64,000 nt of DNA from Obrimoposthia wandeli. Lineage: Eukaryota. The DNA lies in assembly GCA_977020255.1 (NCBI GenBank), contig CDROCS010002105.1, positions 62,001 through 126,000 of the forward strand, in the 5' to 3' direction. The notes under the pieces are model-generated. The model did not search any database, was not told the origin of the DNA, and saw only the letters and a program-made list of their open reading frames with translations. How positions within the stretch are numbered: position 1 is the first letter of the stretch; each line of letters starts with the position of its first letter. Positions 1 to 64,000 of this stretch are shown piece by piece. The translations under genes and the position numbers were made by a program.

Positions 1-7
1 TATCAGC

Positions 8-1150
8 TTAGGCATTGGGTATAGCCCCCATCATGCTGAAATCAACAATTTCTTCGCCCTGTTCTAAACCAGAAAGTACTTCAACATTGATACCATCAGA
101 CAAGCCTAATTTTACTGGTGCGGTATGGAAGCCCTGTTCTGATTGATCAGGGATCAATACTTCAGGGTTATTGCCTGTAAATTGCAAAGCGCGTTCTGGA
201 ATTGTTGTGATTTTGTCCGCTTTTTTGAGAGTGATTTGCGCGGTTGCAGAAAAACCAGAACGGATAGTGAGACCTTCTGGAAACAGAATCTTATTTACTT
301 CAACTTGGAAACCATTATCAAAACTGCGCTGTGCGGTTGTTGTGGTTTGTTGTGATGAATTCAGTTTTTCAGATTGCACCGCTACTTTGCTTAATATACC
401 GATAATTTCTATTTCTGGGTAAGGGGCTAATGTCATGGTAACGGGCATACCGACGTGCAATTGCGCTGCGTCATGTTCACTCACACTGCCTTTAAATATC
501 ATGTCGTTCATATTGGCTAGCGACATCATCTGCGTGGCAGATTGACTTGATTCTGTTGAAATAATGGGTTCGCCCACTTCAACATTTAAGCTCAATACTG
601 TGCCTGTAATCGGAGCAACAATGGTCGAGGTCAATTTGGATTCACCCACTGATGATTCACCGCTGCGGATCAAATCTAAGTTCTGCTGTTTTTGCTGTAG
701 GTTGGCGTTGTTTTGGCGTACATCAGCTTTGGCTTGAATATAGTCACCGTAATTTTTAGGAATCACTTGGTTTTTGACTAGGCGTTCAAGGTTAGCGAGC
801 TTTTGTTTCGATGATTCTAATTGTGCCTGACTCGACATTAATTCAGTAATGGCTTGGGTTAATCGTTGCGGTGTCGGGTTCGGACGTATTTTAATTAGCG
901 GTGTACCCGCTTTTACTTCTTCACCCACATGATGAAAAATCTCGCCAACAATACCTTCAATTTGAGATTTAATTTGAACAGAATGTGCCGGAACAATTTG
1001 CCCAACTGCGATTGCTTGCTTTTCGATAGTACCTATTTCAGCAGTAATCAGAGGCAGTGAAGGTGTACTGCCATCTTTAGTGCTGAAGTAATAGCCAGCA
1101 CCTACCGTGATCGCTGTTGTAATAGCAGCCGCAATCCAGCGTTTTTTCAT
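8..1150 (-). CDS. Efflux transporter periplasmic adaptor (membrane fusion protein, MacA/HlyD-like)
   Basis: N-terminal membrane anchor, lipoyl half-motifs (IKSQIEGIV...; IVAPITGTV), central coiled coil, C-terminal VKLGLSDGINVEVLSGL. An overlapping ATG at 15 (-) may start the partner gene beyond the left edge. Confidence 0.9.
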   Translation of the reverse strand: MKKRWIAAAITTAITVGAGYYFSTKDGSTPSLPLITAEIGTIEKQAIAVGQIVPAHSVQIKSQIEGIVGEIFHHVGEEVKAGTPLIKIRPNPTPQRLTQAITELMSSQAQLESSKQKLANLERLVKNQVIPKNYGDYIQAKADVRQNNANLQQKQQNLDLIRSGESSVGESKLTSTIVAPITGTVLSLNVEVGEPIISTESSQSATQMMSLANMNDMIFKGSVSEHDAAQLHVGMPVTMTLAPYPEIEIIGILSKVAVQSEKLNSSQQTTTTAQRSFDNGFQVEVNKILFPEGLTIRSGFSATAQITLKKADKITTIPERALQFTGNNPEVLIPDQSEQGFHTAPVKLGLSDGINVEVLSGLEQGEEIVDFSMMGAIPNA

Positions 1151-1463
1151 AATATTATCCGTTTAAAGGCGAGTATTCATAGGGTTATTGGGATATCAGA
1201 CCTTAGCGCCTGATTAAAGTTCACGTCAATAATACATCGTGCAATATTGAAGTGTACAATAATGTTCCATGCAAAAATAGATGTCATGTATGAATGTGAA
1301 AAAAGTGAAGTAATAGAATTCTTGCTAAATCAATGTTCAGAAACTTTAATCGCAAAATGAGTAGGTACTTGTCACGATTGATATTGATAGGGTGTTGATA
1401 AGATGAATTACGCCCCAGATAGGGGCGTAGAATAATGTTGCCATTTATCGTGTTAAAGATAAT

Positions 1464-2519
1464 TTACGCATCAGAAGGCAATAAGAAGATTCCTGTGGGG
1501 TTAACCGTCAAATAAGCATGGTCAGATAAATTGGCATCAAATTGTGACGAGTTCAGTTGCAGCAATAATTCTTGATCATGCCATGTTACAGAAACTTCGT
1601 ACATTGAGCCCATGTACACCACATTATTAACGATACATTGTTGGCTGGGTTCGCCCTCGTTGGTTAATAAAATAGCTTCAGGCCTTATTCCTATTTGATA
1701 ATCACCTTCAGCTTTGCCTTGAACAACTTCTGGGTCGGCTGGAATGCAGTAACCGTTGATGTTTAATTGCCCACCGTCAAAACGGCCCGTAAAAATGTTC
1801 GCATCACCCATGAAGTTTGCCATGAACATTGATGAGGGTGTTTTATATAAATCATCCGGAGAGCCTTGCTGCATGATCTCGCCGTCTTTCATTACGATAA
1901 CGGTATCAGAGACAGCGAAAGCTTCTGTTTGATCATGCGTTACGTATAAAGAGGTAATATTGAAACGCTGCTGAAGATCGCGGATTGTCTCGCGCATACT
2001 TCGGCGTAAATTTGCGTCAAGGTTACTTAATGGTTCATCAAATAGCAGTACTTTAGGCTTTAAAACCAAAGCGCGCGCCAGTGCAATACGCTGTTGTTGA
2101 CCACCAGAAATTTGGTCGACAAATCGATCACCCATACCTGATAGATCGACCAGCTTTAACGCATCATCAACACGTTGTTTAATTTCTGCGGCTGGTAATT
2201 TCAGCATTTTTAAGCCGTAGCCCACATTGTCATGTAATGATAAATGAGGAAATAAGGCATAAGACTGGAATACCATGCAAATATCGCGTTGCTGGATTGA
2301 GGTATTTGTTACGTCTTCGCCATCAATGAATATTTGCCCGCTGGTGGGTTTTTCTAACCCTGCTACTAAGCGTAAAACCGTGGTTTTACCACAACCCGAT
2401 GGACCAAGTAGTGTGACTAAGCTGCCTTGTTTAATCTCAAGATCAAGGTTGCCAATAACAGTATTGTCACCAAAGCGTTTGCAGACATTTTTTAGAACTA
2501 CAAAGTTGTCGTTTTCCAT
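1464..2519 (-). CDS. afuC: ABC transporter ATP-binding subunit, AfuC/FbpC type
   Basis: Walker A GPSGCGKT, signature ISGGQQQR, Walker B LLFDEP, C-terminal TOBE-like region. Start moved to the ATG at 2519, which follows a GGAG RBS. Confidence 0.9.
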
Positions 2520-2537
2520 AATTATTATCTCCAATCG

Positions 2538-4634
2538 TTAGTCTTGGTTGTTGGCTTTTGAACGGGATACGCGGGCTTCACCCACAAGGGCATCAAAAAT
2601 CAATATAATGGCCAGCATGACGAAAATCAGTACTGAACCATAAGCGATGGCAATGCCGTATTCGCCATCTTCAACGCGGTTTAATATATACGATGTTGCT
2701 ACACGGGTTTCTGGCGTTACCAAGAAAATAATGGCACTTACCGTGGTCATTGCGCGCACAAAGCTGTAGATCAATGTTGATAAAATAGCCGGGCGCAATA
2801 GTGGAATTAAGATATGGGTAATCGTTTTAAATGAGTTAGCACGTAAGCTCAGTGATGCTTCGTCAAGTGATTTATCTAATTGCCCTAAACCTGCAATACC
2901 TGCCCGTATTCCCACTGGAATGTTACGCATTACCATTGAAATTATGACGATTACAGCGGTTCCCGTTAAATAAACTGGCGCATCATTAAACGCTAGGATG
3001 TAAGAAACACCAGCCACCGTTCCTGGTACGGCGAAACAAAGCATGGTGGCGAATTCAATCACTTTTTTGCCATGAAATTGCTGGCGCACTACGATGTAAG
3101 CAATTAATAAGCCGAATAAAGCAGTCAGTGGGGCTGCAACGCCTGCATAGGTCATGGTGGTAAGCAATGACGGCCATGCCCCTTCGCTAAATCCCATACC
3201 AAATAGATTGATGTAGTTGTCTAGCGTTAAGCTGTAATCAACGCCCCAGTTAACGGTGAAACTGCCGAAGACAATGCTGCCGTACAGTAAGATATTGAAT
3301 GCCATCCAAAAGTACAGTAGACCAGAGACTCCGTATTTGAGCCCAGTAGGCAAGGGTTGTACATCACCACGGTAAGATTTACCGGAAATGGTTACATAAG
3401 AACGTTTACCAATCCAAATATACTGGATAACGAAAATAGCGAGAGAGAAGATTAATAGTACCGCACCCAAAGTACTGGCAGATGCATAATCAAGTTGCGC
3501 ACCAGCAATGTAAAAATATATCTGAGTGGCTAATACATCGAAGCTTCCTCCCAGTACTAACGGGTTACTGAAATCAGCTAACGATTGCACGAAAATAATG
3601 AGAAATGAGTTAGCCAGCGCAGGTTTAAGTAATGGCATAACAATTTGAAAGAATGTTTGATAACGGTTTGCACGAAGCGTGTAAGAGGCCTCTTCTAGGG
3701 ACGGAGACAGCGATTTCATTGCACCATCAAGGATCATGAAAGACATTGGTGAAAAGGCTAAAACTTGTGCCATCCAAATCCCAGTGAAACCATATAACCA
3801 GTTCGTGTGTTGTAAGCCAAACCAATCAACCATGAGCTCAGTAATATACCCTGAACGTCCTAGCATTAAAGTAACACCAAGGCCGACAACAAAGGGGGGT
3901 GTAACGATGGGTAATATTGAGAAGATACGAGCGATAAAGGCAGAACGCTTGGCGATTCTGGTTGTGTAAATAGCGAATACAAGACCAAAAATGGTCGCGA
4001 CAACACCCACTGAGGTACCCAGCATGATGGAATTTAAAATGATCTGAATAATTTGTGAGCGGCCTAAAATCTCAACAAATTGCCACATCACGAAGTTACC
4101 CATGTCATCTTGAAACATGGGCACAAAGATGGCGATACTTGGATATATAATAAAGATACTGATTAATGAAACAATACTAACCAATGAACCTATAACAAAA
4201 ATATCACCGCCGAGATATTCCAGTCGAGCTAAAGCCAGCGTTATTACACAACCTAGGGTAATGAATAAGACAATAGTGGCATAGCCTAAGCCTTGTTCGG
4301 TGTACCAAGATGACAACAACGTAAATAGCACACAGAAACCAGCATAGCCGATATCAAATTGGTGACGTTTTTTTGCGTATTTGTTTTGTGCCTGAAAAGG
4401 GCGGATTAATAGAACTAAAGGCATGGTAAACCATAACCATGAAATGTTCATTCCACTCCAACCCATCGCCTCTTTAAATTCTTGAGACGTCGATTCGAAT
4501 ACACCGTAATCGAGGGAAAAAGAGGGCAATAACACAAAGGCTCCGATCAAGGCGATGATCCAATAAAAAATGGGGTCGCGTTGCTCTGAACTTTGAAGCT
4601 GCCTTAAATCTGATTCAGCTGCTAAGTTATTCAT
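2538..4634 (-). CDS. afuB: ABC transporter permease with two fused halves, AfuB/FbpB type
   Basis: Highly hydrophobic 698 aa with two EAA-type loops (LEEASYTLRA; LDEASLSLRA). Lies between the binding-protein and ATPase genes. Confidence 0.9.
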   Translation of the reverse strand: MNNLAAESDLRQLQSSEQRDPIFYWIIALIGAFVLLPSFSLDYGVFESTSQEFKEAMGWSGMNISWLWFTMPLVLLIRPFQAQNKYAKKRHQFDIGYAGFCVLFTLLSSWYTEQGLGYATIVLFITLGCVITLALARLEYLGGDIFVIGSLVSIVSLISIFIIYPSIAIFVPMFQDDMGNFVMWQFVEILGRSQIIQIILNSIMLGTSVGVVATIFGLVFAIYTTRIAKRSAFIARIFSILPIVTPPFVVGLGVTLMLGRSGYITELMVDWFGLQHTNWLYGFTGIWMAQVLAFSPMSFMILDGAMKSLSPSLEEASYTLRANRYQTFFQIVMPLLKPALANSFLIIFVQSLADFSNPLVLGGSFDVLATQIYFYIAGAQLDYASASTLGAVLLIFSLAIFVIQYIWIGKRSYVTISGKSYRGDVQPLPTGLKYGVSGLLYFWMAFNILLYGSIVFGSFTVNWGVDYSLTLDNYINLFGMGFSEGAWPSLLTTMTYAGVAAPLTALFGLLIAYIVVRQQFHGKKVIEFATMLCFAVPGTVAGVSYILAFNDAPVYLTGTAVIVIISMVMRNIPVGIRAGIAGLGQLDKSLDEASLSLRANSFKTITHILIPLLRPAILSTLIYSFVRAMTTVSAIIFLVTPETRVATSYILNRVEDGEYGIAIAYGSVLIFVMLAIILIFDALVGEARVSRSKANNQD

Positions 4635-4772
4635 TGTTAATTACCAAAATCGAGTTGTTTAATTAATATGTTCATTAACGTTGAGGTGTAAGAAGCCCCA
4701 AGAAAAATCTCGTTATATTAAATATCGGAAAAAGTGAGCAGCACTTAGCACTGCTCAAATGTTACGAGAGGG

Positions 4773-5807
4773 TTATTCGCCCATTTTAACGATGTTTACC
4801 CACTTGTTGATCAGACGTTTACGTTCGCTAGACGAACCATAGGTTTCCATGTCGTAATCAATAAGAGACAACGCTTTTAGATCGAGCGCATTAGGTGATT
4901 GAGTCGCTTGAGTATTGGTCAAAATTTGGAACGATTTGCCCTTTTGCCATGCTAGCTGCTGGCCATCTTTAGACAGAGCCCAGTCAACAAACAACTTAGC
5001 GTTATCAATATTACGAGCACCTTTTAGTATGCTGATGCCGCCAATTTCGTAACCAGTACCTTCACAAGGAGAGATAAGTTCTAATGGTGCTCCTTTTGAT
5101 TGCTCTAATGAGTAATCGTGTAAGAAACCGATGCCGATTGCGATTTCACCTCGCGCAGCGTTACGAGATGGAGTAACGCCAGATTTGGTGTACTGAGAGA
5201 TATTTTTATCGAGATCTTTAAAGTATGTAAATGCCTTATCTTCATCCCATAATTGAATGAAGGTAGCCAGTGCTGTGTAGGCAGTACCAGAGCTTTGTGG
5301 ATCGGCGATCTGAATCTCATCTTTGTATTCTGGCTTGGTTAAATCACTCCAGCAAAGTGGGATGTCTAAACCTTTTTCTTCTAAGCGCTTAGTGTTTACG
5401 CCAAAGCCTAAAATACCCATATAAACGGCAGATGAGTAATTACCTTTACGTTTGGCCGGATCTTTAAAGTTATCCATGATGAATTCAAGTTGTGGTGATT
5501 TATAGGCCTGCAGTAAGTCCATTTCACCCGCTTGAGACTGTGGATCTAATGTGCCGCCGTACCATACATCGGCACGAGGGTTTTTCTTTTCAGCTTCAAT
5601 TTTCGCTAATGTACTGCCTGAACCATTGCGAATAAAAGATGTTTTCACGTCATATTTTTCAGAAAATGCCTTGGTTTCAGCTTCACACATAGCATTAGTA
5701 GCGCTGCAATATACAACTAATCGGCCTTCCGCCATTGCCGTTGGTACGGCAAATGCTGAGCCAATAATACAGGCAGCTAACAGACTATATTGGGTTCTAG
5801 CTTTCAT
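4773..5807 (-). CDS. afuA: ABC transporter periplasmic binding protein, AfuA type (sugar phosphate)
   Basis: Signal peptide from MKARTQ (ATG 5807 after GAGG). Motifs YCSA, GSGS, DPQSSGTAY, GFLHDY and GTGYEIG match AfuA. Adjacent to uhpABC. Confidence 0.85.
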   Translation of the reverse strand: MKARTQYSLLAACIIGSAFAVPTAMAEGRLVVYCSATNAMCEAETKAFSEKYDVKTSFIRNGSGSTLAKIEAEKKNPRADVWYGGTLDPQSQAGEMDLLQAYKSPQLEFIMDNFKDPAKRKGNYSSAVYMGILGFGVNTKRLEEKGLDIPLCWSDLTKPEYKDEIQIADPQSSGTAYTALATFIQLWDEDKAFTYFKDLDKNISQYTKSGVTPSRNAARGEIAIGIGFLHDYSLEQSKGAPLELISPCEGTGYEIGGISILKGARNIDNAKLFVDWALSKDGQQLAWQKGKSFQILTNTQATQSPNALDLKALSLIDYDMETYGSSSERKRLINKWVNIVKMGE

Positions 5808-5985
5808 TATTATGTCCTCTTTTTTTATTATAAATGCAGTGTCATAGAGCGATGGTAGGTGACACTGTGTTCTTATCGCATCCGGCGATAAGCTTTTATC
5901 ATCCAACAGCCTACGGGCTATTGGGTAACTTTATTCAGAAGCTAGATAACGCCAGTTTAGTTTGCACTCATAGCGGCTAATCATA

Positions 5986-7311
5986 TTAAGTTGCTGTAAT
6001 TGAAGGCTGCTGTGCTTTAACAAAGGGCAATATCAGCAGGCCAATAGAGGCGGCTGAAAATGTAATTATGCTGAAGAAACCATCCCAGCTAAATTGCTCG
6101 ATAACCAATGATATTGGGTAGCTTGCTAGCGCTGCCCCTAAATATCCAAACAAGCCGACAAATCCAGTCGCTGTTCCAGCCACACCTTTGTGTGAGCATT
6201 CGGCTGCAGCCATTCCAATCATCATTTGTGGGCCAAAAATAAAGAATCCAATGGAGAAAAAACAACAAGCCAAGACTGAAAAATTATTCATCGGTGTAAG
6301 CCATAATGCGGCCACTGAAATGAAAATACCCAATGCGAAAATTAAGTTCATGGGGGCACGATTACCATGAAAAAAGCGGTCAGATCCCCAGCCACCAAAC
6401 AATGAACCTAGAAACCCTCCGACTTCGAACATTGAAACGGCGGCATTGGCTGAAAATAAATCAAAACCATGACGTTCAATTAAGTAGAGATTTCCCCAAT
6501 CATTAATTGCAATGCGTACCACATAGACTAAAAAATACGAGCTACACAACAACCAGATATATTTGTTACCAATGACATAGGTTTTCAATATTTGACGAAA
6601 AGATAGCCCACGGCCTTCTTGTTCTTGTAATAACTCTAATTCATCGTTTCGCCATTGCCCTACGGTGGGTAACCCCATGGTTGTAGGCTTATCTCGCATG
6701 CGAAAACAGAGCACGATACCTACTAAAATTGCCAGAATACCGGGAATAATAAAGCCATATCGCCAACCCCAAGTCATGGCGGTAAAACCAATACCCAGCG
6801 GGACTAAAGCTCCCCCTAAATTGTGGCAAGTATTCCAAATTGACCACCAAAAACCACGCTCTGTACGGGAATACCATGTTGTGAGCAATTTGGCACAAGG
6901 GGGCCAACCCCAGCCTTGGAAAAAAGCATTCAATGTCCACAAAATGGCAAACATTGCCAGAGATGAACTTAAACCAAATGCAATATTTATGATTCCGGTG
7001 GCGATCAAGCCTAATCCCATGAAATAGCTGGGTTTAGATTGATCGCTGACCATGCCAGAAACAAACTTTGATACGCCATACGTGATATAGAATAGGGTGC
7101 CGAGAAACCCGATGTCTGAATGCTCTAAGCCAAGGTCAGCTAACATCGCTGGCATGGCAAAGTTGAGACTTTTTCGGGTGAAATAAAACATGCCGTAACC
7201 GATATACATTGAAAACATTAAATGCAATCGCCAATATTTGTACGTGGCGTCGATTTGTTGTTTATCGGTTATTATTTTTGTAGGTTGCTCTGATGTTAGG
7301 AAACCTATCAT
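5986..7311 (-). CDS. uhpC: MFS sugar-phosphate sensor/transporter UhpC
   Basis: OPA-family motifs YFTRKS, FQGWGWPPC, ERGFWWSIWNTCHNLGG, GWGSDRFF. Directly downstream of uhpAB. Confidence 0.9.
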   Translation of the reverse strand: MIGFLTSEQPTKIITDKQQIDATYKYWRLHLMFSMYIGYGMFYFTRKSLNFAMPAMLADLGLEHSDIGFLGTLFYITYGVSKFVSGMVSDQSKPSYFMGLGLIATGIINIAFGLSSSLAMFAILWTLNAFFQGWGWPPCAKLLTTWYSRTERGFWWSIWNTCHNLGGALVPLGIGFTAMTWGWRYGFIIPGILAILVGIVLCFRMRDKPTTMGLPTVGQWRNDELELLQEQEGRGLSFRQILKTYVIGNKYIWLLCSSYFLVYVVRIAINDWGNLYLIERHGFDLFSANAAVSMFEVGGFLGSLFGGWGSDRFFHGNRAPMNLIFALGIFISVAALWLTPMNNFSVLACCFFSIGFFIFGPQMMIGMAAAECSHKGVAGTATGFVGLFGYLGAALASYPISLVIEQFSWDGFFSIITFSAASIGLLILPFVKAQQPSITAT

Positions 7312-7334
7312 GGCGGCGCTATCTCCCTATTGCC

Positions 7335-7406
7335 TGAATGAATAGTACGGAAAGAATTACGATAAAGAATGAGACAGGTTTGTAAATGACTAGGAAAAAT
7401 TCCTAG
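7335..7406 (-). promoter_or_regulatory. Putative UhpA-activated promoter of uhpC
   Basis: Dyad CTAGGAA-AAA-TTCCTAG at 7390-7406 resembles the core of the E. coli uhpT UhpA site (recalled from memory). A -10-like TACTAT at 7347-7342 puts the dyad centre near -63/-64. Confidence 0.55.
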
Positions 7407-7411
7407 ATTAT

Positions 7412-9025
7412 TTAACTTGAGGTGATTTTTGTGGGCAAGTTAACAATAATTCGAGTGCCTTTATTGGTGTCGAATGTATTGTTAGCTTGATTAGTGTGGC
7501 TTTTATTTTGTCCGATGTAGAGGTCACCGCCAAGAGCACTAACCCGTTCTTCTATTCCTTTTAAACCTAGCCCCTTGCTACGCCAATTCGTTGGTAAGCC
7601 GCAGCCATTATCTCGTAATTCAAGGCTGAAAATGCCGCCGGGTACTAAGCTCAGCTGTACCTCTGTGGCGTGTGAGTGCTTGGTGACGTTATTTAATAGC
7701 TCTTGCACAATGCGATACAGCGTGACTGCTGTAATGTCATCGAGCTTGTTGGTGGCAATACCAATATTGATTTTAAAATCGATCTGACGCTCAGCAAATT
7801 TCATTTCGTGCGCAAGCTGGCGTAATGCGCTTTCTAGCCCCAGTTCATCAAGAATATGGGGGCGTAATTGGGTTAACAGCTGTTTGGTTGTGCTGTGTAT
7901 GCGCATGGCTAACGTATTGATTGTTTGTGCGGTATTTTTAGTGTTCAGTTCTTGGGTTGTTCGGTCGACAAGCATGGCTTGGATCTGAATGGCCGTAATA
8001 TTCTGACCAATTTCGTCGTGTAGTTCCCGTGCCACTGATTTTCTAATGTTTTCTTCAACTTGGACTAATTGGCAAGCGAGATATTGTTTGCTTGCAAGTT
8101 CATCAGCCAGATCTTTGTTCGCTTGTTGTAATTTTTGGGCTAGTAGGTATTGGCGGCTTATCGCTATCCCCAATCCAAGCCCGACTAAAGCTTGTGTTGT
8201 GATAAAAATTTGTAACTCTTGGTCTGTAGTAAATGAGCCTGAAATTTGACGAGCCGTCGTGAGCAAGATGCTGTTCATTACCGTGGCAAGAACGCCCCCT
8301 TGCCAGCCATAGTGATAAGCCATAAAAATATTGGGTAGCAGAATGATCAATAACCCGAGAGGTTTCATTTGATCTAATAGTGTGAGTTCAGCAACGAGCC
8401 CAATACAGAAAAAAGCAATACTCCAGAGTAACGCCGAAGGACGAAGGGTGATTTCTTTATGCACTAATGTTGGGCTTAATGGAACCCAGATTTTATGATG
8501 GAGGTAGTCATAAAGTAGATACAAGAACGGAGTCAGCAATACACCGCCAGTAATGGAGGCAATCGTACACGAAAAGGCATATTGAAGTGATAAATCTAAT
8601 GGCTTCATTAATAAGAGGATCATGATGCCCATGATTACGCCATGTACTAAGACCAATAACACCAAGGCGAGTAATTTTTGCCAATAGGTCGTTAGTTTTC
8701 GCCAATTATGGGAAAAAGGAATCGCGAGGAAATAGCTAAAGAATGGACACAATAATAATAATATGTCCTGAGGTTGGTGGTTGATGATAGACAGTAGCCA
8801 TGCAGAAAGAAGGCATTCACTGATGACAAATAATCGCCAATAGCGGCGAGCGGTTAAGACAAATACCGCGAGCCTTAATCCGCTAGGAAGAAATAACCCT
8901 GCAAGTAGTAAATCAGCGGAAAGGTAGCTACTGATACTCCACAAGCAAAACCAACTGATGCTATAGATAATAAAACTAAAGGAATACGAAAAATAACGAT
9001 TACTGAGGTGCTCTGCTTGGGTCAT
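7412..9025 (-). CDS. uhpB: Sensor histidine kinase UhpB (MASE1 + HisKA_3 + HATPase)
   Basis: Multi-TM N-terminus, H-box ARELHDEIGQ, N-box ELLNNVTKH, G1 RDNGCG, G2 GLGLKGIEERV. Confidence 0.92.
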   Translation of the reverse strand: MTQAEHLSNRYFSYSFSFIIYSISWFCLWSISSYLSADLLLAGLFLPSGLRLAVFVLTARRYWRLFVISECLLSAWLLSIINHQPQDILLLLCPFFSYFLAIPFSHNWRKLTTYWQKLLALVLLVLVHGVIMGIMILLLMKPLDLSLQYAFSCTIASITGGVLLTPFLYLLYDYLHHKIWVPLSPTLVHKEITLRPSALLWSIAFFCIGLVAELTLLDQMKPLGLLIILLPNIFMAYHYGWQGGVLATVMNSILLTTARQISGSFTTDQELQIFITTQALVGLGLGIAISRQYLLAQKLQQANKDLADELASKQYLACQLVQVEENIRKSVARELHDEIGQNITAIQIQAMLVDRTTQELNTKNTAQTINTLAMRIHSTTKQLLTQLRPHILDELGLESALRQLAHEMKFAERQIDFKINIGIATNKLDDITAVTLYRIVQELLNNVTKHSHATEVQLSLVPGGIFSLELRDNGCGLPTNWRSKGLGLKGIEERVSALGGDLYIGQNKSHTNQANNTFDTNKGTRIIVNLPTKITSS

Positions 9026-9028
9026 GAT

Positions 9029-9658
9029 TTATTCTGCGAGTAATTTATGTTGAAGCGCAAAACGAATAAGATCAACGTTATTAGACAGCCCCAGTTTGCT
9101 GAGAATACTGGCGCGATGAACATGAATGGTTTTATAGCTAATGGAAAGTATGATGCCAGCCTCTTTAACGTCTTTACCCTGAATAAGATGAGTAAAGACC
9201 TCGTGTTCACGCTTGGTTAATGCGTCTAAGGCTTTGGGCGCGATAGGCGCATTACTGAGGTTAAACAAGGCATCGGCGCAAAGGTAGCGATCACCATTGG
9301 CGACGGTACGAATGGCCGTCACTAATTCTACGGGACCACATCGTTTAGATAAGTACCCACATGCGCCAGCTTCAATTGCTTTACTTACAAAAGACGCTGA
9401 ATCATAAATACTAAGAATAATGGCTCTAAAATTAGGATGTTTTGCGCGCAGTTTTTCTAATAGGATTAGGCCACTTTCATCGGGCATCGAGATATCAATA
9501 ACGGCAACATCGATTTTGGACACTGATAATGCTGCAAAGGCTTCACTTGCACGACCATATTCACCCTTTACTTCAATATCTGATTCGACATTAAGCAACT
9601 GAGCAAAACCGGAACGTACCATAAGGTGGTCGTCAACTAAGGCTACTGTAATCATCAT
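9029..9658 (-). CDS. uhpA: NarL/FixJ-family response regulator UhpA
   Basis: Receiver domain (LVDDH, DISMPD, GYLSK) plus LuxR HTH (LTKREHEVF...KTIHVHRASILSKL). Confidence 0.92.
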   Translation of the reverse strand: MMITVALVDDHLMVRSGFAQLLNVESDIEVKGEYGRASEAFAALSVSKIDVAVIDISMPDESGLILLEKLRAKHPNFRAIILSIYDSASFVSKAIEAGACGYLSKRCGPVELVTAIRTVANGDRYLCADALFNLSNAPIAPKALDALTKREHEVFTHLIQGKDVKEAGIILSISYKTIHVHRASILSKLGLSNNVDLIRFALQHKLLAE

Positions 9659-9727
9659 GACATCCTAATTATATTGATCACATCGTCGCAAAAGAGAAAC
9701 AAGCATACAATTTAGAGTCGGTTTAGA

Positions 9728-9743
9728 TGTGATGGTCGTCGCG
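9728..9743. promoter_or_regulatory. CRP-like site upstream of uhpA
   Basis: TGTGA-tggtcg-TCGCG against the consensus TGTGA-N6-TCACA. Confidence 0.4.
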
Positions 9744-9771
9744 AAATAGTGCTACAACGTACAACAAATAA

Positions 9772-9792
9772 AGCCACACGTTGTGTGTGGCT
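9772..9792 (-). terminator. Intrinsic terminator of amt
   Basis: Stem AGCCACAC/GTGTGGCT followed by TTTATTT on the minus strand. Confidence 0.65.
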
Positions 9793-9850
9793 CATTGAAG
9801 GATCTTTATATTTTTTGTTTATATGGTTTTTGGCTATTGTTCTTAGTTTT

Positions 9851-11083
9851 TTAATCTTCGCTAACAGAACCGATTTTGTGAATGGCTAAATCAGCGCCGT
9901 TATATTCATCTTCATCCGTTAAGCGTATGCCGACGGTTTTCTTGATGATGCCGTAAACAATGAAAGCGCCGATAACAGCAATAGCAATACCAGCCAGTGT
10001 ACCGATAACTTGGCTTGCTAAACTCACACCACCTAAACCACCGAACGCTTCACTACCAAAAATACCTGCGGCAATACCGCCCCAAGCTCCGCACACACCG
10101 TGAAGCGGCCATACACCTAATACGTCATCAAGGTGAAGACGGTTTTGAATATAAGTAAATAGCCATACGAAAAGCGCACCGGCAATCGCACCTGTTACTA
10201 AGGCGCCAATGGGGTGCATAAGATCAGAACCCGCACATACAGCAACTAGGCCCGCTAAAGGACCGTTATGAATGAAACCTGGGTCATTTTTGCCAACAAA
10301 AAGGGACGTAAGAATACCGCCAACCATGGCCATTAACGTATTCACCGCAACCAGACCACTAATACTGCCCATTGTTTGTGCCGACATAACATTAAAGCCA
10401 AACCAACCAATGGTTAAAATCCAAGCCCCTAAGGCGAGAAACGGAATATTCGAGGGGGCAAAGGCAATTAAGCGTCCGCCACGGTAACGACCATTTCGAA
10501 TACCCAGCATGGCAACGGCAACAAGGGCTATCCAACCACCGACAGCGTGAACAACGACAGATCCCGCAAAGTCATGGAACCCAAAGCCAAATGTGTCGGT
10601 TAACCAACCTTGAAAACCATAATTACCATTCCACATGATACCTTCGAAAAATGGGTAGACAAAAGCCACGATAAAGAAAGATGCAACGAGCATAGGGTAG
10701 AAACGCGCTCGTTCTGCAACACCACCGGAAATAATGGCGGGAATGGCTGCTGCGAATGTCATTAAGAAGAAAAACTTCACTAATTCGTAGCCATTAATTG
10801 CGCTTAACTGCTCTGCACTTGAGAAGAAAGTGACGTCGTATGCGACCCAGTAACCAATAAAGAAATAAGCAATCGCAGAAAATCCGAAATCAGCAATGAT
10901 TTTGACTAAAGCGTTCACTTGGTTTTTTTGTCTAACGGTGCCAACTTCAAGAAAGGCAAACCCTGCGTGCATGGCAAGTACCATGATCGCACCCAATAGA
11001 ATAAATAAAGTGTTAGAACTTTGAACCAGTGTTTCTACAGCATGACTAATATTATCCACAATCGTCACCACATCCTTGTACAT
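9851..11083 (-). CDS. amt: Ammonium transporter (Amt family), with no adjacent glnK
   Basis: About 11 TM segments, GFAFLEVG, DFAGSVVVH and WPLHG (twin His), GWFGFN. Confidence 0.93.
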   Translation of the reverse strand: MYKDVVTIVDNISHAVETLVQSSNTLFILLGAIMVLAMHAGFAFLEVGTVRQKNQVNALVKIIADFGFSAIAYFFIGYWVAYDVTFFSSAEQLSAINGYELVKFFFLMTFAAAIPAIISGGVAERARFYPMLVASFFIVAFVYPFFEGIMWNGNYGFQGWLTDTFGFGFHDFAGSVVVHAVGGWIALVAVAMLGIRNGRYRGGRLIAFAPSNIPFLALGAWILTIGWFGFNVMSAQTMGSISGLVAVNTLMAMVGGILTSLFVGKNDPGFIHNGPLAGLVAVCAGSDLMHPIGALVTGAIAGALFVWLFTYIQNRLHLDDVLGVWPLHGVCGAWGGIAAGIFGSEAFGGLGGVSLASQVIGTLAGIAIAVIGAFIVYGIIKKTVGIRLTDEDEYNGADLAIHKIGSVSED

Positions 11084-11139
11084 TAATATTGCGTTTGGGT
11101 ATTTCTATTTATATGCATTTATTATGGTAATGCCTACTA

Positions 11140-11155
11140 AGCATATTTTATGCCA
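11140..11155 (-). promoter_or_regulatory. Sigma-54 (-24/-12) promoter of amt
   Basis: Minus strand TGGCATAAAATATGCT, with GG and GC at canonical spacing, about 60 nt upstream of the start. Confidence 0.75.
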
Positions 11156-11171
11156 GCGTGAACCATAGTGG

Positions 11172-11367
11172 GGGGCCATATTGGTGCATGCAAATATTGG
11201 TAGTGGTAACTGTTTGTTTTTGAAAAGGCAGTGATTGTTTATGGCGCACGTAATTCGCGCATTAGAAATAAAGATAAGGGTGCTTTAAAATATACTGCTT
11301 AGTGTGCAACACTACTTTTAGTCCCATATTGGTGCGGTGAATAATGAATCCGCACTTATTTGGTGCG
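11172..11367. promoter_or_regulatory. NtrC-type enhancer sites upstream of the amt sigma-54 promoter
   Basis: cGCAC-ttatttg-GTGCg at 11351-11367, plus CCATATTGGTGC half-sites ending near 11336 and 11188. Confidence 0.65.
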
Positions 11368-11404
11368 TGTGCTTATATGTAATAGATAGATTCATTTTGA
11401 ATTT

Positions 11405-11445
11405 AAAAAGCCCTAGCAACGATTGAGTATTAGCGTTGCAAGGGC
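11405..11445 (-). terminator. Intrinsic terminator of the cco operon
   Basis: Stem GCCCT(T/A)GCAACG...CGTTGC(T/A)AGGGC followed by TTTTT on the minus strand. Confidence 0.7.
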
Positions 11446-11493
11446 GATTTATGGTACGTAATCTACAAATGGTACATAATCTAAAAATTGTAT

Positions 11494-13650
11494 TTAATCT
11501 ACATCGATATTCCGATCGCGTTTATCGTACATATCGGGTGTGGTGTGGAAATTACCCGCATAGCCGGCTTTTTGTAGCTTTTCTCGCACATCTTGTACGT
11601 TATTAGCTGTAATCGGTACAGTGCGATCGCCCAAGTATTGACGAATGAAAGAGATCAATTCAGACAACTGTGCATCCGTTAATATATTTTGGAAGCTGAC
11701 CATCGGCATGAAGTTTCTCTCTTCGCTGAGATAACTCGGCTCCAAACCACGAATAGTTACCGCAATAGTATTGTATGGGTCGCTGTGCATGATAATGCCG
11801 TTATTAAGCAAGGTTGGCGCAATAGGATCGCGCCCTTTACCGTCTTCGCCATGGCACACACCACAGGTCGTTTTGAAGAGTGTATACATGTCTGATTGCT
11901 TAGCTTGGTCTGTGAACCCGATTGGCTGCAACTGCTGAGTGTTAGGTGGAATGCGATTGTTGTCATCGCCGATCAGTAAATAGGTTGCCATCGCTTCTAC
12001 GTCGTCGCGGGTCATGAAACTGGTACTATTTTTAACGACGTCAGCCATGCCCCCAAATGCAGACCCTTTGTCGGAGTGGCCGGTGTGCAAAAAGTCGGTC
12101 AACGATTTAACGTCCCAACGATCTTGGTACAGCTCTTGCGATGAAATATTTGGGGCATTCCAACCATCAATCAAGTTACCTTGAAAAATTTTATCCGCTT
12201 CCAATGCTTGGGCAATATTTCGTGGGGTGTGACATTCAGAGCAGTGTCCAAGCCCCATTACTAAGTATTTACCGCGAGACCAAATGTCGGTTTCTTCTCC
12301 CGTTCCTCCTTTGGGAGCATTGCTAGTCAAATCGAGTGGGGCAGTATCCATAAAGGCGATATTCCAGCCGAGTAATCCCAAACGGATGTTTGATGGAAAT
12401 ATCATGCTGTTTTCGTCATTACGGCGTGGCACTGCAGTAATGGATTGTAGGTAATCCCACATCGCTAGCACATCATCTTCAGTGACGTATTGGTATGAGG
12501 TATAAGGCATTGCTGGATACAAGTAACCGTGCTTGCCTTTTCCGTCATACAGGGCGGCTTTGAAATCCTCATAGTTGTAATCCCCGATGCCTTCTGTGAC
12601 ATGCGGGGTAATGTTTGTAGAATATACGGTACCAAAAGGTGTTAAGAACGGCAGTCCGCCAGCAAACGGTTCACCCCCTTCAGCACTATGACAGGCAACG
12701 CAGTCACCCGCATAAGCGAGGTATTCCCCTTTCTTGATTGTATCTTCAGGGATGGCTGCGATCTTGGCATTGTGAGCAATACGTTGCTCAGTAATATAGG
12801 CACCTAACGCCAAAATTTCGTTATTGCTGAGTTGCCCTTCAAACGCAGGCATTACGTTATTTAAACCGTTATTAATTGTGTGCTGAATTTCTTCAATACT
12901 GCCACCGTGTACCCAGACGCTATCAGATAAGTTAGGTGCGCCAATCACTTGGTTTCCTTTTGCATCGGCACCATGACAAGCGACACAATTTTTCAAGAAC
13001 GCGGTTTTACCCAGATTGATTTTCACCGATGGCGCATTGAGCGGGCGTTGTTGCAACGATGCGAGATAGTAAGATATATTTTGAATGTCTTCTTTCGGTA
13101 AAATAGCTTTCCAACCCGCCATCGCACCATTTCTGCCTTGCTTAATTGAATGTAAAATTGCCTCGTCAGTACCACCATATAACCAGACATCATCTACTAC
13201 GTTAGGAAAATGCTTCTGACCTTGCCCATTCGCACGGTGACACGCGGCACAATGGGTTTGAAACAGTGCTTTACCTGATGCGGCAATGGCAGGCTCTGCC
13301 GCAAGTACGGTTAATGTTGGGGAGGTTATATTGGCAATTTGCTCATCGAGAGACGCACTGTGTTCTCGTGGGGTGTCATCACTTTGTTGCCAGCCGAGTA
13401 GCCCTTGCCAATTCCCTAACCCTGGATACAAGATTAAAAAGAGGATAGAGCAAGAAAAAGCAACAAAGTACGCAATGAACATAATGCGCGGTGGTGGGCC
13501 GTCATTTTCATCAATATTATCGAAAGAGTCGACCGTTTTATTCTCATCGGCAAGATGGTTAGTTTTCCAGTACTTAACCACGACCAATATCATAAATACT
13601 AAGAAAATAATGGTAAGGGTTATTACCCATATATTCCAAAATCCAGTCAT
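11494..13650 (-). CDS. ccoP: cbb3-type oxidase subunit III (CcoP) fused to a triheme cytochrome c (gluconate/aldehyde dehydrogenase cytochrome type); 5 CXXCH
   Basis: CcoP N-terminus (FWNIWVITLT...FDNIDENDGPPP...LYPGLGNWQGLLGW) with CAACH and CVACH. This continues in one ORF into KGEYLAYAGDCVACH...TPFGTVYSTNITP...CSECHTPR...CGVCH. Confidence 0.9.
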   Translation of the reverse strand: MTGFWNIWVITLTIIFLVFMILVVVKYWKTNHLADENKTVDSFDNIDENDGPPPRIMFIAYFVAFSCSILFLILYPGLGNWQGLLGWQQSDDTPREHSASLDEQIANITSPTLTVLAAEPAIAASGKALFQTHCAACHRANGQGQKHFPNVVDDVWLYGGTDEAILHSIKQGRNGAMAGWKAILPKEDIQNISYYLASLQQRPLNAPSVKINLGKTAFLKNCVACHGADAKGNQVIGAPNLSDSVWVHGGSIEEIQHTINNGLNNVMPAFEGQLSNNEILALGAYITEQRIAHNAKIAAIPEDTIKKGEYLAYAGDCVACHSAEGGEPFAGGLPFLTPFGTVYSTNITPHVTEGIGDYNYEDFKAALYDGKGKHGYLYPAMPYTSYQYVTEDDVLAMWDYLQSITAVPRRNDENSMIFPSNIRLGLLGWNIAFMDTAPLDLTSNAPKGGTGEETDIWSRGKYLVMGLGHCSECHTPRNIAQALEADKIFQGNLIDGWNAPNISSQELYQDRWDVKSLTDFLHTGHSDKGSAFGGMADVVKNSTSFMTRDDVEAMATYLLIGDDNNRIPPNTQQLQPIGFTDQAKQSDMYTLFKTTCGVCHGEDGKGRDPIAPTLLNNGIIMHSDPYNTIAVTIRGLEPSYLSEERNFMPMVSFQNILTDAQLSELISFIRQYLGDRTVPITANNVQDVREKLQKAGYAGNFHTTPDMYDKRDRNIDVD

Positions 13651-13652
13651 GA

Positions 13653-14270
13653 TTATTGCTCCTGATCGTGCATGGTATCGAGACCCAAGCTTTGTAGGTA
13701 ACGAATCAATGCTTCACCTTGGGTTTTGCCTACGACCTGAAGGCGTGCACCGTCAATATCATTATCGGAATAAGGTACACCTAGTGTTCTAAGTGTCTGC
13801 ATTTTATCGGTGATATCATCGCTATCTAGCACTTGTTCAAACAGCCAAGGGTAGGAGGGCATGAGTGATGTTGGTATAACATTGCGTGGGTTGATCAGGT
13901 GAATTTGGTGCCATTGATCTGAATATTTCCGTCCAATATTAGTCAGATCTGGCCCTGTGCGTTTTGAACCCCAGAGGTTTGGAAATTCGTAGATGTCATC
14001 AGCTTCTTTGTTGGCGCGACCGTTACGTAAAATTTCAGCTTCTAATGGTCTCACCATTTGGGTATGGCACACATGACAGCCTTCACTGATGTAGATATCA
14101 CGCCCTGCCAATTCTATGGCTGTTAATGGTTTAGCCAGAGACGTTTTTGCCAATTCGGCCGCCAAGAAAAGATTGGGTACGACCCACACCAACACCGAAA
14201 ACGCTGCTACGACGGTGGTTGATACAATTAGGATGAAAACGGATTGAGTAAAATCTTTACTGAACACCAT
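13653..14270 (-). CDS. ccoO: cbb3-type cytochrome c oxidase subunit II
   Basis: GRDIYISEGCHVCHTQMVRP, WGSKRTGPDL, SLMPSYPWL. Confidence 0.95.
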   Translation of the reverse strand: MVFSKDFTQSVFILIVSTTVVAAFSVLVWVVPNLFLAAELAKTSLAKPLTAIELAGRDIYISEGCHVCHTQMVRPLEAEILRNGRANKEADDIYEFPNLWGSKRTGPDLTNIGRKYSDQWHQIHLINPRNVIPTSLMPSYPWLFEQVLDSDDITDKMQTLRTLGVPYSDNDIDGARLQVVGKTQGEALIRYLQSLGLDTMHDQEQ

Positions 14271-15682
14271 TATTTACCCTCCATGGCCACTGTAGATGTC
14301 GCCTTGGATGACACGGTTTTATAGAGATTGAATACCATCATCAATAAGCCCACAACAAAGAATACGCCGCCTAAGAAGCGAACGAACAACCATGGTGCTT
14401 TGAAATCCATGGCTTCGACAAAGCTGTAAGCCAACGATCCGTTATCCAATTGGGTAAGCCACATATAGCCTTCGCCAATACCAGCAACCCATAGAGCAAT
14501 GGCATAGAGTGCGACGCCGATATGAGCAAACCAGAAGTGCCACTTCAACAAGCGATTCGACCAGAGTTCTTCTTTGCCCCACAAGCGCGGAATAAAGTAA
14601 TAGAATACTGCAATGCCTGACATACCGACCCAGCCCAGTGCGGCAGAATGCACATGGCCAATAATCCACTCGGTGTTGTGCGCTACCATGTTAAACCAGC
14701 GAATGGCGAGTAATGGCCCTTCAAAGGTGGCTAAGCAGTAATACAAAATGGCAGAAAAGAAGAACAACATGATGTAATCTTTTTTCAGTTTCTCTTTGTT
14801 CGAGAGTAAGGTCATGGCGCTGTTGAAAGCGCCACCCCATGACGGAATCCACAATATCAACGACATAACGATGCCGATATTTTGTATCCAAACCGGTACG
14901 GAAGAATAAATAAGATGGTGTGTGCCAGCCCAAGTATAGAAGCCGACTAAACCCCAAAAGTGGATTACTGATAAACGATAAGAATAAATAGGGCGTTCAG
15001 ATATTTTGGGAATGAAATAGTAATTCATCCCGATCACACCAGCTGTTAGTAAAAATCCGACAGCATTATGGCCCCACCACCACTGCACGATAGCGTCTTG
15101 TGCGCCGGCATAGATGGAATAGGATTTCCACATCGATACAGGAAGAGCCAAATTGTTGATGATAAAGATCATCGCGATCACGATGATAAATGCCCCGAAA
15201 AACCAATTAGCGACAAATATATGACTAACTTTTCTTATGGCAATGGTGCCAAAAAATAATATGGCGTACAGTACCCAAACAAGCACAATTAAAATATCGA
15301 TTGGCCATTCGAGTTCTGCGTATTCTTTGCTGGTGGTATAACCTAACGGCAAGGTAATTAACGCCAGTACTAATATAAGTTGCCAGCCCCAGAATACCAT
15401 CCAAGAGAGGCTTTTATTAAATAGAGGAACTTGGCTGGTACGTTGGACGATATAGATCGAGGTACCCATTAATATATTAACGACAAAGCCAAATATCACG
15501 CCGGAAGTATGAAGAGGGCGTAAGCGTCCAAATTGAAAATACTGTGAGTCAAAATTAAGTTGAGGCCAATAGAGCTGTGCCGCCAAAATAACACCGATTG
15601 TCATGCCTGCTACAGCCCAGATAACGGCAGCAACGACAAAATAGCGAACGACTTTAATATCGTAATCCCTAGCGATATCCAT
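14270..15682 (-). CDS. ccoN: cbb3-type cytochrome c oxidase subunit I
   Basis: FGRLRPLHT, EYAELEWPID, WWWGHNAVGF, WAGTHH, HNTEWIIGHVH heme-copper ligands. Start is the ATG at 15682 or the TTG at 15685. Confidence 0.95.
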   Translation of the reverse strand: MDIARDYDIKVVRYFVVAAVIWAVAGMTIGVILAAQLYWPQLNFDSQYFQFGRLRPLHTSGVIFGFVVNILMGTSIYIVQRTSQVPLFNKSLSWMVFWGWQLILVLALITLPLGYTTSKEYAELEWPIDILIVLVWVLYAILFFGTIAIRKVSHIFVANWFFGAFIIVIAMIFIINNLALPVSMWKSYSIYAGAQDAIVQWWWGHNAVGFLLTAGVIGMNYYFIPKISERPIYSYRLSVIHFWGLVGFYTWAGTHHLIYSSVPVWIQNIGIVMSLILWIPSWGGAFNSAMTLLSNKEKLKKDYIMLFFFSAILYYCLATFEGPLLAIRWFNMVAHNTEWIIGHVHSAALGWVGMSGIAVFYYFIPRLWGKEELWSNRLLKWHFWFAHIGVALYAIALWVAGIGEGYMWLTQLDNGSLAYSFVEAMDFKAPWLFVRFLGGVFFVVGLLMMVFNLYKTVSSKATSTVAMEGK

Positions 15683-15687
15683 CAAAC

Positions 15688-16026
15688 TTACTCCGTTTTA
15701 CTGTGCGATTCTGACCCAAGCGTTGAGTAATAGTGGGCAATGTCTTTCATGTCTTGATCTGTGAGTACATCGGCTTGCTGTTGCATTAAAATTGCTAGCC
15801 CGCTGGTACGTTCACGAGATTTGTAATCTTTAAGCGCAGACACAAGATAAGACGCACGTTGCCCGCGTAAATTTGGATAGGGATCGATCGTGGCAATGCC
15901 ATCGACACCATGGCACGTCATGCACACTTTTGCCTTTTGTTTCCCTACTTCAAATTGGTCTGATTCTTCAGCAAAGAGAGCATTGCTAAATAAGAGAATG
16001 CAGCTGGAGATTAACCATTTATTCAT
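15688..16026 (-). CDS. Periplasmic monoheme class I cytochrome c (c553/c554-like), first gene of the cco operon
   Basis: Signal peptide, CMTCH, YPNLRGQ, distal Met (LMQQQA). Confidence 0.88.
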   Translation of the reverse strand: MNKWLISSCILLFSNALFAEESDQFEVGKQKAKVCMTCHGVDGIATIDPYPNLRGQRASYLVSALKDYKSRERTSGLAILMQQQADVLTDQDMKDIAHYYSTLGSESHSKTE

Positions 16027-16428
16027 CGTTACAACCTAAATAGAATTACTTTAATAAAATTAGCCTATAAATGTTTTTTTGATAGTGAAAATAGGCAGAA
16101 TAATTAATCGATATTTTTTTGTTCTTGTCAGGGAGGTAAATAAAAGAAGGGTAATGTGTCTATATCTTTGGTTATTAATACGCAATTAAAGTGTGGGTAT
16201 TGGGTGTTTGTTAAATAAGCAAGATCTGCCTTTGTCAGGATTATTTAATTATAAACAATTACTTGTTGGGTTTTGTTTTTCTGGTTGTTATGAAAATAAC
16301 GTATTTATTTTCTGTTACGCTCAGTGCTATTTAATTGTTGATTATGAAAATAAAAATAATCACTTAACCAAAAGTGAAAATATTGAAAACTGTTATATGC
16401 TTTAACTTAAATCAACCCCCTTCCATTT

Positions 16429-16447
16429 GATAATGGTTCTCATTAAT
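16429..16447. promoter_or_regulatory. Fur box upstream of the Mo-hydroxylase operon
   Basis: GATAATGGTTCTCATTAAT matches 14/19 of GATAATGATAATCATTATC and ends 30 nt before the ATG. Confidence 0.55.
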
Positions 16448-16477
16448 TGGCCTTTCTTTAATTGTTAAGGAAGAAAT

Positions 16478-19330
16478 ATGACAGGGTCTACACTTTCTCG
16501 CCGATCTTTCATTAAGCAGTGTGTTATCGGAGGTGTCGCTGTTTACAGCGCACCGTTATTGATGAATATGAATAACGCACAAGCTGCAGCGATCTCTCCT
16601 GAATTGCTAGAACAATGGAAAGGGAAAAATAAGCCGAATTTTCGTTTAGATGGGATCGCGAAAGTAACGGGAGAGAAAATTTACGGACGAGATTACCGTG
16701 CCATTGATATCCCTGATTGGCCAGATGCACAAACACACGCGTATGTGTTGCGCGTAAATAAAGCGGATCGTGTATTCACGGGGATTGATTTAACTTGGCT
16801 GCCAGAAAATATGCAGCCGAATAAAGTAATTACAGCCAGTATGCTAGCGGCAGATAACGTCGAATTACCTGCATTTTATGGCGATAAGATGTTGTTAGCA
16901 GAAGGAGACACACCAGATTACCTTGGTCATCCTGTTGCACTTTTGTTATTTGATGATTTCACATCATTCAAACGGGCTAAAGTTCGATTACAGTTCAGTG
17001 AAAAAGCAATAAAATACGGTGCGATAGTACCTCTTACATCACTCAGCAAAGATCCTTACTCGGCATGGCGTATTATTCGTACCGAAGGTGAAGATGGTGC
17101 GGCGGGAAAAGACAAATACAGTACGTTGCAAGATGGCTTGTTCTTTGCGAATTATGAAAACCATAAACCAGTTTGGCCGACTCACTCTGATGAAATTGGT
17201 GATGCTGGGGCACGTGGTATGTTTTATGCTCAGCAGATGTCGAGGCTATTGGATAAGCAACAAGAAGACAAAACCTGGTTTATTCTGGATAAAACCTATC
17301 AAACTCAGTCTGTTGAACCAATGATGATGGAACCAGAATGCTTTAATGGTTGGTTTGATGGCACGAACAATACACTGCATGTTGTAATTACATGTCAATC
17401 GCCACAAGATTTTTATGCTCAAGCAGGTGAAATGTTAGCGCATAGCCCGTTAGCAGGCAAAATAGAAAAGCTGGTTGTACATTCCCCTTTCATTGGTGGT
17501 GGTTTCGGTGCGAAAGATCACTCAGCCTTCCCGTATTACGGTTTGCTCGCAGCGATGTATTCAGACAAGCCTGTTCGGTTAGCAAATGATCGGTTTGAGC
17601 AATTCCAAGCAGGATTGAAGCGGCATCCTTTTACTATGCATAACCGTTTAGCTATCGATAAAGAAACCCTCAAATTCAAGGCTGTCTTATCTGATATGAC
17701 GTTAGATGGTGGTGGCCGTAAAAACTTCACAGATTCTGTCACTATGGTCGGTGCCAGTGCGCTGCAAAGTATTTATTATTTTCCTCAAAATGATATTACC
17801 GCTGTTGCTTACCCTTCACAGACTCCTGATTGTGGCTCGATGCGTGGGTACGGTACTTTGCAGTCGATGGCTGCAATGGAAATGATGGTGAATGAATCGG
17901 CTGAATTGCTAGACGTTGATCCATTTCAGCTGCGGCTCTCCAATTTAATGGAACCTGGTTATCGCAACACTCAAGGCGCGATTCCAAATGGTACCGCGCG
18001 TTATCGTGAAATGTTAGAACTTGCTCAACAGCATGATATTTGGGTGAATCGTGCTACCAATAAAGCTACATTTGAAGCTGAAAACCCAGGCCGTCGATAT
18101 GGGGTTGGGTATGGCATTGCGACCAAAGATTATGGCAACGGTGCGCAAGCGCCTTCAGCGTATGTATCGGTGGCGAGTGATGGCAGTATTGTTGTACGTG
18201 TTTCCTCAATGGAGATGGGAACAGGCACTCAAACGGCACAAGGCATGCTGATAAGTCGATATCTCGGCAATATGGCCGATGATGTGTCGTTAGCAGAAAT
18301 TCAGTTGTGGGATGCAATGCAATTGAAAGAAACAGATTCACCGTACTTGATCTCGCAAGAGCGGCAAAATGCGATGGCGAAAAATCCGCGTTGGACGCCT
18401 GTAGCAGGCATGGCATCTTCAGCGTCGCAATCGGCGTATTACCAAAGTCATGCAACAGAAAATGCAGCGCGACTAATATTTGAACATGGCTTATGGCCTG
18501 CCGCGGTTGCGATCTGGAAAAAACATTATTTCAATGGTGAGTATGCCGTGGCTGATTTTGGTGATATCGGCAATGCTCGTTGGGTTGACGGTAAATTGAC
18601 TGCCAGTGGTTACCCCCCGTTACCGCTAGAAATCGTGGCGAAGCAAGCGCACATGATGGGTTTGGTGACGGGCGTAATGGTGCATGGCTTTAATCGGTGG
18701 GCATGGACAGAAGCAGAATTTGATGTAGAAGGGCAGCGTCAAAAACTTGCAGTAGATGCTATGGCTTTGCAATACGGAGAAGGGGCGTCGTTAGAGAAGC
18801 AAGCTTTAATGGCTGGTGATGGGTTTCATTTGTTAGATCGGGTGTCTGTAAATTACCCACTCACATCGCTCAATAACGCGATGGTGACCTATTATGCCCC
18901 CTGTGGCACCTTGGCTGAAATTGCCATTCATGAAGGCAGTGGTGAAGTGGAAGTATTGCGTACGCACACATGGTTAGAGTGTGGACGAGTGCTCGTCGAA
19001 AAGTTGGTGGAAGGACAAATTGAAGGTGGCTTGGTGATGGGGCTTGGTCATGCATTGCATGAATATTTACCGTCTGATGCTGAAGGGGCGGGTAACGGTA
19101 CGTGGAACCTCAACCGCTACCAAGTACCTTTAGCTAAACATGTTGGTGTGTGGAATCTCACTCATACAACCCTCCCTCCATTATCAGATACCGACCCCAG
19201 TAAAGGCATTGCTGAAGTAGTGATGATTCCTATTGTTCCTGCGTTAGTTGAAGCGATATATCAAGCTTCAGGTGCTCGTTTCTACCATCTTCCAATTACC
19301 GCAAAAGAGATTAAGAAGGCATTAGTATGA
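16478..19330 (+). CDS. Tat-exported xanthine-oxidase-family molybdopterin-binding subunit (IorB/AldH-like); substrate unknown
   Basis: Twin-arginine SRRSFIK with an AQA cleavage site. Moco motifs GGGFGAK, MRGYG, MEMGTG, GQIEGG, SKGIAE (catalytic Glu). Confidence 0.9.
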   Translation: MTGSTLSRRSFIKQCVIGGVAVYSAPLLMNMNNAQAAAISPELLEQWKGKNKPNFRLDGIAKVTGEKIYGRDYRAIDIPDWPDAQTHAYVLRVNKADRVFTGIDLTWLPENMQPNKVITASMLAADNVELPAFYGDKMLLAEGDTPDYLGHPVALLLFDDFTSFKRAKVRLQFSEKAIKYGAIVPLTSLSKDPYSAWRIIRTEGEDGAAGKDKYSTLQDGLFFANYENHKPVWPTHSDEIGDAGARGMFYAQQMSRLLDKQQEDKTWFILDKTYQTQSVEPMMMEPECFNGWFDGTNNTLHVVITCQSPQDFYAQAGEMLAHSPLAGKIEKLVVHSPFIGGGFGAKDHSAFPYYGLLAAMYSDKPVRLANDRFEQFQAGLKRHPFTMHNRLAIDKETLKFKAVLSDMTLDGGGRKNFTDSVTMVGASALQSIYYFPQNDITAVAYPSQTPDCGSMRGYGTLQSMAAMEMMVNESAELLDVDPFQLRLSNLMEPGYRNTQGAIPNGTARYREMLELAQQHDIWVNRATNKATFEAENPGRRYGVGYGIATKDYGNGAQAPSAYVSVASDGSIVVRVSSMEMGTGTQTAQGMLISRYLGNMADDVSLAEIQLWDAMQLKETDSPYLISQERQNAMAKNPRWTPVAGMASSASQSAYYQSHATENAARLIFEHGLWPAAVAIWKKHYFNGEYAVADFGDIGNARWVDGKLTASGYPPLPLEIVAKQAHMMGLVTGVMVHGFNRWAWTEAEFDVEGQRQKLAVDAMALQYGEGASLEKQALMAGDGFHLLDRVSVNYPLTSLNNAMVTYYAPCGTLAEIAIHEGSGEVEVLRTHTWLECGRVLVEKLVEGQIEGGLVMGLGHALHEYLPSDAEGAGNGTWNLNRYQVPLAKHVGVWNLTHTTLPPLSDTDPSKGIAEVVMIPIVPALVEAIYQASGARFYHLPITAKEIKKALV

Positions 19331-19860
19331 CGACGATTAAAATGACGGTAAACAATCAGTCAGTCGGTCCGATTGATGTCTCGCCCGAGCTAATGATGAT
19401 TGAATTTCTTCATGAGCATCTGAATCTAACAGGAACGAAATTTGGCTGTGGTGCAGGCGTGTGCCATGCGTGCACAGTGATTGTGGATAAAGAGGATGGT
19501 ACCAGTGAAGTTGTGAGAAGTTGCATTAATGGTGTTGAGCGTTTCAATGGAAAAACGATTCGTACTGTTGAAGGGCACGCTACTAAGAATGAACAAGGAC
19601 AAATTGAAGCACTCAGTAATGTGCAAGAAGCCTTTATTGAACATTTTTCATTTCAATGTGGTTGGTGCACGCCGGGCTTTGTAAATGAAACGACTGTTTT
19701 GTTAGAAAAGCTAAAAAAGCAGCCAGTTGCGGTGGGTGAAGTGGATAACGTAATAGCGAAGGCTTTGGGCGATCATATCTGTCGTTGTACTGGTTATGTA
19801 AAGTATTACCAAGCAGTTAAAGATCTTATTCTGACCACAGAAGGATTGACCTTATCATGA
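19327..19860 (+). CDS. 2x[2Fe-2S] small subunit of the Mo-hydroxylase
   Basis: GTKFGCGAGVCHACTV, QCGWCTPG, CRCTGY. Overlaps the upstream stop codon and has no signal peptide of its own. Confidence 0.93.
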   Translation: MTTIKMTVNNQSVGPIDVSPELMMIEFLHEHLNLTGTKFGCGAGVCHACTVIVDKEDGTSEVVRSCINGVERFNGKTIRTVEGHATKNEQGQIEALSNVQEAFIEHFSFQCGWCTPGFVNETTVLLEKLKKQPVAVGEVDNVIAKALGDHICRCTGYVKYYQAVKDLILTTEGLTLS

Positions 19861-21191
19861 AAATGTTACGTTCATCCTCGAGACTTTCTTCGGTATTTAT
19901 CAAGCCTAATAACATAGGTAGGCTAACGGTATTAATAGCAGCGGTTGTGATGAACATGATTGCTATCGAACGCGTGATAGCGGCTGAAGAGAACACATCG
20001 TCAGCTAATCAGAAAAACGATAAAGATATGATTGAGAAAGGCGCTTATTTAGCCAAAATGGGAGATTGTGTGGCTTGTCATACTATTCCTGATGGACAAG
20101 AATTTGGTGGTGGACTCGCGTTTTTTACACCATTTGGCACTATGTATTCCACGAATATTAGCTCAGATAAAGATCATGGAATTGGTCATTACAGCTACGA
20201 AGATTTTTATTCAGCATTGCATGATGGTATCGCACCAAAAGGTAATCTGTATCCGGCGATGCCTTACACTTCTTATCGCTTGTTAACCGATGATGATACC
20301 CGTGCGTTGTATGCTTTTTTTATGAATACCCAACCTGTACAACAAAAGAATAAAGGCAATGATGTGGGTTTCCCATTCAATATTCGTATGGGATTAAAGG
20401 GATGGAATCTGGTTAATCTTGAAAGTGGAATATTCCAACCAGTACCAGACAAGAGTGAGGCGTGGAACAAAGGTAACTATATTGTGAATGCCTTAGGTCA
20501 TTGTGGCGAATGCCACACGCCGCGGGGTACCTTATTCGCGATGGATGAGTCTAAGCAATTTGAGGGGGCAATGATTGAAGGTTATGAAGCCTCAAACATT
20601 ACATCAGCAGAGTTGAACCGACAAGCTTGGACAGCCATGGATCTAGAGCAATTGTTGCGGACAGGATATTCTCGTAAAGGTACTATTTTTGGTGGTATGT
20701 ACCCAGTGGTATATCACAGTTTGAGTTATTTAACGGCAGATGATATGTCGGCAGTTACTACCTATTTATTAGATACCGATTTGGCAGTAAGCGAGGTTGT
20801 TGAACCGGTAGCATTAACCTTTAATGGGCATGATGAATCAGCCCCAGGATATGGTTTATACAATGCCTATTGCGCAGGATGTCATGGTGTTGATGGAGAA
20901 GGAAAACCGAATATTTCGCCAGCGATGGCGGGTAATTCTACTCTGGATCAAGCCGAACCCATTAATACCGTTGCTGTCTTGCTAAATGGCGTAGGCGATC
21001 AGCGATACAGCCAAACGCAAAGTTTTTATGCCATGCCAGGCTACCGTAACGAGATGGATAAACAACAACTGACAGACTTAATCAATTACTTGCAAAAAAC
21101 GTGGACGACCCAGAAAGGCGAATTAACCCAAGAAAAGATCAATATGATTATTTCTAAAGTGGAGGATAGTTTGCCAGATGCAGCTCACTGA
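19857..21191 (+). CDS. Triheme cytochrome c subunit (AldF/gluconate dehydrogenase cytochrome type)
   Basis: Signal/anchor sequence, GDCVACH, GHCGECHTPR, YCAGCH, TPFGTMYSTNIS, YPAMPY. Confidence 0.9.
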   Translation: MKMLRSSSRLSSVFIKPNNIGRLTVLIAAVVMNMIAIERVIAAEENTSSANQKNDKDMIEKGAYLAKMGDCVACHTIPDGQEFGGGLAFFTPFGTMYSTNISSDKDHGIGHYSYEDFYSALHDGIAPKGNLYPAMPYTSYRLLTDDDTRALYAFFMNTQPVQQKNKGNDVGFPFNIRMGLKGWNLVNLESGIFQPVPDKSEAWNKGNYIVNALGHCGECHTPRGTLFAMDESKQFEGAMIEGYEASNITSAELNRQAWTAMDLEQLLRTGYSRKGTIFGGMYPVVYHSLSYLTADDMSAVTTYLLDTDLAVSEVVEPVALTFNGHDESAPGYGLYNAYCAGCHGVDGEGKPNISPAMAGNSTLDQAEPINTVAVLLNGVGDQRYSQTQSFYAMPGYRNEMDKQQLTDLINYLQKTWTTQKGELTQEKINMIISKVEDSLPDAAH

Positions 21192-22179
21192 TCATCACGT
21201 ACTACAACAAGTATTTGCATGGTTGAAAGATAACCAACCTGTTTGGTTATGTACCATTGTCGCTACATATGGTTCTGCGCCACGTCCTATTGGTTCACTG
21301 TTTGCGACGAATGGTCATGATCGTATTGGTTCTATCTCGGGAGGCTGTTTAGAAGAATCTTTTGTCGCCATGCTTAAAGAGGAGGGATCGGTATTTACCG
21401 AAGCTGCTAGTTTGTTTAGTTATGGAAATCATATAGCCGATCAAGGTTCAGTATTGGAGTTGCCTTGTGGCGGTACGATTACGTTACTGATTGAGCGTTT
21501 ACAGCCTGACCAACTAACATTGCACCAGTACGCACAATGGGTAGAGTTGGCGGAATACAAAAAACCGTTTCAGCGTAAGGTCTGTTTACGCACAGGGCAA
21601 GTAACCTTACAAACTGATACTGATGCTTTGTTATTACAGCCTTCGCAAAATGGTACGGGGGCGAGTGTGTCAGAAGTATCGGTGACACTATATTATTCTC
21701 ATGTATGGCAGCTATTAATTTTGGGGATAAGTCAGGTTAGTTATCACGTGGCTCAGCTGGGTCTTATGGCGGGGTATGAGGTGAAAATCTGCGACATGCG
21801 TGAAGAGCTGCAAGATGCTTGGCATTTTGCTGCGAAACAAGGTGGTGTGGATATAACTTGGTTATCGCCAGACTTATTTGTTGATCAATATTGTGACAAA
21901 CAAACCGCTGTTTTAGCGTTAGCTCATGACCCTAGAATTGATGATATCGGCCTGATGGGCGCCTTAGAATCATCAGCATTTTATATTGGAGCAATGGGTT
22001 CATTACGCACCAGTGAAAAGCGCGTTGAGCGTTTACACCGTATAGGAGAATATGACTACGATACTTTGGCTCGTTTACATGCGCCAATTGGGTTAGATAT
22101 TGGCAGCAAAACGCCAATGGAAATTGCCATCGCTATTATGGCGGATATTATTTCGCATAAAAACAAAGTATACATTTAA
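21178..22179 (+). CDS. xdhC: XdhC/CoxI-family Moco sulfuration/insertion chaperone
   Basis: GSAPRPIGS, SISGGCLE, LPCGG, HDPRID, YIGAMGS, LHAPIGLDIGSKTPMEIAIAI. Confidence 0.92.
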   Translation: MQLTDHHVLQQVFAWLKDNQPVWLCTIVATYGSAPRPIGSLFATNGHDRIGSISGGCLEESFVAMLKEEGSVFTEAASLFSYGNHIADQGSVLELPCGGTITLLIERLQPDQLTLHQYAQWVELAEYKKPFQRKVCLRTGQVTLQTDTDALLLQPSQNGTGASVSEVSVTLYYSHVWQLLILGISQVSYHVAQLGLMAGYEVKICDMREELQDAWHFAAKQGGVDITWLSPDLFVDQYCDKQTAVLALAHDPRIDDIGLMGALESSAFYIGAMGSLRTSEKRVERLHRIGEYDYDTLARLHAPIGLDIGSKTPMEIAIAIMADIISHKNKVYI

Positions 22180-22448
22180 AAATAATAAATAATATCCACA
22201 TTCTATTAATTAATGTTACGCTTAATCGGTAATATTAAAATTTATGGTGTTATTTTTGTTAAATAAATATTTTAACGATTTTATAATATTGGCTAATTTC
22301 TGATATAGATAATACGCTTTCGCATCCAACTCCACGTTGAATCAATAGATATTGCTGTAATTTTGTCATAGGTGACTTTTTTTTGACACAATAAATATGT
22401 ATCTCGTATGCATGTAAATGTGTGTTTTACATTGAGAACATTCCCATG

Positions 22449-22464
22449 CGTGAGATGTATCACT
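22449..22464. promoter_or_regulatory. CRP-like site in the AT-rich spacer upstream of the MCP
   Basis: cGTGA-gatgta-TCACt. Confidence 0.5.
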
Positions 22465-22814
22465 TTTTTTATACCTTTTAGTTCTTATAATCGATAGTGT
22501 AGATGTATGCCCATCTTTTTATACTAAATGAACATATAAGATTCATTAGTCTCAATATAGCTTCGCTAGTGAATAATGGCTTTTTTCACAATGAAAAAAA
22601 TGATTTCAATTTGTAGTATGTCGCTGAGGTTCGCGTAGCTTATTGAGATTGAACCATATCAAAGAAATTATAAAAATAATGAATTTTCAAGTCTTGTCTG
22701 AGGCTGAATTATTTGCAATGACGACATTAGCGGTGACATATGCTTATAACTGCAACGCAATGAGAAAATTATTAATAATCATAACAGAACGTATTTGAAG
22801 AACATGAGGGTTAC

Positions 22815-24728
22815 GTGAATATATTATCTAGTTTTAAGGGCCGTATTATCGCGGTTGCCGTTTTATTATTAACTGCTTCTTTAGCAATTTCGACCTCTCT
22901 TTCCTATCGCCAACTTTCAACCTCAATTCTGAGCAATATTGATGAATACTCCATGCTTAAAATTGAGAGCTCGTCCGATAAGATTACCGACTGGTTTCAC
23001 ACAATAAAAGAAGGTGTCATTGCAACAGCACCAGACTTCGCGACTGACCGCGGTGATATACAACTCGCTTTAATGGTTAAGCAAATCTCGAACGCAACAA
23101 AATCGTCAGATATCGTTGTAGCCTTTGAGGACGGCCGCTCTTATGGCGCTAAAAGTGGTATGCGCAGCCTACTTATCTACGATCCGCGTATACGAGGTTG
23201 GTATAAATCGGCCAAGCAGAAGCGCAGCACAGTAATCACCGGAATCTATACAGGGGCATCGTCAGGCAACTTGATGGTCAGCATCGCAGAACCTTTTTTC
23301 GATGGGAATAAGTTTCGTGGTGTTTTACTTGCTGATATCGAATTGAGCCTTCTTACCGATGTTGTTAATCAGTCCCCCTTCCCCGGAGCAATGACTGGTT
23401 TATATGACAGCCAGGGTACAACCATTGCTTCAACTGGCGAAGTCGATGTTCCTGGTAAAACCAAACTGTCTGACTTCCCCGAATTAGCAGAACTAGAGCG
23501 TAAAGTTCTTACTAGCGATAGTGGTATTTTCAACTACAGCTTAGGTGGAGTTGAAAAAATAGCTTACTTTCAAGATATTGAGCTTGATAAAGAGACCCGC
23601 TGGCACCTATTAGTGGGTATTGATAAATCAACGGTTTACGCAGAGGTCGATGAGGCGTTGGAAACATCTTTATTCACTGCTGGGTTATTAATTCTCTTTG
23701 CTTCCGCGATTATTTTGGTTGTGCTGAATCGGCTGTATCGACCAATTCTTGCGTTAAAAAGCACAATAGTCGAGTTATCACAAGGTAATGGTGATCTTAC
23801 TCGACGCCTTGATGTGTATACCAAGGATGATCTGGGCCAAATCGCAGAGGCGGTAAATATCTTCATCGGCAATTTACAAGCGATGATGCTAGAAGTATCT
23901 CAATCTAGCGAACATATTTCAGAAGGTATCGAGCAACTCAAGGCTCAGACCGAGCTTAACGATACCGTCTTAGCTTCTCACTCGGTAGAAACAGATCAGG
24001 TAGTAACCGCAGTAAATGAAATGAGTTCGACGGCAGACAGTGTATCGCAAAGCGCTTCTCAATCTGCGGCATTTACGAAAAATACTAGTGATGAAGCTGA
24101 GCAATCTAAACGTGTGGTTGACGGTGCCGTAACCAGTGTCGCCGCCTTGGTTGATGAAGTTGACGCCATGGCACTCAATATTCAAACCATGAGTGATGAT
24201 GCTCAAAAAATTGGCTCTGTTCTTAGTGTTATTGGTGAGATTGCCGATCAAACTAATTTATTAGCTTTGAATGCAGCTATCGAAGCGGCTCGTGCCGGAG
24301 ATCAAGGGCGTGGTTTTGCGGTTGTAGCTGATGAGGTACGCGCTTTGGCTGCAAGAACCCAGCAGAGTACATCTGAAATTAATGACATGTTGAGTAAGTT
24401 ACACAAGGGAACAAGCTCAGTCGTTACAGCTATGGACGATACTAAGCGTCGATGTCAAGAAACTGCAGATACGACTTCCAACGTAAATGATAGCCTAGAT
24501 TCAATGGCGACATCAGTGGTCCAAATTAATGATCTTGGAATCCAGATTGCCACGGCTGCAGAGCAGCAAAGCGTGGTCAGTGAAGAGATAAATCGCAATA
24601 TGACGGCAATTCAGGACATGGTTGGTCGGCTTACCGATAATGGTGCACAAACCATGGATAGTACGCGTAACCTTGCAAGCAGTAACGAACAGCTGGCGGC
24701 GATCGTAAATCAATTTAAGTTAAAGTAA
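22815..24728 (+). CDS. Methyl-accepting chemotaxis protein (dCache_1, HAMP, MA domains)
   Basis: TM-dCache-TM layout, [13 protein letters not shown] (GDLTRRL), signalling tip [37 protein letters not shown] start. Confidence 0.93.
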
Positions 24729-24774
24729 TTTAACGTATAAGACGTTTTTCGCTGCTGTTATTCTGGCTTCTTAG

Positions 24775-24945
24775 TAATGAGCTATTTCTATATGAAATAG
24801 CTCATTTTTGATCTTGCACTGAGTTTACAAGCAGAATTTACTCAACGGGTTTTAATTTAGCGGTAAAGTGACGTAATACTGGCGGCTCATATTCAAACGT
24901 TAGCCCTCGAATTTCACTGGCTCGCGTTGTGACTGCGATTAATGC
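24775..24945. repeat. Direct repeat copy 1 (171 bp): duplicate of the tnaA last 35 codons, stop and terminator
   Basis: Aligns with 27008-27178 with 6 mismatches by manual alignment. Ends at the MFS stop codon. Confidence 0.95.
24777..24805. terminator. Bidirectional terminator hairpin within repeat copy 1
   Basis: ATGAGCTATTTC-TATAT-GAAATAGCTCAT followed by TTTT. Confidence 0.75.
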
Positions 24946-26147
24946 TAATGTCGATTTAATAAATACCTTTTCTTATATTTATTCTTAGGCATTACCCAAA
25001 CGGCAAGAGCCGATAGGCTCATAACAGCTGCTAACAACAAGTATAAGAAGGTAAATTCTCCAGTTTGATCATAGATATTTGCAATTAACCAGTATCCTAT
25101 TGGCCCTGTACTAAAACTCAGCATATATTTGACAGCATAAAGCCTTGAACGCCATTGGTCAGCTGCGTATTTCCCGATTAACCAGTCGTTAATTGGAATT
25201 TGCGCATACGTACTGAATATCAAACCTGTTAGGCAAAGAACCAACATCCAACCAGAAGCGGTAGAGGCAAGCAAAAGGAAACCGGTTTGAGCCACTACTA
25301 CATTAAGTAACAATACTCGAGCTGATAATCGATCTAAAAGTTCTCCTATTACTAATTGCGCAATTGCAGCGACAATAAATATGCTTGTTGCTAAAAGTCC
25401 GATGTTGCTTAGTGAAGTATCGAATGTAATTTGTAAAATTTTAGGCAATACGGTGGTTAATGTTTGAAACACTAAGCCACCAAAAGTAGCGATAACAGCA
25501 ATGGCAATAAACAATTTTCGCATACTTATGTTATCCATTACCTCTGCTTTTTTATTTGACTCAGATTTTTGAATATACTGAATATCTTTTGAAACCCATG
25601 TGTAGAGAACACCGGATATAATACAAATTATGCCAGGGACTAAAAATGCGACTTGCCAATTGATTACCTGCGTTAAATAAGACGTGACGATTGCTGCACA
25701 AGCAAGACCGATATTACCCGCAAGCCCATTAACCGCGATAGCACGGCCTGTTTTCTCTGTTGTGCTAAATATAATTGCTAACCCTATCGGGTGATAAATC
25801 GAAGCAAATAGCCCAATGGCAATAACCCCTAATGTTAGCTGTTCTGGTGTTTGAGCAAAAGCGGTGAGAATGGCAGATAACCCCATGCCGTAAAAAAAGA
25901 CATTCATCATCGCTTTCTTACTCCAATGATCTCCTAGCCATCCTGATGGCAATGACCCCACCCCATAGGCGAGTACCCCAAAACTACCGAGTCGTAGTAA
26001 CTCTGCGTAACCAAGACTCCAGTGCTCTTGTAGCCCTAATACTGCCGTTGGGAAAATTAAAATAAAAAAATGATTAAGAGCATGCCCTAGGTTCATGACC
26101 TGAAAGTGGCGTCGAGGTATATTCATCATTGTTCCTGTATAAATCAT
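24945..26147 (-). CDS. MFS transporter (Fsr-like, possible efflux)
   Basis: About 12 TM segments, GHALNH, motif [29 protein letters not shown]. Confidence 0.85.
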
Positions 26148-26222
26148 GATTAAAGTAGTTTACAGAACCATGATTTGTCACATAGTCTCTATAAGGACGA
26201 TCTTTTGCCCAAATGAGCCACT

Positions 26223-26987
26223 ATGATTAAAGCTGTGTTGAACGATAAATTACCGATGTCAGCGATTGTAATTTCTAGATCTTATCCAGACGGTCATATT
26301 ATTGATTGGCACCACCACGATTATTCCCAATTAGTTTTTGCATGTAGCGGTGTCATGATCGTAGAAACACATGAAAACCTATGGGTTATCCCCCCTCAAA
26401 GGGCGGTATGGGTACCAGCAGGCGTCTCGCACAAAGTATCAATGCACGGTCAGGCTAAAATGAGAAACTTCTATGTGCGTCCCGATTGTGATAGCCAATT
26501 ACCGGAACAAAGTTGCGTGCTAAATGTTTCCACACTAATGCGAGAATTACTTTTGCATTTAGCTTCAGTAGAATTTAGTGAAAGTGGCAGAGATGAAATA
26601 GAAAGGTTAATAAAAGTTACCTTGGATCAATTGAAATCAGCACATCAAGTGACCTTCTATATACCAATTGCAACAGATCCAAGGCTTGCAAGCGTTTGTA
26701 ACGCTTTATTAAATGATCCTGCTAATGGACGCTCTCTTAGTGAATGGGCAATAAGAATTAATATAAGCAGCCGTTCATTAAGTCGCTTATTTCGTAATGA
26801 ACTTGGACTATCATTCGTTGAATATCGCCATCAAGCTAGACTGTTCGAAGCTTTAAAACAGCTCGCAAAAGGCAAACCTGTAACGACAGTCGCAATGGAG
26901 GTGGGTTTTTCAAGCTTAAGTGCGTTCAACCGTTTGTTTAAAAGGCATTTTGGTACTACTCCTGGGCATTTTTTCACGACTGTCTAA
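26223..26987 (+). CDS. AraC-family regulator with a cupin N-terminal domain, divergent from the MFS gene
   Basis: WHHHDYSQL cupin motif; C-terminal SSRSLSRLF...VAMEVGFSSLSAFNRLFKRHFGTTPG. Confidence 0.92.
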   Translation: MIKAVLNDKLPMSAIVISRSYPDGHIIDWHHHDYSQLVFACSGVMIVETHENLWVIPPQRAVWVPAGVSHKVSMHGQAKMRNFYVRPDCDSQLPEQSCVLNVSTLMRELLLHLASVEFSESGRDEIERLIKVTLDQLKSAHQVTFYIPIATDPRLASVCNALLNDPANGRSLSEWAIRINISSRSLSRLFRNELGLSFVEYRHQARLFEALKQLAKGKPVTTVAMEVGFSSLSAFNRLFKRHFGTTPGHFFTTV

Positions 26988-27007
26988 TATTGTTTACTGC
27001 ATTTTTA

Positions 27008-27178
27008 TAATGAGCTATTTCTATATGAAATAGCTCATTTTGGATCTTGTGTTGCGTTTACAAGCAGAATTTACTCAACGGGTTTTAATTTTGCGGTAAA
27101 GTGACGTAATACTGGCGGCTCATATTCAAACGTTAGCCCTCGAATTTCACTGGCTCGCGTTGTGACTGCGATTAATGC
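27008..27178. repeat. Direct repeat copy 2 (171 bp): native tnaA 3' end and terminator (hairpin 27010-27038)
   Basis: Matches 24775-24945; offset 2233 bp. Confidence 0.95.
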
Positions 27179-28471
27179 ATCGGCAACGTAATCCATGTGA
27201 TCATTGGTATATACACGACGTGGAATAGTGAGGCGCATTAATTCTAATTGTGACTCTTTTTGTCTACCTGTTTCAGGATCTCTGCCCAGTAATAACGAAC
27301 CAATTTCTACAGCTCGTACACCAGATTCTAAATAGAGTTCATTACATAATGCGTGCGCAGGGAATTGTTCACTAGGGATATGAGGCAGAATTTTGGTCGC
27401 GTCGACAAAGACAGCATGACCGCCGGTTGGGTATTGAATGGGTATTCCTGCTTCTCGTAAACGTTCACCTAGATATTCCACTTGGCCAATACGGTAGTGA
27501 AGAAAATCTTCATCAGCACCTTCATACAAACCGCGGGCGAGGGCTTCCATATCACGTCCAGCCATTCCGCCATAAGTAACAAAACCTTCCATTGGCACAC
27601 AACGTGTTCGCACTGCTTGGAAAAGATCTTCATGATCACGAATACAGCATAAGCCCCCAATATTGACCATCGGGTCTTTTTTAGCAGACATCGTTAACAT
27701 GTCGCCATAACGGTACATTTCGCGAATAATCTCGAGAATGGATGTCTCGGCGTATTCAGGTTCGCGTTGCTTTATAAAGTACGCATTTTCGCAATAACGT
27801 GCTGAATCGATCACAACTGGAATATCATTCTTTTTCGCAATCTCGTATACAGCGCGCATGTTAGCCATTGAAACGGGTTGCCCGCCCGAGCTGTTACATG
27901 TCACCGTCGTGATAATGGCGGCAATATTGTGTGAGCCATACATTTCAATGGTTGATTGCAATTTATCGAGGTCGAAGTTTCCTTTCCAGTCGTCATAGGT
28001 TTCTGTATCAAACGCTTTTTCAGTCAGTACATTAATGGCTTTACCGCCATTAAGCTCGATATGACCTGCGGTTGTATCGAAGTGGTAATTCGATATAAAT
28101 ACAGGCTTATCACCACCACGTACTGTTTTCATTCGCTCTATTAAGCACGGAAATAATATTTGCTCTGCACCGCGCCCTTGGTGAGCTGGAACCGTCAGTT
28201 TGTAATCAAAAAAATGTTCTACAGCATCGCATAAATTAAAGTAGTTGCGGCTTCCTGCATAAGATTCGTCTCCCATCATCAAGCCAGCCCATTGCACATC
28301 ACTCATTGCGCCTGTGCCTGAATCTGTCAGTAGATCGATATAAACATCTTCGCTTCTTAACATGAAAGGGTTATAACCCGCTTCAATTAAGGCTTCACGT
28401 CGATCCTCTTCGTTCGTCATGCGGATAGATTCAACCATTTTAATGCGGAACGGTTCTGGTATACGTTTCAT
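27071..28471 (-). CDS. tnaA: Tryptophanase (Proteus-type)
   Basis: [36 protein letters not shown] lysine in [16 protein letters not shown]. The upstream TnaC peptide favours Trp over Tyr specificity. Confidence 0.88.
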
Positions 28472-28675
28472 TGATATAGCCTCAGTAGCAGCCGTTATGC
28501 CGATTGTGTTTCTTCTACGTTATTAATGATAAAAATGGCAATAACGGATTCAATAAATGATCAACAGTAATGCTTATCTAAAGCATAGCGCTGTTGGTAC
28601 TTTTGAATTGGCTTGTTGGTGTACAAGCGCGCTAGATAACAAGATGCATGTATTTGTTAAGTTAATAAAAAAGGC

Positions 28676-28774
28676 TTATGCGGAAGGAAAGTCGTGACTC
28701 AGGCGAAAATCTTGGTTGTACCAGCAAGACAGCATCAGTCTGCTGTTTGGCAATGCATGGGGGATTCGGTGCAT
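28676..28774 (-). CDS. tnaC: TnaC tryptophanase leader peptide, 32 aa: MHRIPHALPNSRLMLSCWYNQDFRLSHDFPSA
   Basis: W-x3-D-x7-P spacing equals W12/D16/P24 of E. coli TnaC. Strong RBS AAGGAAGG. Ends 204 nt upstream of tnaA. Too short for the ORF track. Confidence 0.85.
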   Translation of the reverse strand: MHRIPHALPNSRLMLSCWYNQDFRLSHDFPSA

Positions 28775-28889
28775 GTCGTCATCCTTCCTTTAACTATGGA
28801 AGATATCAATTTGGCCTAAACAGAAGTAATAAACTGATGTAAAAGGTGAATGGAACATGCTTAATAGTATAGAAGTAATGAATTAATGT

Positions 28890-28905
28890 GGTGAAGATAT
28901 TCATA
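28890..28905. promoter_or_regulatory. CRP-like site upstream of tnaC, with a TATACT -10 at 28871-28866 (-)
   Basis: gGTGA-agatat-TCAtA. Spacing is slightly short for a class II promoter. Confidence 0.4.
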
Positions 28906-29007
28906 TTTATGGTGTGAGGTAGTCGCGACTAAAATCCGTTTATCGCGACCATTTAAGCTTTTAAGTGCTGTTTTAAAGTATACATATATCCATATTTTTT
29001 ATGATTG

Positions 29008-29331
29008 CTATGAACGGTTAGATGAAATAAAGCGTTGAGTTGAAACTGTAGTGCCATCTTCATCAGAAACTTCGAATGTCATTGAGCGAGCAGCTTCAAA
29101 TGAGCTATATACAAATACTCGGCCAGATTTAGATGTGGTGTAGTGCTGTTTCTGTCCGCCTTTAACAGTAACATCTAAACCTGCTTGTGGTGCGCCATCT
29201 TTTTCTACGACTACCCACGCGCCACCTTTTTGCGGTGTAACAATAAGATTTAACCCTTGATTGATGCTTGCGAATGCTGAACCTGAAAAAAGCGTTGTTG
29301 CAACGATGAGGCTTGCGATTGTTTTGTTCAT
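29008..29331 (-). CDS. Small secreted beta-rich hypothetical protein (107 aa)
   Basis: Signal peptide MNKTIASLIVATTLFSGSAFA. The ATG at 29331 follows an AAGGG RBS. Confidence 0.75.
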   Translation of the reverse strand: MNKTIASLIVATTLFSGSAFASINQGLNLIVTPQKGGAWVVVEKDGAPQAGLDVTVKGGQKQHYTTSKSGRVFVYSSFEAARSMTFEVSDEDGTTVSTQRFISSNRS

Positions 29332-29611
29332 GAATTTCCCTTTATGAGTCGTTTTTATTTGTTTGACGCAGTCTGCTTGCGTGTTGATATTCATAATAGG
29401 TGTGATTCAGATCTCGTTCCATCGTGTTTTTTAGTTCAAGTTGTTCGAAATAATTGAGCAATAAATTGAGTGTTAACCCGGTCATGGTGTTGAGATAAAT
29501 GTTCATAAACGAGAAATAGACATTTACTTACAAAGAGAGAAGGATTTTTGAAAAAATAAATTATCCTTTAATGTAATTTAATCAATAGCTTATATGCACC
29601 CTTGTGTGTGA

Positions 29612-29627
29612 TGTGATTCTTATCACG
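29612..29627. promoter_or_regulatory. CRP-like site
   Basis: TGTGA-ttctta-TCACG. Confidence 0.55.
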
Positions 29628-30001
29628 TTTTATTGCAATATAAATGTTTACAGACAGATATATTACGTTTAATGTTTATCTCGTCTGCAACTCAGACCTA
29701 ATCAATGATTTTTTCAAAGAACACTTCGCACTTCCTGCTTCTCGCCAAAGCCTGCTGTAAAGAAGAAAATTAAAGAAGATCAAATGAATGATTTCTTTCC
29801 ACTGCTATCGTTAATGTTGCGAACGATCATGCGGTGATGAGCTATTGAGTAGGGTGAACTCTTAGCTGTAAAGGAATGAAGGTCAATGAGTTAAAAGATA
29901 TTTACCGCCACAAAAATGTGAGCGGAACTAACTATCTACTCAATTTGATATGCCTCAAACATAACGCTCTAAAGCATTGTTTGGGTGAAAAGGAAATAAT
30001 T

Positions 30002-30199
30002 ATGACGTCACAAACTGGTATTATCCGTAGCTTCAACTCTGCTGACAACAATGGCCTAATTACATGTGATCTTGGTGGTGATATCCGCTTTGATGCGTCA
30101 AGTGTAAATGGCGGTTTACCTGTATCAGGCAGCCTTGTTGAGTTCATCATGGATGACTCTTCAAATAAGCTTCAGGCGATTAAAATTCGTTTAATCTAA
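30002..30199 (+). CDS. Cold-shock-domain-like small protein (65 aa) with degenerate RNP motifs
   Basis: TGIIRSFNSADNNGLIT...DIRFDASSV...GSLVEF...QAIKIR follows the CSD pattern. AAGGA RBS before the ATG at 30002. Confidence 0.65.
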   Translation: MTSQTGIIRSFNSADNNGLITCDLGGDIRFDASSVNGGLPVSGSLVEFIMDDSSNKLQAIKIRLI

Positions 30200-30415
30200 G
30201 CGAATAGCTAACTCACTTAAGAGTTAATTTATACGGCATAGCCGTATTCAAGTAACCAGTAATGAAAAGTACCATTCACTGAGTATTTACTGGTTTTCTT
30301 AATCCTCTATTCCTATTCCTATTTCTTCCCTTGTACTAAACGAATTACTTCTCTTTTTGCTGGTGCCACCGTAACGCCGAGGCTTTTATATACCTCAACG
30401 TTATGTGTGAGTGGT

Positions 30416-32293
30416 TTAATAACGGCGATAAGGTGAGTATCGTGAAGGGACAGAATAACCGTATTCAAAAGCGATACCTTGAACTTCTACATCGGTATTG
30501 TCACCGTATGTAGCTGCCGTAATATCTTCAGCGTCAACCCAGATAGAAATGTTCTTTTGTGGGGTTATTTTGAAAATATTAGCATCGTTGTCTTCGCCAA
30601 CCTCATCGTTATCATTAGGATTACTGGCAAAAAGATTACCGTACCTGTCGTAAGCGAGTCCGCCTTCCATATCAACAGACCCCCCATTGGCTTTAATGAG
30701 ATCCCACTCTGTGGCTAAAGTACTGACTCTTCCGGCTGGGTCGATGTTATATATGAAGTGTGCGCCAGCATCGTCAGCTAACGTCATCATGCCTGTGCGG
30801 CTGCGGGTCATGTATCCATCAGGATCATCAAAAGCACGTGCATCTCGAATTGTTCCGATTAAGACATCTTCGTCATTTAACGCATTATAGCCATTTTCTT
30901 CAATTTCAAATTCAATTTGTGTTTTTTCAAAGCCACCAAAGAATTTGAATACCCACGGCTTGTTCAGTGTTCCTTTACCGCTGACCGCGACATCTTCTTT
31001 ACTTAGATGGGTCTCTTCGATTAATTTATTCTTAATGGAGTAGGCGCTATCACCCACTTGCCAGCTAATAGTACCGAGATCTTGCTCTTCCTCACTAGAA
31101 CCACTTGTAATACGGGCATCAAATTGCATGCTAATCATGCCTGAATACGCATCAGTACCTACGGCTTCAATCTGGTTATTGGCTTCTACAGCTTCTTTGC
31201 TACCATCGCTTTCATCTTCTCTTCTCGCATCAGCGTTATAGAGGTGGTCATCATTGATGCCGTCTAATGTGTAATACTCAAGATTGTTAAACGTCCAAGG
31301 GCTACCAATCGTGCCTATACCGCGTACATCAACTGGAAGGTATAAGGCTTGTTGTATGGCATATGCAACCTCATGTGCGGTTGCATCCCAATCAATCGGA
31401 TCTGTTGTTACGTCAGGTTCGTATTCATGGCCAAAGGTTAGCGTAAATGTCCCATTGATATTGGTGGGTTTTAGCGGTGAGAAATAACCAGGATCGTTTT
31501 GATACCGTTTGTAACCGACTGGTGGATCATAGTCGTCATTGACAAGAAAAACATAATTGTCGCGTGAGAGATCATGAGAATCAACACTGGGCCCTGCCGC
31601 AAAAATCTCGGGTTTTCCATACTTATACGGAATGCGGTAGACAATATTGGGAGTATCATCGCTGGCGGCGTAAATATAGCGGTAATCAGCCGAAAGGGCG
31701 GGTTGAACATCAAAGTCGAAACCATCACCAAGTTGTTCAAGGTCTTCTTTTTCTATAAATATTTTAGCGTAGCCAGTATGTGGGTTCACTTTCAGTATCA
31801 TGTCTTCTTCGTCTTCACCTACGTATAAGAACCCATCAAAACCTGCGACTAGACCATCTAAATCAGCGTCACCGCCCCCTGTGAGTGATGTAATATCGTC
31901 GTTACGCAATAAGACGGTTAGCATGCCGTATTTGTCTTTTTTCATCAGGTATGCGCCTGAATCACTGTCGCCATTGGCAGTCAGAGCGAAAATGACAGTA
32001 CCGTCAGATAAAGCAACAATTCCCGCGTCTTCAAAATCCACACTGTCGTAATGACCACCAATCTGATAGAGAGCATAAAGAATTTGTTGTTTAGTGATGG
32101 TAACGGTGATGTCTTTCTCTGGACTTATTTTTAGCACACAGTCACAGCCGTCTTCTAATGCATAAAGATTGGATGTAAGAGGATAAGGCAAGAGCGATAT
32201 CCCTGAAGCAATAGCTGTTGCAGAGAAGCAACAGCCAACGAGTACGACGCTTTTTATTGTTTTATTTAATAGCGAAATTTTATGATTTTTCAT
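30416..32293 (-). CDS. Secreted acidic protein, probable beta-propeller with two inserted repeat domains
   Basis: Signal peptide; propeller-like blades (DAGIVALSDGTVIF, DGLVAGFDGFLYVG, GGLAYDRYGNLFAS); two copies ending V-x-G-x-GT-x3-PW-x-F. Confidence 0.7.
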   Translation of the reverse strand: MKNHKISLLNKTIKSVVLVGCCFSATAIASGISLLPYPLTSNLYALEDGCDCVLKISPEKDITVTITKQQILYALYQIGGHYDSVDFEDAGIVALSDGTVIFALTANGDSDSGAYLMKKDKYGMLTVLLRNDDITSLTGGGDADLDGLVAGFDGFLYVGEDEEDMILKVNPHTGYAKIFIEKEDLEQLGDGFDFDVQPALSADYRYIYAASDDTPNIVYRIPYKYGKPEIFAAGPSVDSHDLSRDNYVFLVNDDYDPPVGYKRYQNDPGYFSPLKPTNINGTFTLTFGHEYEPDVTTDPIDWDATAHEVAYAIQQALYLPVDVRGIGTIGSPWTFNNLEYYTLDGINDDHLYNADARREDESDGSKEAVEANNQIEAVGTDAYSGMISMQFDARITSGSSEEEQDLGTISWQVGDSAYSIKNKLIEETHLSKEDVAVSGKGTLNKPWVFKFFGGFEKTQIEFEIEENGYNALNDEDVLIGTIRDARAFDDPDGYMTRSRTGMMTLADDAGAHFIYNIDPAGRVSTLATEWDLIKANGGSVDMEGGLAYDRYGNLFASNPNDNDEVGEDNDANIFKITPQKNISIWVDAEDITAATYGDNTDVEVQGIAFEYGYSVPSRYSPYRRY

Positions 32294-32408
32294 TGTCCAT
32301 ATTCCACAAAGTATTAATAAGTGTTGAGCATAGATAGAGCTCGCAGTCTTATTGTCTATAATGTTGGAATTAGAAACCTGCCAATGAATAACGTTGGGGG
32401 AGCATTAA

Positions 32409-33449
32409 TTACTTTCCCTTGTTCTCTCGTGCACTTGTTTGCACTGATTTATACATTTTACTCAGGTTTTTATGTTTACTGCGCATCTCTGCAATTGAGC
32501 TTCCGTTACGCTCTTGTTCTCTTAGCAATTTAAAGTAATTATTTAATCGACGCGCATCTAACTGCCCTGTAGAAATTGCCTTTTGTACGGCGCATTTGGG
32601 TTCTGCTTGATGCTGGCAATCAGCAAAGCGGCATTGCTGAGATAACTTAGCAATATCACTAAATGTTTCTTCAACGCCTTGTTCGCAGTCTGCAATTTGC
32701 AACTCTCGAATACCTGGAGTATCAAGCAGTAATGCCCCTGTTGGCATGATGTGCATCGACCGACTCGTGGTTGTATGACGACCTTTACTGTCGTCTTCTC
32801 TTACGCCGCCTGTTTCCTGATCTTGACTCTGCATTAAGGTGTTAACTAATGTGGATTTACCCACTCCAGATGAACCAACAAAAGCAACCGTTTTACCTAC
32901 CTTACACCATGATTTGAGTGCTTCGACACTGTCTGTATCAAGGCTATTAACGGCCTCGACCATTAAGAATGGATCAAGCGCTTGCACTTGTTGTTTAAAC
33001 GACTCTGGCGTATCACAACAGTCTGCTTTTGTTAAGATAATGACAGGTTCACACCCACTGTCGTGTGCAATAGCAAGATAGCGTTCTATACGACTTAAAT
33101 TAAAATCTTGATTGAGTGAGTTGACAATAAAAAGTGTGTCGACATTGGCTGCAATTAACTGTTCCGAGACTTTACTGCCCGCAGCTTTTCGCGAGAGTAA
33201 GGTTAGACGGTCGAGTAATCTTATTAGTTGTTGTTCACTATCAAGTAATATCCAATCCCCAACAGTTAACGCAGGCATACTCGGTCTGATCTCAAGAGAA
33301 AAACTTCCCGCTTCAGTTTGAATAACATAGAGACTACGATGGTGCGCAAGCACTCGACCAATCTGGCAATTTTCGAGTTCTTCTAATGACAACTGCTGCT
33401 GAAAATAAGCATGCCAACCAAGTTGTGGTAATGATAATGTTGAATTCAT
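32409..33449 (-). CDS. rsgA: Ribosome small subunit-dependent GTPase A paralog
   Basis: Circularly permuted GTPase: [21 protein letters not shown]; Zn finger [14 protein letters not shown]. Confidence 0.92.
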
Positions 33450-34036
33450 GATAATCCGTGCATAATTTTTTCTTTAAACATACATAATATTGTAATTGAG
33501 TTCAGTTTTGTTTAATTGAATAAAAACGACAGAATGTGGAATATTCTTGCCACACAATTGCGTAAGCCGATTGAATAGAAGTTTTTATGGTCTCCGGTAG
33601 GGTTTTGTATCAATCTAAACAAGTACCTGACCATAAACCTACTTCGAATAGTATTATTACTAACAATAAATTACGTCAGTTCAGTACGTTAAACAAAGTG
33701 AATGGATACTGATGAAAGAGTTACGAGTATTATTATGTTATTAACGCTAAACAAATTGATATCTTTTCGATTTAATGCCTATTTTATCGTACTTTTTAGT
33801 AGTGAAATCAAAGTTTTTATTGGCGTATCTTTTAATATACCTAAATGACTTCAAGATATAGGGTTCTCACTGAAACGAATACCTTGATGTTGTTTGGATA
33901 TATAACCGCGTACTGTATGGAAGACAAATTAGATTACTTGGTTATGCTTGGGATATGTATTTAGAACATCTACTTAATGTAATGTTTGAAGTCTAAATAA
34001 TCATTAATATAGTGAAGGTTGGTATTGCAGCGAAAC

Positions 34037-34681
34037 ATGAAAAAAGTAATTAATAGCGTCGGTTATTCAAATAACATTTTTATCGATGGTGAATATCAAT
34101 ACCATATTGAACAAACTAAAATGTTCACCCAGTTACTGCTTGATGTATTAAGGTATGATTATGTCGAAATTAATCAATCGTTTATTGCGAGTATGAATAC
34201 TGCCGCTATCATGCATGATCTGGGAAAAAGCTTTATTCCTGAATCGATTATTTTTAAAAAAGGCACATTGTCTGCGTCTGAATATGACGTCATCAAAACA
34301 CATACGACACTTGGTTATGAGCACTTTTGTACATTAAGTATGAATGTGGATACGCCTTTAAATCAGATTACTAAAGATGTGATTTTATATCACCATGAGC
34401 ATTGGGATGGTACTGGCTACCCGCATCAAAAAGCAGGGTACGATATCCCTCTTTCAGCCCGTATTATTGCACTTGCCGATGTGTTTGAAGCCTTGATCAG
34501 TATACGTTCATATAAAGAACCATTTTCTTTTGAAAAAGCAAAGAAGATCATATGTGAAAGTAGTGGTCATCACTTTGATCCAGCTATTGTCGCTGCTTTT
34601 CTTAAACAAGAAACCAAGTTTGAACAGCTGACTAAAATGCTACAAAGTCAGTCACTATCTAGGCATCTACAGAGTGCCTAA
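34037..34681 (+). CDS. Stand-alone HD-GYP domain protein (putative c-di-GMP phosphodiesterase)
   Basis: MHDLGK, HHEHWDGTGYP, ARIIALADVFEAL, RSYK. No N-terminal sensor. Start uncertain (34019 or 34037). Confidence 0.85.
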   Translation: MKKVINSVGYSNNIFIDGEYQYHIEQTKMFTQLLLDVLRYDYVEINQSFIASMNTAAIMHDLGKSFIPESIIFKKGTLSASEYDVIKTHTTLGYEHFCTLSMNVDTPLNQITKDVILYHHEHWDGTGYPHQKAGYDIPLSARIIALADVFEALISIRSYKEPFSFEKAKKIICESSGHHFDPAIVAAFLKQETKFEQLTKMLQSQSLSRHLQSA

Positions 34682-35781
34682 AGGGCCAGTTCGAAATTTT
34701 TGATTTGGCTTTCTTTACCATTGATAATGATAGAGAGCTGATGAATACCAACATAGAACTTCCGTGTTGTTATAACTTTAAAGCTTTGCTTTCTATTCAT
34801 CTTATATACCTTATCCGGTTCTATTTCACGCTCACTTATTTTAAAAACTTTTCGTGAAAGCTCACCATTACTTTTTTTGTAATACAGACCATATTCTAGC
34901 CTTAACTTTTTACATGCTTTATTTTGGTTGGTGAGTGAGAATGAAAATTCTAAAGCATCGCCGATCTTTACATTAGGTGTCAGAATAGCAAAGTTTGATA
35001 ACATGATGTTTTTACTATCAAAACCAAATAATTGCAGTATTTTTGGTTCTCCTTGTTTCAGCAGTGTTCTACTTGCGTGTTTGATCAGTGCGTCAGTTTC
35101 TTTTGTGTACCCCTGCCATTTTTGTGCTGTCTCTATAACAAAATTAGGGTTATCTTTTGATATATCATTTAAGTTATTCGCGACACTGCGTCTTACTATT
35201 TCACAACTGTCATTCTTCAAGGTATCTAAAATAGGGAAGATAGGCATAGGATTCTTTTTTAAGCTGGGTAAAGCCATTGCCCAAGGAAGCCGTGGTCTTG
35301 ATCCTTCACTTGCTAAACGGCGAACCTTATTACTAGGGTGTGTTGACCACAACACCATTTGAGCTAACATTTTTTCTTCATACTTTAATATGTAAGGTCT
35401 TACTGCAAATTCACAGCTGGTGAACTGTGTTACAAATTCAAAGGCTGAAATTGACTCTTTATAATTATCAATGCCATACATCGATATATATTCAGGGAAA
35501 AACATAAACTCAATGCTTTCTTCCTTGATGCCAGCAAGACGTAAGTTATCAATCAGTTGCTTTATTGTTTCCGTAGCTTCGCCAAAATCATCAGACAGAA
35601 AGTGATGAAGCACATTTGCAGTATGTGTCATCCTTTCTTTCAGTTCGTAATGAATAAAATTGTCATTGAAAATTAACTGATTAAAGGCTTCTTTATCAAA
35701 TGAAGGAATGGTTACGCGCATTATTTCCGACAGCTGGTCATAAAATTCTTGCGAGTATATGTCTTTAAATAAATTACTCAT
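34678..35781 (-). CDS. DNA alkylation repair protein (AlkC-like HEAT-repeat glycosylase with C-terminal extension)
   Basis: TSCEFAVRPY, VRRLASEGSRPRLPWA, VRRSVANNLNDISK, IKHASRTLLK. Confidence 0.85.
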   Translation of the reverse strand: MSNLFKDIYSQEFYDQLSEIMRVTIPSFDKEAFNQLIFNDNFIHYELKERMTHTANVLHHFLSDDFGEATETIKQLIDNLRLAGIKEESIEFMFFPEYISMYGIDNYKESISAFEFVTQFTSCEFAVRPYILKYEEKMLAQMVLWSTHPSNKVRRLASEGSRPRLPWAMALPSLKKNPMPIFPILDTLKNDSCEIVRRSVANNLNDISKDNPNFVIETAQKWQGYTKETDALIKHASRTLLKQGEPKILQLFGFDSKNIMLSNFAILTPNVKIGDALEFSFSLTNQNKACKKLRLEYGLYYKKSNGELSRKVFKISEREIEPDKVYKMNRKQSFKVITTRKFYVGIHQLSIIINGKESQIKNFELAL

Positions 35782-35946
35782 GATGTCTGAAGTCCATTCC
35801 TACGGTTCAATTTTCGCGGTAACCACCGCATAGTATATACCTCAAGGTGCTCGCTAAGAAAACGCTGAATCCTGCGCCTTATAGCGGTATACATGACAGT
35901 TTAGCCATGATTTGGCTCTCTTCACTTGACTCGAAGAGTGATATCA

Positions 35947-36714
35947 CTAAAAGTACGGTTCCCTACGAATTTTTGTTCGACTAGAAGGCGTAGATGTATC
36001 AATTGTAGATGGATCATTCATCGGTAGAATGCCGATAATTTTAGTAGAAGGATCAACCCGTAGAACGCTCAGCTTAGGATTATGACTGATGTTTAGCGTG
36101 TCGATTTGATTTTTTTCTGCTTGTAAATATTCCAGCTGAGTATTCTTTGATATGTCTAGCTCAGTGAGCGCATTGGCATACACAAGAAGATCAACCAGTA
36201 CTGTATTGGCTGTGATATTTAAGTCGTGTAATTGGTTCCCTACAAGAATAAGCTCTTTTATTAGCGGTGAGTGTGTAAGGTCAATTTCACTGAGTTGATT
36301 GTTATAGGCATACAGAAACTCTAATAAAGGATTGGCAGATACATTGAGATTTTGCAGGTTGTTGTTAGGCAAATATAAAGTTTTAAGCAAGGTATTATTG
36401 CTAACGTCTAACGTCGTCAGTTGATTATTTGATAAGTCTAATAATTTAATTGCAGGAAAAAAACGTATCTCATCGGCAGATGCAATGTGGCTGTTTGAAC
36501 ATTCTAGTTCATGAATTTTATTGAGTTGTTGTTCTCCATAAGAAAGCACACATTCCTTAAAGTGATCGTCTTTAAAAGGAATATCGCTTACAACATTGTA
36601 TTGTTTTGTACTGCAACCAGAAAGTAACAGTGGTATCAAAAAGAACAAAGACAGTAACGTACTTTGTATGTTCGTTTTAGACAATGCTGCGGTGCGTTTA
36701 GCTAACAAATTCAT
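35947..36714 (-). CDS. Leucine-rich-repeat lipoprotein (21-residue IRREKO-like repeats)
   Basis: Lipobox LLSGC; about six LxxLxLxxNxLxxLDLxxN repeats. Confidence 0.85.
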   Translation of the reverse strand: MNLLAKRTAALSKTNIQSTLLSLFFLIPLLLSGCSTKQYNVVSDIPFKDDHFKECVLSYGEQQLNKIHELECSNSHIASADEIRFFPAIKLLDLSNNQLTTLDVSNNTLLKTLYLPNNNLQNLNVSANPLLEFLYAYNNQLSEIDLTHSPLIKELILVGNQLHDLNITANTVLVDLLVYANALTELDISKNTQLEYLQAEKNQIDTLNISHNPKLSVLRVDPSTKIIGILPMNDPSTIDTSTPSSRTKIRREPYF

Positions 36715-36975
36715 GACCCGTTTGTGAATAGGTAAACTTAATTTTATACCTAAACCTTCTATTTACTAAAAATACTTACGATTAAAGAAAGAAGGCAACT
36801 TCTGCTAGTACTATTTTCTAACATTCTTAAAGCAGTTTGATTTTTCATCAAATTCTTTAAGTTTCATTCGTAATGTAAAATTCTTGTCAAAACTGCTTTG
36901 ATTTAGATGTGCTTGCTACATAGGAAGGAAAAAGCACGTTATGCTCAATATTGTCAGTAAAGGGAAGATGTTGTA

Positions 36976-37398
36976 ATGAAAAAGAAAGTAATCATAGGTT
37001 TATTAGCACTGTTCAGTACAGTGTGTAGTGCAACAGATACTGATGATAGAACGATGCAGATAACTGCGTATGCGACGCTTAATGGTACTGTTCATGATAT
37101 GGCGTGCGAAGGGAATATTAATGATGCCGCTGTTTATCTTTACGGTACAGAAACGCCGGAATACGGCGATTTAGGATCAGATAATGCGCCTTATACATTT
37201 ACAGCAATAGACGTTGACACATCGACCAATGAAGGGAAGTTTGAAGTCAGTTATTTACCAGTAGATACGTATGATTTGGTACTTGTCTGTAATGCTCATG
37301 AAGATGATTTCACGCGTGATGGTGACATATTAATGATTGATGACAATGTGATCGAAAATGTATTGTTAACACCTATGTGCCGAACGATTTCTTTCTAA
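36976..37398 (+). CDS. Secreted hypothetical protein (140 aa), resembling the C-terminal domain of DUF4382-type proteins
   Basis: Signal peptide; AVYLYG...YDLVLVCNAHEDD pattern. The family resemblance is recalled, not searched. Confidence 0.65.
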   Translation: MKKKVIIGLLALFSTVCSATDTDDRTMQITAYATLNGTVHDMACEGNINDAAVYLYGTETPEYGDLGSDNAPYTFTAIDVDTSTNEGKFEVSYLPVDTYDLVLVCNAHEDDFTRDGDILMIDDNVIENVLLTPMCRTISF

Positions 37399-37618
37399 TT
37401 TGATTCATATTTCTTCGGTCATAATTGTAATAGAAAAATTGCTGCAGACTCTTTTACGTCACATATTTAATGGCAGAAAGCGCGTAGAGTATTTTAATAT
37501 ATTCTGTATTGCGCATGCTTCGGAATATATTATCAGCCCTCTTATCAAAAAAACATGGCGTTCTGATGGATGACATTTGAGGACTGATATTCATTTGTTC
37601 ATTAAATGGAGTGATACC

Positions 37619-39334
37619 ATGACCGTAGGAAAATACCTAAGGTGGAAAGATGAGAGTGGTAATGATTTTAGACCTGTAGCATTAACAGGCACAGAGTTAC
37701 TTAACGATCGTAATTTAAATAAAAGTACAGCATTTAGCTATGAAGAGCGTGAAGCATTCCAATTGGTTGGCTTATTACCACCTAAAGTACAAACGTTCGA
37801 TGACCAGCTTAATCGGGTATATGACGGTTTCCGCAACGCTTCGACAGATATTGAAAAATACCTTTTTTTACGCGCCTTACAAGATCGAAATGAAACGTTA
37901 TTCTACGCATTGTTATCACGCCATGTAGAAGAAATGACGCCAATTATTTATACCCCAACAGTAGGCAAGGCATGCCAAGAGTTTAGTCACCGTTACCAAA
38001 AAGCCCGTGGTTTATACATTACAGAAGACAGTATTGAACAGATGGGAGACATGGCTCGTCACTTCACTGGTAAAGACATTAAAATTATCGTGGTCACCGA
38101 TAGCCAAGGTATTCTTGGATTAGGTGATCAGGGTGTTGGCGGCATGGGTATTCCTATTGGCAAGCTGTCACTATATACCTTGGGTGCGGGCATTCATCCG
38201 GCACACTGTTTGCCAATTGCACTAGATGTAGGTACCGACAATCAAGATTTGCTCGATGATCCTATGTATTTGGGTATGCCTCGTAAACGTATGCGCGGTG
38301 AAGAATATAAAACATTTATTCGTAAATTCGTGAAGCAAATTCAGCAGCATTTTCCAAAAGCTGTTCTTCAATGGGAAGATTTCAGTAAATCAAATGCGTT
38401 TGATAATCTGAGCGATTATGAAGATGATTTACCCTCATTTAATGATGATATTCAAGGTACGGGTGCAGTTGTTCTGGCGGGTATTCTTGGTGCAGTCAAA
38501 ATTAAAGAAGAGAAATTAGCGGATCAAACTTACGTTGTTTATGGCGCAGGTGCGGGTGGTGTGGGTGTCGCTGATCAAATATATGCAGGCTTATTAAAAG
38601 AGGGTTGCTCGCATATCGCTGCAAGAGAAAAAATATTCGTTCTTGATTCTCAAGGTTTAGTTTTTGATGATCGTGAAGGGTTAGATGAATATAAAAAACG
38701 TTATGCGAAACCAAGAGAATTAGCCAATAATTGGCAGACGAAAGAGCTCGGTAAAGTCAGCCTGACTGAACTTATTAATAACCACCGAGTAACTGTTTTA
38801 CTCGGTACGAGTGGTATTGGTGGGGCATTTAAAGCAGAACACGTTCAGAAAATGATGGAATATACCAAGCGCCCAATGGTATTCCCACTTTCTAACCCAA
38901 CGGCAAACTGTGAAGCTTTACCGGAAGATGTTTACCAATGGAGTGATGGGCAAGCGATCGTGGCAACAGGGAGCCCGTTTGGTGATGTAAATTATGATGG
39001 AAGAGAATACCGAATTGGTCAGGGTAATAATGTGTTTATTTTCCCGGGTGTCGGTTTAGCTTCCATTGTATCGGGTACGCCAAAAATCACGTTAGATATG
39101 TTCACAATGGCATCTTACGCGCTAGCTGATTGTGTCTCTGATGATGATCTTGCTGCGGGATGTGTATTCCCTCGTATCAGTAAACTTAAAGAAGTGTCGG
39201 TGCTGGTTGCTACGCGCATTCTTGAAAATATGCAGACCACAGAACCGAATAGCCCACTTCGTGGTAAAAATATTCAGCAAGAACTGGCAATGCATATGTG
39301 GGAACCTGCGTACTTACCTTATCGCAGAGTGTAG
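37619..39334 (+). CDS. maeA: NAD-dependent malic enzyme
   Basis: IIYTPTVG, VVTDSQGILGLGDQG, QWEDF, FNDDIQGTG, GAGAGG, PLSNPT, NNVFIFPG. ATG 37619 follows GGAG. Confidence 0.93.
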   Translation: MTVGKYLRWKDESGNDFRPVALTGTELLNDRNLNKSTAFSYEEREAFQLVGLLPPKVQTFDDQLNRVYDGFRNASTDIEKYLFLRALQDRNETLFYALLSRHVEEMTPIIYTPTVGKACQEFSHRYQKARGLYITEDSIEQMGDMARHFTGKDIKIIVVTDSQGILGLGDQGVGGMGIPIGKLSLYTLGAGIHPAHCLPIALDVGTDNQDLLDDPMYLGMPRKRMRGEEYKTFIRKFVKQIQQHFPKAVLQWEDFSKSNAFDNLSDYEDDLPSFNDDIQGTGAVVLAGILGAVKIKEEKLADQTYVVYGAGAGGVGVADQIYAGLLKEGCSHIAAREKIFVLDSQGLVFDDREGLDEYKKRYAKPRELANNWQTKELGKVSLTELINNHRVTVLLGTSGIGGAFKAEHVQKMMEYTKRPMVFPLSNPTANCEALPEDVYQWSDGQAIVATGSPFGDVNYDGREYRIGQGNNVFIFPGVGLASIVSGTPKITLDMFTMASYALADCVSDDDLAAGCVFPRISKLKEVSVLVATRILENMQTTEPNSPLRGKNIQQELAMHMWEPAYLPYRRV

Positions 39335-39369
39335 TTACCCCCAATAAAGACAATCACGTTAGCTAAACT

Positions 39370-39419
39370 AAAAGTCCACTTTTCATAAAAACTAGAGATA
39401 GTTAGAAAAGTGGATTTTT
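39370..39419 (+). terminator. Terminator after the malic enzyme gene
   Basis: AAAAGTCCACTTTTC...GAAAAGTGGATTTTT. Confidence 0.65.
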
Positions 39420-39505
39420 ATTGAATGCTGGTATTGTCATGGCTACTGCTGTTTTGTTTGAATATTCTCTTGTATAACGGAAAAAGTCTTGATAGCTTAT
39501 TAAGC

Positions 39506-39562
39506 ATGAAAACATATTCTCTTCGTACTTTCATTTCAAATTCTTGGTGGCGTTCTTTTTAG
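39506..39562 (+). CDS. Trp-sensing leader peptide upstream of trpS, 18 aa: MKTYSLRTFISNSWWRSF
   Basis: Tandem TGG TGG followed by Arg, as in trpL peptides. Followed by alternative stems (39551-39566, 39564-39594, 39591-39636) before the trpS ATG. Confidence 0.8.
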   Translation: MKTYSLRTFISNSWWRSF

Positions 39563-39657
39563 AGCGGCGCTGAATTCTTATGTTCAAAAGCCGCCGGAAG
39601 GTAGCTTAAGAACACACTCAAGTTATATTTCCGGCGCACTATTTCAGAGATATAACT

Positions 39658-40674
39658 ATGCAAAATACACATTTAAAGCAAGAAAAAATCCTTACTGGTG
39701 ATAGAGCAACAGGTCCTCTGCATTTAGGGCACTTCGTGGGCTCGTTACAACAGCGTGTACTGCTGCAAGAACAGTATGATCAAACGGTGTTGGTAGCAGA
39801 TTTACAAGGCTTAACAGATAATGGACATAACCCTCAGAAAGTCTCTTCTAATATTTTAAATGTGGTTGCCGATTATTTAGCTGTAGGTATTAACCCGTCT
39901 AAAACCACTATCTGCTTGCAATCCGCGATTCCTGCGTTGTCTGAACTTACTATGTATTATTCAAATCTTGTTTCTATTTCTCGATTAGAGCGAAACCCTA
40001 CGGTTAAAAATGAAATTAAAAGTAAGGAATTTGGACGTTCAATTCCAGCAGGCTTTCTGACTTACCCCATAAGCCAAGCGGCCGATATTACAGCCTTCAA
40101 AGCAACATTAATTCCGGTAGGTGAAGATCAATTACCGATGCTAGAGCAAACCAATGAAATAGTAAGAAGGCTTAACCACATTGCAAAAAGAGAAGTGCTG
40201 GTGGAATGCAAAGCCTTATTGAGTAAAGTACCACGCTTACCGAGTGCTGACGGCAAAAGTAAGATGTCTAAATCAATGGGTAATACCATCATGCTTGGTT
40301 CATCGGCAAAAGATATCTCTCGTTCAGTTAAATCCATGTATACCGATCCGAATCATTTATGTGTGAACGATTCTGGTCAGGTTGAGGGCAATATTGTTTT
40401 TACCTATCTAGATGCATTTCACCCTGATGCCGAGTATGTACAATCATTAAAAGAACATTATCAACGGGGTGGTTTAGGCGATGGGACAACCAAGAAAATT
40501 TTGGAAGAGTGTTTACAAGAAGTGCTAAGACCGATACGTGAACGCAGAGAACATTATTTGTCTGATAAAGCAGAATTGATTGCCATTTTGAAGCAGGGTA
40601 CAGATAAAGCTCGCGACGAATCTGAAGCCGTATTGGAAGATGTTAAAAGGGCGTTTGGCTTGAACTTTTTCTAA
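39658..40674 (+). CDS. trpS: Tryptophan-tRNA ligase, auxiliary TrpRS II type
   Basis: TGDRATGPLHLGH (HIGH), YPISQAADI, PVGEDQ, KMSKS. Confidence 0.95.
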   Translation: MQNTHLKQEKILTGDRATGPLHLGHFVGSLQQRVLLQEQYDQTVLVADLQGLTDNGHNPQKVSSNILNVVADYLAVGINPSKTTICLQSAIPALSELTMYYSNLVSISRLERNPTVKNEIKSKEFGRSIPAGFLTYPISQAADITAFKATLIPVGEDQLPMLEQTNEIVRRLNHIAKREVLVECKALLSKVPRLPSADGKSKMSKSMGNTIMLGSSAKDISRSVKSMYTDPNHLCVNDSGQVEGNIVFTYLDAFHPDAEYVQSLKEHYQRGGLGDGTTKKILEECLQEVLRPIRERREHYLSDKAELIAILKQGTDKARDESEAVLEDVKRAFGLNFF

Positions 40675-40682
40675 ACGAGCGT

Positions 40683-40746
40683 AAAAAAAACCGAAGTGCT
40701 TACTGATTAGAAGTGTGAACTAACTAATAGTAACCTTCGGCTTTTT
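40683..40746. terminator. Bidirectional terminator between convergent trpS and the DUF2076 gene
   Basis: A8-CCGAAG...CTTCGG-CTTTTT with inner TTACT/AGTAA and TTAG/CTAA stems. Confidence 0.65.
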
Positions 40747-40765
40747 AAAATAGTCAGGTTAATAC

Positions 40766-41518
40766 TTAAGCATCGTCGCCAAAATCACCGAAGTCATCAC
40801 TACCGCCACCAAAGAAGCTGTCGTCACCACCACCGAATGAGTTATTGGCAAGCGAGTCGTCACTAAATCCAGAGTCGCCGAAGCCTGAATCGCCAAAACC
40901 TGCATCACCAAATCCACTTGTTGAGTCGCTAAAGCCTGAATCTCCGAAACCACCAGATGAATTAGAATAGTCAGAAGCAAAGCTATTCGATGAATCGTCT
41001 AAGAAGCCACCTGAACTCTCATCGGTAGATGCCAGTTCTTCTGCACTAGTATCAGCGGTAGGATCGGGTGCTGCATCTGTTGCAGTGTCTGCTGCTGCGG
41101 TATCTGCGGGTTGTTCATCATTATTGAACAACATGTTGCTAATCATGTTACCTGCAACCATACCGACAGCAACGCTTGCTGCTGTTTGCATGAAGCTACC
41201 AAAGGCACTTGGTTGGTTCATTGGTTGTGGTGGTTGCGGAGCAGGGCGGTTGCCTCCCATCATTTTGCTAAACGTGCCGCGATTAGATTCTGATTTATGG
41301 TGCTCAACGCTTTTTTCTAAGTAATCATTTTTTTGTTTCATTTCTTTTAATGCCATTTCTTGAACCAAAACTGCTTGGGTCAATTTGTAAACAGCATCTT
41401 GTTGTGAACCGATTTCGTTACCGATCAGTTGGTCTGCATCAGTATCTTTTGCTTTCGAAGGGCTTTGTTTTAGCTTATTCGCAACGTTCTGAATCAGTTC
41501 TTTTTCTTGTGGAGTCAT
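40766..41518 (-). CDS. DUF2076-family protein with an acidic SGFGD-repeat tail
   Basis: MTPQEKELI..., AVYKLTQAVLVQE, SFMQTAASVAVGMVAG, low-complexity C-terminus. Confidence 0.8.
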   Translation of the reverse strand: MTPQEKELIQNVANKLKQSPSKAKDTDADQLIGNEIGSQQDAVYKLTQAVLVQEMALKEMKQKNDYLEKSVEHHKSESNRGTFSKMMGGNRPAPQPPQPMNQPSAFGSFMQTAASVAVGMVAGNMISNMLFNNDEQPADTAAADTATDAAPDPTADTSAEELASTDESSGGFLDDSSNSFASDYSNSSGGFGDSGFSDSTSGFGDAGFGDSGFGDSGFSDDSLANNSFGGGDDSFFGGGSDDFGDFGDDA

Positions 41519-41718
41519 TACATTTACCTTTTAATTACCTCTGGTATTTCGATGTTGAGCCCGAGGTAATATTATCAATCATTATTATGACGCACATCCT
41601 ATCTTATGGTTCATATATCTACTTACTGACTTGTGTAACATTATGTTGCAAGTGAGCAATGAGTCACCATGAAGAATGAATAAAAAACAATTGATTAGGA
41701 ATGGTAAATGATCGATAT

Positions 41719-41745
41719 AAAAAATCCGACATGGTGTCGGATTTT
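41719..41745 (-). terminator. Terminator of yceJI
   Basis: AAAATCCGAC-ACCAT-GTCGGATTTTTT on the minus strand. Confidence 0.7.
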
Positions 41746-41790
41746 GTGGTGATTTTCAAAAAATCGTTGTATATATTTTGTCAGGTAACG

Positions 41791-42360
41791 TTACTGGCGA
41801 ACACCTTCAACATGCAGCTCTAAATCGGCATAGCTTGATTCACCCATAACAGGCACGCCAAAGTCTTCAAGTACTATACGTGTTGTACCTGTAAAGCCTG
41901 CACGGTATCCACCCCATGGGTCTTCACCTTCACCAATAAATTGTGCATCGATAGTAATTGGCTTCGTCTCACCGTGTAAGGTTAAATCTCCCATAATAGC
42001 TAACTCACCATTACCTTTGTCTGTCACTTTCGTACTAGAAAAAGAGGCGGCTGCGTATTTTTTAACATCTAAAAAATCACCGCTACGAACGTGCTTGTCG
42101 CGTTCTGCATGGTTAGTATCAAAACTGGTGGTATCAACATTTACCGATACTTTTGATGCCGAGATATCTTTAGGGTCGTAGCTAAAAGTACCGTCAAAGG
42201 TATTAAAACGGCCTTTAATGTAGCTATAACCAAGGTGTTCAATTTTAATGTTAATGGATGCGTGTGCACCCTGAGTATCGATCACGTAATCTGCTGCTGA
42301 CGCAATATTTGGCATTGTCATTGCGGTAAATAAGCTTAAAGCTAATAGCTGTTTTTTCAT
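41791..42360 (-). CDS. yceI: YceI-family polyisoprenoid-binding periplasmic protein
   Basis: Signal peptide, YVIDTQGAHASI, ERDKHVRSGDFL, GDLTLHGETKPI, DPWGGYRAGF. Confidence 0.92.
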   Translation of the reverse strand: MKKQLLALSLFTAMTMPNIASAADYVIDTQGAHASINIKIEHLGYSYIKGRFNTFDGTFSYDPKDISASKVSVNVDTTSFDTNHAERDKHVRSGDFLDVKKYAAASFSSTKVTDKGNGELAIMGDLTLHGETKPITIDAQFIGEGEDPWGGYRAGFTGTTRIVLEDFGVPVMGESSYADLELHVEGVRQ

Positions 42361-42899
42361 TTTTCTTTAACTCCTAACATTTTGGTTAATGTATTGTCTT
42401 TATTAATAAAGTGATGCTTTAACGCTGCAATAGCGTGAATGACAACGAGTGCAATTAAGCTAAGAGCAAGGTAGTAATGTACTTCCCCTGCAATATCAGC
42501 TTGGTTTTCAAAGAGCTCTCCTAGTGCAGGTACAGAGAACCAATTAAATACGTCGATTGATCGCCCATCGGCGGTCGAAATGAGGTAACCCGATATAAAC
42601 AAGCTAAACATAAGAAGGTACAACGCACTGTGTGCAAGTTTAGCTGAAGTAATTTCCCATGCGGCCCCTTTAATCTCAGGGTGACCTTTAAATGAGCGCC
42701 ATAACAATCTGAAAATAGTGGTAAAAGCGAGTAGTAAACCAACCGATTTATGCCAATGTGGAACGGGCTTGTACCATTGTGAATAATAGTTCAAGTCAAC
42801 CATCCATAACCCAACAGCAAACAAGCCGATAACGGCAAGTGTCGTTACCCAATGTAAAGTAATTGATACCCAATCATATTGGTTTGGCTGATTTTTCAT
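42357..42899 (-). CDS. yceJ: Cytochrome b561
   Basis: Four TM segments with heme His ligands (LHW, WHKSVG, LAH, VHYY, IHAIAALKHH). Overlaps the yceI start. Confidence 0.9.
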   Translation of the reverse strand: MKNQPNQYDWVSITLHWVTTLAVIGLFAVGLWMVDLNYYSQWYKPVPHWHKSVGLLLAFTTIFRLLWRSFKGHPEIKGAAWEITSAKLAHSALYLLMFSLFISGYLISTADGRSIDVFNWFSVPALGELFENQADIAGEVHYYLALSLIALVVIHAIAALKHHFINKDNTLTKMLGVKEK

Positions 42900-43245
42900 G
42901 TAAATGTGTCTTATTAACCTTCAATAACATCCATTCTAGTTTGTTATTGAAAAGTTATAACCGCTCTCAGCCGAACAAGTTATTCGATTTTTTTGAAGGA
43001 ACTATCTAAAATACTGTAGATAGAGATGCTTATTTCTATCTATTTGTTTCTCAATGATAAAAACCATATTTTTCCGTTAATGAAAAAGTGATCGAAATGT
43101 GTATTTCGTAGGGAATTAGAAGGTATGTACGGGGATATTGTGGATAGAAGCCCTTTTGTGCCGTAGCCTGGTAACTTGGGTGTAACGTAAAAGGGCTTAT
43201 TATGTTGGTGTGAAATCAGTAACAGCGTGGTAATACAGATAAATA

Positions 43246-43950
43246 CTAACGTAATATGTTGTTATCGTGACGCCAGTCCATGATGGTCCAATTTTGTACT
43301 TGGGCGTGCAGAGACAGTGCTGGATCTGGATTGACAGCAAATGGGCGATCGACAGCATCGAGCATCGGCAGATCATTGATAGAATCGCTGTAACCGTAGC
43401 TGCCTTTAAATTCAGTATCTTGATTATCTAACCATGCTTTCATTCGTATCACCTTTCCTTGTTGATAACTTAATGTGCCTTTGGTATTGCCTGTAAAAAT
43501 ACCGTTGATCGTTTCCAGTTCAATTGCGATTACATCTTCAACGTCGAGCATTGTGGCAATGGGTTTAACAAGATGCTCACTCGTTGCTGAGATAATAAGT
43601 ACGTGATCACCGCGTTTTTTATGCCATTCAATACGGGCTAGTGCATCAGGATAGAGTGCGGGTTTAATCTTTTCTCCAATAAACTCGTCAACCAGCGCTG
43701 AAATTTTTGCAGTATCACACCCCTTGATTGGCTGAAGAGTGGCTTCCATATAGGTATTCATGTCTAACGTGCCTTTCGCGTACGCTTGCATAAGGCGTTG
43801 TTCTTCTTCAAGAAGAGATTGCGGTGCGAGACCTTTTTGAACAAGAAATGCATTCCACAAGCTAGCGGAATCAGCGGCGATCAAGGTCTCATCTAAATCG
43901 AAAATAGCTAAGTATGGCTTATTGGTCTTTTTATGATTATCAAATAACAA
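43246..43950 (-). CDS. HAD-IB family hydrolase (SerB-like)
   Basis: FDLDETL, ISAT, GKV, YSDSINDLPML, PFAVNPD. Confidence 0.9.
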   Translation of the reverse strand: MLFDNHKKTNKPYLAIFDLDETLIAADSASLWNAFLVQKGLAPQSLLEEEQRLMQAYAKGTLDMNTYMEATLQPIKGCDTAKISALVDEFIGEKIKPALYPDALARIEWHKKRGDHVLIISATSEHLVKPIATMLDVEDVIAIELETINGIFTGNTKGTLSYQQGKVIRMKAWLDNQDTEFKGSYGYSDSINDLPMLDAVDRPFAVNPDPALSLHAQVQNWTIMDWRHDNNILR

Positions 43951-44099
43951 ACTGCGTATCCTTCACGAAATTAAATATATTCTGTCTTTTTAGTTGCTGC
44001 TAGATTAAGTTGTTAATGTGACAGTTTCTTTTCAAATATGTGTAATTTTAGAGTCATGAATACTGGACTCGAGACTGAATTCGCATGTGCAGACCAATC

Positions 44100-45485
44100 T
44101 TAATGTGCAACGCCACCTTGGGTCAGTTTTTCTGGGTTCAGCAGTTGTTCTAATTCTTGGCGGCTAATATTTGTTTCTTCTTCTGCAACATCAATAATTG
44201 CCCTTTGTTCTTTATAGGCTTTTTTTGCTATTTCTGCTGCTTTTAAATACCCAATCACAGGGTTAAGGGCAGTAACCAATATAGGATTTTTAGCTAGTGC
44301 GACTTGCAGGTTCTCTTCCCTAACAATAAATGTACTAATGGCTTTGTCTGCAAGCAAGGTAGAGGCATTCGCCATTAATTCGATACTTTGAATCAGATTA
44401 TGCGCAATAACAGGCAGCATAACGTTTAACTGAAAATTACCAGATTGACCGCCGACGGTAATGGTTGCGTCATTACCGATGACTTGTGCTGCAACCATTG
44501 CTGCTGCTTCTGGAATAACAGGGTTAACTTTACCGGGCATAATTGAAGAGCCAGGTTGAAGGGCTTCAAGTTCAATCTCACCTAATCCTGCTAGTGGGCC
44601 TGAATTCATCCAACGTAAATCATTCGATATTTTTAAAATCGCAACCGCTAAGGTTTTAAGCTGCCCAGATAGCGCAACAATTGCATCTTGGCTACTGAGG
44701 CTATAGAAGAAGTTATCGCTGGATGTAAAAGGAATTTCAGTTGAGATTGAAATATTATTTGCAAAGATTGCAGCAAATTCGGGTTCAGCATTGATTCCGG
44801 TGCCTACCGCTGTTCCGCCTTGTGCTAGTGCTGAAGCATTATCCAGTGCATGTTGAATACCGAGTTGTGCACGTTCGAGTTGTATTTTCCATCCTTGCAA
44901 CTCTTGACCAAGGGTGACTGGCATAGCATCCATTAGGTGAGTACGCCCTGTTTTTACAATATGGCCGATTTCTGCTGTCTTTTTATCTAATGCCTGAGTT
45001 AAGTGCTCTAATGCAGGGAATAATTGAAAATGGCAGGTCATTGCAGCGCTTACTTGAATGGCGGTAGGAATAACATCATTACTGCTCTGGCCCATATTTA
45101 CGTGGTCGTTAGGGCTTATGTTTTGCTTGGCTTTTTTCGATGCAAGTGTCGCGATAACCTCGTTGGCATTCATATTGGAACTCGTGCCCGAACCTGTTTG
45201 GAATACATCAATGGGAAATTGTTCAAGGTGTTCACCATTAATGATTTCGTGGCAGCTATCAATGATGGCATGCGCCACCTTGTCATCAAGTAATTTCAAT
45301 TCAAGATTACTTCGGGCTGCTGCCTGTTTTATGTATGCCAGTGCTTTAATAAATTCATGTGGCATTTGAATACCGCTGATCGGGAAATTATTAACTGCAC
45401 GTTGTGTTTGAGCTTGATAAAGTGCATTTTCAGGAACGTGCACGTCACCCATGCTGTCAGTTTCAATTCGATAATGTGAAGACAT
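44100..45485 (-). CDS. fumC: Class II (iron-independent) fumarate hydratase
   Basis: QTGSGTSSNMN, KTGRTHLMDA, GSSIMPGKVNP. Confidence 0.95.
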   Translation of the reverse strand: MSSHYRIETDSMGDVHVPENALYQAQTQRAVNNFPISGIQMPHEFIKALAYIKQAAARSNLELKLLDDKVAHAIIDSCHEIINGEHLEQFPIDVFQTGSGTSSNMNANEVIATLASKKAKQNISPNDHVNMGQSSNDVIPTAIQVSAAMTCHFQLFPALEHLTQALDKKTAEIGHIVKTGRTHLMDAMPVTLGQELQGWKIQLERAQLGIQHALDNASALAQGGTAVGTGINAEPEFAAIFANNISISTEIPFTSSDNFFYSLSSQDAIVALSGQLKTLAVAILKISNDLRWMNSGPLAGLGEIELEALQPGSSIMPGKVNPVIPEAAAMVAAQVIGNDATITVGGQSGNFQLNVMLPVIAHNLIQSIELMANASTLLADKAISTFIVREENLQVALAKNPILVTALNPVIGYLKAAEIAKKAYKEQRAIIDVAEEETNISRQELEQLLNPEKLTQGGVAH

Positions 45486-45495
45486 AATATATTCC

Positions 45496-45879
45496 TTACA
45501 GACCAGAGGTTAGGTGTGTTTGTTGTAAGTGTTGCTGTAGAGACAGAAGTTGCTGACGGCCTGTTTCTGAATTGCCGTAAAACTTTTGCAACGCTAAAAG
45601 TGGACAATAGATATGATCTAAGCAAATGCGGCGAAAAATATGGGATTTACTAGGCTGATTGATTGCTTCTACAAGATGAAAAAAAACGCGTCGTAAAAAT
45701 AGCTCTCGTAGAATAGGATTAAAAGTGGGGGTCTTAAGGCAATATAGCGACGCCAAGTTAAGACCTGATTGAACAAAATCGATGATGATATCTGGCTCAT
45801 AACCGGGCGTAATCCGACGGTTTAGAAACCGATCTTCTGCTTTAAAATAATGATGATACAGGGTTGAAGTGCAGTGCAT
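45496..45879 (-). CDS. Hypothetical protein co-transcribed with fumC (position analogous to Fur-associated fagA)
   Basis: 127-aa ORF ending 10 nt before the fumC start, downstream of a Fur box. Confidence 0.7.
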   Translation of the reverse strand: MHCTSTLYHHYFKAEDRFLNRRITPGYEPDIIIDFVQSGLNLASLYCLKTPTFNPILRELFLRRVFFHLVEAINQPSKSHIFRRICLDHIYCPLLALQKFYGNSETGRQQLLSLQQHLQQTHLTSGL

Positions 45880-45910
45880 GGATAGTCCTATAAAGCGGTC
45901 AATGAATCGT

Positions 45911-45929
45911 AATGATAATTACTATCATT
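45911..45929. promoter_or_regulatory. Fur box upstream of the orf127-fumC operon
   Basis: AATGATAAT-T-ACTATCATT, a 9-1-9 dyad with one mismatch. Confidence 0.8.
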
Positions 45930-46093
45930 TAATGCATTAATGTTCAAGGAAGACATCCATAAAGTTTATACCATAGACCCCAGTTCGTTATGTATTCCCT
46001 TAATTAACACGTGCTCAGCCTATTGAGGCGAACAGCTACCTAATTAATAATTAATAGGTAGCTATCGCTTGAATGCTTTGTGCCCAGTCGCAC

Positions 46094-47245
46094 TTAATTG
46101 TGTGATTGCGCGATGAGCTGAAGAAATAATCGAGATGATTTCTCGATCAATGCATCGGGGAAATCATAATCAGGGTTATGCAGTTCTGGGTGATCAGTAC
46201 CGCTACCGATGCAAAATAAAGAGCCTGGCCATTGATGCAAAAATTCCCCCATATCTTCAGACCAACGCATTGGTTCTGTGGGTATAACAACATCATAGTT
46301 AAGTGATTGTGCAGCAGTAATAACGTTTTTAGTCGTTTTGGGGTTATTCATGGTTGCGCTAAAAGGCTCTATCCATTCAATTTGCATTTCAAGTTGATAA
46401 CAATCTGCTTGTTTTTGGGCAAAATCCAGTAAATTTCGTTTCATGTAATTGAGAATGTAATTATCACTACTACGAATAGTGGCCATCACTTCGGCACGCC
46501 CTGGCGTTGTACCAAACCCTTTATTACCCACATTCACATGAACAAGCGTGACTAAACTAAATGCTTCTTTAAACGCCTCTGGCATGTGATGTAGGTAGTC
46601 CATTAAACGTGCAACAGCGGGGGCAGGGCTATGACCTTTCTCTGGTTTTGCAGCATGAGATGTTTTCCCTATCAGGGTGATTTTAACGCCAGTTGATGCA
46701 CAGGCAAATACACCGTCTTTAACCACCACAGTACCTAACGGATAGCCTGGTAAATTATGATAAGCATAAACCGCATCGGGTTGAATGTCTTTCAGGCGTG
46801 GATCTTGCAACATTTTTTTTGCACCGACGCCGATCTCTTCTGCAGGCTGGAAGAGTAAAAAAACGGTACCAGATTGAGGAGGCGCTTGGCTTAACTGATT
46901 AGCAACGGCTAACAGGCTAGCAACATGTCCATCATGCCCACACGCATGCATACAACCGTGATTGCGTGAAATATGATCATGTTGTGATTTTTCAGTGATC
47001 GGTAATGCGTCGAAATCAGCACGGAGCAGAGTTATTGGGCCCGGATTCCCACTTTTGATTTCAACAAGAATGCCATAACCACCTATATTAGTTTTAGGCT
47101 CAAAGCCAAATGTTAGGAGCTGATCGGTAATTTCTGATGCTGTTTTATGTTCATGAAGTGAGAGCTCTGGGTAGCGATGAAGATGATGCCTAAAGCGTAC
47201 AGGGTTGAAGTTGATATCATTATTAACGGTCATATTATTCTTCAA
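46094..47245 (-). CDS. M20D-family amidohydrolase
   Basis: HRYPELS, LRADFDALP, MHACGHDGH, FQPAEE, SEDMG, LHNPDYDF. Confidence 0.9.
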   Translation of the reverse strand: MKNNMTVNNDINFNPVRFRHHLHRYPELSLHEHKTASEITDQLLTFGFEPKTNIGGYGILVEIKSGNPGPITLLRADFDALPITEKSQHDHISRNHGCMHACGHDGHVASLLAVANQLSQAPPQSGTVFLLFQPAEEIGVGAKKMLQDPRLKDIQPDAVYAYHNLPGYPLGTVVVKDGVFACASTGVKITLIGKTSHAAKPEKGHSPAPAVARLMDYLHHMPEAFKEAFSLVTLVHVNVGNKGFGTTPGRAEVMATIRSSDNYILNYMKRNLLDFAQKQADCYQLEMQIEWIEPFSATMNNPKTTKNVITAAQSLNYDVVIPTEPMRWSEDMGEFLHQWPGSLFCIGSGTDHPELHNPDYDFPDALIEKSSRLFLQLIAQSHN

Positions 47246-47289
47246 TCGTTACAAGGTGCCTCACTGTACTTGTCGATCAGAGATTATTA

Positions 47290-47305
47290 TGTGATCAATT
47301 TCACG
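47290..47305. promoter_or_regulatory. CRP-like site between the amidohydrolase and PepSY genes
   Basis: TGTGA-tcaatt-TCACG. Confidence 0.6.
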
Positions 47306-47436
47306 GTGATACTTAATCTAAGCTGCCAGTACGATATATTGCTCTGGTATGATTGCTATATACCCAACAAATTCTCGCTGAAACGAGCATCTTGAGGTAA
47401 CTTGGGTATATAAGGTTGATAGGGTTAGGAAGTACT

Positions 47437-47718
47437 ATGAAAATGTTAATAGCGAGTAAATCATTGTTGTTGACGATGGGTTTGATAGTCGCTACGCCGG
47501 TGCTGGCCGACCCCAATGGATCGACTGAATCGATGGCGATTAGTGTGCCAAAAGTGATGAGATTATTGCAGGCTCAGGGGTATCATGATTTCCGTAAAAT
47601 TAAGATAGAACATGATCAGAGTGAGATCGAAGTAGAAGCACGAAATCAAGGTGGTCAACAGGTTGAACTTGAAGTCGATCTTTATACTGGAAAAATTCTT
47701 GGCGTAGAGCGCGATTGA
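47437..47718 (+). CDS. PepSY-domain secreted small protein
   Basis: Signal peptide; LQAQGY...KIE...EVEARN...ELEVDLYTGKIL. AGGA RBS before the ATG at 47437. Confidence 0.85.
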   Translation: MKMLIASKSLLLTMGLIVATPVLADPNGSTESMAISVPKVMRLLQAQGYHDFRKIKIEHDQSEIEVEARNQGGQQVELEVDLYTGKILGVERD

Positions 47719-47744
47719 TTATCGCGCTATTCTTATTGAATAAA

Positions 47745-49169
47745 TTATACCATCAGCATTGCACATGACTGAGCGGGAAGTTGCAATATAAACCCAGTTT
47801 TACTATCGAGTGAAGGTGGTAATAGTTTCACTTCCTTCATATTTATAATTTCTTTAATTTCAGCATGGTTTTGTTGACCGTATGTTATCGGTAGTTCATA
47901 ACTGACGGCTTTTTCACCTTTGTTAATGGCAACTACCCCATGATCGCCACGAGAAAAAACCAATAAATCTTGAGTCTGTTCAATAATAGCCATCGGTTGG
48001 CAGTGCATAATGTTGTGAAAGTGAATCATATTAGTCAGAATTGGATCATTCCAAGCGTCACACCAACGGGGGTTACCACGACTGTTCTTAATACCGCTAG
48101 TATCTAAATCGGTATAAACGAGTGGAACACCACCATCTCTACCTAGAATATAACAATAGGCTAATCGTTCATTCTCTTCTGACATTACCTGATCTAAAAA
48201 AACGTCATTATTGGGAATGTCATGAGTAATCGCAAATGTGATTGCGCGCTGGTTTTCTAATGCCGAACCCAGAGAGTAAGGGTTGATTAGGCTTGCCATA
48301 GAGGCATTTTTATTAAAAACATCAAGTACGGTGTGAAAAAGTGGAAAGTCGTAAGCACCTAAGGTTGTTTTTTCAAGATAAGGCTGAAGAAACAGTTCAT
48401 ACTCTTCTTTGGTCGCGCCACCGTCGGTAATTATTTCGCCAAAAATATGCATGTCTTCAGTGATATCTTCATCACACAACTCTTGAATATGATCAAGTGT
48501 CATATGTTTGGCTGCATCTATTCGAAACCCCTTCACACCGATTTTTTTTAGTGCTTTTAGGTAAAGTTTTTGTTTTTTTACTACATTTTTGTTGTTTTTT
48601 AAAGTCGGTAAACCCGGATCAGAGCCACCGCTACTAATTCTACCGTGCTGAACTTGCCAAGGATCTTTCCAATCTTTTATTGGAAATGCCGATAAAAAAT
48701 CATCTTTGGTAAATAACGGTTGAGATAAATCACCAAATAATTTGATTGAATCGAAATATTCTTTCTTGTTCTTATATTGGCTAATGATATTGCTATTAGG
48801 GTAATTTAAGTCATTCCTTTCATGTGACTCATTAGCCATATGATTGAACACAATATCTGCATAAATATCTATGTCATGACGATTTAATGTTTCTATCATC
48901 TTTCTGAAATCATTCGTGTTACCGAGTTGGTTGTCGATGACTCGATAATCTTGAGGTTGATAACGTTGCCACCATTGAGTGCCACCTTTTGAATGAAAAG
49001 ATTTCAGTGGTGGAGAAACAAGAATAGCTTTATATCCATTGTCAGCAATGGCTTTGGCGTCTTCAGTCACTTTACTGTAAGGCCAGTCGAAGGCGTGCAA
49101 TATTACATTAGTTGCAATAGATGGTGCTGATAAAGTTGATGCATATTCAGTATTAAATAGAGAAGTCAT
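47745..49169 (-). CDS. Cytoplasmic alpha-amylase (GH13)
   Basis: ILHAFDW, WWQRYQP, DIVFNH, GFRIDAAKH, FGEI, FAITHD. No signal peptide. Confidence 0.9.
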   Translation of the reverse strand: MTSLFNTEYASTLSAPSIATNVILHAFDWPYSKVTEDAKAIADNGYKAILVSPPLKSFHSKGGTQWWQRYQPQDYRVIDNQLGNTNDFRKMIETLNRHDIDIYADIVFNHMANESHERNDLNYPNSNIISQYKNKKEYFDSIKLFGDLSQPLFTKDDFLSAFPIKDWKDPWQVQHGRISSGGSDPGLPTLKNNKNVVKKQKLYLKALKKIGVKGFRIDAAKHMTLDHIQELCDEDITEDMHIFGEIITDGGATKEEYELFLQPYLEKTTLGAYDFPLFHTVLDVFNKNASMASLINPYSLGSALENQRAITFAITHDIPNNDVFLDQVMSEENERLAYCYILGRDGGVPLVYTDLDTSGIKNSRGNPRWCDAWNDPILTNMIHFHNIMHCQPMAIIEQTQDLLVFSRGDHGVVAINKGEKAVSYELPITYGQQNHAEIKEIINMKEVKLLPPSLDSKTGFILQLPAQSCAMLMV

Positions 49170-49550
49170 AATTTAATAGCCACGTTTTGAGACAAATTTT
49201 CAAACTGAATAAATACTATGGGTAATTATTCTATTTGTAATCATCATATACGCACATTTAGTGGTATGAGAATAGGGGGAGTAGCTTTGCTTAGCTGATT
49301 ATTTCTCACCATATTGGAAATATGAACCTTTTATAAAGTTTTGGTAAATGGTATTTATACGCCACTGATGGAGTATGCTTTATAGGTCACGCTATAGTGA
49401 AATATGAAATGAAATTACATTTACCTACAGTTTGTAATAAATTATTTTTTTTGTAATTATACATCACGTTTCAGTGCGTACTAATTCTCATGTAGCATAT
49501 CGTGTGGTATATATACATTAGATTGCTTAATTTCAACAAGGAGGTACACC

Positions 49551-50768
49551 ATGGGTGGCGTTTTAGGTATGATTTTAGCAGGCGGAGAAGGCTCTCGTTT
49601 GCGTCCATTAACAGATTCACGTACAAAACCCGCAGTTCCATTTGGTGGTAGCTACCGCTTAATTGATTTTGCATTGAATAATTTTGTAAATGCTGATTTT
49701 TTAAAGATTTATGTTCTAACCCAATTCAAATCTCAGTCTTTGTATGTGCATATGAAAAAAGGCTGGAATATTACGGGCATTACGGATCGCTTTATTGACC
49801 CAATTCCAGCTCAAATGCGAATGGGCAAGCGTTGGTACGATGGTACTGCCGATGCGATTTACCAAAATTTAAGCTTTATTGAACTTGCTGAACCTGAGCA
49901 TGTTTGTATTTTTGGTAGTGATCATATTTACAAGATGGACATTAAGCAGATGCTTAATTTTCATAAAGAAAAAGAAGCTGAACTAACGGTTTCTGCATTG
50001 CGTATGCCTTTATCAGAAGCGAGTGCTTTTGGTGTTATCGAGGTAGATGAAAATGGCTGCATGATTGGTTTTGAAGAAAAGCCAACTAACCCTAAGTCTA
50101 TTCCTGGCGACCCAGAAAATGCGCTTGTTTCAATGGGTAACTATATCTTCAATAAAGAAACCCTATGCACTGAACTTGAAGAAGATGCAGTAAAAGAAGA
50201 TTCAAGCCACGACTTTGGTAAAGACATCATTCCTAAGCTATTTCCGCTAGGCCAAGTGTATGTTTATGATTTTACAACCAACATTATTCCTGGTGAGAAA
50301 AATACGGGTTACTGGCGCGATGTAGGTACGATTGAAGCGTACTGGCAAGCACACATGGATTTACTTTCAGAAGATGCGCCGTTCTCTTTGTATAACCGTC
50401 AATGGCAGCTGCACACTCATTACCCACCGCTTCCACCTGCAACCGTTTTAGATAGCGACAACTGTAAAGTTGATATTAACAACTGTATGATTTCTGCTGG
50501 TAGCTATATTCGTGGTGCAAAAATACATAAATCAATTTTAGGCTTTCGTACAAATATTGACCATGGCACAACGATTTCAGAATCTGTGCTTTTGGGCGAT
50601 GTAAAAATCGGTGCGAATTGCTCAATACGTAAAGCTATTATTGATAAAAATGTTCACATTGCTCCAGGAACGATAATTGGTGAAAATCCTGAAGAGGATA
50701 AGAAAAACTACCACGTTTCTGATGAAGGCATTGTCGTAATCCCGAAAGGAGCGAAAATTGGCTACTAA
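49551..50768 (+). CDS. glgC: Glucose-1-phosphate adenylyltransferase
   Basis: ILAGGEGSRL, KPAVPFGG, GTADA, GSDHIY, FEEKP, SMGNY, YWRDVGT. Confidence 0.96.
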   Translation: MGGVLGMILAGGEGSRLRPLTDSRTKPAVPFGGSYRLIDFALNNFVNADFLKIYVLTQFKSQSLYVHMKKGWNITGITDRFIDPIPAQMRMGKRWYDGTADAIYQNLSFIELAEPEHVCIFGSDHIYKMDIKQMLNFHKEKEAELTVSALRMPLSEASAFGVIEVDENGCMIGFEEKPTNPKSIPGDPENALVSMGNYIFNKETLCTELEEDAVKEDSSHDFGKDIIPKLFPLGQVYVYDFTTNIIPGEKNTGYWRDVGTIEAYWQAHMDLLSEDAPFSLYNRQWQLHTHYPPLPPATVLDSDNCKVDINNCMISAGSYIRGAKIHKSILGFRTNIDHGTTISESVLLGDVKIGANCSIRKAIIDKNVHIAPGTIIGENPEEDKKNYHVSDEGIVVIPKGAKIGY

Positions 50769-52284
50769 GAAAACGTCGTTAACAAAGCATCCATTGAAAA
50801 TTCTATTTGTTTCATCTGAAGTAGAAGGGTTTGCAAAAACAGGAGGATTAGCCGATGTTGCTAAGTCTCTGCCTGCTGCCTTGAAAAAGATGGGGCACGA
50901 TGTTCGAATTGTAATGCCTTACTACCAGACAATTAACGGTAAAGATAATGCTGTTGCTATATTGTCTACCGAGCTGTTTGTTGAGCCACAGCCATTTGCT
51001 GTAGGCTATCAAGTGATGCAACTCGGTGAAGGTAATGTGCCTGTCTATGCGTTAGACGCCCCACAATATTATGATCGACCAGAATTGTATGCGGAAAACA
51101 ATCAAGCATATGCAGATAATGGTGAGCGTTTTACATTTTTAAGCGCCGCATCGTTAGACTTGTGTGAAAAAGTGGGTTTTCAACCCGATGTGATTCACTG
51201 TAACGATTGGCATACCGGGTTAATTCCATTCTTATTAAAAACACGTTACGCAGAGAGTGATTTTTTTGCTAAATCGAAGAGTGTTATAACGATTCATAAT
51301 GCCGTGTTTAAAGGTGTATTTAATTACGATCAATACAGTTTAATTCCTGAATTGATTCAACGCCGCTATATCAATGCTGAAATCGATCCATCGCATATCA
51401 GCATGCTAAAAGCGGGTGTTGCGTATGCAGATAAAGTGAACGCGGTTAGCCCTAATTATGCATCAGAGCTTTTAACACATTTAGGTTCACATGGTATGGA
51501 AGCTGATTTCCAAAATCGTGCTAAAGATTTGTATGGCATCATTAATGGGTGCGACTACGATGATTGGAATCCTGAAACTGATGCGCACATAAAGCAAAAG
51601 TTTAAAGCCAATAAAGTGAGCTTAGCTCGCGGGAAAAAAGCGTGTCGACGTGATTTGCAAAAACAAGTTAACTTACCTGAATTAGATGTACCTGTTTATG
51701 GAATGGTTTGTCGCTTGACCGAGCAAAAAGGACTTCACTATTTAATTCCTGTGCTTGAAGATTTTTTATTGAATGACGTACAAGTGGTGATTGTCGGAAC
51801 GGGTGATCCAACGTTAGCCAGTGCTCTGCGTGGCATTAGCGAACAGCATAGTGATAAATTTGCTTTTGTTGAAACATACAGCAATCCACTAGCACACTGT
51901 GTAGAAGCGGGCGTTGATTTCTTTATGATGCCTTCTGAATTTGAACCATGTGGTTTGAATCAGATGTACAGTTTAGCGTATGGCACGTTACCTATCGTTC
52001 GTAGCGTCGGTGGTCTAAAAGATACTGTTATCGATTACGATCAAACACCGCAGGTAGCCACAGGCTTTATTTATGATGCGCCAACACCTGAGGCGTTATT
52101 AATAAAATTACAACGAAGCTTGTTACTTTATTGCCAACGTCCTCAAGAATTTAAACGTCTACAGCAAAATGCGATGGCGTGTAAATTTAATTGGGATGAA
52201 TCGGCTGAACAATATCTAGATATGTATCTAGGTGGTGAGCAAAGTTTGGTCAATGAAATCTGCAATGACAAGGTAGACGCTTAG
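50758..52284 (+). CDS. glgA: Glycogen synthase
   Basis: KTGGLADV, HCNDWHT, TIHN, RLTEQKG, PSEFEPCGLNQM. TTG start overlapping the glgC stop. Confidence 0.95.
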   Translation: MATKKTSLTKHPLKILFVSSEVEGFAKTGGLADVAKSLPAALKKMGHDVRIVMPYYQTINGKDNAVAILSTELFVEPQPFAVGYQVMQLGEGNVPVYALDAPQYYDRPELYAENNQAYADNGERFTFLSAASLDLCEKVGFQPDVIHCNDWHTGLIPFLLKTRYAESDFFAKSKSVITIHNAVFKGVFNYDQYSLIPELIQRRYINAEIDPSHISMLKAGVAYADKVNAVSPNYASELLTHLGSHGMEADFQNRAKDLYGIINGCDYDDWNPETDAHIKQKFKANKVSLARGKKACRRDLQKQVNLPELDVPVYGMVCRLTEQKGLHYLIPVLEDFLLNDVQVVIVGTGDPTLASALRGISEQHSDKFAFVETYSNPLAHCVEAGVDFFMMPSEFEPCGLNQMYSLAYGTLPIVRSVGGLKDTVIDYDQTPQVATGFIYDAPTPEALLIKLQRSLLLYCQRPQEFKRLQQNAMACKFNWDESAEQYLDMYLGGEQSLVNEICNDKVDA

Positions 52285-52317
52285 TTTACTAAAAATATTT
52301 TATTCTACAAAATCATT

Positions 52318-52343
52318 AAGCCCTCTTTAGTGAGGGTTTTTTT
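52318..52343 (+). terminator. Terminator of glgCA
   Basis: AAGCCCTC-TTTAGT-GAGGGTTT followed by TTTT. Confidence 0.75.
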
Positions 52344-52574
52344 GTGGGCATAATTTTACATTTATCCCATATTCACAATATTCTACTTAGTCTTATTCCT
52401 TTTTAAGTAATGGAACATTGATTCTATTCCTATATTGCGTATTTATTTCATTCGAAAATTAACTAGTCGTTCATAAAAAGCGCTTTAAATGTGATAATAC
52501 GCACGTTTTCATTTTGTTTGCTTTCGCAAATTTTTAGGCAATTGACTGCCTTTTTATAAATTATTAGGTTATAC

Positions 52575-54461
52575 ATGTTCAATATGACACTCAGGCAAAA
52601 GCTGGCACTCTCTGCAAGTATTGCAATCATTATCGGCGGTTTACTTGTAACTGCATTTTCTTTTTTATCATCGCTAGGTCGTTTAGAGAGTGACATTAAT
52701 AAGCAACTTAATGGTACAGCCTCTTCGTACAATAATTATGTGTCTAATTGGTTAGATTCGAAAGGAACAGTACTTTCGGCTATGCCTGTGAATATTTCAC
52801 AAGACACGGTTGAGCAACATCTTCAGCAGGTTCGCGATTCAGCAGACTTTGATAATGTCTTTTTAGCTTTTTCTGATGGGACACAAGTGAATGCTAATAA
52901 CGTTATTTTACCGCCTGGTAACAATGATCCTCGTCAATGGCATTGGTATCAGAACGCTATTAACCTCAATGGTAAAGTCACGGTAGAAAATCCGACAGTT
53001 GCAGCAGCCACTGGGGCAAGCGTTGTTTCTATGGGTAAAGCCGTTTCTATTTTTGGGCAGCAGGCGGTGTTAGGTGCTGATGTCGAAATGTCAGATATTA
53101 TTAAGCAGCTTAATGACGTGGTATTGCCTGGTGAAGGCTACATGTTTATTGCGAATGATAAAGGTAATATTTTTGCACACGCAGATACGTCTTTATTGAA
53201 TAAATCTGTTAATGCAAAAGACCGTGACTTAACCGATTCAATGCTAAAACGTCTAGCGCGAGAAGGGCTAGTTGAAAAAGAAAATATCACTGGCAATGAG
53301 AGCTATGTGTTCGTTAAGCCAATTCAAGGTACGAATCTAAGTACAGTTATCGTTATTGATTATAATTCTGTTGCCGCGCCGCTTTACAGCTCTTTATATG
53401 AGCAGATTTTCATGACGCTATTGGTTGTGGTTATTTGTGCGTTCTTGTTTAACCTATTCTGTGTGTATTTATTTAAACCGTTACAGCAAGTATCTAAGGC
53501 GCTGGCTGTCATTGCACAAGGTGGTGGTGATTTAACTCAGCGTATTAATATCGATTCTAACGATGAGGTGGGTGACTTAGCCCGTAACTTTAACCAGTTT
53601 ACAACAAGCTTACAGATACTTATTGGCCATATTCGTAGCCAGGGCGTTGAGCTGAGTCAAGCTTCAGCAGAAAGTGAATTTCGGGCGAACAAGTCGGCTG
53701 ATGAGTTAAATCGTCAGCAAGATGAAATTAGCATGGTTGCTACAGCGGTAACTGAAATGGCTTCTGCTACGCAAGAAATCGCGTCTCATGCTGAGCAAAC
53801 AGCGCGTGCAGCGCAAGATTCGACAGAGCATACAAATAGTGGTCGTGAGTTAGTAGTACAAAGCCGAGTGTCTATTAACAACCTTGCTGAAGAAGTGAAT
53901 CAGGCAACTTCAGTGATCAGTGAGTTGAATGAACATGCTCAGAACATCAATAGTATTTTATCTACTATTCAAGGTATTGCTGAACAAACGAATTTATTGG
54001 CATTGAATGCTGCGATTGAAGCTGCACGAGCGGGTGAACAAGGTCGAGGCTTTGCTGTTGTGGCTGATGAAGTACGCGTGTTATCTCAACGTACTCATAC
54101 ATCGACGGAAGAAATTCAGAGTATGATTGCAACATTACAACAGACAACATCTAAAGCGGTTGGCTTGATGGAAACAAGTTCTCAGCTTGCACAGTGTTCG
54201 GTAGACGATGCAGATCAAGCAACAGTAGCATTAGAGCAGATTAACGATTCAGTGACTCTAATCAGCGACATGGCGACTCAGATAGCCACTGCGGCAGAAG
54301 AACAAACGCATGTAACAAGTGAAATCACATTAAATACAACAACAATCAAAGATGTAACCGATCAGCTTGTAGAAGATGCCGTTGCTGCACGTCATCAAGC
54401 AGAAGCGTTAAGTCATCAAGCAACAAAACTGAATGACAAAGTCTCTACTTTTGTTGTTTAA
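52575..54461 (+). CDS. Methyl-accepting chemotaxis protein (dCache_1, HAMP, MA domains)
   Basis: TM-dCache-TM layout, [41 protein letters not shown]. Confidence 0.93.
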
Positions 54462-54521
54462 ATAAGGTAGCGATTCTATCTACTATATAGGAAAGACCTA
54501 ACGTTATTTCCTGCATATTCT

Positions 54522-54545
54522 AAAGCCCTCTTATGAGGGTTTTTT
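54522..54545 (+). terminator. Terminator after the second MCP
   Basis: AAAGCCCTC-TTAT-GAGGGTTTTTT. Confidence 0.75.
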
Positions 54546-54593
54546 CGTTCATGATTGATGTTGTTTTCTTCTTTATGATATTGAAACCTAATC

Positions 54594-55274
54594 CTATTGT
54601 TTTGTTGATGTCATAAACGGATATTCGAATAATATAGTGATGGTGTCATCAACAACCGTGAACGTAGCAAGCTTATCTTCCTCACTTTCTGGATCTCCCC
54701 CATCACCTATGTTGCGCCATTGTTTTATACTACGGTAACCCTTCTGATAAGCTCGAGAGAAGGTCGTCTTATTCATCATTAAATATTTACGTTGTGCAGT
54801 ATACTTAGCGCTATTAGCAAGTATAAACATCTGATCATCTAGAGTTTGGCGATCTAAGGTTTGTAATCCAGCTAAGATATCTAAATGTTGTCCATTCACC
54901 TCCAGATAGCTAAAAACATAACCATCACGACGTAAACTAGCAAGAAGAGAATTGTAGTTAATTAAGGTGAGAGGGGCTTTCAATTCAACATTTTTTATTG
55001 TGGATAATGGCTTGGCTCCCCCTGTTTCGATAGCAGTAGAAGTCAATTGGCTATAAACCACTAATGTCAGATCGTCTATTCCATAATAAGACGGGCTATC
55101 TAAGCAATACGCTTCGGCATTGTATAAATCGGAACACTCATATGCATTAGGACGTGACGCAATTTGCTCGATATCGTCGGTAAAACTAATGTCATTAAAC
55201 AGCGGTAAATATGATGCTGCATTTGCAGCCGTGCTGAATATGCCAACGGCTATGAATACGAATTTTTTCAGCAC
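54594..55274 (-). CDS. Secreted hypothetical protein (226 aa)
   Basis: Signal peptide ending AANA; long clean ORF; GTG start. Confidence 0.7.
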   Translation of the reverse strand: MLKKFVFIAVGIFSTAANAASYLPLFNDISFTDDIEQIASRPNAYECSDLYNAEAYCLDSPSYYGIDDLTLVVYSQLTSTAIETGGAKPLSTIKNVELKAPLTLINYNSLLASLRRDGYVFSYLEVNGQHLDILAGLQTLDRQTLDDQMFILANSAKYTAQRKYLMMNKTTFSRAYQKGYRSIKQWRNIGDGGDPESEEDKLATFTVVDDTITILFEYPFMTSTKQ

Positions 55275-55633
55275 AGTTCAACCTTATCGATACACAAAAA
55301 TAAATAAGCCATATACCCAAGTAACCTGGCACATTCTATAACAACAAGAATGCTGATCATAAAAGAAAGCCAGCGACATTGCGCTATAGGTTTTTTCATA
55401 AGCAAAGCCAATGAAATAATGAAACACTGAGGAGCAGTGGTAATCAAACCAAGTGTAAATGGTCATTTTAAACCAGTGTAATTACCGCATTCTGTGACCT
55501 GGATGCGTTTCAACCTGCACGTTTTGTGATGCCGTTAGCATAAGTAAAGTATTGAAATTAAGATCTTTTAAGCATTTTTTCCTTGCAGTATATTGGCCGC
55601 CTTCTGTTTTATGGATGATTCAGTGAGGATCAA

Positions 55634-57850
55634 ATGCCATTCTCAATACAACAATTTAGTTCATCGATTACTGCTTTTGTTTTTGGGCAACCTTTCGCAA
55701 CGGGCGCGATTACTGCCAAGCCCCAATATGAACGAGAAATTAGACAAGAACCCAGCTCTGGCTTTCAACCTAAGACTGGAATGGCTGTGCCCTGCCAGTA
55801 TGTTGCCATCACAGAAGATGATCATGGTGTCCATATTCGTTATACGCTGGCAGAAGGTGATGCCATTTATGGGCTGGGACAAAACATGGGCAAGCTGAAC
55901 AAGCGTGGCCAGTTGTTTAAAACCTGGTGCAACGATGAATTTCGCCACTTGCCGGATAAAGCCTCGTTGTATGGTGCACATCCTTTTCTGGTGATAAAAG
56001 GCGAAAACAACTTTGCGCTGTTTGTTGATCTTCCCGGCGAGATGACGTTGGATATCGGTTTTTCTGATCCCAACCAGCTCTATATTCATATACCGGCACA
56101 TAATGTGCGGATTTTTGAATTTACGGACCCGAGTGCCAAGCAGCAGGTGCGTGATTTTCGCAGCTTAATTGGTCAGCCGTATATTCCGCCGCGCTGGGCG
56201 TTTGGTTACCAGCAGTGTCGCTGGTCATACTATGATAAAAATGCCGTTGATGAGGTGGTGAGAAATTTTCGCCATTTTGATATTCCCTGTGACACGGTTT
56301 ATCTCGATATTGATTATATGGAGGAGTTTAAAGACTTCACCATAGATCAGAATCGTTTTCCGGATTTCTCCCACTGGGTGGCTCAACTTAAGCAGCAAGG
56401 CATTCGCCTGATCCCGATCATTGATGCCGGGGTAAAAGTGGCTGAGAACTACAGTGTTTACCAGGAAGGGCACAAAAAGGGCTATTTCTGCAAAACGGAA
56501 ACCGGAGAAGAGTTTCAGGCTGCGGTGTGGCCGGGTTTGTGTGCTTTTCCTGATTTTTTCCAACCGGAAGCACGTCAGTGGTGGGGAAAGCAATATCAGT
56601 TTCTTACCGATCAGGGCATTGACGGATTCTGGAACGATATGAATGAACCGGCGCTGTTTTATTCGCCGCAAGGATTGCAGCAGGCCATTGAGCATGCCGA
56701 AAAATGCAAAGGTAAAAACATCGGCGTGCATGAATTTTTCGAACTCAAAGGTGCGTTTGATAATCTCTCTAATCGTCGTGAAGACTATCAGGCGATCTGG
56801 CACCAAATAGAAGATGGCAGCCGAATAAATCATGAGCAGGTCCATAACCTCTATGGCCAGAAAATGACTCAGGCTGCTGCCGAAGGTTTTGCGCAGCTTG
56901 ATCCTGACAAACGTTTTTTAATGTTCTCGCGGGCATCTGCTATCGGCGGGCATCGTTACGGGGGGATCTGGCTAGGTGATAACCATAGCTGGTGGGAGCA
57001 CTTAAAGCTCAATCTCGCCATGATGCCGGGCGTAAACATGTGTGGCTACCTCTATAGTGGGGCAGATGTTGGTGGCTTTGCCGGCAATGCAACAAGCGAA
57101 CTCATGTGTCGCTGGATACAATTTGCGGTCTTTACTCCTTTGCTGCGTAACCATTCCTGTTTGGGAACACGCCACCAAGAGCCTTACGCCTTTGGTGAGA
57201 GGGCGCTCACTATTATGCGGCAGCATATTAAGTTGCGATATCGGTTGATCCCTCATCTCTACTCCGAGTTTATGCAGGCTGCACAAAATAACGAGAACCT
57301 ATTCTGGCCTTTGCCGCTGGAATACGCAGATCCGGTAGCGCAAAATGTCGAAGATCAGCTGCTGGTCGGGAGCAGTTTAATGTGTGCGCCAGTACTCGAA
57401 CCGAATGCCTCCGGCCGTTATGTTTACTTGCCAGAAAGCATGTTGTTGTGGAAGGTCAAACAGCATGATGAATTTGATTTAAACGTCATGCCGCAAGGAC
57501 ACCATTATCTGCCTCTGGATTTGGCCGAAATGGCGCTCTTTCTGCGTCCGGATTCAATATTGCCTTTGGCCGATTCTGCCAATCATGTTGAAGCGCAAGA
57601 TCTCAGTTCATTAGAGTGTCTCGTATATCTGCGCAGTTGTGCTGAACACCTTTTATACCATGATGATGGAGTCACTCATAACTGGCAGCAAGGTGAGCAG
57701 GCAAGCCTGAAAATCAAGGTCTTTTATGACGCGGATAAAGAAATCCAATTGGATGTGAAAGCCAAGGGAGGGCTGCCATATAAGCAGCTCAAATTGACCA
57801 TTGTCGATCAGCTCGGACAGGAGTTTGAGCGCCATATATCAATAGCCTGA
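55634..57850 (+). CDS. GH31 alpha-glucosidase, cytoplasmic
   Basis: YGLGQ, PPRWAFGYQQCRW, YLDIDYM, GFWNDMNEP (nucleophile), WLGDN (acid/base), GADVGGF, LLRNH. Confidence 0.93.
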   Translation: MPFSIQQFSSSITAFVFGQPFATGAITAKPQYEREIRQEPSSGFQPKTGMAVPCQYVAITEDDHGVHIRYTLAEGDAIYGLGQNMGKLNKRGQLFKTWCNDEFRHLPDKASLYGAHPFLVIKGENNFALFVDLPGEMTLDIGFSDPNQLYIHIPAHNVRIFEFTDPSAKQQVRDFRSLIGQPYIPPRWAFGYQQCRWSYYDKNAVDEVVRNFRHFDIPCDTVYLDIDYMEEFKDFTIDQNRFPDFSHWVAQLKQQGIRLIPIIDAGVKVAENYSVYQEGHKKGYFCKTETGEEFQAAVWPGLCAFPDFFQPEARQWWGKQYQFLTDQGIDGFWNDMNEPALFYSPQGLQQAIEHAEKCKGKNIGVHEFFELKGAFDNLSNRREDYQAIWHQIEDGSRINHEQVHNLYGQKMTQAAAEGFAQLDPDKRFLMFSRASAIGGHRYGGIWLGDNHSWWEHLKLNLAMMPGVNMCGYLYSGADVGGFAGNATSELMCRWIQFAVFTPLLRNHSCLGTRHQEPYAFGERALTIMRQHIKLRYRLIPHLYSEFMQAAQNNENLFWPLPLEYADPVAQNVEDQLLVGSSLMCAPVLEPNASGRYVYLPESMLLWKVKQHDEFDLNVMPQGHHYLPLDLAEMALFLRPDSILPLADSANHVEAQDLSSLECLVYLRSCAEHLLYHDDGVTHNWQQGEQASLKIKVFYDADKEIQLDVKAKGGLPYKQLKLTIVDQLGQEFERHISIA

Positions 57851-58036
57851 CCCCATGACTGTCGAACCGGTGCGGGAAATGATCCTGAATGTAAGTTCGG
57901 CAGTTATAAAACAACTTGAAATTAAAATTTAAAGATAACGGCGGAAACACATTATATGAAAAAAATGCCAATTCAGCACCTGATGTTGGGAATAGCTCTG
58001 CCTAGTTTGCTGGTATTGAGTTCCATAAATCAGCTG

Positions 58037-58430
58037 CTATTTGATATCCGTAACATGGTCGACCAATAACTCATTTAAATGGTAGATCCCAACCGTGCCT
58101 TTTTGTCCTTCTGTTTTTAATGGGAGTGGGACGATATTTACCTGCGCAAAGTAGTCAGTCATGCTCATTGGATAAGGCATGATTGCGGTTGTCGAGGTTA
58201 GCATATCGATACTGGCAGTCAGTGAGTTGATCTCGTAAACGATGCGTTCCGATACCTTTTGCCTATCTCTTTCTAGCGGTTTGGGTGTAGTGGTCAAGGA
58301 AAACTGGGCTGTGGGTTTTCGATTAGGTGCAGGTAAGCTTCTGAATCTGGTGTTACCTGCAAGAGAGAATAAAGCGCCATATCCGCTTCTTCCCGGCGGT
58401 TCACGAGTAGTGGATGGCTTTTATCCATAG
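58037..58430 (-). pseudogene. Probable remnant of a LysR-type regulator (effector-domain C-terminus only)
   Basis: The 86-aa fragment (IVYEINSLTASIDML...IMPYP...IVPLPL...VGIY) resembles a LysR C-terminus. No HTH; the upstream sequence is in another frame. Confidence 0.4.
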
Positions 58431-58606
58431 GGTAAGGAAATACGGCAAATAAAGAGTTTAACGACAAGTCTCACATTTATTGAATTTGCTTGGCATCCTT
58501 ATTGGTTTGAAATTGCGAACTCGATCTCTTTAATTGCTGGTGATATAGGAAAAACCTATATCACCAGCTGAGTAGAGTATTTTAAAACAGTTAAACAAAC
58601 GATTAT

Positions 58607-58666
58607 GATATCAATATTAAAGATACCAACATTAAAGTTACCAATATTAAAGGTATCACTGTTTAA
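58607..58666. repeat. Four tandem imperfect 15-bp repeats upstream of the GH13_31 gene
   Basis: GATATCAATATTAAA / GATACCAACATTAAA / GTTACCAATATTAAA / GGTATCACTGTTTAA. Confidence 0.8.
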
Positions 58667-58695
58667 CTGAAGCTTGCTTAAGGGAGCCTTTGTCC

Positions 58696-60333
58696 ATGAA
58701 AATAACCCCAAAATGGTGGCATGACGCTGTTGTTTATCAGGTTTATCCACGCAGTTTTTGCGATTCAAATAACGATGGCATGGGTGATCTGCAAGGCATC
58801 ATCAGCAAGCTTGATTACATCAAAAAATTAGGTGTTAATGTTGTTTGGTTGTCGCCTGTTTATCGTTCACCAATGGATGATAATGGTTATGATATTTCTG
58901 ACTATCAAGATATCGCCGCAGAGTTCGGTTCGATGGAAGATATGCAGCAATTACTTGCTGAGGCCAAACAGCGCGATATTCGCATCATTATGGATTTAGT
59001 TGTTAACCATACATCTGATGAACACCCCTGGTTTATCGAATCACGTAAATCAAAAGATAACCCATATCGTGATTACTATATTTGGCGTCAGCCTAATGAA
59101 GATGGTTCAGTGCCTGATGATCAAGGATCTGTCTTTGGCGGTGGTGCTTGGGAATTTGATAACACCACGGGTGAATATTACTACCACATTTTCTCTAAAA
59201 GACAACCAGACTTGAACTGGGAGAACCCCAAAGTTCAAGAAGAAGTGCATAAGATGATGAACTGGTGGATCGATCAGGGTATTGGTGGTTTCCGTCTTGA
59301 CGTTATCGATCTTATTGGTAAAGAAATCGATAAGAAAATTACGGGTAATGGACCTCGTCTTCACCCGTTGCTTCAGGAAATGAACAAAGCAACGTTTGGT
59401 GATAAAGATCTGCTCACCGTAGGGGAAACGTGGGACGCGACCCCTGAAACGGCCAAGTTGTACAGTAATCCTGCACGTAATGAGTTTTCAATGGTTTTCC
59501 AGTTTGAGCATATTTCTCTGACTTGGAAGCATGGTGACAAATGGAATCCGATTGCGCTTGATCTACCTAAATTCAAGCATGCGTTAACTAAGTGGCAGGT
59601 TGAGCTGGCTGATGAGGGGTGGAACTCACTGTTCTGGAACAACCATGACCTTCCTCGTGCAGTCTCAAAATTTGGCGATGACGGGCAGTATCGTGTCGAA
59701 TCCGCTAAAATGCTCGCCACAACATTGCATATGATGAAAGGTACGCCGTATGTCTATCAAGGCGAAGAGATCGGTATGACAAATGTTGCGTTTGACAGCA
59801 TTGATGACTACCGTGATATCGAAACCTTGAATTTCTACAAAGAGCGTACAGAAAATGGTGTTGCGCCTGAAACCATGTTGGCAGCGGTGCATGAAAATAG
59901 CCGTGATAATGGCCGTACACCAATGCAGTGGAACAACAATAAAAATGCGGGTTTCTCAGAGCAGCAACCGTGGTTACAGGTTAATCCTAACTATCCAGAA
60001 ATCAACGTAGATGCTGCGCTAGAAGATCAGAACTCGATCTTCTATCACTATCAAAAATTGATTCAACTGCGTAAGTCATTACCAGTGATTGTACAGGGTG
60101 CTTTTGAACCAGTATTTGAAGATCATGAACAGGTATTCGGTTACCTTCGTTCTGATGAACAACATCGTCTGTTTGTGCTTAATAACTTTACGGGCGAAGA
60201 CGTTACTGTTGCTATGCCTGAGTCACTTCAAACTGAACATGCTGAATGCATTATTTGCAATTATGAATCCCATCAGCAGATAAGCTCAACGTTAACCCTG
60301 AAGCCTTTTGAGTCTTTTGCTGTATTAATATAA
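58696..60333 (+). CDS. dexB: Oligo-1,6-glucosidase / glucan 1,6-alpha-glucosidase (GH13_31)
   Basis: VYQVYPRSF, DNGYDISDY, DLVVNHTS, QPDLNW, GFRLDVI, VGET, NNHD, YQGEEIGM, RDNGRTPMQW. AGGGAG RBS favours the ATG at 58696. Confidence 0.9.
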   Translation: MKITPKWWHDAVVYQVYPRSFCDSNNDGMGDLQGIISKLDYIKKLGVNVVWLSPVYRSPMDDNGYDISDYQDIAAEFGSMEDMQQLLAEAKQRDIRIIMDLVVNHTSDEHPWFIESRKSKDNPYRDYYIWRQPNEDGSVPDDQGSVFGGGAWEFDNTTGEYYYHIFSKRQPDLNWENPKVQEEVHKMMNWWIDQGIGGFRLDVIDLIGKEIDKKITGNGPRLHPLLQEMNKATFGDKDLLTVGETWDATPETAKLYSNPARNEFSMVFQFEHISLTWKHGDKWNPIALDLPKFKHALTKWQVELADEGWNSLFWNNHDLPRAVSKFGDDGQYRVESAKMLATTLHMMKGTPYVYQGEEIGMTNVAFDSIDDYRDIETLNFYKERTENGVAPETMLAAVHENSRDNGRTPMQWNNNKNAGFSEQQPWLQVNPNYPEINVDAALEDQNSIFYHYQKLIQLRKSLPVIVQGAFEPVFEDHEQVFGYLRSDEQHRLFVLNNFTGEDVTVAMPESLQTEHAECIICNYESHQQISSTLTLKPFESFAVLI

Positions 60334-60437
60334 TTGTGCCTTGTTTGATTATGGGTAACGATTAACTTTTTTCATTGTCTTGGTTCTGTTCAATTGCTTT
60401 TGAACAGAGCCTTTTTTATTTGGGATAAATCAATATT

Positions 60438-61523
60438 ATGAATTACAGGTATGAAGGGAGTGATGTGGTTTTTGATATTCCACAGAAAGGAAAGCACATC
60501 TACCTGATTGGTACTTTTACTAATTGGCAAAAAAAAGATGAATACAAATTCATTGAAATGGGAAATAACCTATTATTACGAACAAGCCGTCAGGCAGTGA
60601 ATAAAATTGGTAATTCTGGATATACCGAATATTATTTCTGGGATGACGAAAAACAACAACCTTTGCCTTATGATGATAATCACCCTGCTGGATACGGTTT
60701 TAATAATCAATTCAATGGTAGCTATAATTATTTATTATTGCCTGAAAATATCAGTATTGATGATTTAGATGTAATTATTCGTGATTGTGAGCAGTCGTTT
60801 CAAATTAAAACGATGTCATGTGAGTTTGAATCTGACCGGGTGTTAGCTAACTTTAGAGAAGTAAACGGCGGGAAATTGGCGAAACAAACACTGTTTCGCT
60901 CTTACCATCCAGTTATTCCTTCAAGGGCTGGTCATCCCCAACTAAGAGAGATCGAAACCCAACGTCAACAAACAGCTATGCGTTTACTTGAAATGAACAA
61001 TATACGCACTGTTCTCAATCTTTCAGAAACGGCGCAAGAGCTTGGTGAATATCTTCAAACAGCCGAATCAAGCTATTACAAAACACTGTGGTTCAGTGGG
61101 GGGGTAATAAATGTCCCCGTTGCTTATGAAACAGTGTATTTCATGTCTGATAGGGATGAGAGTTTTAATCCCGATGAATTGGGTTTTCAGACGGGTATCC
61201 AAGCTGTGATTCAGATGATTGCTAATCATCAGCCTCCCTATCATGTTCACTGTCGATTGGGTTCTGACCGAACAGGCGTCGTGATTGCTTTTTTACAGTT
61301 ATTCATGGGTGCAGACAAGGCACTGATAGCAGATAATTATTTGAAAACTAATCAGATGGCAATCGGGGAATATCGCAGTATTCGTTTGCTGGAACATGCA
61401 CTAGAGCAAGCATTAGGAAAGGGATGTTTTGATAATGGCCACTCGATAACGCGCAATTATTTATTGTCGTTAGGGTTAGCGAGTAATGTCATTGAGTTGG
61501 CATATAAAAACTTGGCATCATAA
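60438..61523 (+). CDS. CX5R cysteine phosphatase (MptpB/Y_phosphatase3-like) with an N-terminal CBM48/E-set-like module
   Basis: N-terminal IYLIGTFTNW; then NFREV, LFRS, IRTVLNL, P-loop HCRLGSDRTG, and I..NYLKTN. No signal peptide. Confidence 0.8.
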   Translation: MNYRYEGSDVVFDIPQKGKHIYLIGTFTNWQKKDEYKFIEMGNNLLLRTSRQAVNKIGNSGYTEYYFWDDEKQQPLPYDDNHPAGYGFNNQFNGSYNYLLLPENISIDDLDVIIRDCEQSFQIKTMSCEFESDRVLANFREVNGGKLAKQTLFRSYHPVIPSRAGHPQLREIETQRQQTAMRLLEMNNIRTVLNLSETAQELGEYLQTAESSYYKTLWFSGGVINVPVAYETVYFMSDRDESFNPDELGFQTGIQAVIQMIANHQPPYHVHCRLGSDRTGVVIAFLQLFMGADKALIADNYLKTNQMAIGEYRSIRLLEHALEQALGKGCFDNGHSITRNYLLSLGLASNVIELAYKNLAS

Positions 61524-61559
61524 ATATGATATTCAAAGTGATGACAGTAAATAATAGAT

Positions 61560-61597
61560 AAGCCCGTTACTGCTAGTTATTGCAGTAACGGGCTTTT
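61560..61597. terminator. Bidirectional terminator between the phosphatase gene and glgX
   Basis: AAGCCCGTTACTGC-N8-GCAGTAACGGGCTT, a perfect 14-bp stem. Confidence 0.8.
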
Positions 61598-61620
61598 CAA
61601 TGAAACGTACTGGTCTGTTG

Positions 61621-63570
61621 CTATTCCCGATAAAGAATTGTGATAGATTGGGTGCTTTGCATGTAGGTGGTTTGCGTTTGGCGATTATTAAGAACGGGCT
61701 CTGAGGTATCGCAAACAATACGCCATTTACCGCCAACGGGTAAACGGTATCGAGTTGGAATTGTTGAGCTATTGATTAAAAATAACAGCTCTTTACCATT
61801 CTTATATAGGCCAAGGTAGAGAGCAAAAGCTTCAAGATTTTGCCAATCATCGCTGTTCATTAGTTTGCCATTTGAATGGTTCCAACGAATGCGGTGGTGT
61901 CCACGTTCACTACCACTGAATGCTCTAATAAACGGACTCATCACTTCTTTTCTGGCTTTTACCATCCCTGCAAACCAGTTTTTGAAATTAATATTATCAG
62001 GTGATAATACCCAGTTAGCCCAGCTGATCTCATTATTTTGACAGTAAGCATTGTTATTGCCATTTTGACTATGAGATAGATGATCTACGGCGAGAAGGTG
62101 AGGAATGCCAAAGCTAAATAGTAACGTTGTCATGAGGTTGCGCTTTTGACGTTCGCGCTTATACAGAACCGACAGGTTATCTGTTTCCCCTTCAATCCCG
62201 TGGTTACATGAACGATTGTCACCATGTCCATCAAGGTTTCTTTCACCATTTGCATCATTGTGCTTGTGGTTGTAAGACACGAGATCTTGCAGCGTAAAAC
62301 CATCATGATAGGAAATGAAATTGACTGGAAGTTTGTCTGGCCAACCTCCCGCACTGAAGAAATCGCGAGATCCCATCAGTCGAGTGGCAAATTCTTTGAC
62401 ATTATTTTTATCGCCTAGCCAATGACTCTTGACGGTATCGCGGAATTTATCATTGCACTCGTTCCAACCTCGCGGAAAATTACCGAGTTGATAGCCGTCA
62501 GGACCTACATCCCATGGTTCTGCAATCAATTTGACCTTTTGTAAAATTGGATCTTGTTCAATGGCTTTAAAGAAGGCGCTTTGGGAGTCAAAACGATGCC
62601 CGTTACGTCCTAGTGTTGCTGCCAAATCAAAGCGGAAACCATCAATTTGGTAGTGGATTACCCAGTGCCGCAGAGTATCGATTACAAGGGTTAGGCTCGC
62701 TTGATAAGTAAGATCAACCGTATTACCACAGCCCGTATAGTTGTGATGATTTTCATTTTCATCAAGAAGATAGTAATTCTTATCCAAACACTTCAAATGG
62801 AATTTGGGTCCACCTTCACCACCTTCGGCAGTGTGGTTAAACACGATATCCATGATGACTTCAATACCTTCTTTATGCAACTCCCTTACCATGGTCTTCA
62901 TTTCTGTGACGGCATCATTTATCGCATACCGCGGTTCTGGTGCCATAAAGCATAGGCTGTTATAGCCCCAGAAATTCACTTTATCCATCTTAAGCAAGTG
63001 GGGTTCAGACATGCATGAAGTGACAGGGAGTAATTGAAGGCTGGTTATACCTTGTTCTTTAAAAAACTTGATTGAAGCTGGCTGGCAGAGACCAAGGTAA
63101 GTGCCTCGGTATGGCTCTTCAATATGCTTTTGAAGCTGAGTAAAGCCTTTAACGTGCGTTTCACACAGGATGGTTTCTTCGTACGGTATCTGTGGAAAAG
63201 CGGTGTGTTGCCAATCAAATTGATGGTCAATAACAACAGATCTAGCGAATTTCCAGCTTTCTTTTGCCGTGAAAGGCTCTATATAGAAAGGCGTTTTATT
63301 GAGGGCCTGCGCATATGGGTCGAGAATTAATCTTTCATCTTGTTTGTCTTTAATTTGAAAGCCATAGACCTGTCCAGCGTTAATATTAGGAACGAAGGTA
63401 TAGTGGATATCTAAATGTTTATGATCAAAATCAATGATTGTCTTTTTATTTTCAACGTCGAAAAGAACTAATTTAATTTCTTGGTTATCAGAACAGTGAA
63501 TTGAAAAATTACAACCTTGATCACATATTGTAGCCCCTAAAGGATAAGCTTGAGCTAATTTAGCAGACAT
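61621..63570 (-). CDS. glgX: Glycogen debranching enzyme (GH13_11, isoamylase type)
   Basis: YPLGAT, LDPYA, ETHVKGFT, NFWGYN, DIVFNHTAE, DGFRFDLA, IAEPWD, HDGFTLQDLVSY. Start is the ATG at 63570 (alternative 63597). Confidence 0.94.
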   Translation of the reverse strand: MSAKLAQAYPLGATICDQGCNFSIHCSDNQEIKLVLFDVENKKTIIDFDHKHLDIHYTFVPNINAGQVYGFQIKDKQDERLILDPYAQALNKTPFYIEPFTAKESWKFARSVVIDHQFDWQHTAFPQIPYEETILCETHVKGFTQLQKHIEEPYRGTYLGLCQPASIKFFKEQGITSLQLLPVTSCMSEPHLLKMDKVNFWGYNSLCFMAPEPRYAINDAVTEMKTMVRELHKEGIEVIMDIVFNHTAEGGEGGPKFHLKCLDKNYYLLDENENHHNYTGCGNTVDLTYQASLTLVIDTLRHWVIHYQIDGFRFDLAATLGRNGHRFDSQSAFFKAIEQDPILQKVKLIAEPWDVGPDGYQLGNFPRGWNECNDKFRDTVKSHWLGDKNNVKEFATRLMGSRDFFSAGGWPDKLPVNFISYHDGFTLQDLVSYNHKHNDANGERNLDGHGDNRSCNHGIEGETDNLSVLYKRERQKRNLMTTLLFSFGIPHLLAVDHLSHSQNGNNNAYCQNNEISWANWVLSPDNINFKNWFAGMVKARKEVMSPFIRAFSGSERGHHRIRWNHSNGKLMNSDDWQNLEAFALYLGLYKNGKELLFLINSSTIPTRYRLPVGGKWRIVCDTSEPVLNNRQTQTTYMQSTQSITILYRE

Positions 63571-63834
63571 TGAATCGATCTCTTTACTTATTTGCATATT
63601 TATACGTGCTATTAAATAGTGAAATCCCCCTCAGTCAAGAAATGTTTTTGAAAAAAATTAATTAATTAATTGTGTCGTTTTTATTTTATATTTTTTCTTT
63701 AAACATTGAGTTGATCTCTTTACTTATTTTTATTTTAATAAACGCTATTAAATAGTGATGATTTCCTCAGTCAAGGCATGTTTTTTTGATAAAAAATAAA
63801 AACTAATTAAGTAACTAAATATTCCGTTTTTATT
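63567..63834. repeat. Imperfect tandem duplication of the glgX 5' region (63567-63685 and 63703-63834)
   Basis: Shared blocks ACATTGA..GATCTCTTTACTTATTT, GCTATTAAATAGTGA, CCTCAGTCAAG..ATGTTTTT and CGTTTTTATT. Confidence 0.85.
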
Positions 63835-63905
63835 AAAAATAAGTGACTGACATCTTACTTTTCTTTTGTGTTTTGTATTTTTATTACAGGTATACGCCTA
63901 ATCTT

Positions 63906-63986
63906 CGTGAGATGTATCACGAAATACATCAACCTCTTAATTACTACGCCCCTCTACTCCTCCCTCTCATCCTGATAGTAGGATGA
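63906..63986. promoter_or_regulatory. CRP site plus three MalT-like boxes
   Basis: cGTGA-gatgta-TCACg at 63906-63921. GGAGGA and GGATGA on the minus strand (63958-63963, 63967-63972) and GGATGA on the plus strand (63981-63986). Confidence 0.55.
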
Positions 63987-64000
63987 TGTGTATAGCTGTA

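Follow-up and report, generated by a model that had tools for sequence, protein, structure and literature searches.

Background

The closest described relatives of the locus reported here include three natural systems. The first comprises the canonical cbb3 oxidases (CcoNOQP) of Pseudomonas stutzeri (3MK7) and of the bc1-cbb3 supercomplexes of P. aeruginosa (8SNH) and Rhodobacter capsulatus (6XKX). A ccoQ gene between ccoO and ccoP, as well as ccoGHIS beside the operon, is typical of cbb3, albeit not universal. The second system consists of the triheme cytochromes AdhB (8GY2_B), AldF (8GY3_A), FdhC (7W2J_C) and GDH beta (8HDD_B), which are free subunits reducing ubiquinone. The third comprises periplasmic enzymes of the xanthine-oxidase family: PaoEFG of Pseudomonas is a periplasmic aldehyde oxidoreductase built of a 2Fe-2S protein, a Mo subunit and a cytochrome c (PMC12064950).

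Organization of the locus

In the window (i.e., the whole stretch of 64,000 nucleotides of Obrimoposthia wandeli DNA that was analysed), positions 11494-22179 hold two divergent operons: an oxidase cassette on the minus strand, with the order monoheme cytochrome c, ccoN, ccoO and ccoP fused to a triheme cytochrome, and a molybdenum operon on the plus strand, with the order Tat-exported Mo subunit, 2x[2Fe-2S] subunit, triheme cytochrome c and XdhC. Both start from an AT-rich spacer of 451 bp (16027-16477). The ORFs lie where the preliminary description had placed them, and their coordinates and domain hits bear out the gene content and the shared spacer that it had claimed. As the divergent layout recurs in contigs from a relative with 94% identity and the whole stretch is covered by a single contig of a public run, an assembly artefact is excluded. 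The locus is flanked by amtB, a two-component pair and an MCP gene.

Concerning the spacer, both promoter-proximal parts are conserved in the 94% relative, and the central 90 bp constitute an indel. Within 16027-16477, neither an FNR-type box (FNR scan) nor an Rfam element (Rfam search) was found, and the FNR scan and the comparison with the relative yielded no operator common to both operons. Likewise, no regulator gene was found directly beside either operon among the flanking genes inspected.

The oxidase cassette

The cassette begins with cyc1 (15688-16026, minus strand), encoding a predicted periplasmic class-I cytochrome c with a single heme (112 aa; signal peptide; motif CMTCH; Pfam Cytochrom_C). 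This gene comes first in 22 of 23 genome loci and also heads the cassette in the loci L081, L090/91, L093, L096 and L097. It is followed on the same strand by ccoN (14270-15685; 471 aa, TTG start) for catalytic subunit I, which scores at equivalog level (TIGR00780, 600.1 bits vs a cut-off of 583.15; Pfam COX1, 2e-100), and by ccoO (13653-14270) for the monoheme subunit II (TIGR00781, 203.9 vs 200.65; NF011055, 237 vs 218; Pfam FixO). The last ORF (11494-13650, minus strand) encodes a CcoP of 718 aa with five hemes. Its residues 1-287 (12790-13650) constitute CcoP proper, with two transmembrane segments, FixP_N and two heme c domains (CAACH 134-138, CVACH 222-226); residues 37-287 match TIGR00782 with 199.1 bits (cut-off 179.95), and the whole part aligns end to end with the solved chains 3mk7_C and 8snh_G. 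The three equivalog scores confirm the earlier assignment of the leftward operon to cbb3, and a CcoN equivalog, a monoheme CcoO and a diheme CcoP with N-terminal membrane anchor are together the features of a cbb3-type (C-family) oxidase.

Despite this agreement with canonical CcoNOQP, there are clear differences: ccoO and ccoP run together (described as overlapping; coordinates 13653 and 13650), so that no ccoQ lies in between, no ccoGHIS was found beside the operon among the flanking genes inspected, the FNR box is lacking upstream, the first gene of the operon encodes a soluble monoheme cytochrome, and CcoP carries three extra hemes. Since Photobacterium profundum SS9 possesses a canonical cbb3 at PBPRA1834 (PMC3669370), the fusion cassette is a second oxidase. 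By its gene content it is classified as an accessory high-affinity oxidase of the cbb3 type, with a predicted cytochrome c:O2 activity.

The molybdenum enzyme operon

The first gene of the plus-strand operon (16478-19330) encodes a Mo-binding large subunit of the xanthine-oxidase family (950 aa; Pfam MoCoBD_1 and MoCoBD_2) with the twin-arginine signal SRRSFIK. The 2x[2Fe-2S] small subunit (19327-19860; 177 aa; Pfam Fer2_2 and Fer2) exhibits no signal peptide in its translation and is probably co-exported with the Tat-borne Mo subunit. Next follows cyc3 (19857-21191), a free triheme cytochrome c subunit of 444 aa encoded together with its catalytic dehydrogenase subunits; it has a Sec-type N-terminal signal, no other membrane anchor, and heme motifs at CVACH 71, CGECH 216 and CAGCH 339. 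The operon ends with a gene for a putative cytoplasmic Moco insertion chaperone of the XdhC family (21178-22179; Pfam XdhC_CoxI and XdhC_C), which in relatives is followed by a MocA-like gene.

The enzyme shares with PaoEFG, IorAB and AldFGH the features of a periplasmic member of the xanthine-oxidase family (MoCoBD domains, Tat signal, 2x[2Fe-2S] subunit, XdhC, and a c-type cytochrome in place of the FAD subunit; PMC12064950), whereas it differs in gene order (Mo-FeS-cyt c vs FeS-Mo-cyt c), in the size of the Mo subunit (around 945 aa vs around 730-790 aa) and in its cytochrome, as cyc3 falls into a clade separate from the IorB-type cytochromes. An assignment of the Mo subunit to a named enzyme (XdhA, PaoC, CoxL, 4-HBCR and others) was rejected: all NCBIfam equivalogs remain far under their cut-offs (best match 186 bits vs 780), and the best PDB relative reaches 1e-26. 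By its sequence, it is placed in an uncharacterised family of around 930-965 aa, here named Mo945, and the enzyme is predicted to be a dehydrogenase for an aldehyde or a heterocycle.

Origin of the fused triheme domain

The extra part of CcoP (11494-12789, minus strand) consists of a linker of around 14 residues, an AdhB-like triheme cytochrome domain (residues around 302-695; CVACH 317, CSECH 470, CGVCH 596) and a conserved C-terminal tail. All five heme motifs of CcoP are invariant in 12 of 12 diverse homologues. Both cyc3 (E 1e-55 to 1e-72) and CcoP residues 300-690 match 8hdd_B, 8gy2_B, 7w2j_C and 8gy3_A, and their three CXXCH domains are collinear with these solved members of the AdhB/AldF type over around 390 residues (E 1e-46 to 1e-72). 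The difference from these systems is that here only one copy, cyc3, is free in its enzyme, whereas the other is covalent in an oxidase; in every cassette the fused copy is part of the oxidase subunit and never a free subunit encoded with a dehydrogenase. The fused domain has no hydrophobic anchor of its own, the CcoP helices being the only ones.

CcoP residues 302-695 and the neighbouring cyc3 are 38% identical over 394 residues (E 7e-100). The preliminary description had considered the two as paralogs on the basis of four shared motifs, all of which are indeed present in both proteins. While the homology stands, neither argument is specific: the identity is not above that to unrelated members of the triheme family (36-40%), and the patterns AGDC[VI]ACH and YSTNITPH match 600 or more stretches of the genome collection, i.e., such motifs occur throughout the AdhB-like triheme family. 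A special relationship of CcoP to cyc3 is visible only in the tree and in the signature residues. In the tree, the fused domains group in a single clade (100/99), nested in a clade (99/98) that otherwise contains cytochrome subunits of the Mo945 type, and their nearest unfused relative (P0243) belongs to a Mo(933 aa)-FeS-cyt c operon. Of the signature residues, the fused domain possesses 8 of 10 specific to Mo945 and 1 of 15 of the FAD- and IorB-type cytochromes. On this basis, the fused domain is assigned to descent from the cytochrome subunit of the Mo945 enzyme family.

The engineered cyt c1-CcoP-cyt cy of R. capsulatus (PMC7876108; 6XKX) is similar in that a cytochrome c domain is fused to CcoP and a diffusible carrier is dispensed with (here by prediction), whereas that construct is man-made, has one added heme and links to bc1, and the present fusion is natural, has three added hemes and stems from a dehydrogenase subunit. 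A literature search found no paper describing a CcoP-triheme fusion.

Distribution of the two modules

The cassette census comprised 22 intact species-level genome loci, one frameshifted locus (L023) and four metagenome lineages. At these loci, amounting to around 26 lineages from Vibrio, Aliivibrio, Photobacterium, Shewanella and metagenomes, no Mo operon is situated within 7-10 kb, and the flanks of the cassette are heterogeneous. Among the autonomous cassettes are those of a distant cluster (P0242) and of the metagenome loci L096-L098. In ranked protein listings obtained with the Mo subunit of the window and with that of a Vibrio as queries, the majority of cassette hosts do not appear among the matches listed; missing are, among others, Aliivibrio and the V. 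splendidus, chagasii, harveyi and mediterranei clades, each of them a carrier of the cassette. Most Mo hosts listed, in turn, are without the cassette: the Mo operon exists without this oxidase in Aeromonas, Pseudomonas, Cupriavidus, Campylobacterales and Microbulbifer, and as autonomous MoL-FeS-cyc3-XdhC(-MocA) in seven other contexts.

The modules are adjacent in only 2 of around 28 cassette lineages, namely that of the window and Psychromonas marina. In the latter they are convergent, and each stems from a different subclade than its counterpart in the window, while the nearest relatives of the window's modules (Aliivibrio EL58 and L082) exhibit no adjacency; the arrangement in P. marina thus arose independently. 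Named hosts of both modules among the matches listed are P. profundum-like bacteria, P. marina, V. profundum and Vibrio sp. SS-MA-C1-2, the last two having them on different contigs or replicons.

Neither the conserved synteny nor, among the matches listed, the co-occurrence in genomes expected of the dedicated pair proposed in the preliminary description is thus observed, and the independent distribution that it had named as contrary evidence largely applies; what persists of its proposal is a link between the modules, kept by the origin of the fused domain and by the adjacency in P. marina. As cassettes and Mo operons are each widespread alone, the oxidase is not dedicated to the enzyme, nor is the enzyme in need of the oxidase.

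Possible routes of electron transfer

The interpretation we favour, with about an even chance of being correct, is that of an accessory cbb3 oxidase that uses a captured dehydrogenase cytochrome as built-in electron-entry wire and is facultatively coupled to the neighbouring enzyme. Gene content, domain architecture, distribution, the ancestry of the fused domain and the second adjacency are established by the analysis; which way electrons flow, from which donors, and that bc1 is bypassed is what we infer. The locus consists of two self-sufficient modules placed back to back, CcoP having captured a copy of the triheme subunit of a Mo945 dehydrogenase; the linker of around 14 residues joins the N-terminal heme domain of this copy to CcoP's distal heme domain. 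This heme is where external cytochrome c2 enters cbb3, and the engineered c1-CcoP-cy fusion is active (PMC7876108). Electrons would be received at the free C-terminal end of the fused domain and travel over the three hemes there to the diheme part of CcoP, from there to the heme of CcoO, and on through heme b to heme b3-CuB, where O2 is reduced; bc1 would take no part. The entry at this end is suggested by an FDH variant that keeps its electron output without the N-terminal heme-1c domain (PMC10529900), which implies that it is the C-terminal hemes that receive electrons from the catalytic partner. The Mo enzyme retains its own cytochrome and can function without this oxidase. Because the oxidase adjoins the source family of its extra domain both here and in P. 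marina, the neighbouring enzyme is a likely donor here, albeit neither exclusive nor obligatory. As most oxidase hosts are without the Mo enzyme, the oxidase must also take electrons from a general source, for which its own cyc1, other periplasmic donors and quinol are candidates. Oxidase and enzyme are thus probably able to cooperate, without being a dedicated pair.

More tentatively, and with somewhat less than even prospects, the captured domain could give cbb3 a new donor, either ubiquinol directly, or a docked Mo-FeS pair or other dehydrogenase modules in a covalently wired substrate:O2 supercomplex. If so, this would be a type of donor known for no C-family oxidase: in the first case the first quinol-oxidising cbb3, in the second a supercomplex working without quinone, bc1 or soluble carrier.

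Counting against our favoured interpretation, both triheme units have their solved relatives among the subunits through which membrane-bound dehydrogenases (ADH, ALDH, FDH, GDH) reduce ubiquinone, such that coupling could pass via quinone instead of directly. Cyc3 would then reduce ubiquinone and the fused copy oxidise ubiquinol by the same site in reverse, resulting in a quinol-oxidising cbb3 that circumvents bc1 and does not depend on any particular dehydrogenase. Coupling by quinone only agrees with the many genomes that keep the cassette without the Mo enzyme, for which the donor should be universal, and with the consideration that a canonical diheme CcoP suffices for the cytochrome c pool, so that an extra domain should bring a new donor. 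We nevertheless regard it as rather unlikely, as the cassette retains the soluble cyc1 and the fused domain has no anchor of its own. The quinone site of triheme subunits is placed at the N-terminal heme; if it lies there, three invariant extra heme motifs are more than a quinol site beside CcoP needs. Furthermore, we know of no C-family oxidase that oxidises quinol.

A lack of any functional link, i.e., mobile accessory cassettes that came to lie side by side, the fused domain being fed only by cyc1 or the general cytochrome c pool, appears less probable still. It would account for the patchy, context-free distribution of both modules, typical of horizontally moved cassettes, and the central spacer indel suggests separable promoters; yet two independent adjacencies among the handful of genomes known to carry both modules are very unlikely by chance (by our own estimate, two given operons would lie within 1 kb of each other in any one 5-Mb genome with a probability of roughly 4e-4), and the descent of the fused domain from this enzyme family further lowers the odds of pure coincidence. 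Least probable of all, if by a small step, is the obligate chain in which this oxidase is the sole electron acceptor of the Mo enzyme and has no role other than serving it: despite the divergent adjacency kept in the 94% relative, the convergent one in P. marina and the shared ancestry of the cytochromes, it is opposed by the cassette lineages without a nearby Mo operon (the main Vibrio clades and Aliivibrio being without a homologue among the matches listed), by the widespread Mo operons without cassette, and by the separate contigs or replicons in V. profundum and Vibrio sp. SS-MA-C1-2.

Organization of the oxidase cassette

The ORF map of the window agrees exactly with the preliminary description, with both operons and the 451-bp spacer between them present. 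The oxidase cassette (11494-16026, minus strand) is headed by cyc1, which encodes a periplasmic monoheme cytochrome c of 112 aa with a signal peptide and a CMTCH motif, and continues on the same strand with ccoN (TIGR00780, 600 bits versus a cut-off of 583), ccoO (TIGR00781, 204 versus 201) and a ccoP of 718 codons. Residues 1-287 of this CcoP constitute a normal CcoP (FixP_N, two hemes, TIGR00782 at 199 versus 180), which aligns end to end with 3MK7_C and 8SNH_G, and residues from around 302 to 695 form a three-heme domain. Where the signal peptide of the cytochrome was, a linker of around 14 residues now connects it to the second CcoP heme domain. All five heme motifs are invariant in the family (12 diverse homologues), and on sequence criteria the window oxidase is a cbb3 oxidase.

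Compared with the canonical cbb3 operon, there are several differences: the cassette is headed by a cytochrome gene and its CcoP has five hemes, whereas ccoQ is absent, since ccoO and ccoP overlap, ccoGHIS were not found in the flanks, and an FNR box is absent upstream. The FNR/ANR motif (TTGAT-N4-ATCAA, up to two mismatches), searched upstream of 24 cassettes, yielded nothing conserved. Photobacterium profundum SS9 additionally encodes a canonical cbb3 oxidase at another site (PBPRA1834; PMC3669370). The C-terminal tail of the fused CcoP (11494-11580, minus strand) contains a motif, AGY.G..HTTPDMYD.RD, conserved in all close homologues. A literature search for a triheme or pentaheme fusion of CcoP found no relevant description.

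Organization of the Mo operon

The Mo operon (16478-22179, plus strand) encodes a Mo-binding subunit of 950 aa with a twin-arginine signal (SRRSFIK), a 2x[2Fe-2S] subunit without signal peptide, the triheme cytochrome cyc3 (444 aa) and, as its last gene, XdhC. Among the matches listed, the Mo subunit is closest to one of Photobacterium profundum (97%), and it lies outside every named equivalog. It draws attention to a family of periplasmic Mo enzymes that is both large and uncharacterised, with a large subunit of around 945 aa (hereafter Mo945). Conserved neighbours that would name a substrate were looked for across the contexts of the operon, and none were found.

Like PaoEFG, IorAB and AldFGH, the enzyme is predicted to be periplasmic; it has an FeS and a cytochrome c subunit and lacks one for FAD. 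PaoEFG, a periplasmic enzyme with the gene order FeS-Mo-cyt c (PMC12064950), differs from it not only in this order but also in cytochrome clade and Mo subunit size; an identity of the two was rejected on the gene order and because the IorB-type cytochromes fall into another clade.

Directly after xdhC, an AT-rich gap of 635 bp (22180-22814, 32% GC) contains no credible ORF; in relatives, a gene for a MocA-like cytidylyltransferase occupies this position. The next gene encodes a dCache chemoreceptor in the window and is a different one in L093, the 94%-identical relative.

Origin of the triheme extension

Cytochrome subunits of membrane-bound dehydrogenases form a large family, which includes both cyc3 and the triheme domain of CcoP and of which 8GY2_B (ADH), 8GY3_A (ALDH), 7W2J_C (FDH) and 8HDD_B (GDH) are solved members. 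The preliminary description had considered the two as paralogs on account of shared motifs. Their homology is real (38% identity over 394 residues, E 7e-100), but the motifs are family-wide and prove little: two of them, run as patterns, matched at least 600 stretches in the genome collection. Since the extension is also 36-40% identical to family members of unrelated enzymes, raw similarity cannot single out the neighbouring cyc3.

The relationship becomes clearer in a tree of 75 triheme domains (LG+C20), which enlarges a first version by six Mo945 cytochromes, two distant fusions and eleven representatives. All fused domains, including both distant clusters, form a single clade (100/99), nested in a clade (99/98) whose other members are cytochrome subunits of Mo945-type operons, and the FAD-type, IorB-type and other cytochromes are placed on the far side of the tree. 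The closest unfused relative (P0243) is situated in an operon of the type Mo(933 aa)-FeS-cyt c. Signature residues, a test independent of the tree, point the same way: eight of ten residues conserved specifically in the Mo945 type are present in the fused domain, against only one of 15 specific to other types. Tree nesting, the operon of P0243 and the signature residues together indicate that the CcoP extension is a captured cytochrome subunit of the Mo945 enzyme family. Long-branch attraction as the cause of the grouping in the first tree was rejected, the grouping being stable after the addition of sequences and the signature residues agreeing with it.

Many Mo945-type cytochrome subunits exhibit a histidine among their last few residues (DAAH, DATH, TEH, GAH), a C-terminal histidine shared with the conserved tail of the fused CcoP.

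Distribution of the two modules

The five-heme CcoP is common, with close full-length homologues (60-96% identical) in Vibrio (splendidus, chagasii, crassostreae, harveyi, rotiferianus, mediterranei, breoganii and others), Aliivibrio, Photobacterium, Shewanella, Psychromonas and Sinobacterium. The full fused architecture occurs in only three clusters at 50% clustering among 1.8 billion representatives, so the fusion constitutes a narrow lineage. The block cyc1-ccoN-ccoO-ccoP::triheme is conserved in 23 species-level genome loci, one of them frameshifted, and a Mo operon was found within around 8-10 kb on either side in none of the 23. A distant cluster of fused CcoP (P0242) and the metagenome loci L096-L098 likewise possess the cassette without a nearby Mo operon. 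The flanks vary by genus (Usp, RIO kinase, GGDEF/EAL proteins, chemoreceptors, peptidases, antiporters), and neither a partner dehydrogenase nor a regulator was found as a conserved neighbour across genera.

In the frameshifted locus (L023, Vibrio ishigakensis JCM19241), the cassette genes are split into several ORFs, which probably reflects frameshifts in a low-quality draft and not decay. In Shewanella sp. c952 (L022), the cassette has a di-haem cytochrome c peroxidase gene (12232-13785) as its immediate downstream neighbour and one for a DAO-type FAD oxidoreductase (5841-7163) as its immediate upstream neighbour.

The Mo operon, MoL-FeS-cyc3-XdhC, usually followed by the MocA-like gene, likewise stands on its own: its flanks are unrelated and cbb3 genes are absent in a 70%-identical metagenome relative, Vibrio profundum, Shewanella frigidimarina, Photobacterium phosphoreum, Aeromonas, a Campylobacterales MAG and Pseudomonas knackmussii, and the Mo945 family reaches Microbulbifer, Cupriavidus, Collimonas and Halomonas. 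With the Mo subunits of the window and of a Vibrio as queries (ranked protein lists, down to 43-47% identity), the only named Vibrio among the matches listed were Vibrio sp. 10N.286.49.C2, V. profundum and Vibrio sp. SS-MA-C1-2; none of the cassette-bearing Aliivibrio or heavily sequenced Vibrio clades appeared among them. V. profundum and Vibrio sp. SS-MA-C1-2 possess both modules, on different contigs or replicons.

Because the two operons, with absences judged from these ranked lists, are distributed largely independently, the outcome named beforehand as speaking against a dedicated pair, such a pair was not borne out: to judge from its distribution, the oxidase is not dedicated to the Mo enzyme, nor does the latter depend on the oxidase.

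In P. knackmussii (L089), an MFS gene separates the Mo945 operon (8001-14134) from a cioAB-type cytochrome bd quinol oxidase (3686-6292) situated around 2 kb upstream; this further terminal oxidase near the family may be a coincidence.

Adjacency of the two modules

In Psychromonas marina, the end of the cassette directly adjoins that of the Mo operon, which is encoded on the other strand (tail-to-tail layout). In the tree of 75 domains, the P. marina CcoP groups with Shewanella and the P. marina cyc3 with V. profundum, neither with the window copies, and adjacency is absent in the closest relatives of the window modules (Aliivibrio EL58 for the cassette, locus L082 for the Mo operon). The two juxtapositions are therefore best read as independent events. 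Chance adjacency was roughly estimated at 4e-4 per genome, and by this rough measure two adjacencies among the few genomes known to possess both modules are far above chance. Within the window's lineage, the divergent layout and the flank of amtB, response regulator and kinase are kept in L093 at 94% identity. The pairing is real in the window and has a basis in evolution, yet is facultative and not dedicated.

Proposed electron transfer

Oxidases of the cbb3 type are cytochrome c oxidases fed by bc1. The cassette is best read as an accessory cbb3 oxidase whose built-in three-heme entry wire would bypass bc1. The Mo enzyme next to it is probably one of its electron donors in the window genome, where electrons would pass via cyc3 or from a docked Mo-FeS pair. 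As most cassette hosts appear to lack the Mo enzyme, the oxidase must also accept a general donor, which could be cyc1 of the cassette itself, another donor in the periplasm or quinol.

The polarity of the fusion fits such a wire. A variant of FDH without the N-terminal heme-1c domain keeps electron delivery (PMC10529900), so that the catalytic partner would feed the C-terminal hemes and the N-terminal heme would be the exit end. The entry point of external cytochrome c in cbb3 oxidases is the distal CcoP heme, and a c1-CcoP-cy fusion made by engineering works with no soluble carrier (PMC7876108). The captured wire would then abut the entry heme of CcoP with its exit end, while its entry end is free.

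The main rival is a coupling through quinone, with the fused copy oxidising quinol; it is suggested by the solved relatives of the two triheme units, which reduce ubiquinone. C-terminal membrane anchors were absent in every group of triheme proteins, so that anchors do not separate the quinone from the cytochrome route. Whether the two modules are coupled is directly testable, since the lineage from which the domain was captured can be identified and the source enzyme lies next door in two genomes.

A natural cbb3 oxidase with an annexed three-heme subunit of a dehydrogenase points to a bc1-independent entry into a high-affinity oxidase, and offers a clean natural case of how respiratory "supercomplexes by fusion" arise. 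The five-heme cassette is a more general and more interesting object than the pairing and is widespread among marine bacteria that are well studied and amenable to genetics (Vibrio harveyi, V. splendidus, V. chagasii, Aliivibrio, Photobacterium, Shewanella).

Divergent spacer and flanking genes

Rfam models applied to 11000-23000 of the window revealed neither a Moco riboswitch nor another element, and promoter and terminator matches were no more numerous than in shuffled sequence. In the only public run found to contain this DNA, which is stored as contigs, one contig covers the stretch at flat depth. Beside the oxidase (7412-11083), an ammonium transporter and a pair of MASE1 histidine kinase and LuxR-type response regulator are encoded, a flank shared with L093 but not with other genera. 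Compared with L093, both promoter-proximal parts of the divergent spacer are conserved, and the central 90 bp are an indel. This insertion of around 90 bp (16190-16290) repeats a motif, TTATTTTCATAA, that is present just beside it.

What the first reader, a model, noticed from the sequence alone, without database searches (positions are those of the whole stretch)
11494..13650. Five-heme CcoP fusion and absence of ccoQ
Seen: one uninterrupted 718-aa ORF with five CXXCH motifs (CAACH, CVACH, CVACH, CSECH, CGVCH). The junction lies near residues 290-305 (about 12730-12790). No ccoQ sits between ccoO and ccoP, and ccoGHIS are absent from the window. Known: canonical CcoP is about 300 aa with two hemes. 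Inference: an extended electron-entry arm that gives this oxidase its own donor specificity.
Basis: partly seen in the sequence, partly recalled or inferred. Interest (0 to 1): 0.75.

Follow-up and report, generated by a model that had tools for sequence, protein, structure and literature searches.

The report
Five-haem CcoP in spare cbb3 oxidase
This marine bacterium carries a spare oxygen-reducing enzyme (a cbb3 oxidase) whose electron-receiving subunit is permanently joined to a three-haem module that dehydrogenases normally use to hand electrons on. The fusion is conserved in many Vibrio relatives, and I found no paper that describes it.

Summary
A 718-aa ORF lies on the minus strand at 11494-13650, with five CXXCH motifs. 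Residues 1-288 are a complete CcoP. Residues 302-718 are a complete three-haem cytochrome c of the kind that forms the cytochrome subunit of membrane-bound alcohol, aldehyde, fructose and glucose dehydrogenases.

The fusion is not an artefact. More than 100 proteins of 714-723 aa in Aliivibrio, Vibrio, Photobacterium, Shewanella, Psychromonas and Sinobacterium keep it, with every haem motif invariant and no homologue split at the junction.

It belongs to a self-contained four-gene cassette (c552-like cytochrome, ccoN, ccoO, five-haem ccoP) whose flanks differ between genomes. ccoQ and ccoGHIS are indeed missing, but that is ordinary for a second cbb3 operon.

In trees the fused module groups with the cytochrome subunits of 950-aa Tat-exported molybdenum dehydrogenases. 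One such operon sits beside the cassette here and, in a different arrangement, in Psychromonas marina. About 24 other genomes lack it nearby.

The best reading is an added electron-entry arm. The donor and the direction of flow are untested.

The scan noted this stretch before. On other DNA pieces it noted other cbb3 oxidases with CcoP fused to c4- or TsdB-type cytochromes. This is a new variant of a known kind.

The parts
11494..13650 (-). Five-haem ccoP (718 aa): a complete CcoP fused to a complete three-haem cytochrome c.
   Evidence: ORF and translation. TIGR00782 scores 199.1 bits against a cut-off of 179.95. Homologues of 714-723 aa are listed.
12787..13650 (-). CcoP module, aa 1-288. 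It has two membrane helices (about aa 3-33 and 55-74), a FixP_N region, and two haem domains (CAACH 134, CVACH 222; Met177 and Met267 are the likely sixth ligands).
   Evidence: Aligns 1-287 to 1-299 of Pseudomonas CcoP (8snh_G at 2.9e-50, 3mk7_C). Hydropathy is, helices, invariant Met residues.
12748..12786 (-). Junction, aa 289-301. It is the end of a long helix (276-298), followed at once by the first helix of the three-haem module (302-314). It is variable in sequence and never interrupted.
   Evidence: AlphaFold2 secondary structure and alignment A1.
11494..12747 (-). Three-haem module, aa 302-718 (CVACH 317, CSECH 470, CGVCH 596; Met381, Met535 and Met650 are conserved).
   Evidence: 8gy2_B at 7.2e-64, 8hdd_B at 1.3e-63, 7w2j_C at 3.4e-56 and 8gy3_A at 4e-46 over the whole length. 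Foldseek gives target-normalised TM-scores of 0.71-0.76.
11497..11568 (-). C-terminal tail, aa 695-718. It is conserved in the fused family, absent from free relatives, and predicted disordered. It may be a docking peptide.
   Evidence: Alignment A1, pLDDT below 50 for 699-718, tail comparison.
13653..14270 (-). ccoO (205 aa, one haem c).
   Evidence: PF02433 at 3.3e-62. TIGR00781 scores 203.9 against 200.65.
14270..15685 (-). ccoN (471 aa), the catalytic subunit.
   Evidence: TIGR00780 scores 600.1 against 583.15. Full-length match to 3mk7_A and 9g6b_A.
15688..16026 (-). Secreted one-haem cytochrome c (112 aa) of the c552 / c554 / half-c4 type. It is the first gene of the cassette and a likely dedicated shuttle.
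   Evidence: 2zzs_A at 1.1e-24, 1cno_A, 1etp_A. Signal-like N-terminus and CMTCH motif. Present in all cassette loci.
16027..16477 (.). Divergent intergenic region between the cassette and the molybdenum dehydrogenase operon. No FNR-type box and no motif shared with other cassettes was found.
16478..22179 (+). Neighbouring operon and candidate partner, not part of the conserved cassette. It encodes a Tat-signal molybdopterin subunit (950 aa), a [2Fe-2S] subunit (177 aa), its own three-haem cytochrome c (444 aa, 38% identical to the fused module) and an XdhC-type maturation factor (333 aa).
   Evidence: Pfam, twin-arginine N-terminus, pairwise comparison, trees.

Best explanation
This is the third subunit of an accessory cbb3-type cytochrome c oxidase. 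The oxidase is encoded by a self-contained four-gene cassette: a secreted c552-like cytochrome, CcoN, CcoO and a five-haem CcoP. A complete CcoP, with its membrane anchor and two haems, has been fused through a short helical connection to a complete three-haem cytochrome c. That module belongs to the family which periplasmic dehydrogenases use as their built-in electron outlet. Its closest free relatives are the cytochrome subunits of 950-aa Tat-exported molybdenum/[2Fe-2S] dehydrogenases. I infer that the added module is an extra electron-entry arm. It would take electrons from periplasmic donors and pass them through the two CcoP haems and the CcoO haem to the CcoN active site, without going through the quinone pool and the bc1 complex. 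In this genome and in Psychromonas marina the donor is most likely the adjacent molybdenum dehydrogenase, acting either directly, or through its own three-haem subunit, or through the c552-like cytochrome. Shown here: the domain identities, conservation of the fusion and of the haem ligands, the cassette structure, and the phylogenetic affinity. Inferred: the direction of electron flow, the identity of the donors, and bypass of bc1.
For: The N-half passes the CcoP equivalog cut-off and aligns end to end with solved CcoP. The C-half aligns end to end with the cytochrome subunits of solved alcohol, glucose, fructose and aldehyde dehydrogenases. The fusion is kept at 714-723 aa in more than 100 proteins from six genera, with all five CXXCH motifs and the Met ligands invariant. 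The closest relatives of the C-half alone are all fused proteins. The cassette (cytochrome, ccoN, ccoO, five-haem ccoP) is intact in 22 of 23 species-representative loci while the flanks differ. The fused modules and the cytochrome subunits of Mo950-type dehydrogenases form one split with 100/99 support against GMC-, Mo736- and oxidase-associated relatives. This held after four more Mo950-type sequences were added to break the long branches. The Mo950 operon adjoins the cassette head-to-head in this species (window; L081-L083) and tail-to-tail in Psychromonas marina (L086). Free members of the same three-haem family sit in haem-copper oxidase operons elsewhere, which shows that the family does serve oxidases. 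These are a cbb3-type operon in Ancylobacter L047 and COX2-COX1 operons in eight alpha- and betaproteobacteria.
Against: The Mo950 operon is not within 10 kb of the cassette in 22 other species loci, in Sinobacterium or in V. cyclitrophicus. Three Mo950 operons examined have no cbb3 genes nearby. Species of the V. splendidus and V. harveyi groups carry the cassette but are absent from the 120 best Mo950 hits. The cassette therefore cannot depend on that dehydrogenase in general. The dehydrogenase has its own three-haem subunit, so it does not obviously need the fused one. There is no expression or biochemical evidence: no RNA run holds the stretch.
Confidence: 0.55

Rival explanations
1. The oxidase oxidises quinol. 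The three-haem module would oxidise membrane quinol directly, making this a cbb3 oxidase that needs no bc1 complex.
For: The homologous cytochrome subunits of the alcohol, fructose and glucose dehydrogenases react with ubiquinone (titles of 8gy2, 7w2j and 8hdd; my own knowledge of the acetic-acid-bacteria enzymes). The cassette travels alone with variable flanks, so a donor present in every host, such as quinol, would fit.
Against: The module has no hydrophobic or membrane-inserting segment. Its tail is hydrophilic and predicted disordered. I could not identify or test any quinone-site residues. The cassette always carries a soluble c552-like cytochrome, which points to cytochrome c as donor.
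Confidence: 0.12
2. The oxidase is a generic accessory enzyme with no link to a dehydrogenase. The three extra haems would only lengthen the wire or broaden docking for soluble cytochromes reduced by bc1 (the cassette's c552-like protein, c4, c5). On this view the adjacency to the molybdenum dehydrogenase is incidental or inherited.
For: Most cassettes have no dehydrogenase nearby. The c552-like gene is the only conserved companion. Half-c4-type cytochromes are known cbb3 donors; cytochrome c4 is present in 8smr and 8snh.
Against: Adjacency to the same rare operon type occurs in two genera in opposite arrangements. The module is sister to that operon's cytochrome subunit. The three-haem part is more conserved than the CcoP part: 69-72% against 63-65% for the whole protein in Vibrio homologues.
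Confidence: 0.25
3. The module is an electron outlet, as in Neisseria. It would carry electrons away from CcoP to a periplasmic reductase, so that CcoP acts as a hub.
For: The precedent is the third haem domain of Neisseria CcoP, which feeds nitrite reductase (PMC2924362).
Against: No reductase gene is conserved next to the cassette. The module's relatives all carry electrons away from dehydrogenases or sit in oxidase operons.
Confidence: 0.05
4. The ORF is an artefact or a pseudogene, or it is processed into two proteins at the junction.
For: None from sequence. One draft genome (V. ishigakensis, L023) has a fragmented copy.
Against: Hundreds of intact 718-aa copies exist. The breaks in L023 lie away from the junction and its ccoN is broken too. 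Shorter database entries start near residue 183 or sit on short contigs, never at the junction. The junction is a helix-turn-helix without a conserved cleavage motif. Proteolysis itself cannot be excluded from sequence.
Confidence: 0.03

Closest known systems
Canonical CcoP (FixP), the two-haem subunit III of cbb3 oxidases (P. stutzeri 3mk7_C, P. aeruginosa 8snh_G)
   Same: The membrane anchor, FixP_N region and two haem c domains match, as does the gene position after ccoN-ccoO. The match is end to end.
   Different: It carries 430 extra residues with three more haems. It belongs to an accessory operon without ccoQ that begins with a cytochrome c gene.
Three-haem cytochrome c subunits of membrane-bound dehydrogenases (ADH subunit II 8gy2_B, ALDH 8gy3_A, FDH 7w2j_C, FAD-GDH beta 8hdd_B)
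   Same: It has the same three-domain fold, 26-32% identity by Foldseek, and three CXXCH motifs with Met ligands.
   Different: It is not a separate secreted polypeptide. It is usually not encoded with a dehydrogenase. It has a family-specific C-terminal tail. Any reaction with quinone is unknown.
Cytochrome subunit of the 950-aa Tat-exported molybdenum/[2Fe-2S] dehydrogenases (window 19857-21191; L024, L086, L088-L090)
   Same: These are the closest free relatives (38-41% identity) and the sister group in both trees. They are encoded beside the cassette in two genera.
   Different: They are free-standing with their own signal sequence, lack the conserved tail, and are absent near most cassettes.
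Neisseria three-haem CcoP (PMC2924362)
   Same: It is a natural modular fusion of an extra haem c domain to the C-terminus of CcoP, and it rewires electron flow.
   Different: There the addition is a single c5-type domain behind an Ala/Ser/Pro-rich linker, and it acts as an outlet to nitrite reductase. Here the addition is a three-haem dehydrogenase-type module behind a short helical connection.

Membership tests
CcoP / FixP (cbb3 oxidase subunit III, TIGR00782) | Scores above the curated equivalog cut-off. | tested here: met
   199.1 bits against 179.95, residues 37-287.
CcoP / FixP (cbb3 oxidase subunit III, TIGR00782) | N-terminal membrane anchor followed by two haem c domains with CXXCH and Met ligands. 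| tested here: met
   Hydrophobic stretches at aa 1-31 and 54-80. FixP_N. CXXCH at 134 and 222; Met177 and Met267 invariant.
CcoP / FixP (cbb3 oxidase subunit III, TIGR00782) | Encoded directly after ccoN and ccoO. | tested here: met
   ccoN 14270-15685 and ccoO 13653-14270; the gap to ccoP is 2 nt.
CcoP / FixP (cbb3 oxidase subunit III, TIGR00782) | About 300 aa with exactly two haems. | tested here: not met
   718 aa and five CXXCH motifs. I therefore file it as a variant.
CcoP / FixP (cbb3 oxidase subunit III, TIGR00782) | Assembles with CcoN and CcoO into an active oxidase. | not testable with these tools
   This needs purification or cryo-EM.
Three-haem cytochrome c subunit of membrane-bound quinone-reducing dehydrogenases | Full-length homology across three haem c domains, with three CXXCH motifs and Met ligands. 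| tested here: met
   E-values of 7e-64 to 4e-46 against solved subunits over aa 302-690. Target-normalised TM-scores of 0.71-0.76. C317, C470, C596, M535 and M650 are invariant in 52 sequences.
Three-haem cytochrome c subunit of membrane-bound quinone-reducing dehydrogenases | A separate secreted polypeptide encoded in one operon with the catalytic subunits. | tested here: not met
   It is fused to CcoP. No dehydrogenase lies within 10 kb in 22 of 23 species loci. A dehydrogenase is adjacent only in this species and in P. marina.
Three-haem cytochrome c subunit of membrane-bound quinone-reducing dehydrogenases | Transfers electrons to ubiquinone. | not testable with these tools
   I found no residue-level definition of the quinone site.
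Neisseria-type extended CcoP | A third haem domain derived from cytochrome c5, behind a low-complexity linker. | tested here: not met
   The extra part is a three-haem dehydrogenase-type module and the linker is helical. The features of the Neisseria protein are taken from PMC2924362.

The most novel reading that the evidence does not exclude
The three-haem module gives this C-family oxidase a quinol-oxidising entry, so it reduces oxygen with electrons taken straight from the quinone pool without bc1. As far as I know, every characterised cbb3 oxidase is a cytochrome c oxidase. A somewhat less radical and more likely version, at about 0.3, is that the module docks the Mo/[2Fe-2S] catalytic subunits. 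That would form a hard-wired substrate-to-oxygen supercomplex.
Probability: 0.12. Interest if true: 0.85.

Novelty: new variant of a known kind. Interest (0 to 1): 0.55.

Why it matters
cbb3 oxidases are the high-affinity oxidases that let many bacteria, including Vibrio pathogens of fish and shellfish, respire at low oxygen. How electrons are routed to them decides energy yield. This report describes a widespread, conserved second cbb3 oxidase, present in many Vibrio, Photobacterium and Shewanella genomes and annotated only as 'c-type cytochrome'. Its entry subunit has absorbed the module that dehydrogenases use to export electrons. If the module docks dehydrogenases or oxidises quinol, it defines a respiratory short-cut around the quinone pool, the bc1 complex, or both. 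It would also show that the three-haem 'subunit II' cytochromes are general adaptors for oxidases and not only dehydrogenase subunits. Free members of the family in cbb3 and COX operons of other proteobacteria point the same way.

Tried and rejected
1. I scanned 400 nt upstream of 20 cassettes for an FNR/Anr box (TTGAT-N4-ATCAA). There were no hits with one mismatch or fewer and nothing was conserved.

2. I aligned 13 upstream regions and found no shared motif.

3. I tested whether the fused module lacks a hydrophobic C-terminal anchor that free relatives have. None of the sampled free relatives has one either, so the test does not discriminate.

4. I compared the two-haem cytochrome encoded upstream of many free three-haem genes with the CcoP domains. 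The similarity is only generic (22% identity, E 0.002), so that gene pair is not a split form of this fusion.

5. I searched the literature for a five-haem or extended CcoP and for the quinone site of the dehydrogenase cytochrome subunits. Only the Neisseria three-haem CcoP turned up.

6. I looked for RNA-seq support. No RNA run holds the stretch, so I did not use read laying.

7. I did not run the large representative-protein search, because no claim here rests on absence of relatives.

Full report
**Observation.** The ORF is real. It is an ATG-to-stop frame of 718 codons at 11494-13650 on the minus strand. It holds five CXXCH motifs at residues 134, 222, 317, 470 and 596. The window has no N and a G+C content of 40.9%. 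The ccoO stop and the ccoP start are 2 nt apart, with a ribosome-binding-like GGAG upstream. There is therefore no ccoQ between them. The 410 nt downstream hold no small membrane-protein ORF. Pfam scans of every non-overlapping ORF of 150 aa or more found no ccoG, ccoH or ccoI-type protein.

**Anatomy.**
- Residues 1-287 align end to end with solved CcoP from Pseudomonas (8snh_G at 2.9e-50, 3mk7_C at 2.4e-47). They pass the NCBIfam CcoP equivalog cut-off (199.1 against 179.95).
- This part has two hydrophobic helices and the FixP_N region.
- Residues 302-690 align end to end with the three-haem cytochrome c subunits of membrane-bound alcohol dehydrogenase (8gy2_B, 7.2e-64), FAD glucose dehydrogenase (8hdd_B), fructose dehydrogenase (7w2j_C) and aldehyde dehydrogenase (8gy3_A).
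- An AlphaFold2 model (mean pLDDT 80.9, pTM 0.75) finds the same two sets of structures by Foldseek.
- In the model the last CcoP helix (276-298) runs almost directly into the first helix of the three-haem module (302-314). The connection is therefore short and probably stiff.
- The final 20 residues are predicted disordered yet conserved.
- The Met residues expected as sixth haem ligands are invariant or nearly so: 177, 267, 381, 535 and 648/650.

**The fusion is conserved.**
- A word-based search returned more than 100 proteins of 714-723 aa that cover 100% of the query at 60-96% identity. They come from Aliivibrio, Vibrio (the splendidus, chagasii, harveyi, rotiferianus and mediterranei groups and others), Photobacterium, Shewanella, Psychromonas and Sinobacterium.
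- Sources annotate them as 'c-type cytochrome', 'cbb3-type subunit III', 'cytochrome c6' or 'thiosulfate dehydrogenase'.
- A search with the C-half alone again returned only fused proteins among the closest hits.
- The few shorter entries sit on short contigs or start near residue 183, never at the junction.
- The single fragmented genomic copy (V. ishigakensis L023) is broken away from the junction, and its ccoN is broken too.

**The cassette.**
- In 22 of 23 species-representative genomes the same four genes occur in the same order: a 110-140 aa cytochrome c, ccoN, ccoO and the five-haem ccoP. The 23rd is the broken L023 copy.
- All-against-all clustering of flanking ORFs found no other gene shared by more than 9 loci.
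- In Sinobacterium the cassette sits among housekeeping genes between yicC and gmk.
- The first gene encodes a secreted one-haem cytochrome. It resembles V. parahaemolyticus c554, Pseudomonas nautica c552 and half of cytochrome c4.
- CcoN is an ordinary full-length CcoN.
- The best hit of the neighbouring molybdenum subunit (97% identity) is labelled Photobacterium profundum. That species has a canonical cbb3 elsewhere (PBPRA1834; PMC3669370). This is therefore a second, accessory oxidase.
- The absence of ccoGHIS is expected for such an operon. Absence of ccoQ has a precedent in the first cbb3 operon of P. stutzeri (PMC4742706).

**Origin of the added module.**
- The genome scan also returned 57 free three-haem relatives at 34-40% identity.
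- I classified them by their neighbours. There were 21 next to a GMC flavoprotein with a gluconate-2-dehydrogenase-type small subunit. Nine were next to a molybdenum/[2Fe-2S] dehydrogenase. Eight were in operons with COX2 and COX1. Eighteen had only an upstream two-haem cytochrome.
- In a maximum-likelihood tree the fused modules form one clade (100/100). They group at 100/99 with the cytochrome subunits of the 950-aa type of Tat-exported molybdenum dehydrogenase.
- Long branches met there, so I added four more subunits of that type from Psychromonas, Shewanella frigidimarina and two metagenome contigs. The grouping held at 100/99, and the Mo950-type subunits formed their own clade at 95/91.
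- The window's own 444-aa cytochrome (19857-21191) is 38% identical to the fused module over 392 residues.

**Link to the molybdenum dehydrogenase.**
- In the window the cassette is head-to-head with an operon for a twin-arginine-signal molybdopterin subunit (950 aa), a [2Fe-2S] subunit, the 444-aa three-haem cytochrome and an XdhC-type factor.
- Contigs of the same species (94% identical protein) keep this layout.
- In Psychromonas marina a homologous operon (60% identical large subunit) lies tail-to-tail just downstream of the five-haem ccoP.
- If two single-copy modules were placed at random in a genome of about 5 Mb, they would lie within about 1 kb of each other roughly once in a thousand genomes. 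This is my estimate. Two genera with different arrangements therefore argue for a functional tie, or at least for linkage that has been retained.
- Against a general dependence, no such operon lies within 10 kb in 22 other species loci, in Sinobacterium or in V. cyclitrophicus.
- Three Mo950 operons examined from the dehydrogenase side have no cbb3 nearby.
- The splendidus- and harveyi-group species that carry the cassette do not appear among the 120 best Mo950 hits, although that list reaches down to 46% identity.

**Parallel cases.** Free members of the same three-haem family are encoded inside haem-copper oxidase operons in other lineages.
- In Ancylobacter (L047) one lies in a run of thioredoxin-like, three-haem, TsdA-like, ccoN-like, ccoO, extended CcoP-like and TsdA-like genes.
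- In eight alpha- and betaproteobacteria the order is two-haem cytochrome, three-haem cytochrome, COX2 with a CuA motif, COX1, two-haem cytochrome.
- These sit in different parts of the tree. The family has therefore been recruited to oxidases several times.
- Earlier notes of this scan, which are unchecked leads, describe other accessory cbb3 operons whose CcoP is fused to a c4- or TsdB-type cytochrome next to SorAB or TsdA. The same stretch was also noted as a possible Mo-hydroxylase and oxidase pair.

**Mechanism.**
- The best-supported reading is that the three extra haems form an added electron-entry arm on an accessory cbb3 oxidase.
- Domain identity, conservation and ancestry are shown.
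- The direction of flow, the donors and any bypass of bc1 are inferred.
- The rivals are: direct quinol oxidation; a merely longer wire for bc1-reduced soluble cytochromes; an outlet as in Neisseria (PMC2924362); and an artefact or processing.
- I found no FNR box, no shared upstream motif and no RNA data that could narrow these down.

**Novelty.**
- Extended CcoP is known only from Neisseria, as far as my searches show. There a single c5-type domain was added.
- I found no paper describing a CcoP fused to a dehydrogenase-type three-haem cytochrome.
- The proteins themselves are already in public databases under generic names.
- I therefore rate this as a new variant of a known kind, of moderate to good interest.
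- The large representative-protein search was not run, so the taxonomic limits of the fusion are provisional.

Noticed in passing
window 16478-22179 (+): This is an operon for a Tat-signal molybdopterin subunit of unusual length (950 aa; the first 260 residues or so have no Pfam match), a [2Fe-2S] subunit, a three-haem cytochrome c and XdhC. The substrate is unknown. Homologues at 46-70% identity occur in Shewanella, Aeromonas, Psychromonas, Microbulbifer, Cupriavidus, Pseudomonas, Collimonas and Campylobacterales.
   Followed up: partly
L047 3419-10873 (Ancylobacter sp.): A single run of genes encodes a thioredoxin-like protein, a free three-haem cytochrome of the same family, a TsdA-like cytochrome, a ccoN-like protein, ccoO, an extended CcoP-like cytochrome and a second TsdA-like protein. 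It looks like a cbb3 oxidase wired to thiosulfate oxidation and equipped with a separate three-haem cytochrome.
   Followed up: partly
L026, L049, L059, L061, L063, L066, L069, L077 (about 9000-14400 in L061): Operons in alpha- and betaproteobacteria have the order two-haem cytochrome, three-haem cytochrome, small COX2 with a CuA motif, divergent COX1 (only 96 bits to CtaD), two-haem cytochrome. This is a haem-copper oxidase accompanied by seven c-type haems.
   Followed up: partly
L028-L030, L034, L041-L043, L050, L051, L053, L055-L057, L062, L065, L067, L073: In Burkholderiaceae and one uncultured gammaproteobacterium (L029), a two-haem cytochrome gene abuts a three-haem cytochrome gene with no dehydrogenase or oxidase gene nearby. 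These three-haem proteins are the closest relatives of the COX-operon ones.
   Followed up: no
window 11497-11568 (aa 695-718 of the five-haem CcoP): This is a conserved hydrophilic C-terminal tail (pattern A-G-Y/F-A/T-G-x-x-H-T-T-P-x-M-Y). It is found only in the fused family, is predicted disordered, and may be a docking motif.
   Followed up: partly
L023 7984-12153 (Vibrio ishigakensis JCM19241): Both ccoN and the five-haem ccoP are in pieces in this draft genome. This reflects either sequencing frameshifts or a decaying cassette.
   Followed up: no
PMC8671102 (Photobacterium comparative genomics): The paper lists the cbb3 oxidase as 'ccoNOP' in P. phosphoreum and P. iliopiscarium. Relatives of that clade (L015, L017, L021) carry the five-haem cassette, so in some species it may be the only cbb3 oxidase.
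   Followed up: no
window 5986-11083 (-): Downstream of the cassette lie an ammonium transporter, a UhpA/UhpB-like two-component pair (the kinase scores 406 bits, just under the UhpB cut-off of 408) and an MFS transporter. The same genes follow the cassette in the same species.
   Followed up: no
window 30416-32293 (-), 34678-35781 (-), 54594-55274 (-): Three ORFs of 625, 367 and 226 aa have no Pfam match.
   Followed up: no

What the first reader, a model, noticed from the sequence alone, without database searches (positions are those of the whole stretch)
60438..61523. Candidate bacterial glucan phosphatase: a carbohydrate-binding-like module fused to a CX5R phosphatase within a glycogen-catabolism cluster
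Seen: an N-terminal roughly 100-aa beta-rich region with IYLIGTFTNW and several aromatic residues; a C-terminal cysteine-phosphatase domain with an intact HCRLGSDRTG loop; no signal peptide; located 104 nt after dexB on the same strand and convergent with glgX. Known: V/I-x-L-x-G-(S/T)-F-x-x-W marks CBM48/E-set glycogen-binding modules. Laforin (CBM20-DSP) and SEX4 (DSP-CBM48) are eukaryotic CX5R glucan phosphatases that let amylases and debranching enzymes act. The DRTG loop belongs to the MptpB/LipA branch, not the laforin branch. Inference: a convergently evolved enzyme that removes phosphate from glycogen/starch-derived dextrins or phospho-maltosides, or one that dephosphorylates glycogen-bound proteins. 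I know of no described bacterial example with this architecture.
Basis: partly seen in the sequence, partly recalled or inferred. Interest (0 to 1): 0.85.

Follow-up and report, generated by a model that had tools for sequence, protein, structure and literature searches.

The report
Bacterial starch-binding cysteine phosphatase family
A Photobacterium gene between two starch/glycogen-degrading enzymes encodes a glycogen-binding-type module fused to a cysteine phosphatase; it belongs to a widespread, uncharacterised bacterial family that is probably the first prokaryotic counterpart of the enzymes that strip phosphate from starch and glycogen in plants and animals.

Summary
ORF 60438-61523 (+) encodes a 361-aa protein with no signal peptide, 104 nt after a GH13 oligo-/glucan-1,6-alpha-glucosidase and convergent with glgX.

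An AlphaFold model (pLDDT 95, pTM 0.92) shows two domains:
- Residues 1-104 adopt a CBM48 fold. The best matches are the AMPK-beta glycogen-binding module, branching enzymes, isoamylases and the SEX4 CBM.
- Residues 132-361 form an MptpB-type Cys phosphatase (Z 16) with an intact HCRLGSDRTG loop.

The protein belongs to a family of at least 100 clusters at 50% identity. Members carry a P-loop and aromatic residues of their own that the nearest CBM-less relatives lack.

Members are linked to alpha-glucan use in several unrelated lineages:
- Photobacterium: dexB, glgX, lamB, malM.
- Fusobacteriaceae: malFG and a neopullulanase.
- A spirochaete: LacI and a GH13.
- Prevotella and Muribaculaceae: lipoproteins directly behind SusR.
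- One fusion with a SusF-type CBM and a dockerin.

Most Treponema homologues show no such link.

Best reading (about 0.55): a glucan or phospho-dextrin phosphatase that works like laforin/SEX4 but arose from another phosphatase branch. No bacterial example turned up in the literature searched. Activity is untested.

The parts
60438..61523 (+). CDS of the 361-aa CBM48-like + Cys-phosphatase protein (stop codon included)
60438..60749 (+). N-terminal beta-sandwich, residues 1-104: CBM48 fold, AMPK-beta-GBD-like. Family-invariant W30 (60525-60527), GNSG 58-61, E64 and N97.
   Evidence: AF2 pLDDT 91-95. Foldseek: the top 36 hits are all AMPK-beta CBM, TM 0.76, rmsd 2.5 A, 25% identity. VIA wide search: Z 9.0-7.0 to CBM48 of amylase, AMPK, GlgB, isoamylase and SEX4. 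Conservation.
60750..60830 (+). Linker with helix 107-120 between the two domains
   Evidence: secondary structure of the model; pTM 0.92 suggests a fixed domain arrangement
60831..61520 (+). PTP-fold catalytic domain, residues 132-361, MptpB/PF13350 type
   Evidence: PF13350 E 1e-13. VIA Z 16.3 to MptpB 1ywf, 14.8 to the C. difficile PTP, 13.0 to Siw14, 11.1 to SEX4.
61248..61277 (+). P-loop HCRLGSDRTG (C272 nucleophile, R278). Ser276 stands where the CBM-less relatives and MptpB have Lys.
60382..60421 (+). Terminator-like hairpin plus T-run between dexB and the phosphatase gene, 17 nt before the ATG. Conserved with compensatory changes in other Photobacterium.
   Evidence: z -3.1
61560..61595 (.). 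14-bp hairpin between the convergent phosphatase gene and glgX (bidirectional terminator-like)
58690..60333 (+). GH13 oligo-/glucan-1,6-alpha-glucosidase (dexB-like)
61621..63597 (-). glgX glycogen/limit-dextrin debranching enzyme with its own CBM48 (true start probably the second Met)
55634..57850 (+). GH31 alpha-glucosidase

Best explanation
The gene encodes a cytoplasmic, alpha-glucan-targeted cysteine phosphatase.

Shown: the N-terminal module has a CBM48 fold. Inferred: it docks the enzyme on alpha-1,4/1,6-glucan chains through the invariant Trp30 platform, which is equivalent to AMPK-beta1 W100, together with the conserved GNSG-x-x-E loop and Asn97.

Shown: the MptpB-type PTP domain has an intact CX5R loop. 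Inferred: it hydrolyses phosphate monoesters carried by glucose residues of imported starch- or glycogen-derived (phospho)maltodextrins, or of the cell's own glycogen. Catalysis would go through a phospho-Cys272 intermediate stabilised by Arg278. Removing the phosphate lets the neighbouring debranching enzyme (GlgX), the 1,6-glucosidase (DexB-like) and the GH31 glucosidase run to completion, because phosphate esters block exo- and debranching enzymes.

The same module is exported as a lipoprotein in gut Bacteroidales, behind the maltose-sensing regulator SusR. There it would do the same job on starch at the cell surface.

Functionally it is an analogue of laforin/SEX4/LSF2. It was built independently from the MptpB/atypical-phosphatase branch.
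For: Fold:
- CBM48, most like the AMPK-beta glycogen-binding domain and including the SEX4 CBM.
- Language-model features also point to CBM48/AMPK1_CBM.

Sequence:
- 14 of 91 family representatives hit PF16561 AMPK1_CBM. One (P0114) is above Pfam's cut-off at 29.3 bits against 26.8. The only other carbohydrate-module hits are starch-binding families: CBM53, CBM48 and SusF_N.
- phmmer aligns family member P0114 to AMPK-beta1 1z0n. This puts the family's invariant Trp on W100 and the plurality Lys on K126.

Catalytic machinery:
- C272, R278 and D277 are conserved in at least 144 of 148 members.
- Purifying selection.

Signature that goes with the CBM:
- HC-R-L-G-[ST]-DRTG in the family against HC-[TN]-E-G-K-DRTG in CBM-less relatives.
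- RSYHP against RSSSP.
- An extra Y230-E-T-V-Y234 loop, and R313.

Context:
- 20 of 21 Photobacterium loci keep the gene beside glgX, and 16 of those also have dexB directly upstream (in four, efflux genes lie between). lamB-malM-GH13 lie beyond.
- Fusobacteriaceae: malF/G-like permeases, then a GH13 neopullulanase, then the phosphatase after a 3-nt gap.
- A Spirochaetales MAG: phosphatase-LacI-GH13.
- Prevotella and Muribaculaceae lipoprotein forms lie directly downstream of SusR-family regulators.
- A TrmB regulator stands upstream in another lineage.
- A stand-alone CBM48 protein is the convergent neighbour in a Clostridia-like lineage.
- One Muribaculaceae member is fused to a SusF-type CBM and a dockerin.
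- The C-terminal extension of the Prevotella form resembles CBM26 starch-binding proteins (score 0.93, 191 shared features).
- These members sit in at least four separate clades of the family tree.

Other points:
- About a third of members carry signal or lipoprotein signal peptides. That fits a polysaccharide substrate better than a protein one.
- The closest solved relatives (MptpB, Siw14, PFA-DSP) already act on non-protein polyol phosphates.
Against: - No activity or binding data exist.
- The window protein itself scores below Pfam's cut-off for AMPK1_CBM (18.2 against 26.8 bits).
- The K126 equivalent is Tyr66 here, and the W133 equivalent is not conserved.
- The catalytic loop does not match the glucan-phosphatase signature of laforin/SEX4 (recalled from memory).
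- The catalytic domain is closer to MptpB than to SEX4.
- Most Treponema homologues sit among housekeeping genes (ParA/Mrp, thioesterase, GH3, PTA). Only 2 of 105 neighbour clusters outside Vibrionaceae carry an alpha-amylase domain.
- The Vibrio aestuarianus copy has no glucan neighbours.
- CBM48 folds also occur in xylan esterases.
- A conserved terminator-like hairpin separates the gene from dexB, so co-transcription is not shown.
- Metatranscriptome contigs did not cover the gene.
- Bacterial glycogen is reported to hold very little phosphate (0.9 nmol/mg in E. coli, PMC13666283).
Confidence: 0.55

Rival explanations
1. Glucan-tethered protein phosphatase. The CBM48 only localises the enzyme to glycogen or starch particles, as AMPK-beta or the PP1 glycogen-targeting subunits do. 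The substrates would be phosphorylated proteins bound there, such as phosphorylase, synthase, transport or regulatory proteins.
For: - The PF13350/MptpB relatives are annotated as, and partly shown to be, protein Tyr/Ser/Thr phosphatases.
- Four family representatives are fused to a CotH protein-kinase-like domain, which suggests kinase-phosphatase pairing.
- The best CBM match is the AMPK-beta module, which serves as a tether.
Against: - About a third of members are exported lipoproteins or secreted proteins, some with dockerin, T9SS tails or starch-binding CBMs. Phosphoprotein substrates are unlikely there.
- No kinase is conserved next to the gene in Photobacterium.
- Regulation of bacterial glycogen enzymes by Tyr phosphorylation is not an established mechanism (my own knowledge).
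Confidence: 0.15
2. Phosphatase for a non-glucan phospho-ester, such as an inositol phosphate (phytase-like), a phosphoinositide or a phosphorylated envelope glycan. The N-terminal domain would be a generic E-set beta-sandwich with a structural or other binding role.
For: - Structural neighbours MptpB, Siw14 and PFA-DSP1 hydrolyse phosphoinositides or inositol pyrophosphates.
- A PF13350-type PTP with phytase activity is described (title and abstract of PMC6409689).
- Weak NCBIfam similarity to the XopH model (E 0.02, 14 bits against a cut-off of 500).
- Most Treponema loci lack glucan genes.
- A CotH-fused member lies beside glycosyltransferase genes.
- CBM48-fold modules also occur in feruloyl esterases.
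Against: - The P-loop Lys is replaced by Ser/Thr throughout the CBM-fused family. That Lys is tied to phosphoinositide activity in MptpB (my memory).
- All non-phosphatase carbohydrate-module hits in the family are starch-binding types.
- Links to SusR, TrmB, malFG-GH13, dexB, glgX and lamB recur in separate clades.
Confidence: 0.15
3. Phosphatase for small soluble alpha-glucoside phosphates made in the cytoplasm, such as maltose-6'-P, glucose-6-P/1-P, trehalose-6-P or maltose-1-P. The CBM-like domain would contribute a short oligosaccharide subsite rather than polymer binding.
For: - The Photobacterium protein is cytoplasmic.
- The upstream GH13 also scores on the phosphotrehalase subfamily model (NF008183, 628 bits against a cut-off of 535).
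Against: - The GH13 is closer to 1,6-glucosidases than to solved trehalose-6-P hydrolase.
- There is no PTS gene in the cluster.
- Exported family members cannot see cytoplasmic sugar phosphates.
- HAD and other phosphatases usually do this job (my own knowledge).
Confidence: 0.1

Closest known systems
SEX4 / LSF2 (plant starch phosphatases) and laforin (animal glycogen phosphatase)
   Same: - A CX5R cysteine phosphatase fused to a starch/glycogen-binding module: CBM48 in SEX4, CBM20 in laforin.
- The model's N-domain matches the SEX4 CBM48 (Z 7.0) and the laforin CBM (Z 5.8).
- Whole-protein Foldseek hits include laforin 4rkk.
- The gene sits among alpha-glucan-degrading enzymes.
   Different: - The catalytic domain belongs to the MptpB/PF13350 branch (Z 16.3) rather than the DSP branch (SEX4 Z 11.1).
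- The P-loop is CRLGSDR, not the glucan-phosphatase signature.
- The domain order is CBM then phosphatase, as in laforin and the opposite of SEX4.
- It is prokaryotic.
- Many family members are exported.
- Activity is untested.
Mycobacterium tuberculosis PtpB (MptpB), Listeria LipA and C. difficile PTP: the PF13350 'Y_phosphatase3' atypical phosphatases
   Same: - Best structural and sequence match for residues 132-361: 23% identity, 188 residues aligned, Z 16.3.
- A shared HCxxGxDRTG-type P-loop.
- The same N...R and RS..P motifs.
   Different: - Those proteins have no CBM.
- They keep Lys before the DRTG.
- They lack the Y156/H157 pair and the Y230-Y234 loop.
- They are known as secreted virulence-associated protein or lipid phosphatases, not metabolic enzymes.
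AMPK beta-subunit / SNF1 Sip2 glycogen-binding domain (CBM48, PF16561)
   Same: - The closest fold for residues 1-104: TM 0.76, rmsd 2.5 A, 25% identity.
- The shared G-[ST]-F-x-N-W motif, with Trp30 equivalent to W100.
   Different: - K126 is Tyr in the window protein, though it is Lys in 53 of 149 family members.
- W133 is not conserved.
- The family has its own invariant GNSG-x-x-E loop.
- The module is fused to a phosphatase rather than acting as a kinase scaffold.

Membership tests
PF13350 / MptpB-like atypical Cys phosphatases | Pfam model above the gathering score | tested here: met
   52.1 bits against a cut-off of 22.2, E 1.1e-13; all 91 family representatives match
PF13350 / MptpB-like atypical Cys phosphatases | PTP fold with a CX5R P-loop of the HCxxGxDRTG type | tested here: met
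   HCRLGSDRTG at 271-280; Z 16.3 and 23% identity to MptpB 1ywf
PF13350 / MptpB-like atypical Cys phosphatases | Lys preceding the DRTG (MptpB K164; role recalled from memory) | tested here: not met
   Ser276 here; Ser/Thr in 124 of 148 family members, against Lys in 20 of 26 CBM-less relatives
CBM48 (AMPK-beta-type glycogen-binding module) | Beta-sandwich fold superposable on solved CBM48 modules | tested here: met
   Foldseek: the top 36 hits are AMPK-beta CBM, TM 0.70-0.76. An independent VIA search gives Z 9.0-7.0 to CBM48 of amylase, AMPK, GlgB, isoamylase and SEX4.
CBM48 (AMPK-beta-type glycogen-binding module) | Pfam PF16561 or PF02922 above the gathering score | tested here: not met
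   Window protein: PF16561 18.2 bits against 26.8. Family member P0114 passes at 29.3 bits. 14 of 91 representatives hit at E <= 0.01.
CBM48 (AMPK-beta-type glycogen-binding module) | Sugar-stacking Trp equivalent to AMPK-beta1 W100 | tested here: met
   W30, conserved in 148 of 149 members. Mapped through the phmmer alignment of P0114 to 1z0n.
CBM48 (AMPK-beta-type glycogen-binding module) | Equivalents of AMPK-beta1 K126 and W133 | tested here: not met
   The K126 position is Tyr66 here (Lys in 53 of 149 members). The W133 position is variable. N97, a possible N150 equivalent, is conserved in 130 of 149, but that mapping is an inference only.
CBM48 (AMPK-beta-type glycogen-binding module) | Binding of glycogen, amylopectin or cyclodextrin | not testable with these tools
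   needs a co-sedimentation or ITC experiment
Glucan phosphatases (laforin, SEX4, LSF2) | Cys phosphatase physically coupled to a starch/glycogen-binding site | tested here: met
   Two-domain model with pTM 0.92; CBM48 fold plus an intact CX5R loop
Glucan phosphatases (laforin, SEX4, LSF2) | DSP-clade catalytic domain with the glucan-phosphatase active-site signature (C-z-A-G-psi-G-R, recalled from memory) | tested here: not met
   The loop is C-R-L-G-S-D-R. SEX4 ranks 42nd (Z 11.1), behind MptpB, Siw14, PFA-DSP and PRL. PF00782 DSPc scores only 14.3 bits against a cut-off of 33.5.
Glucan phosphatases (laforin, SEX4, LSF2) | Release of phosphate from C3/C6 (or C2) of glucan-bound glucose | not testable with these tools
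   needs a malachite-green or radiolabel assay on phosphorylated amylopectin or glycogen

The most novel reading that the evidence does not exclude
Bacteria possess their own widespread family of glucan phosphatases, convergent with laforin/SEX4 and built from a CBM48 module and an MptpB-type domain. It would be used in the cytoplasm (Photobacterium, Fusobacteriaceae, spirochaetes) and at the cell surface (Prevotella and Muribaculaceae lipoproteins behind SusR, and a dockerin-bearing form). Starch- or glycogen-bound phosphate would then be a real barrier that microbes must remove to digest alpha-glucans. The CotH-kinase fusions in the same family could even be a prokaryotic glucan kinase/phosphatase pair.
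Probability: 0.5. Interest if true: 0.88.

Novelty: new variant of a known kind. Interest (0 to 1): 0.8.

Why it matters
Glucan phosphatases are so far known only from eukaryotes. [quoted passage not shown] A 2026 review states that laforin is lacking in prokaryotes and that it is open whether, and how, prokaryotic glycogen phosphate is handled (PMC13666283).

A bacterial family with this job would matter in four ways:
- It would be a clean case of convergent enzyme evolution from a different phosphatase branch.
- It would explain how starch-degrading gut and marine bacteria cope with phosphate esters, which block amylases and debranching enzymes. This bears on the digestion of potato-type and resistant starches by Prevotella and Muribaculaceae.
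- It would give a genetic handle on whether bacterial glycogen is phosphorylated.
- It would supply compact enzymes for starch processing or for clearing hyper-phosphorylated polyglucosan.

The prediction can be tested directly with standard assays.

Tried and rejected
1. Upstream GH13 as a phosphotrehalase (TreC). This would have suggested sugar-phosphate metabolism. It scores on NF008183 but is below the TIGR02403 cut-off, and it is closer to solved 1,6-glucosidases than to TreA. Rejected.

2. RNA evidence for expression or co-transcription. Marine-sediment metatranscriptome contigs from relatives cover dexB and glgX but not the phosphatase gene. The gene diverges faster, and contigs cannot show absence. 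Uninformative.

3. Residue-level structural mapping of AMPK W133 and N150 onto the model. Not possible, because the tools return no coordinates. Only the W100 and K126 equivalents were mapped, through a phmmer alignment of family member P0114.

4. hhalign of the N-domain profile against a stand-alone CBM48 protein (L073). Only 30% probability over 47 columns. Weak.

5. Profile search of the N-domain against PDB sequences. Weak hits (E 0.008-0.8), although to the right kind of modules.

6. Contexts of P0081, P0132, P0122 and P0109. The contigs were too short to say anything. P0127's context (TonB receptor, DUF5074, DUF4465, a dockerin protein) is not obviously starch-related.

7. Earlier notes of this scan. 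None bears on this locus.
Full report
**Observation**

The ORF 60438..61523 (+) is real. It has an ATG start, encodes 361 aa and has no N-terminal hydrophobic segment.

- The gene starts 104 nt after the stop of a GH13 gene (58690-60333).
- It ends 97 nt before the convergent glgX (61621-63597, -). A 14-bp hairpin lies between them.
- The GH13 is nearest to solved glucan-1,6-alpha-glucosidase and oligo-1,6-glucosidase (4aie and 1uok, 676 bits), ahead of trehalose-6-P hydrolase (5brq, 588 bits). The 'dexB' label therefore stands, although the gene also scores on a phosphotrehalase subfamily model.
- glgX passes TIGR02100.
- A GH31 alpha-glucosidase lies further upstream.
- In the closest relatives (Photobacterium frigidiphilum, P. 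profundum, P. indicum; 85-87% identity), the genes beyond glgX are a LamB maltoporin, MalM and another GH13.

The neighbourhood is thus a maltodextrin/alpha-glucan utilisation region.

**Anatomy**

Pfam places residues 251-319 in PF13350 Y_phosphatase3 (E 1e-13). It gives a sub-threshold hit of residues 10-34 to PF16561, the AMPK glycogen-recognition module (E 0.003).

With a 35-sequence family alignment, AlphaFold2 gives a very confident model (mean pLDDT 95, pTM 0.92), so the two domains are predicted in a fixed arrangement.

N-terminal domain (residues 1-104):
- Modelled alone (pLDDT 91), its top 36 Foldseek hits in the PDB are all the AMPK beta-subunit carbohydrate-binding module (TM by target up to 0.76, rmsd 2.5 A, 25% identity).
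- A search that does not depend on Foldseek ranks CBM48 modules of alpha-glucan enzymes first: Pyrococcus amylase Z 9.0, AMPK-beta2 8.6, branching enzymes 8.5, B. ovatus SusG-like amylase 7.9, isoamylase 7.5, SNF1 Sip2 7.4.
- That search also finds the SEX4 CBM48 at Z 7.0 and the laforin CBM20 at 5.8.
- Z values of this size are only modestly above background. What carries weight is how uniform the hit list is.

Catalytic domain (residues 132-361):
- It superposes best on M. tuberculosis PtpB (Z 16.3, 23% identity).
- Next come a C. difficile PTP (14.8), the inositol-pyrophosphatases Siw14 (13.0) and AtPFA-DSP1 (12.6), and only later SEX4 (11.1).

**The family**

- The word-indexed search found 75 homologues.
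- An exhaustive profile search of 1.8 billion representatives found 135 clusters at E < 1e-30. About 100 of the 150 best-scoring clusters listed match over the whole two-domain module.
- In 149 full-module members the N-domain keeps W30 (148/149), G58-N-S-G61, E64 (148/149) and N97 (130/149).
- The catalytic domain keeps C272 in 147, D277 in 145 and R278 in 144 of 148 members.
- A phmmer alignment of family member P0114 to AMPK-beta1 (1z0n, E 0.004) gives a tool-derived mapping. The invariant Trp equals AMPK W100. The residue after E-[FY] equals K126: it is Lys in 53 of 149 members but Tyr66 in the window protein. W133 has no conserved counterpart.
- Of 91 representatives, 14 hit PF16561 at E <= 0.01, and one is above Pfam's cut-off. 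The only other carbohydrate-module families hit are starch-binding ones: CBM53, CBM48 and SusF_N.

The CBM-fused proteins were compared with the 26 nearest relatives that lack the N-domain. The fused family has an active-site signature of its own:
- HC-R-L-G-[S/T]-DRTG instead of HC-[T/N]-E-G-K-DRTG.
- R-S-Y-H-P instead of R-S-S-S-P.
- An extra Y230-E-T-V-Y234 loop.
- R313.

Loss of the P-loop Lys and gain of several invariant tyrosines is what one would expect for a switch from anionic lipid or inositol substrates to a carbohydrate. That reading is an inference. I could not inspect the model's coordinates.

The gene is under purifying selection (dN/dS 0.14-0.16), although it evolves faster than dexB (0.05-0.07) and glgX (0.10).

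**Genomic and architectural context across lineages**

Members linked to alpha-glucan use:
- Photobacterium: 20 of 21 Vibrionaceae loci keep the gene next to glgX, down to 48% identity. In 16 of them dexB is directly upstream. In four species a five-gene insertion that includes efflux components (HlyD, OEP) separates it from dexB but not from glgX.
- Fusobacteriaceae MAG (40% identity, sister to the Vibrionaceae clade): the gene follows, after a 3-nt gap, a GH13 neopullulanase/maltogenic-amylase-type gene. Two MalF/MalG-type permeases precede that.
- One Spirochaetales MAG has phosphatase-LacI-GH13. Two other spirochaete loci have a GH13 within 5-6 kb.
- Prevotella/Bacteroidaceae (P0218, seen on 190 contigs) and Muribaculaceae (P0111): the homologues are 650-aa lipoproteins directly downstream of a SusR-family regulator (PF28559 + PF19904), in otherwise different surroundings.
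- The C-terminal extension of the Prevotella protein resembles Bacteroidota CBM26 starch-binding proteins (score 0.93, 191 shared features; a lead by the tool's own standard).
- A Muribaculaceae member is fused to a SusF-type CBM and a dockerin.
- Another lipoprotein form follows a TrmB-family sugar regulator.
- A Clostridia-like secreted form is convergent with a 105-aa stand-alone CBM48 protein.
- On a family tree these glucan-linked members fall in at least four separate clades.

Signal peptides: roughly a third of the members carry signal or lipoprotein signal peptides.

Members with no such link:
- Most Treponema homologues (25-32% identity, cytoplasmic) sit among ParA/Mrp-type NTPase, thioesterase, GH3 and phosphotransacetylase genes.
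- Only 2 of 105 neighbour clusters outside Vibrionaceae have an alpha-amylase domain.
- Vibrio aestuarianus has no glucan neighbour.

The link is therefore recurrent but not universal.

**Mechanism proposed**

Shown:
- A CBM48-fold module is rigidly coupled to a PTP-fold domain with an intact nucleophile and arginine.
- The gene sits in alpha-glucan utilisation loci, or behind maltose/starch regulators, in several lineages.
- Exported and CBM- or dockerin-decorated versions exist.

Inferred:
- The CBM docks on alpha-glucan chains through the W30 platform.
- The catalytic domain removes phosphate monoesters from glucose residues through a phospho-Cys272 intermediate.
- This clears a block for GlgX, the 1,6-glucosidase and the GH31 enzyme on imported phospho-dextrins or on the cell's own glycogen.
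- At the surface of gut Bacteroidales the same reaction would act on dietary starch.

I put this at about 0.55.

Rivals:
- A glucan-tethered protein phosphatase (0.15). The CotH-kinase fusions favour it; the exported forms speak against it.
- A phosphatase for inositol phosphates, phosphoinositides or another glycan, with a generic E-set domain (0.15). The structural neighbours and the Treponema contexts favour it; the lost Lys and the starch-specific associations speak against it.
- A phosphatase for small cytoplasmic sugar phosphates (0.10).

**Comparison with known systems**

The protein works like laforin/SEX4/LSF2 (a CBM plus a CX5R phosphatase in glucan catabolism) but is not a member of that clade:
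- The catalytic domain is MptpB-type.
- PF00782 DSPc scores far below its cut-off.
- The loop differs from the glucan-phosphatase signature (recalled from memory).

It is a member of PF13350, but an atypical one: no P-loop Lys, extra aromatic residues and a fused CBM48.

**Novelty**

Full-text searches found no paper with 'bacterial glucan phosphatase' or 'prokaryotic glucan phosphatase', and none linking SusR, starch and a tyrosine phosphatase. A 2026 review says laforin is lacking in prokaryotes and that the handling of glycogen phosphate there is unknown (PMC13666283). A 2025 JBC abstract calls laforin the only known glycogen phosphatase (PMC12834914). Public annotation of these proteins is just 'tyrosine-protein phosphatase'.

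I rate it a new variant of a known kind: a known function, but a new lineage, fold branch and distribution.

**Limits**

- There is no biochemical evidence.
- There are no coordinates with which to check the domain interface or the position of the family-specific tyrosines.
- RNA data are uninformative.
- Several metagenomic contexts were too short to use.

Noticed in passing
window 60382-60421 (+); L001-L020 intergenic dexB-to-phosphatase regions: A strong terminator-like hairpin plus T-run sits only 17 nt before the phosphatase start codon. It is conserved across Photobacterium with compensatory stem changes (GGTTCTGTTCAA/TTGAACAGAGCC, GGCTCTATTTCA/TGAAATAGAGCC and others). Either the phosphatase gene depends on read-through from dexB (attenuated expression), or the hairpin has a regulatory role.
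   Followed up: partly
window 58010-58422 (-): Remnant of a LysR-family regulator. Only residues ~172-301 remain, with a frame break near 58300. The gene is intact (303 aa) upstream of dexB in P. frigidiphilum, P. profundum and P. indicum. Its 5' half appears to have been replaced by the segment carrying the GH31 alpha-glucosidase, which is 95% identical to the P. sagamiensis locus L004.
   Followed up: partly
window 63571-63597 (-), the first nine codons of the listed glgX ORF: Relatives carry an in-frame stop in the region aligned to the first nine codons of the 658-aa ORF. The real glgX start is probably the second Met (MSAKLAQ...), giving 649 aa as in the relatives.
   Followed up: partly
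L029, L039-L062 (+1 gene, 18 Treponema loci); the P0109 contig; L069-L072: The phosphatase family recurs next to Fe-S cluster assembly genes. A ParA/Mrp/NUBPL-type NTPase (PF10609) lies directly downstream in 18 Treponema loci and is divergent in a T9SS-tailed Bacteroidota member. In Prevotella the SusR-phosphatase pair sits inside a sufB-sufC-sufD ... sufS-like run. Unexplained.
   Followed up: no
P0161, P0168 (and two more of 91 representatives); L080: The CBM48-phosphatase module is fused to a C-terminal CotH kinase-like domain. One such gene lies beside glycosyltransferase and sugar aminotransferase genes. This could be a kinase/phosphatase pair acting on a glycan, but it is untested.
   Followed up: no
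L026-L028, L030, L066, L067: In one spirochaete lineage the lipoprotein-type family member is followed, after a 2-nt gap, by a DUF763 protein (387 aa), and two adenylate/guanylate-cyclase genes precede it. This looks like an operon of unknown meaning.
   Followed up: no
window 58690-63597 compared with L001-L003: Synonymous divergence of the phosphatase gene (dS 0.47-0.55) is about three times that of the adjacent dexB (0.16-0.20) in the same genome pairs; glgX is intermediate (0.34-0.38). This suggests either strong codon constraint on dexB or a recombination boundary at the dexB-phosphatase hairpin.
   Followed up: no
L007, L009, L010, L021 (positions ~1890-7545): In four Photobacterium species five genes, including a HlyD-type membrane-fusion protein and an OEP-type outer-membrane factor, are inserted between dexB and the phosphatase gene. 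The phosphatase stays next to glgX.
   Followed up: partly
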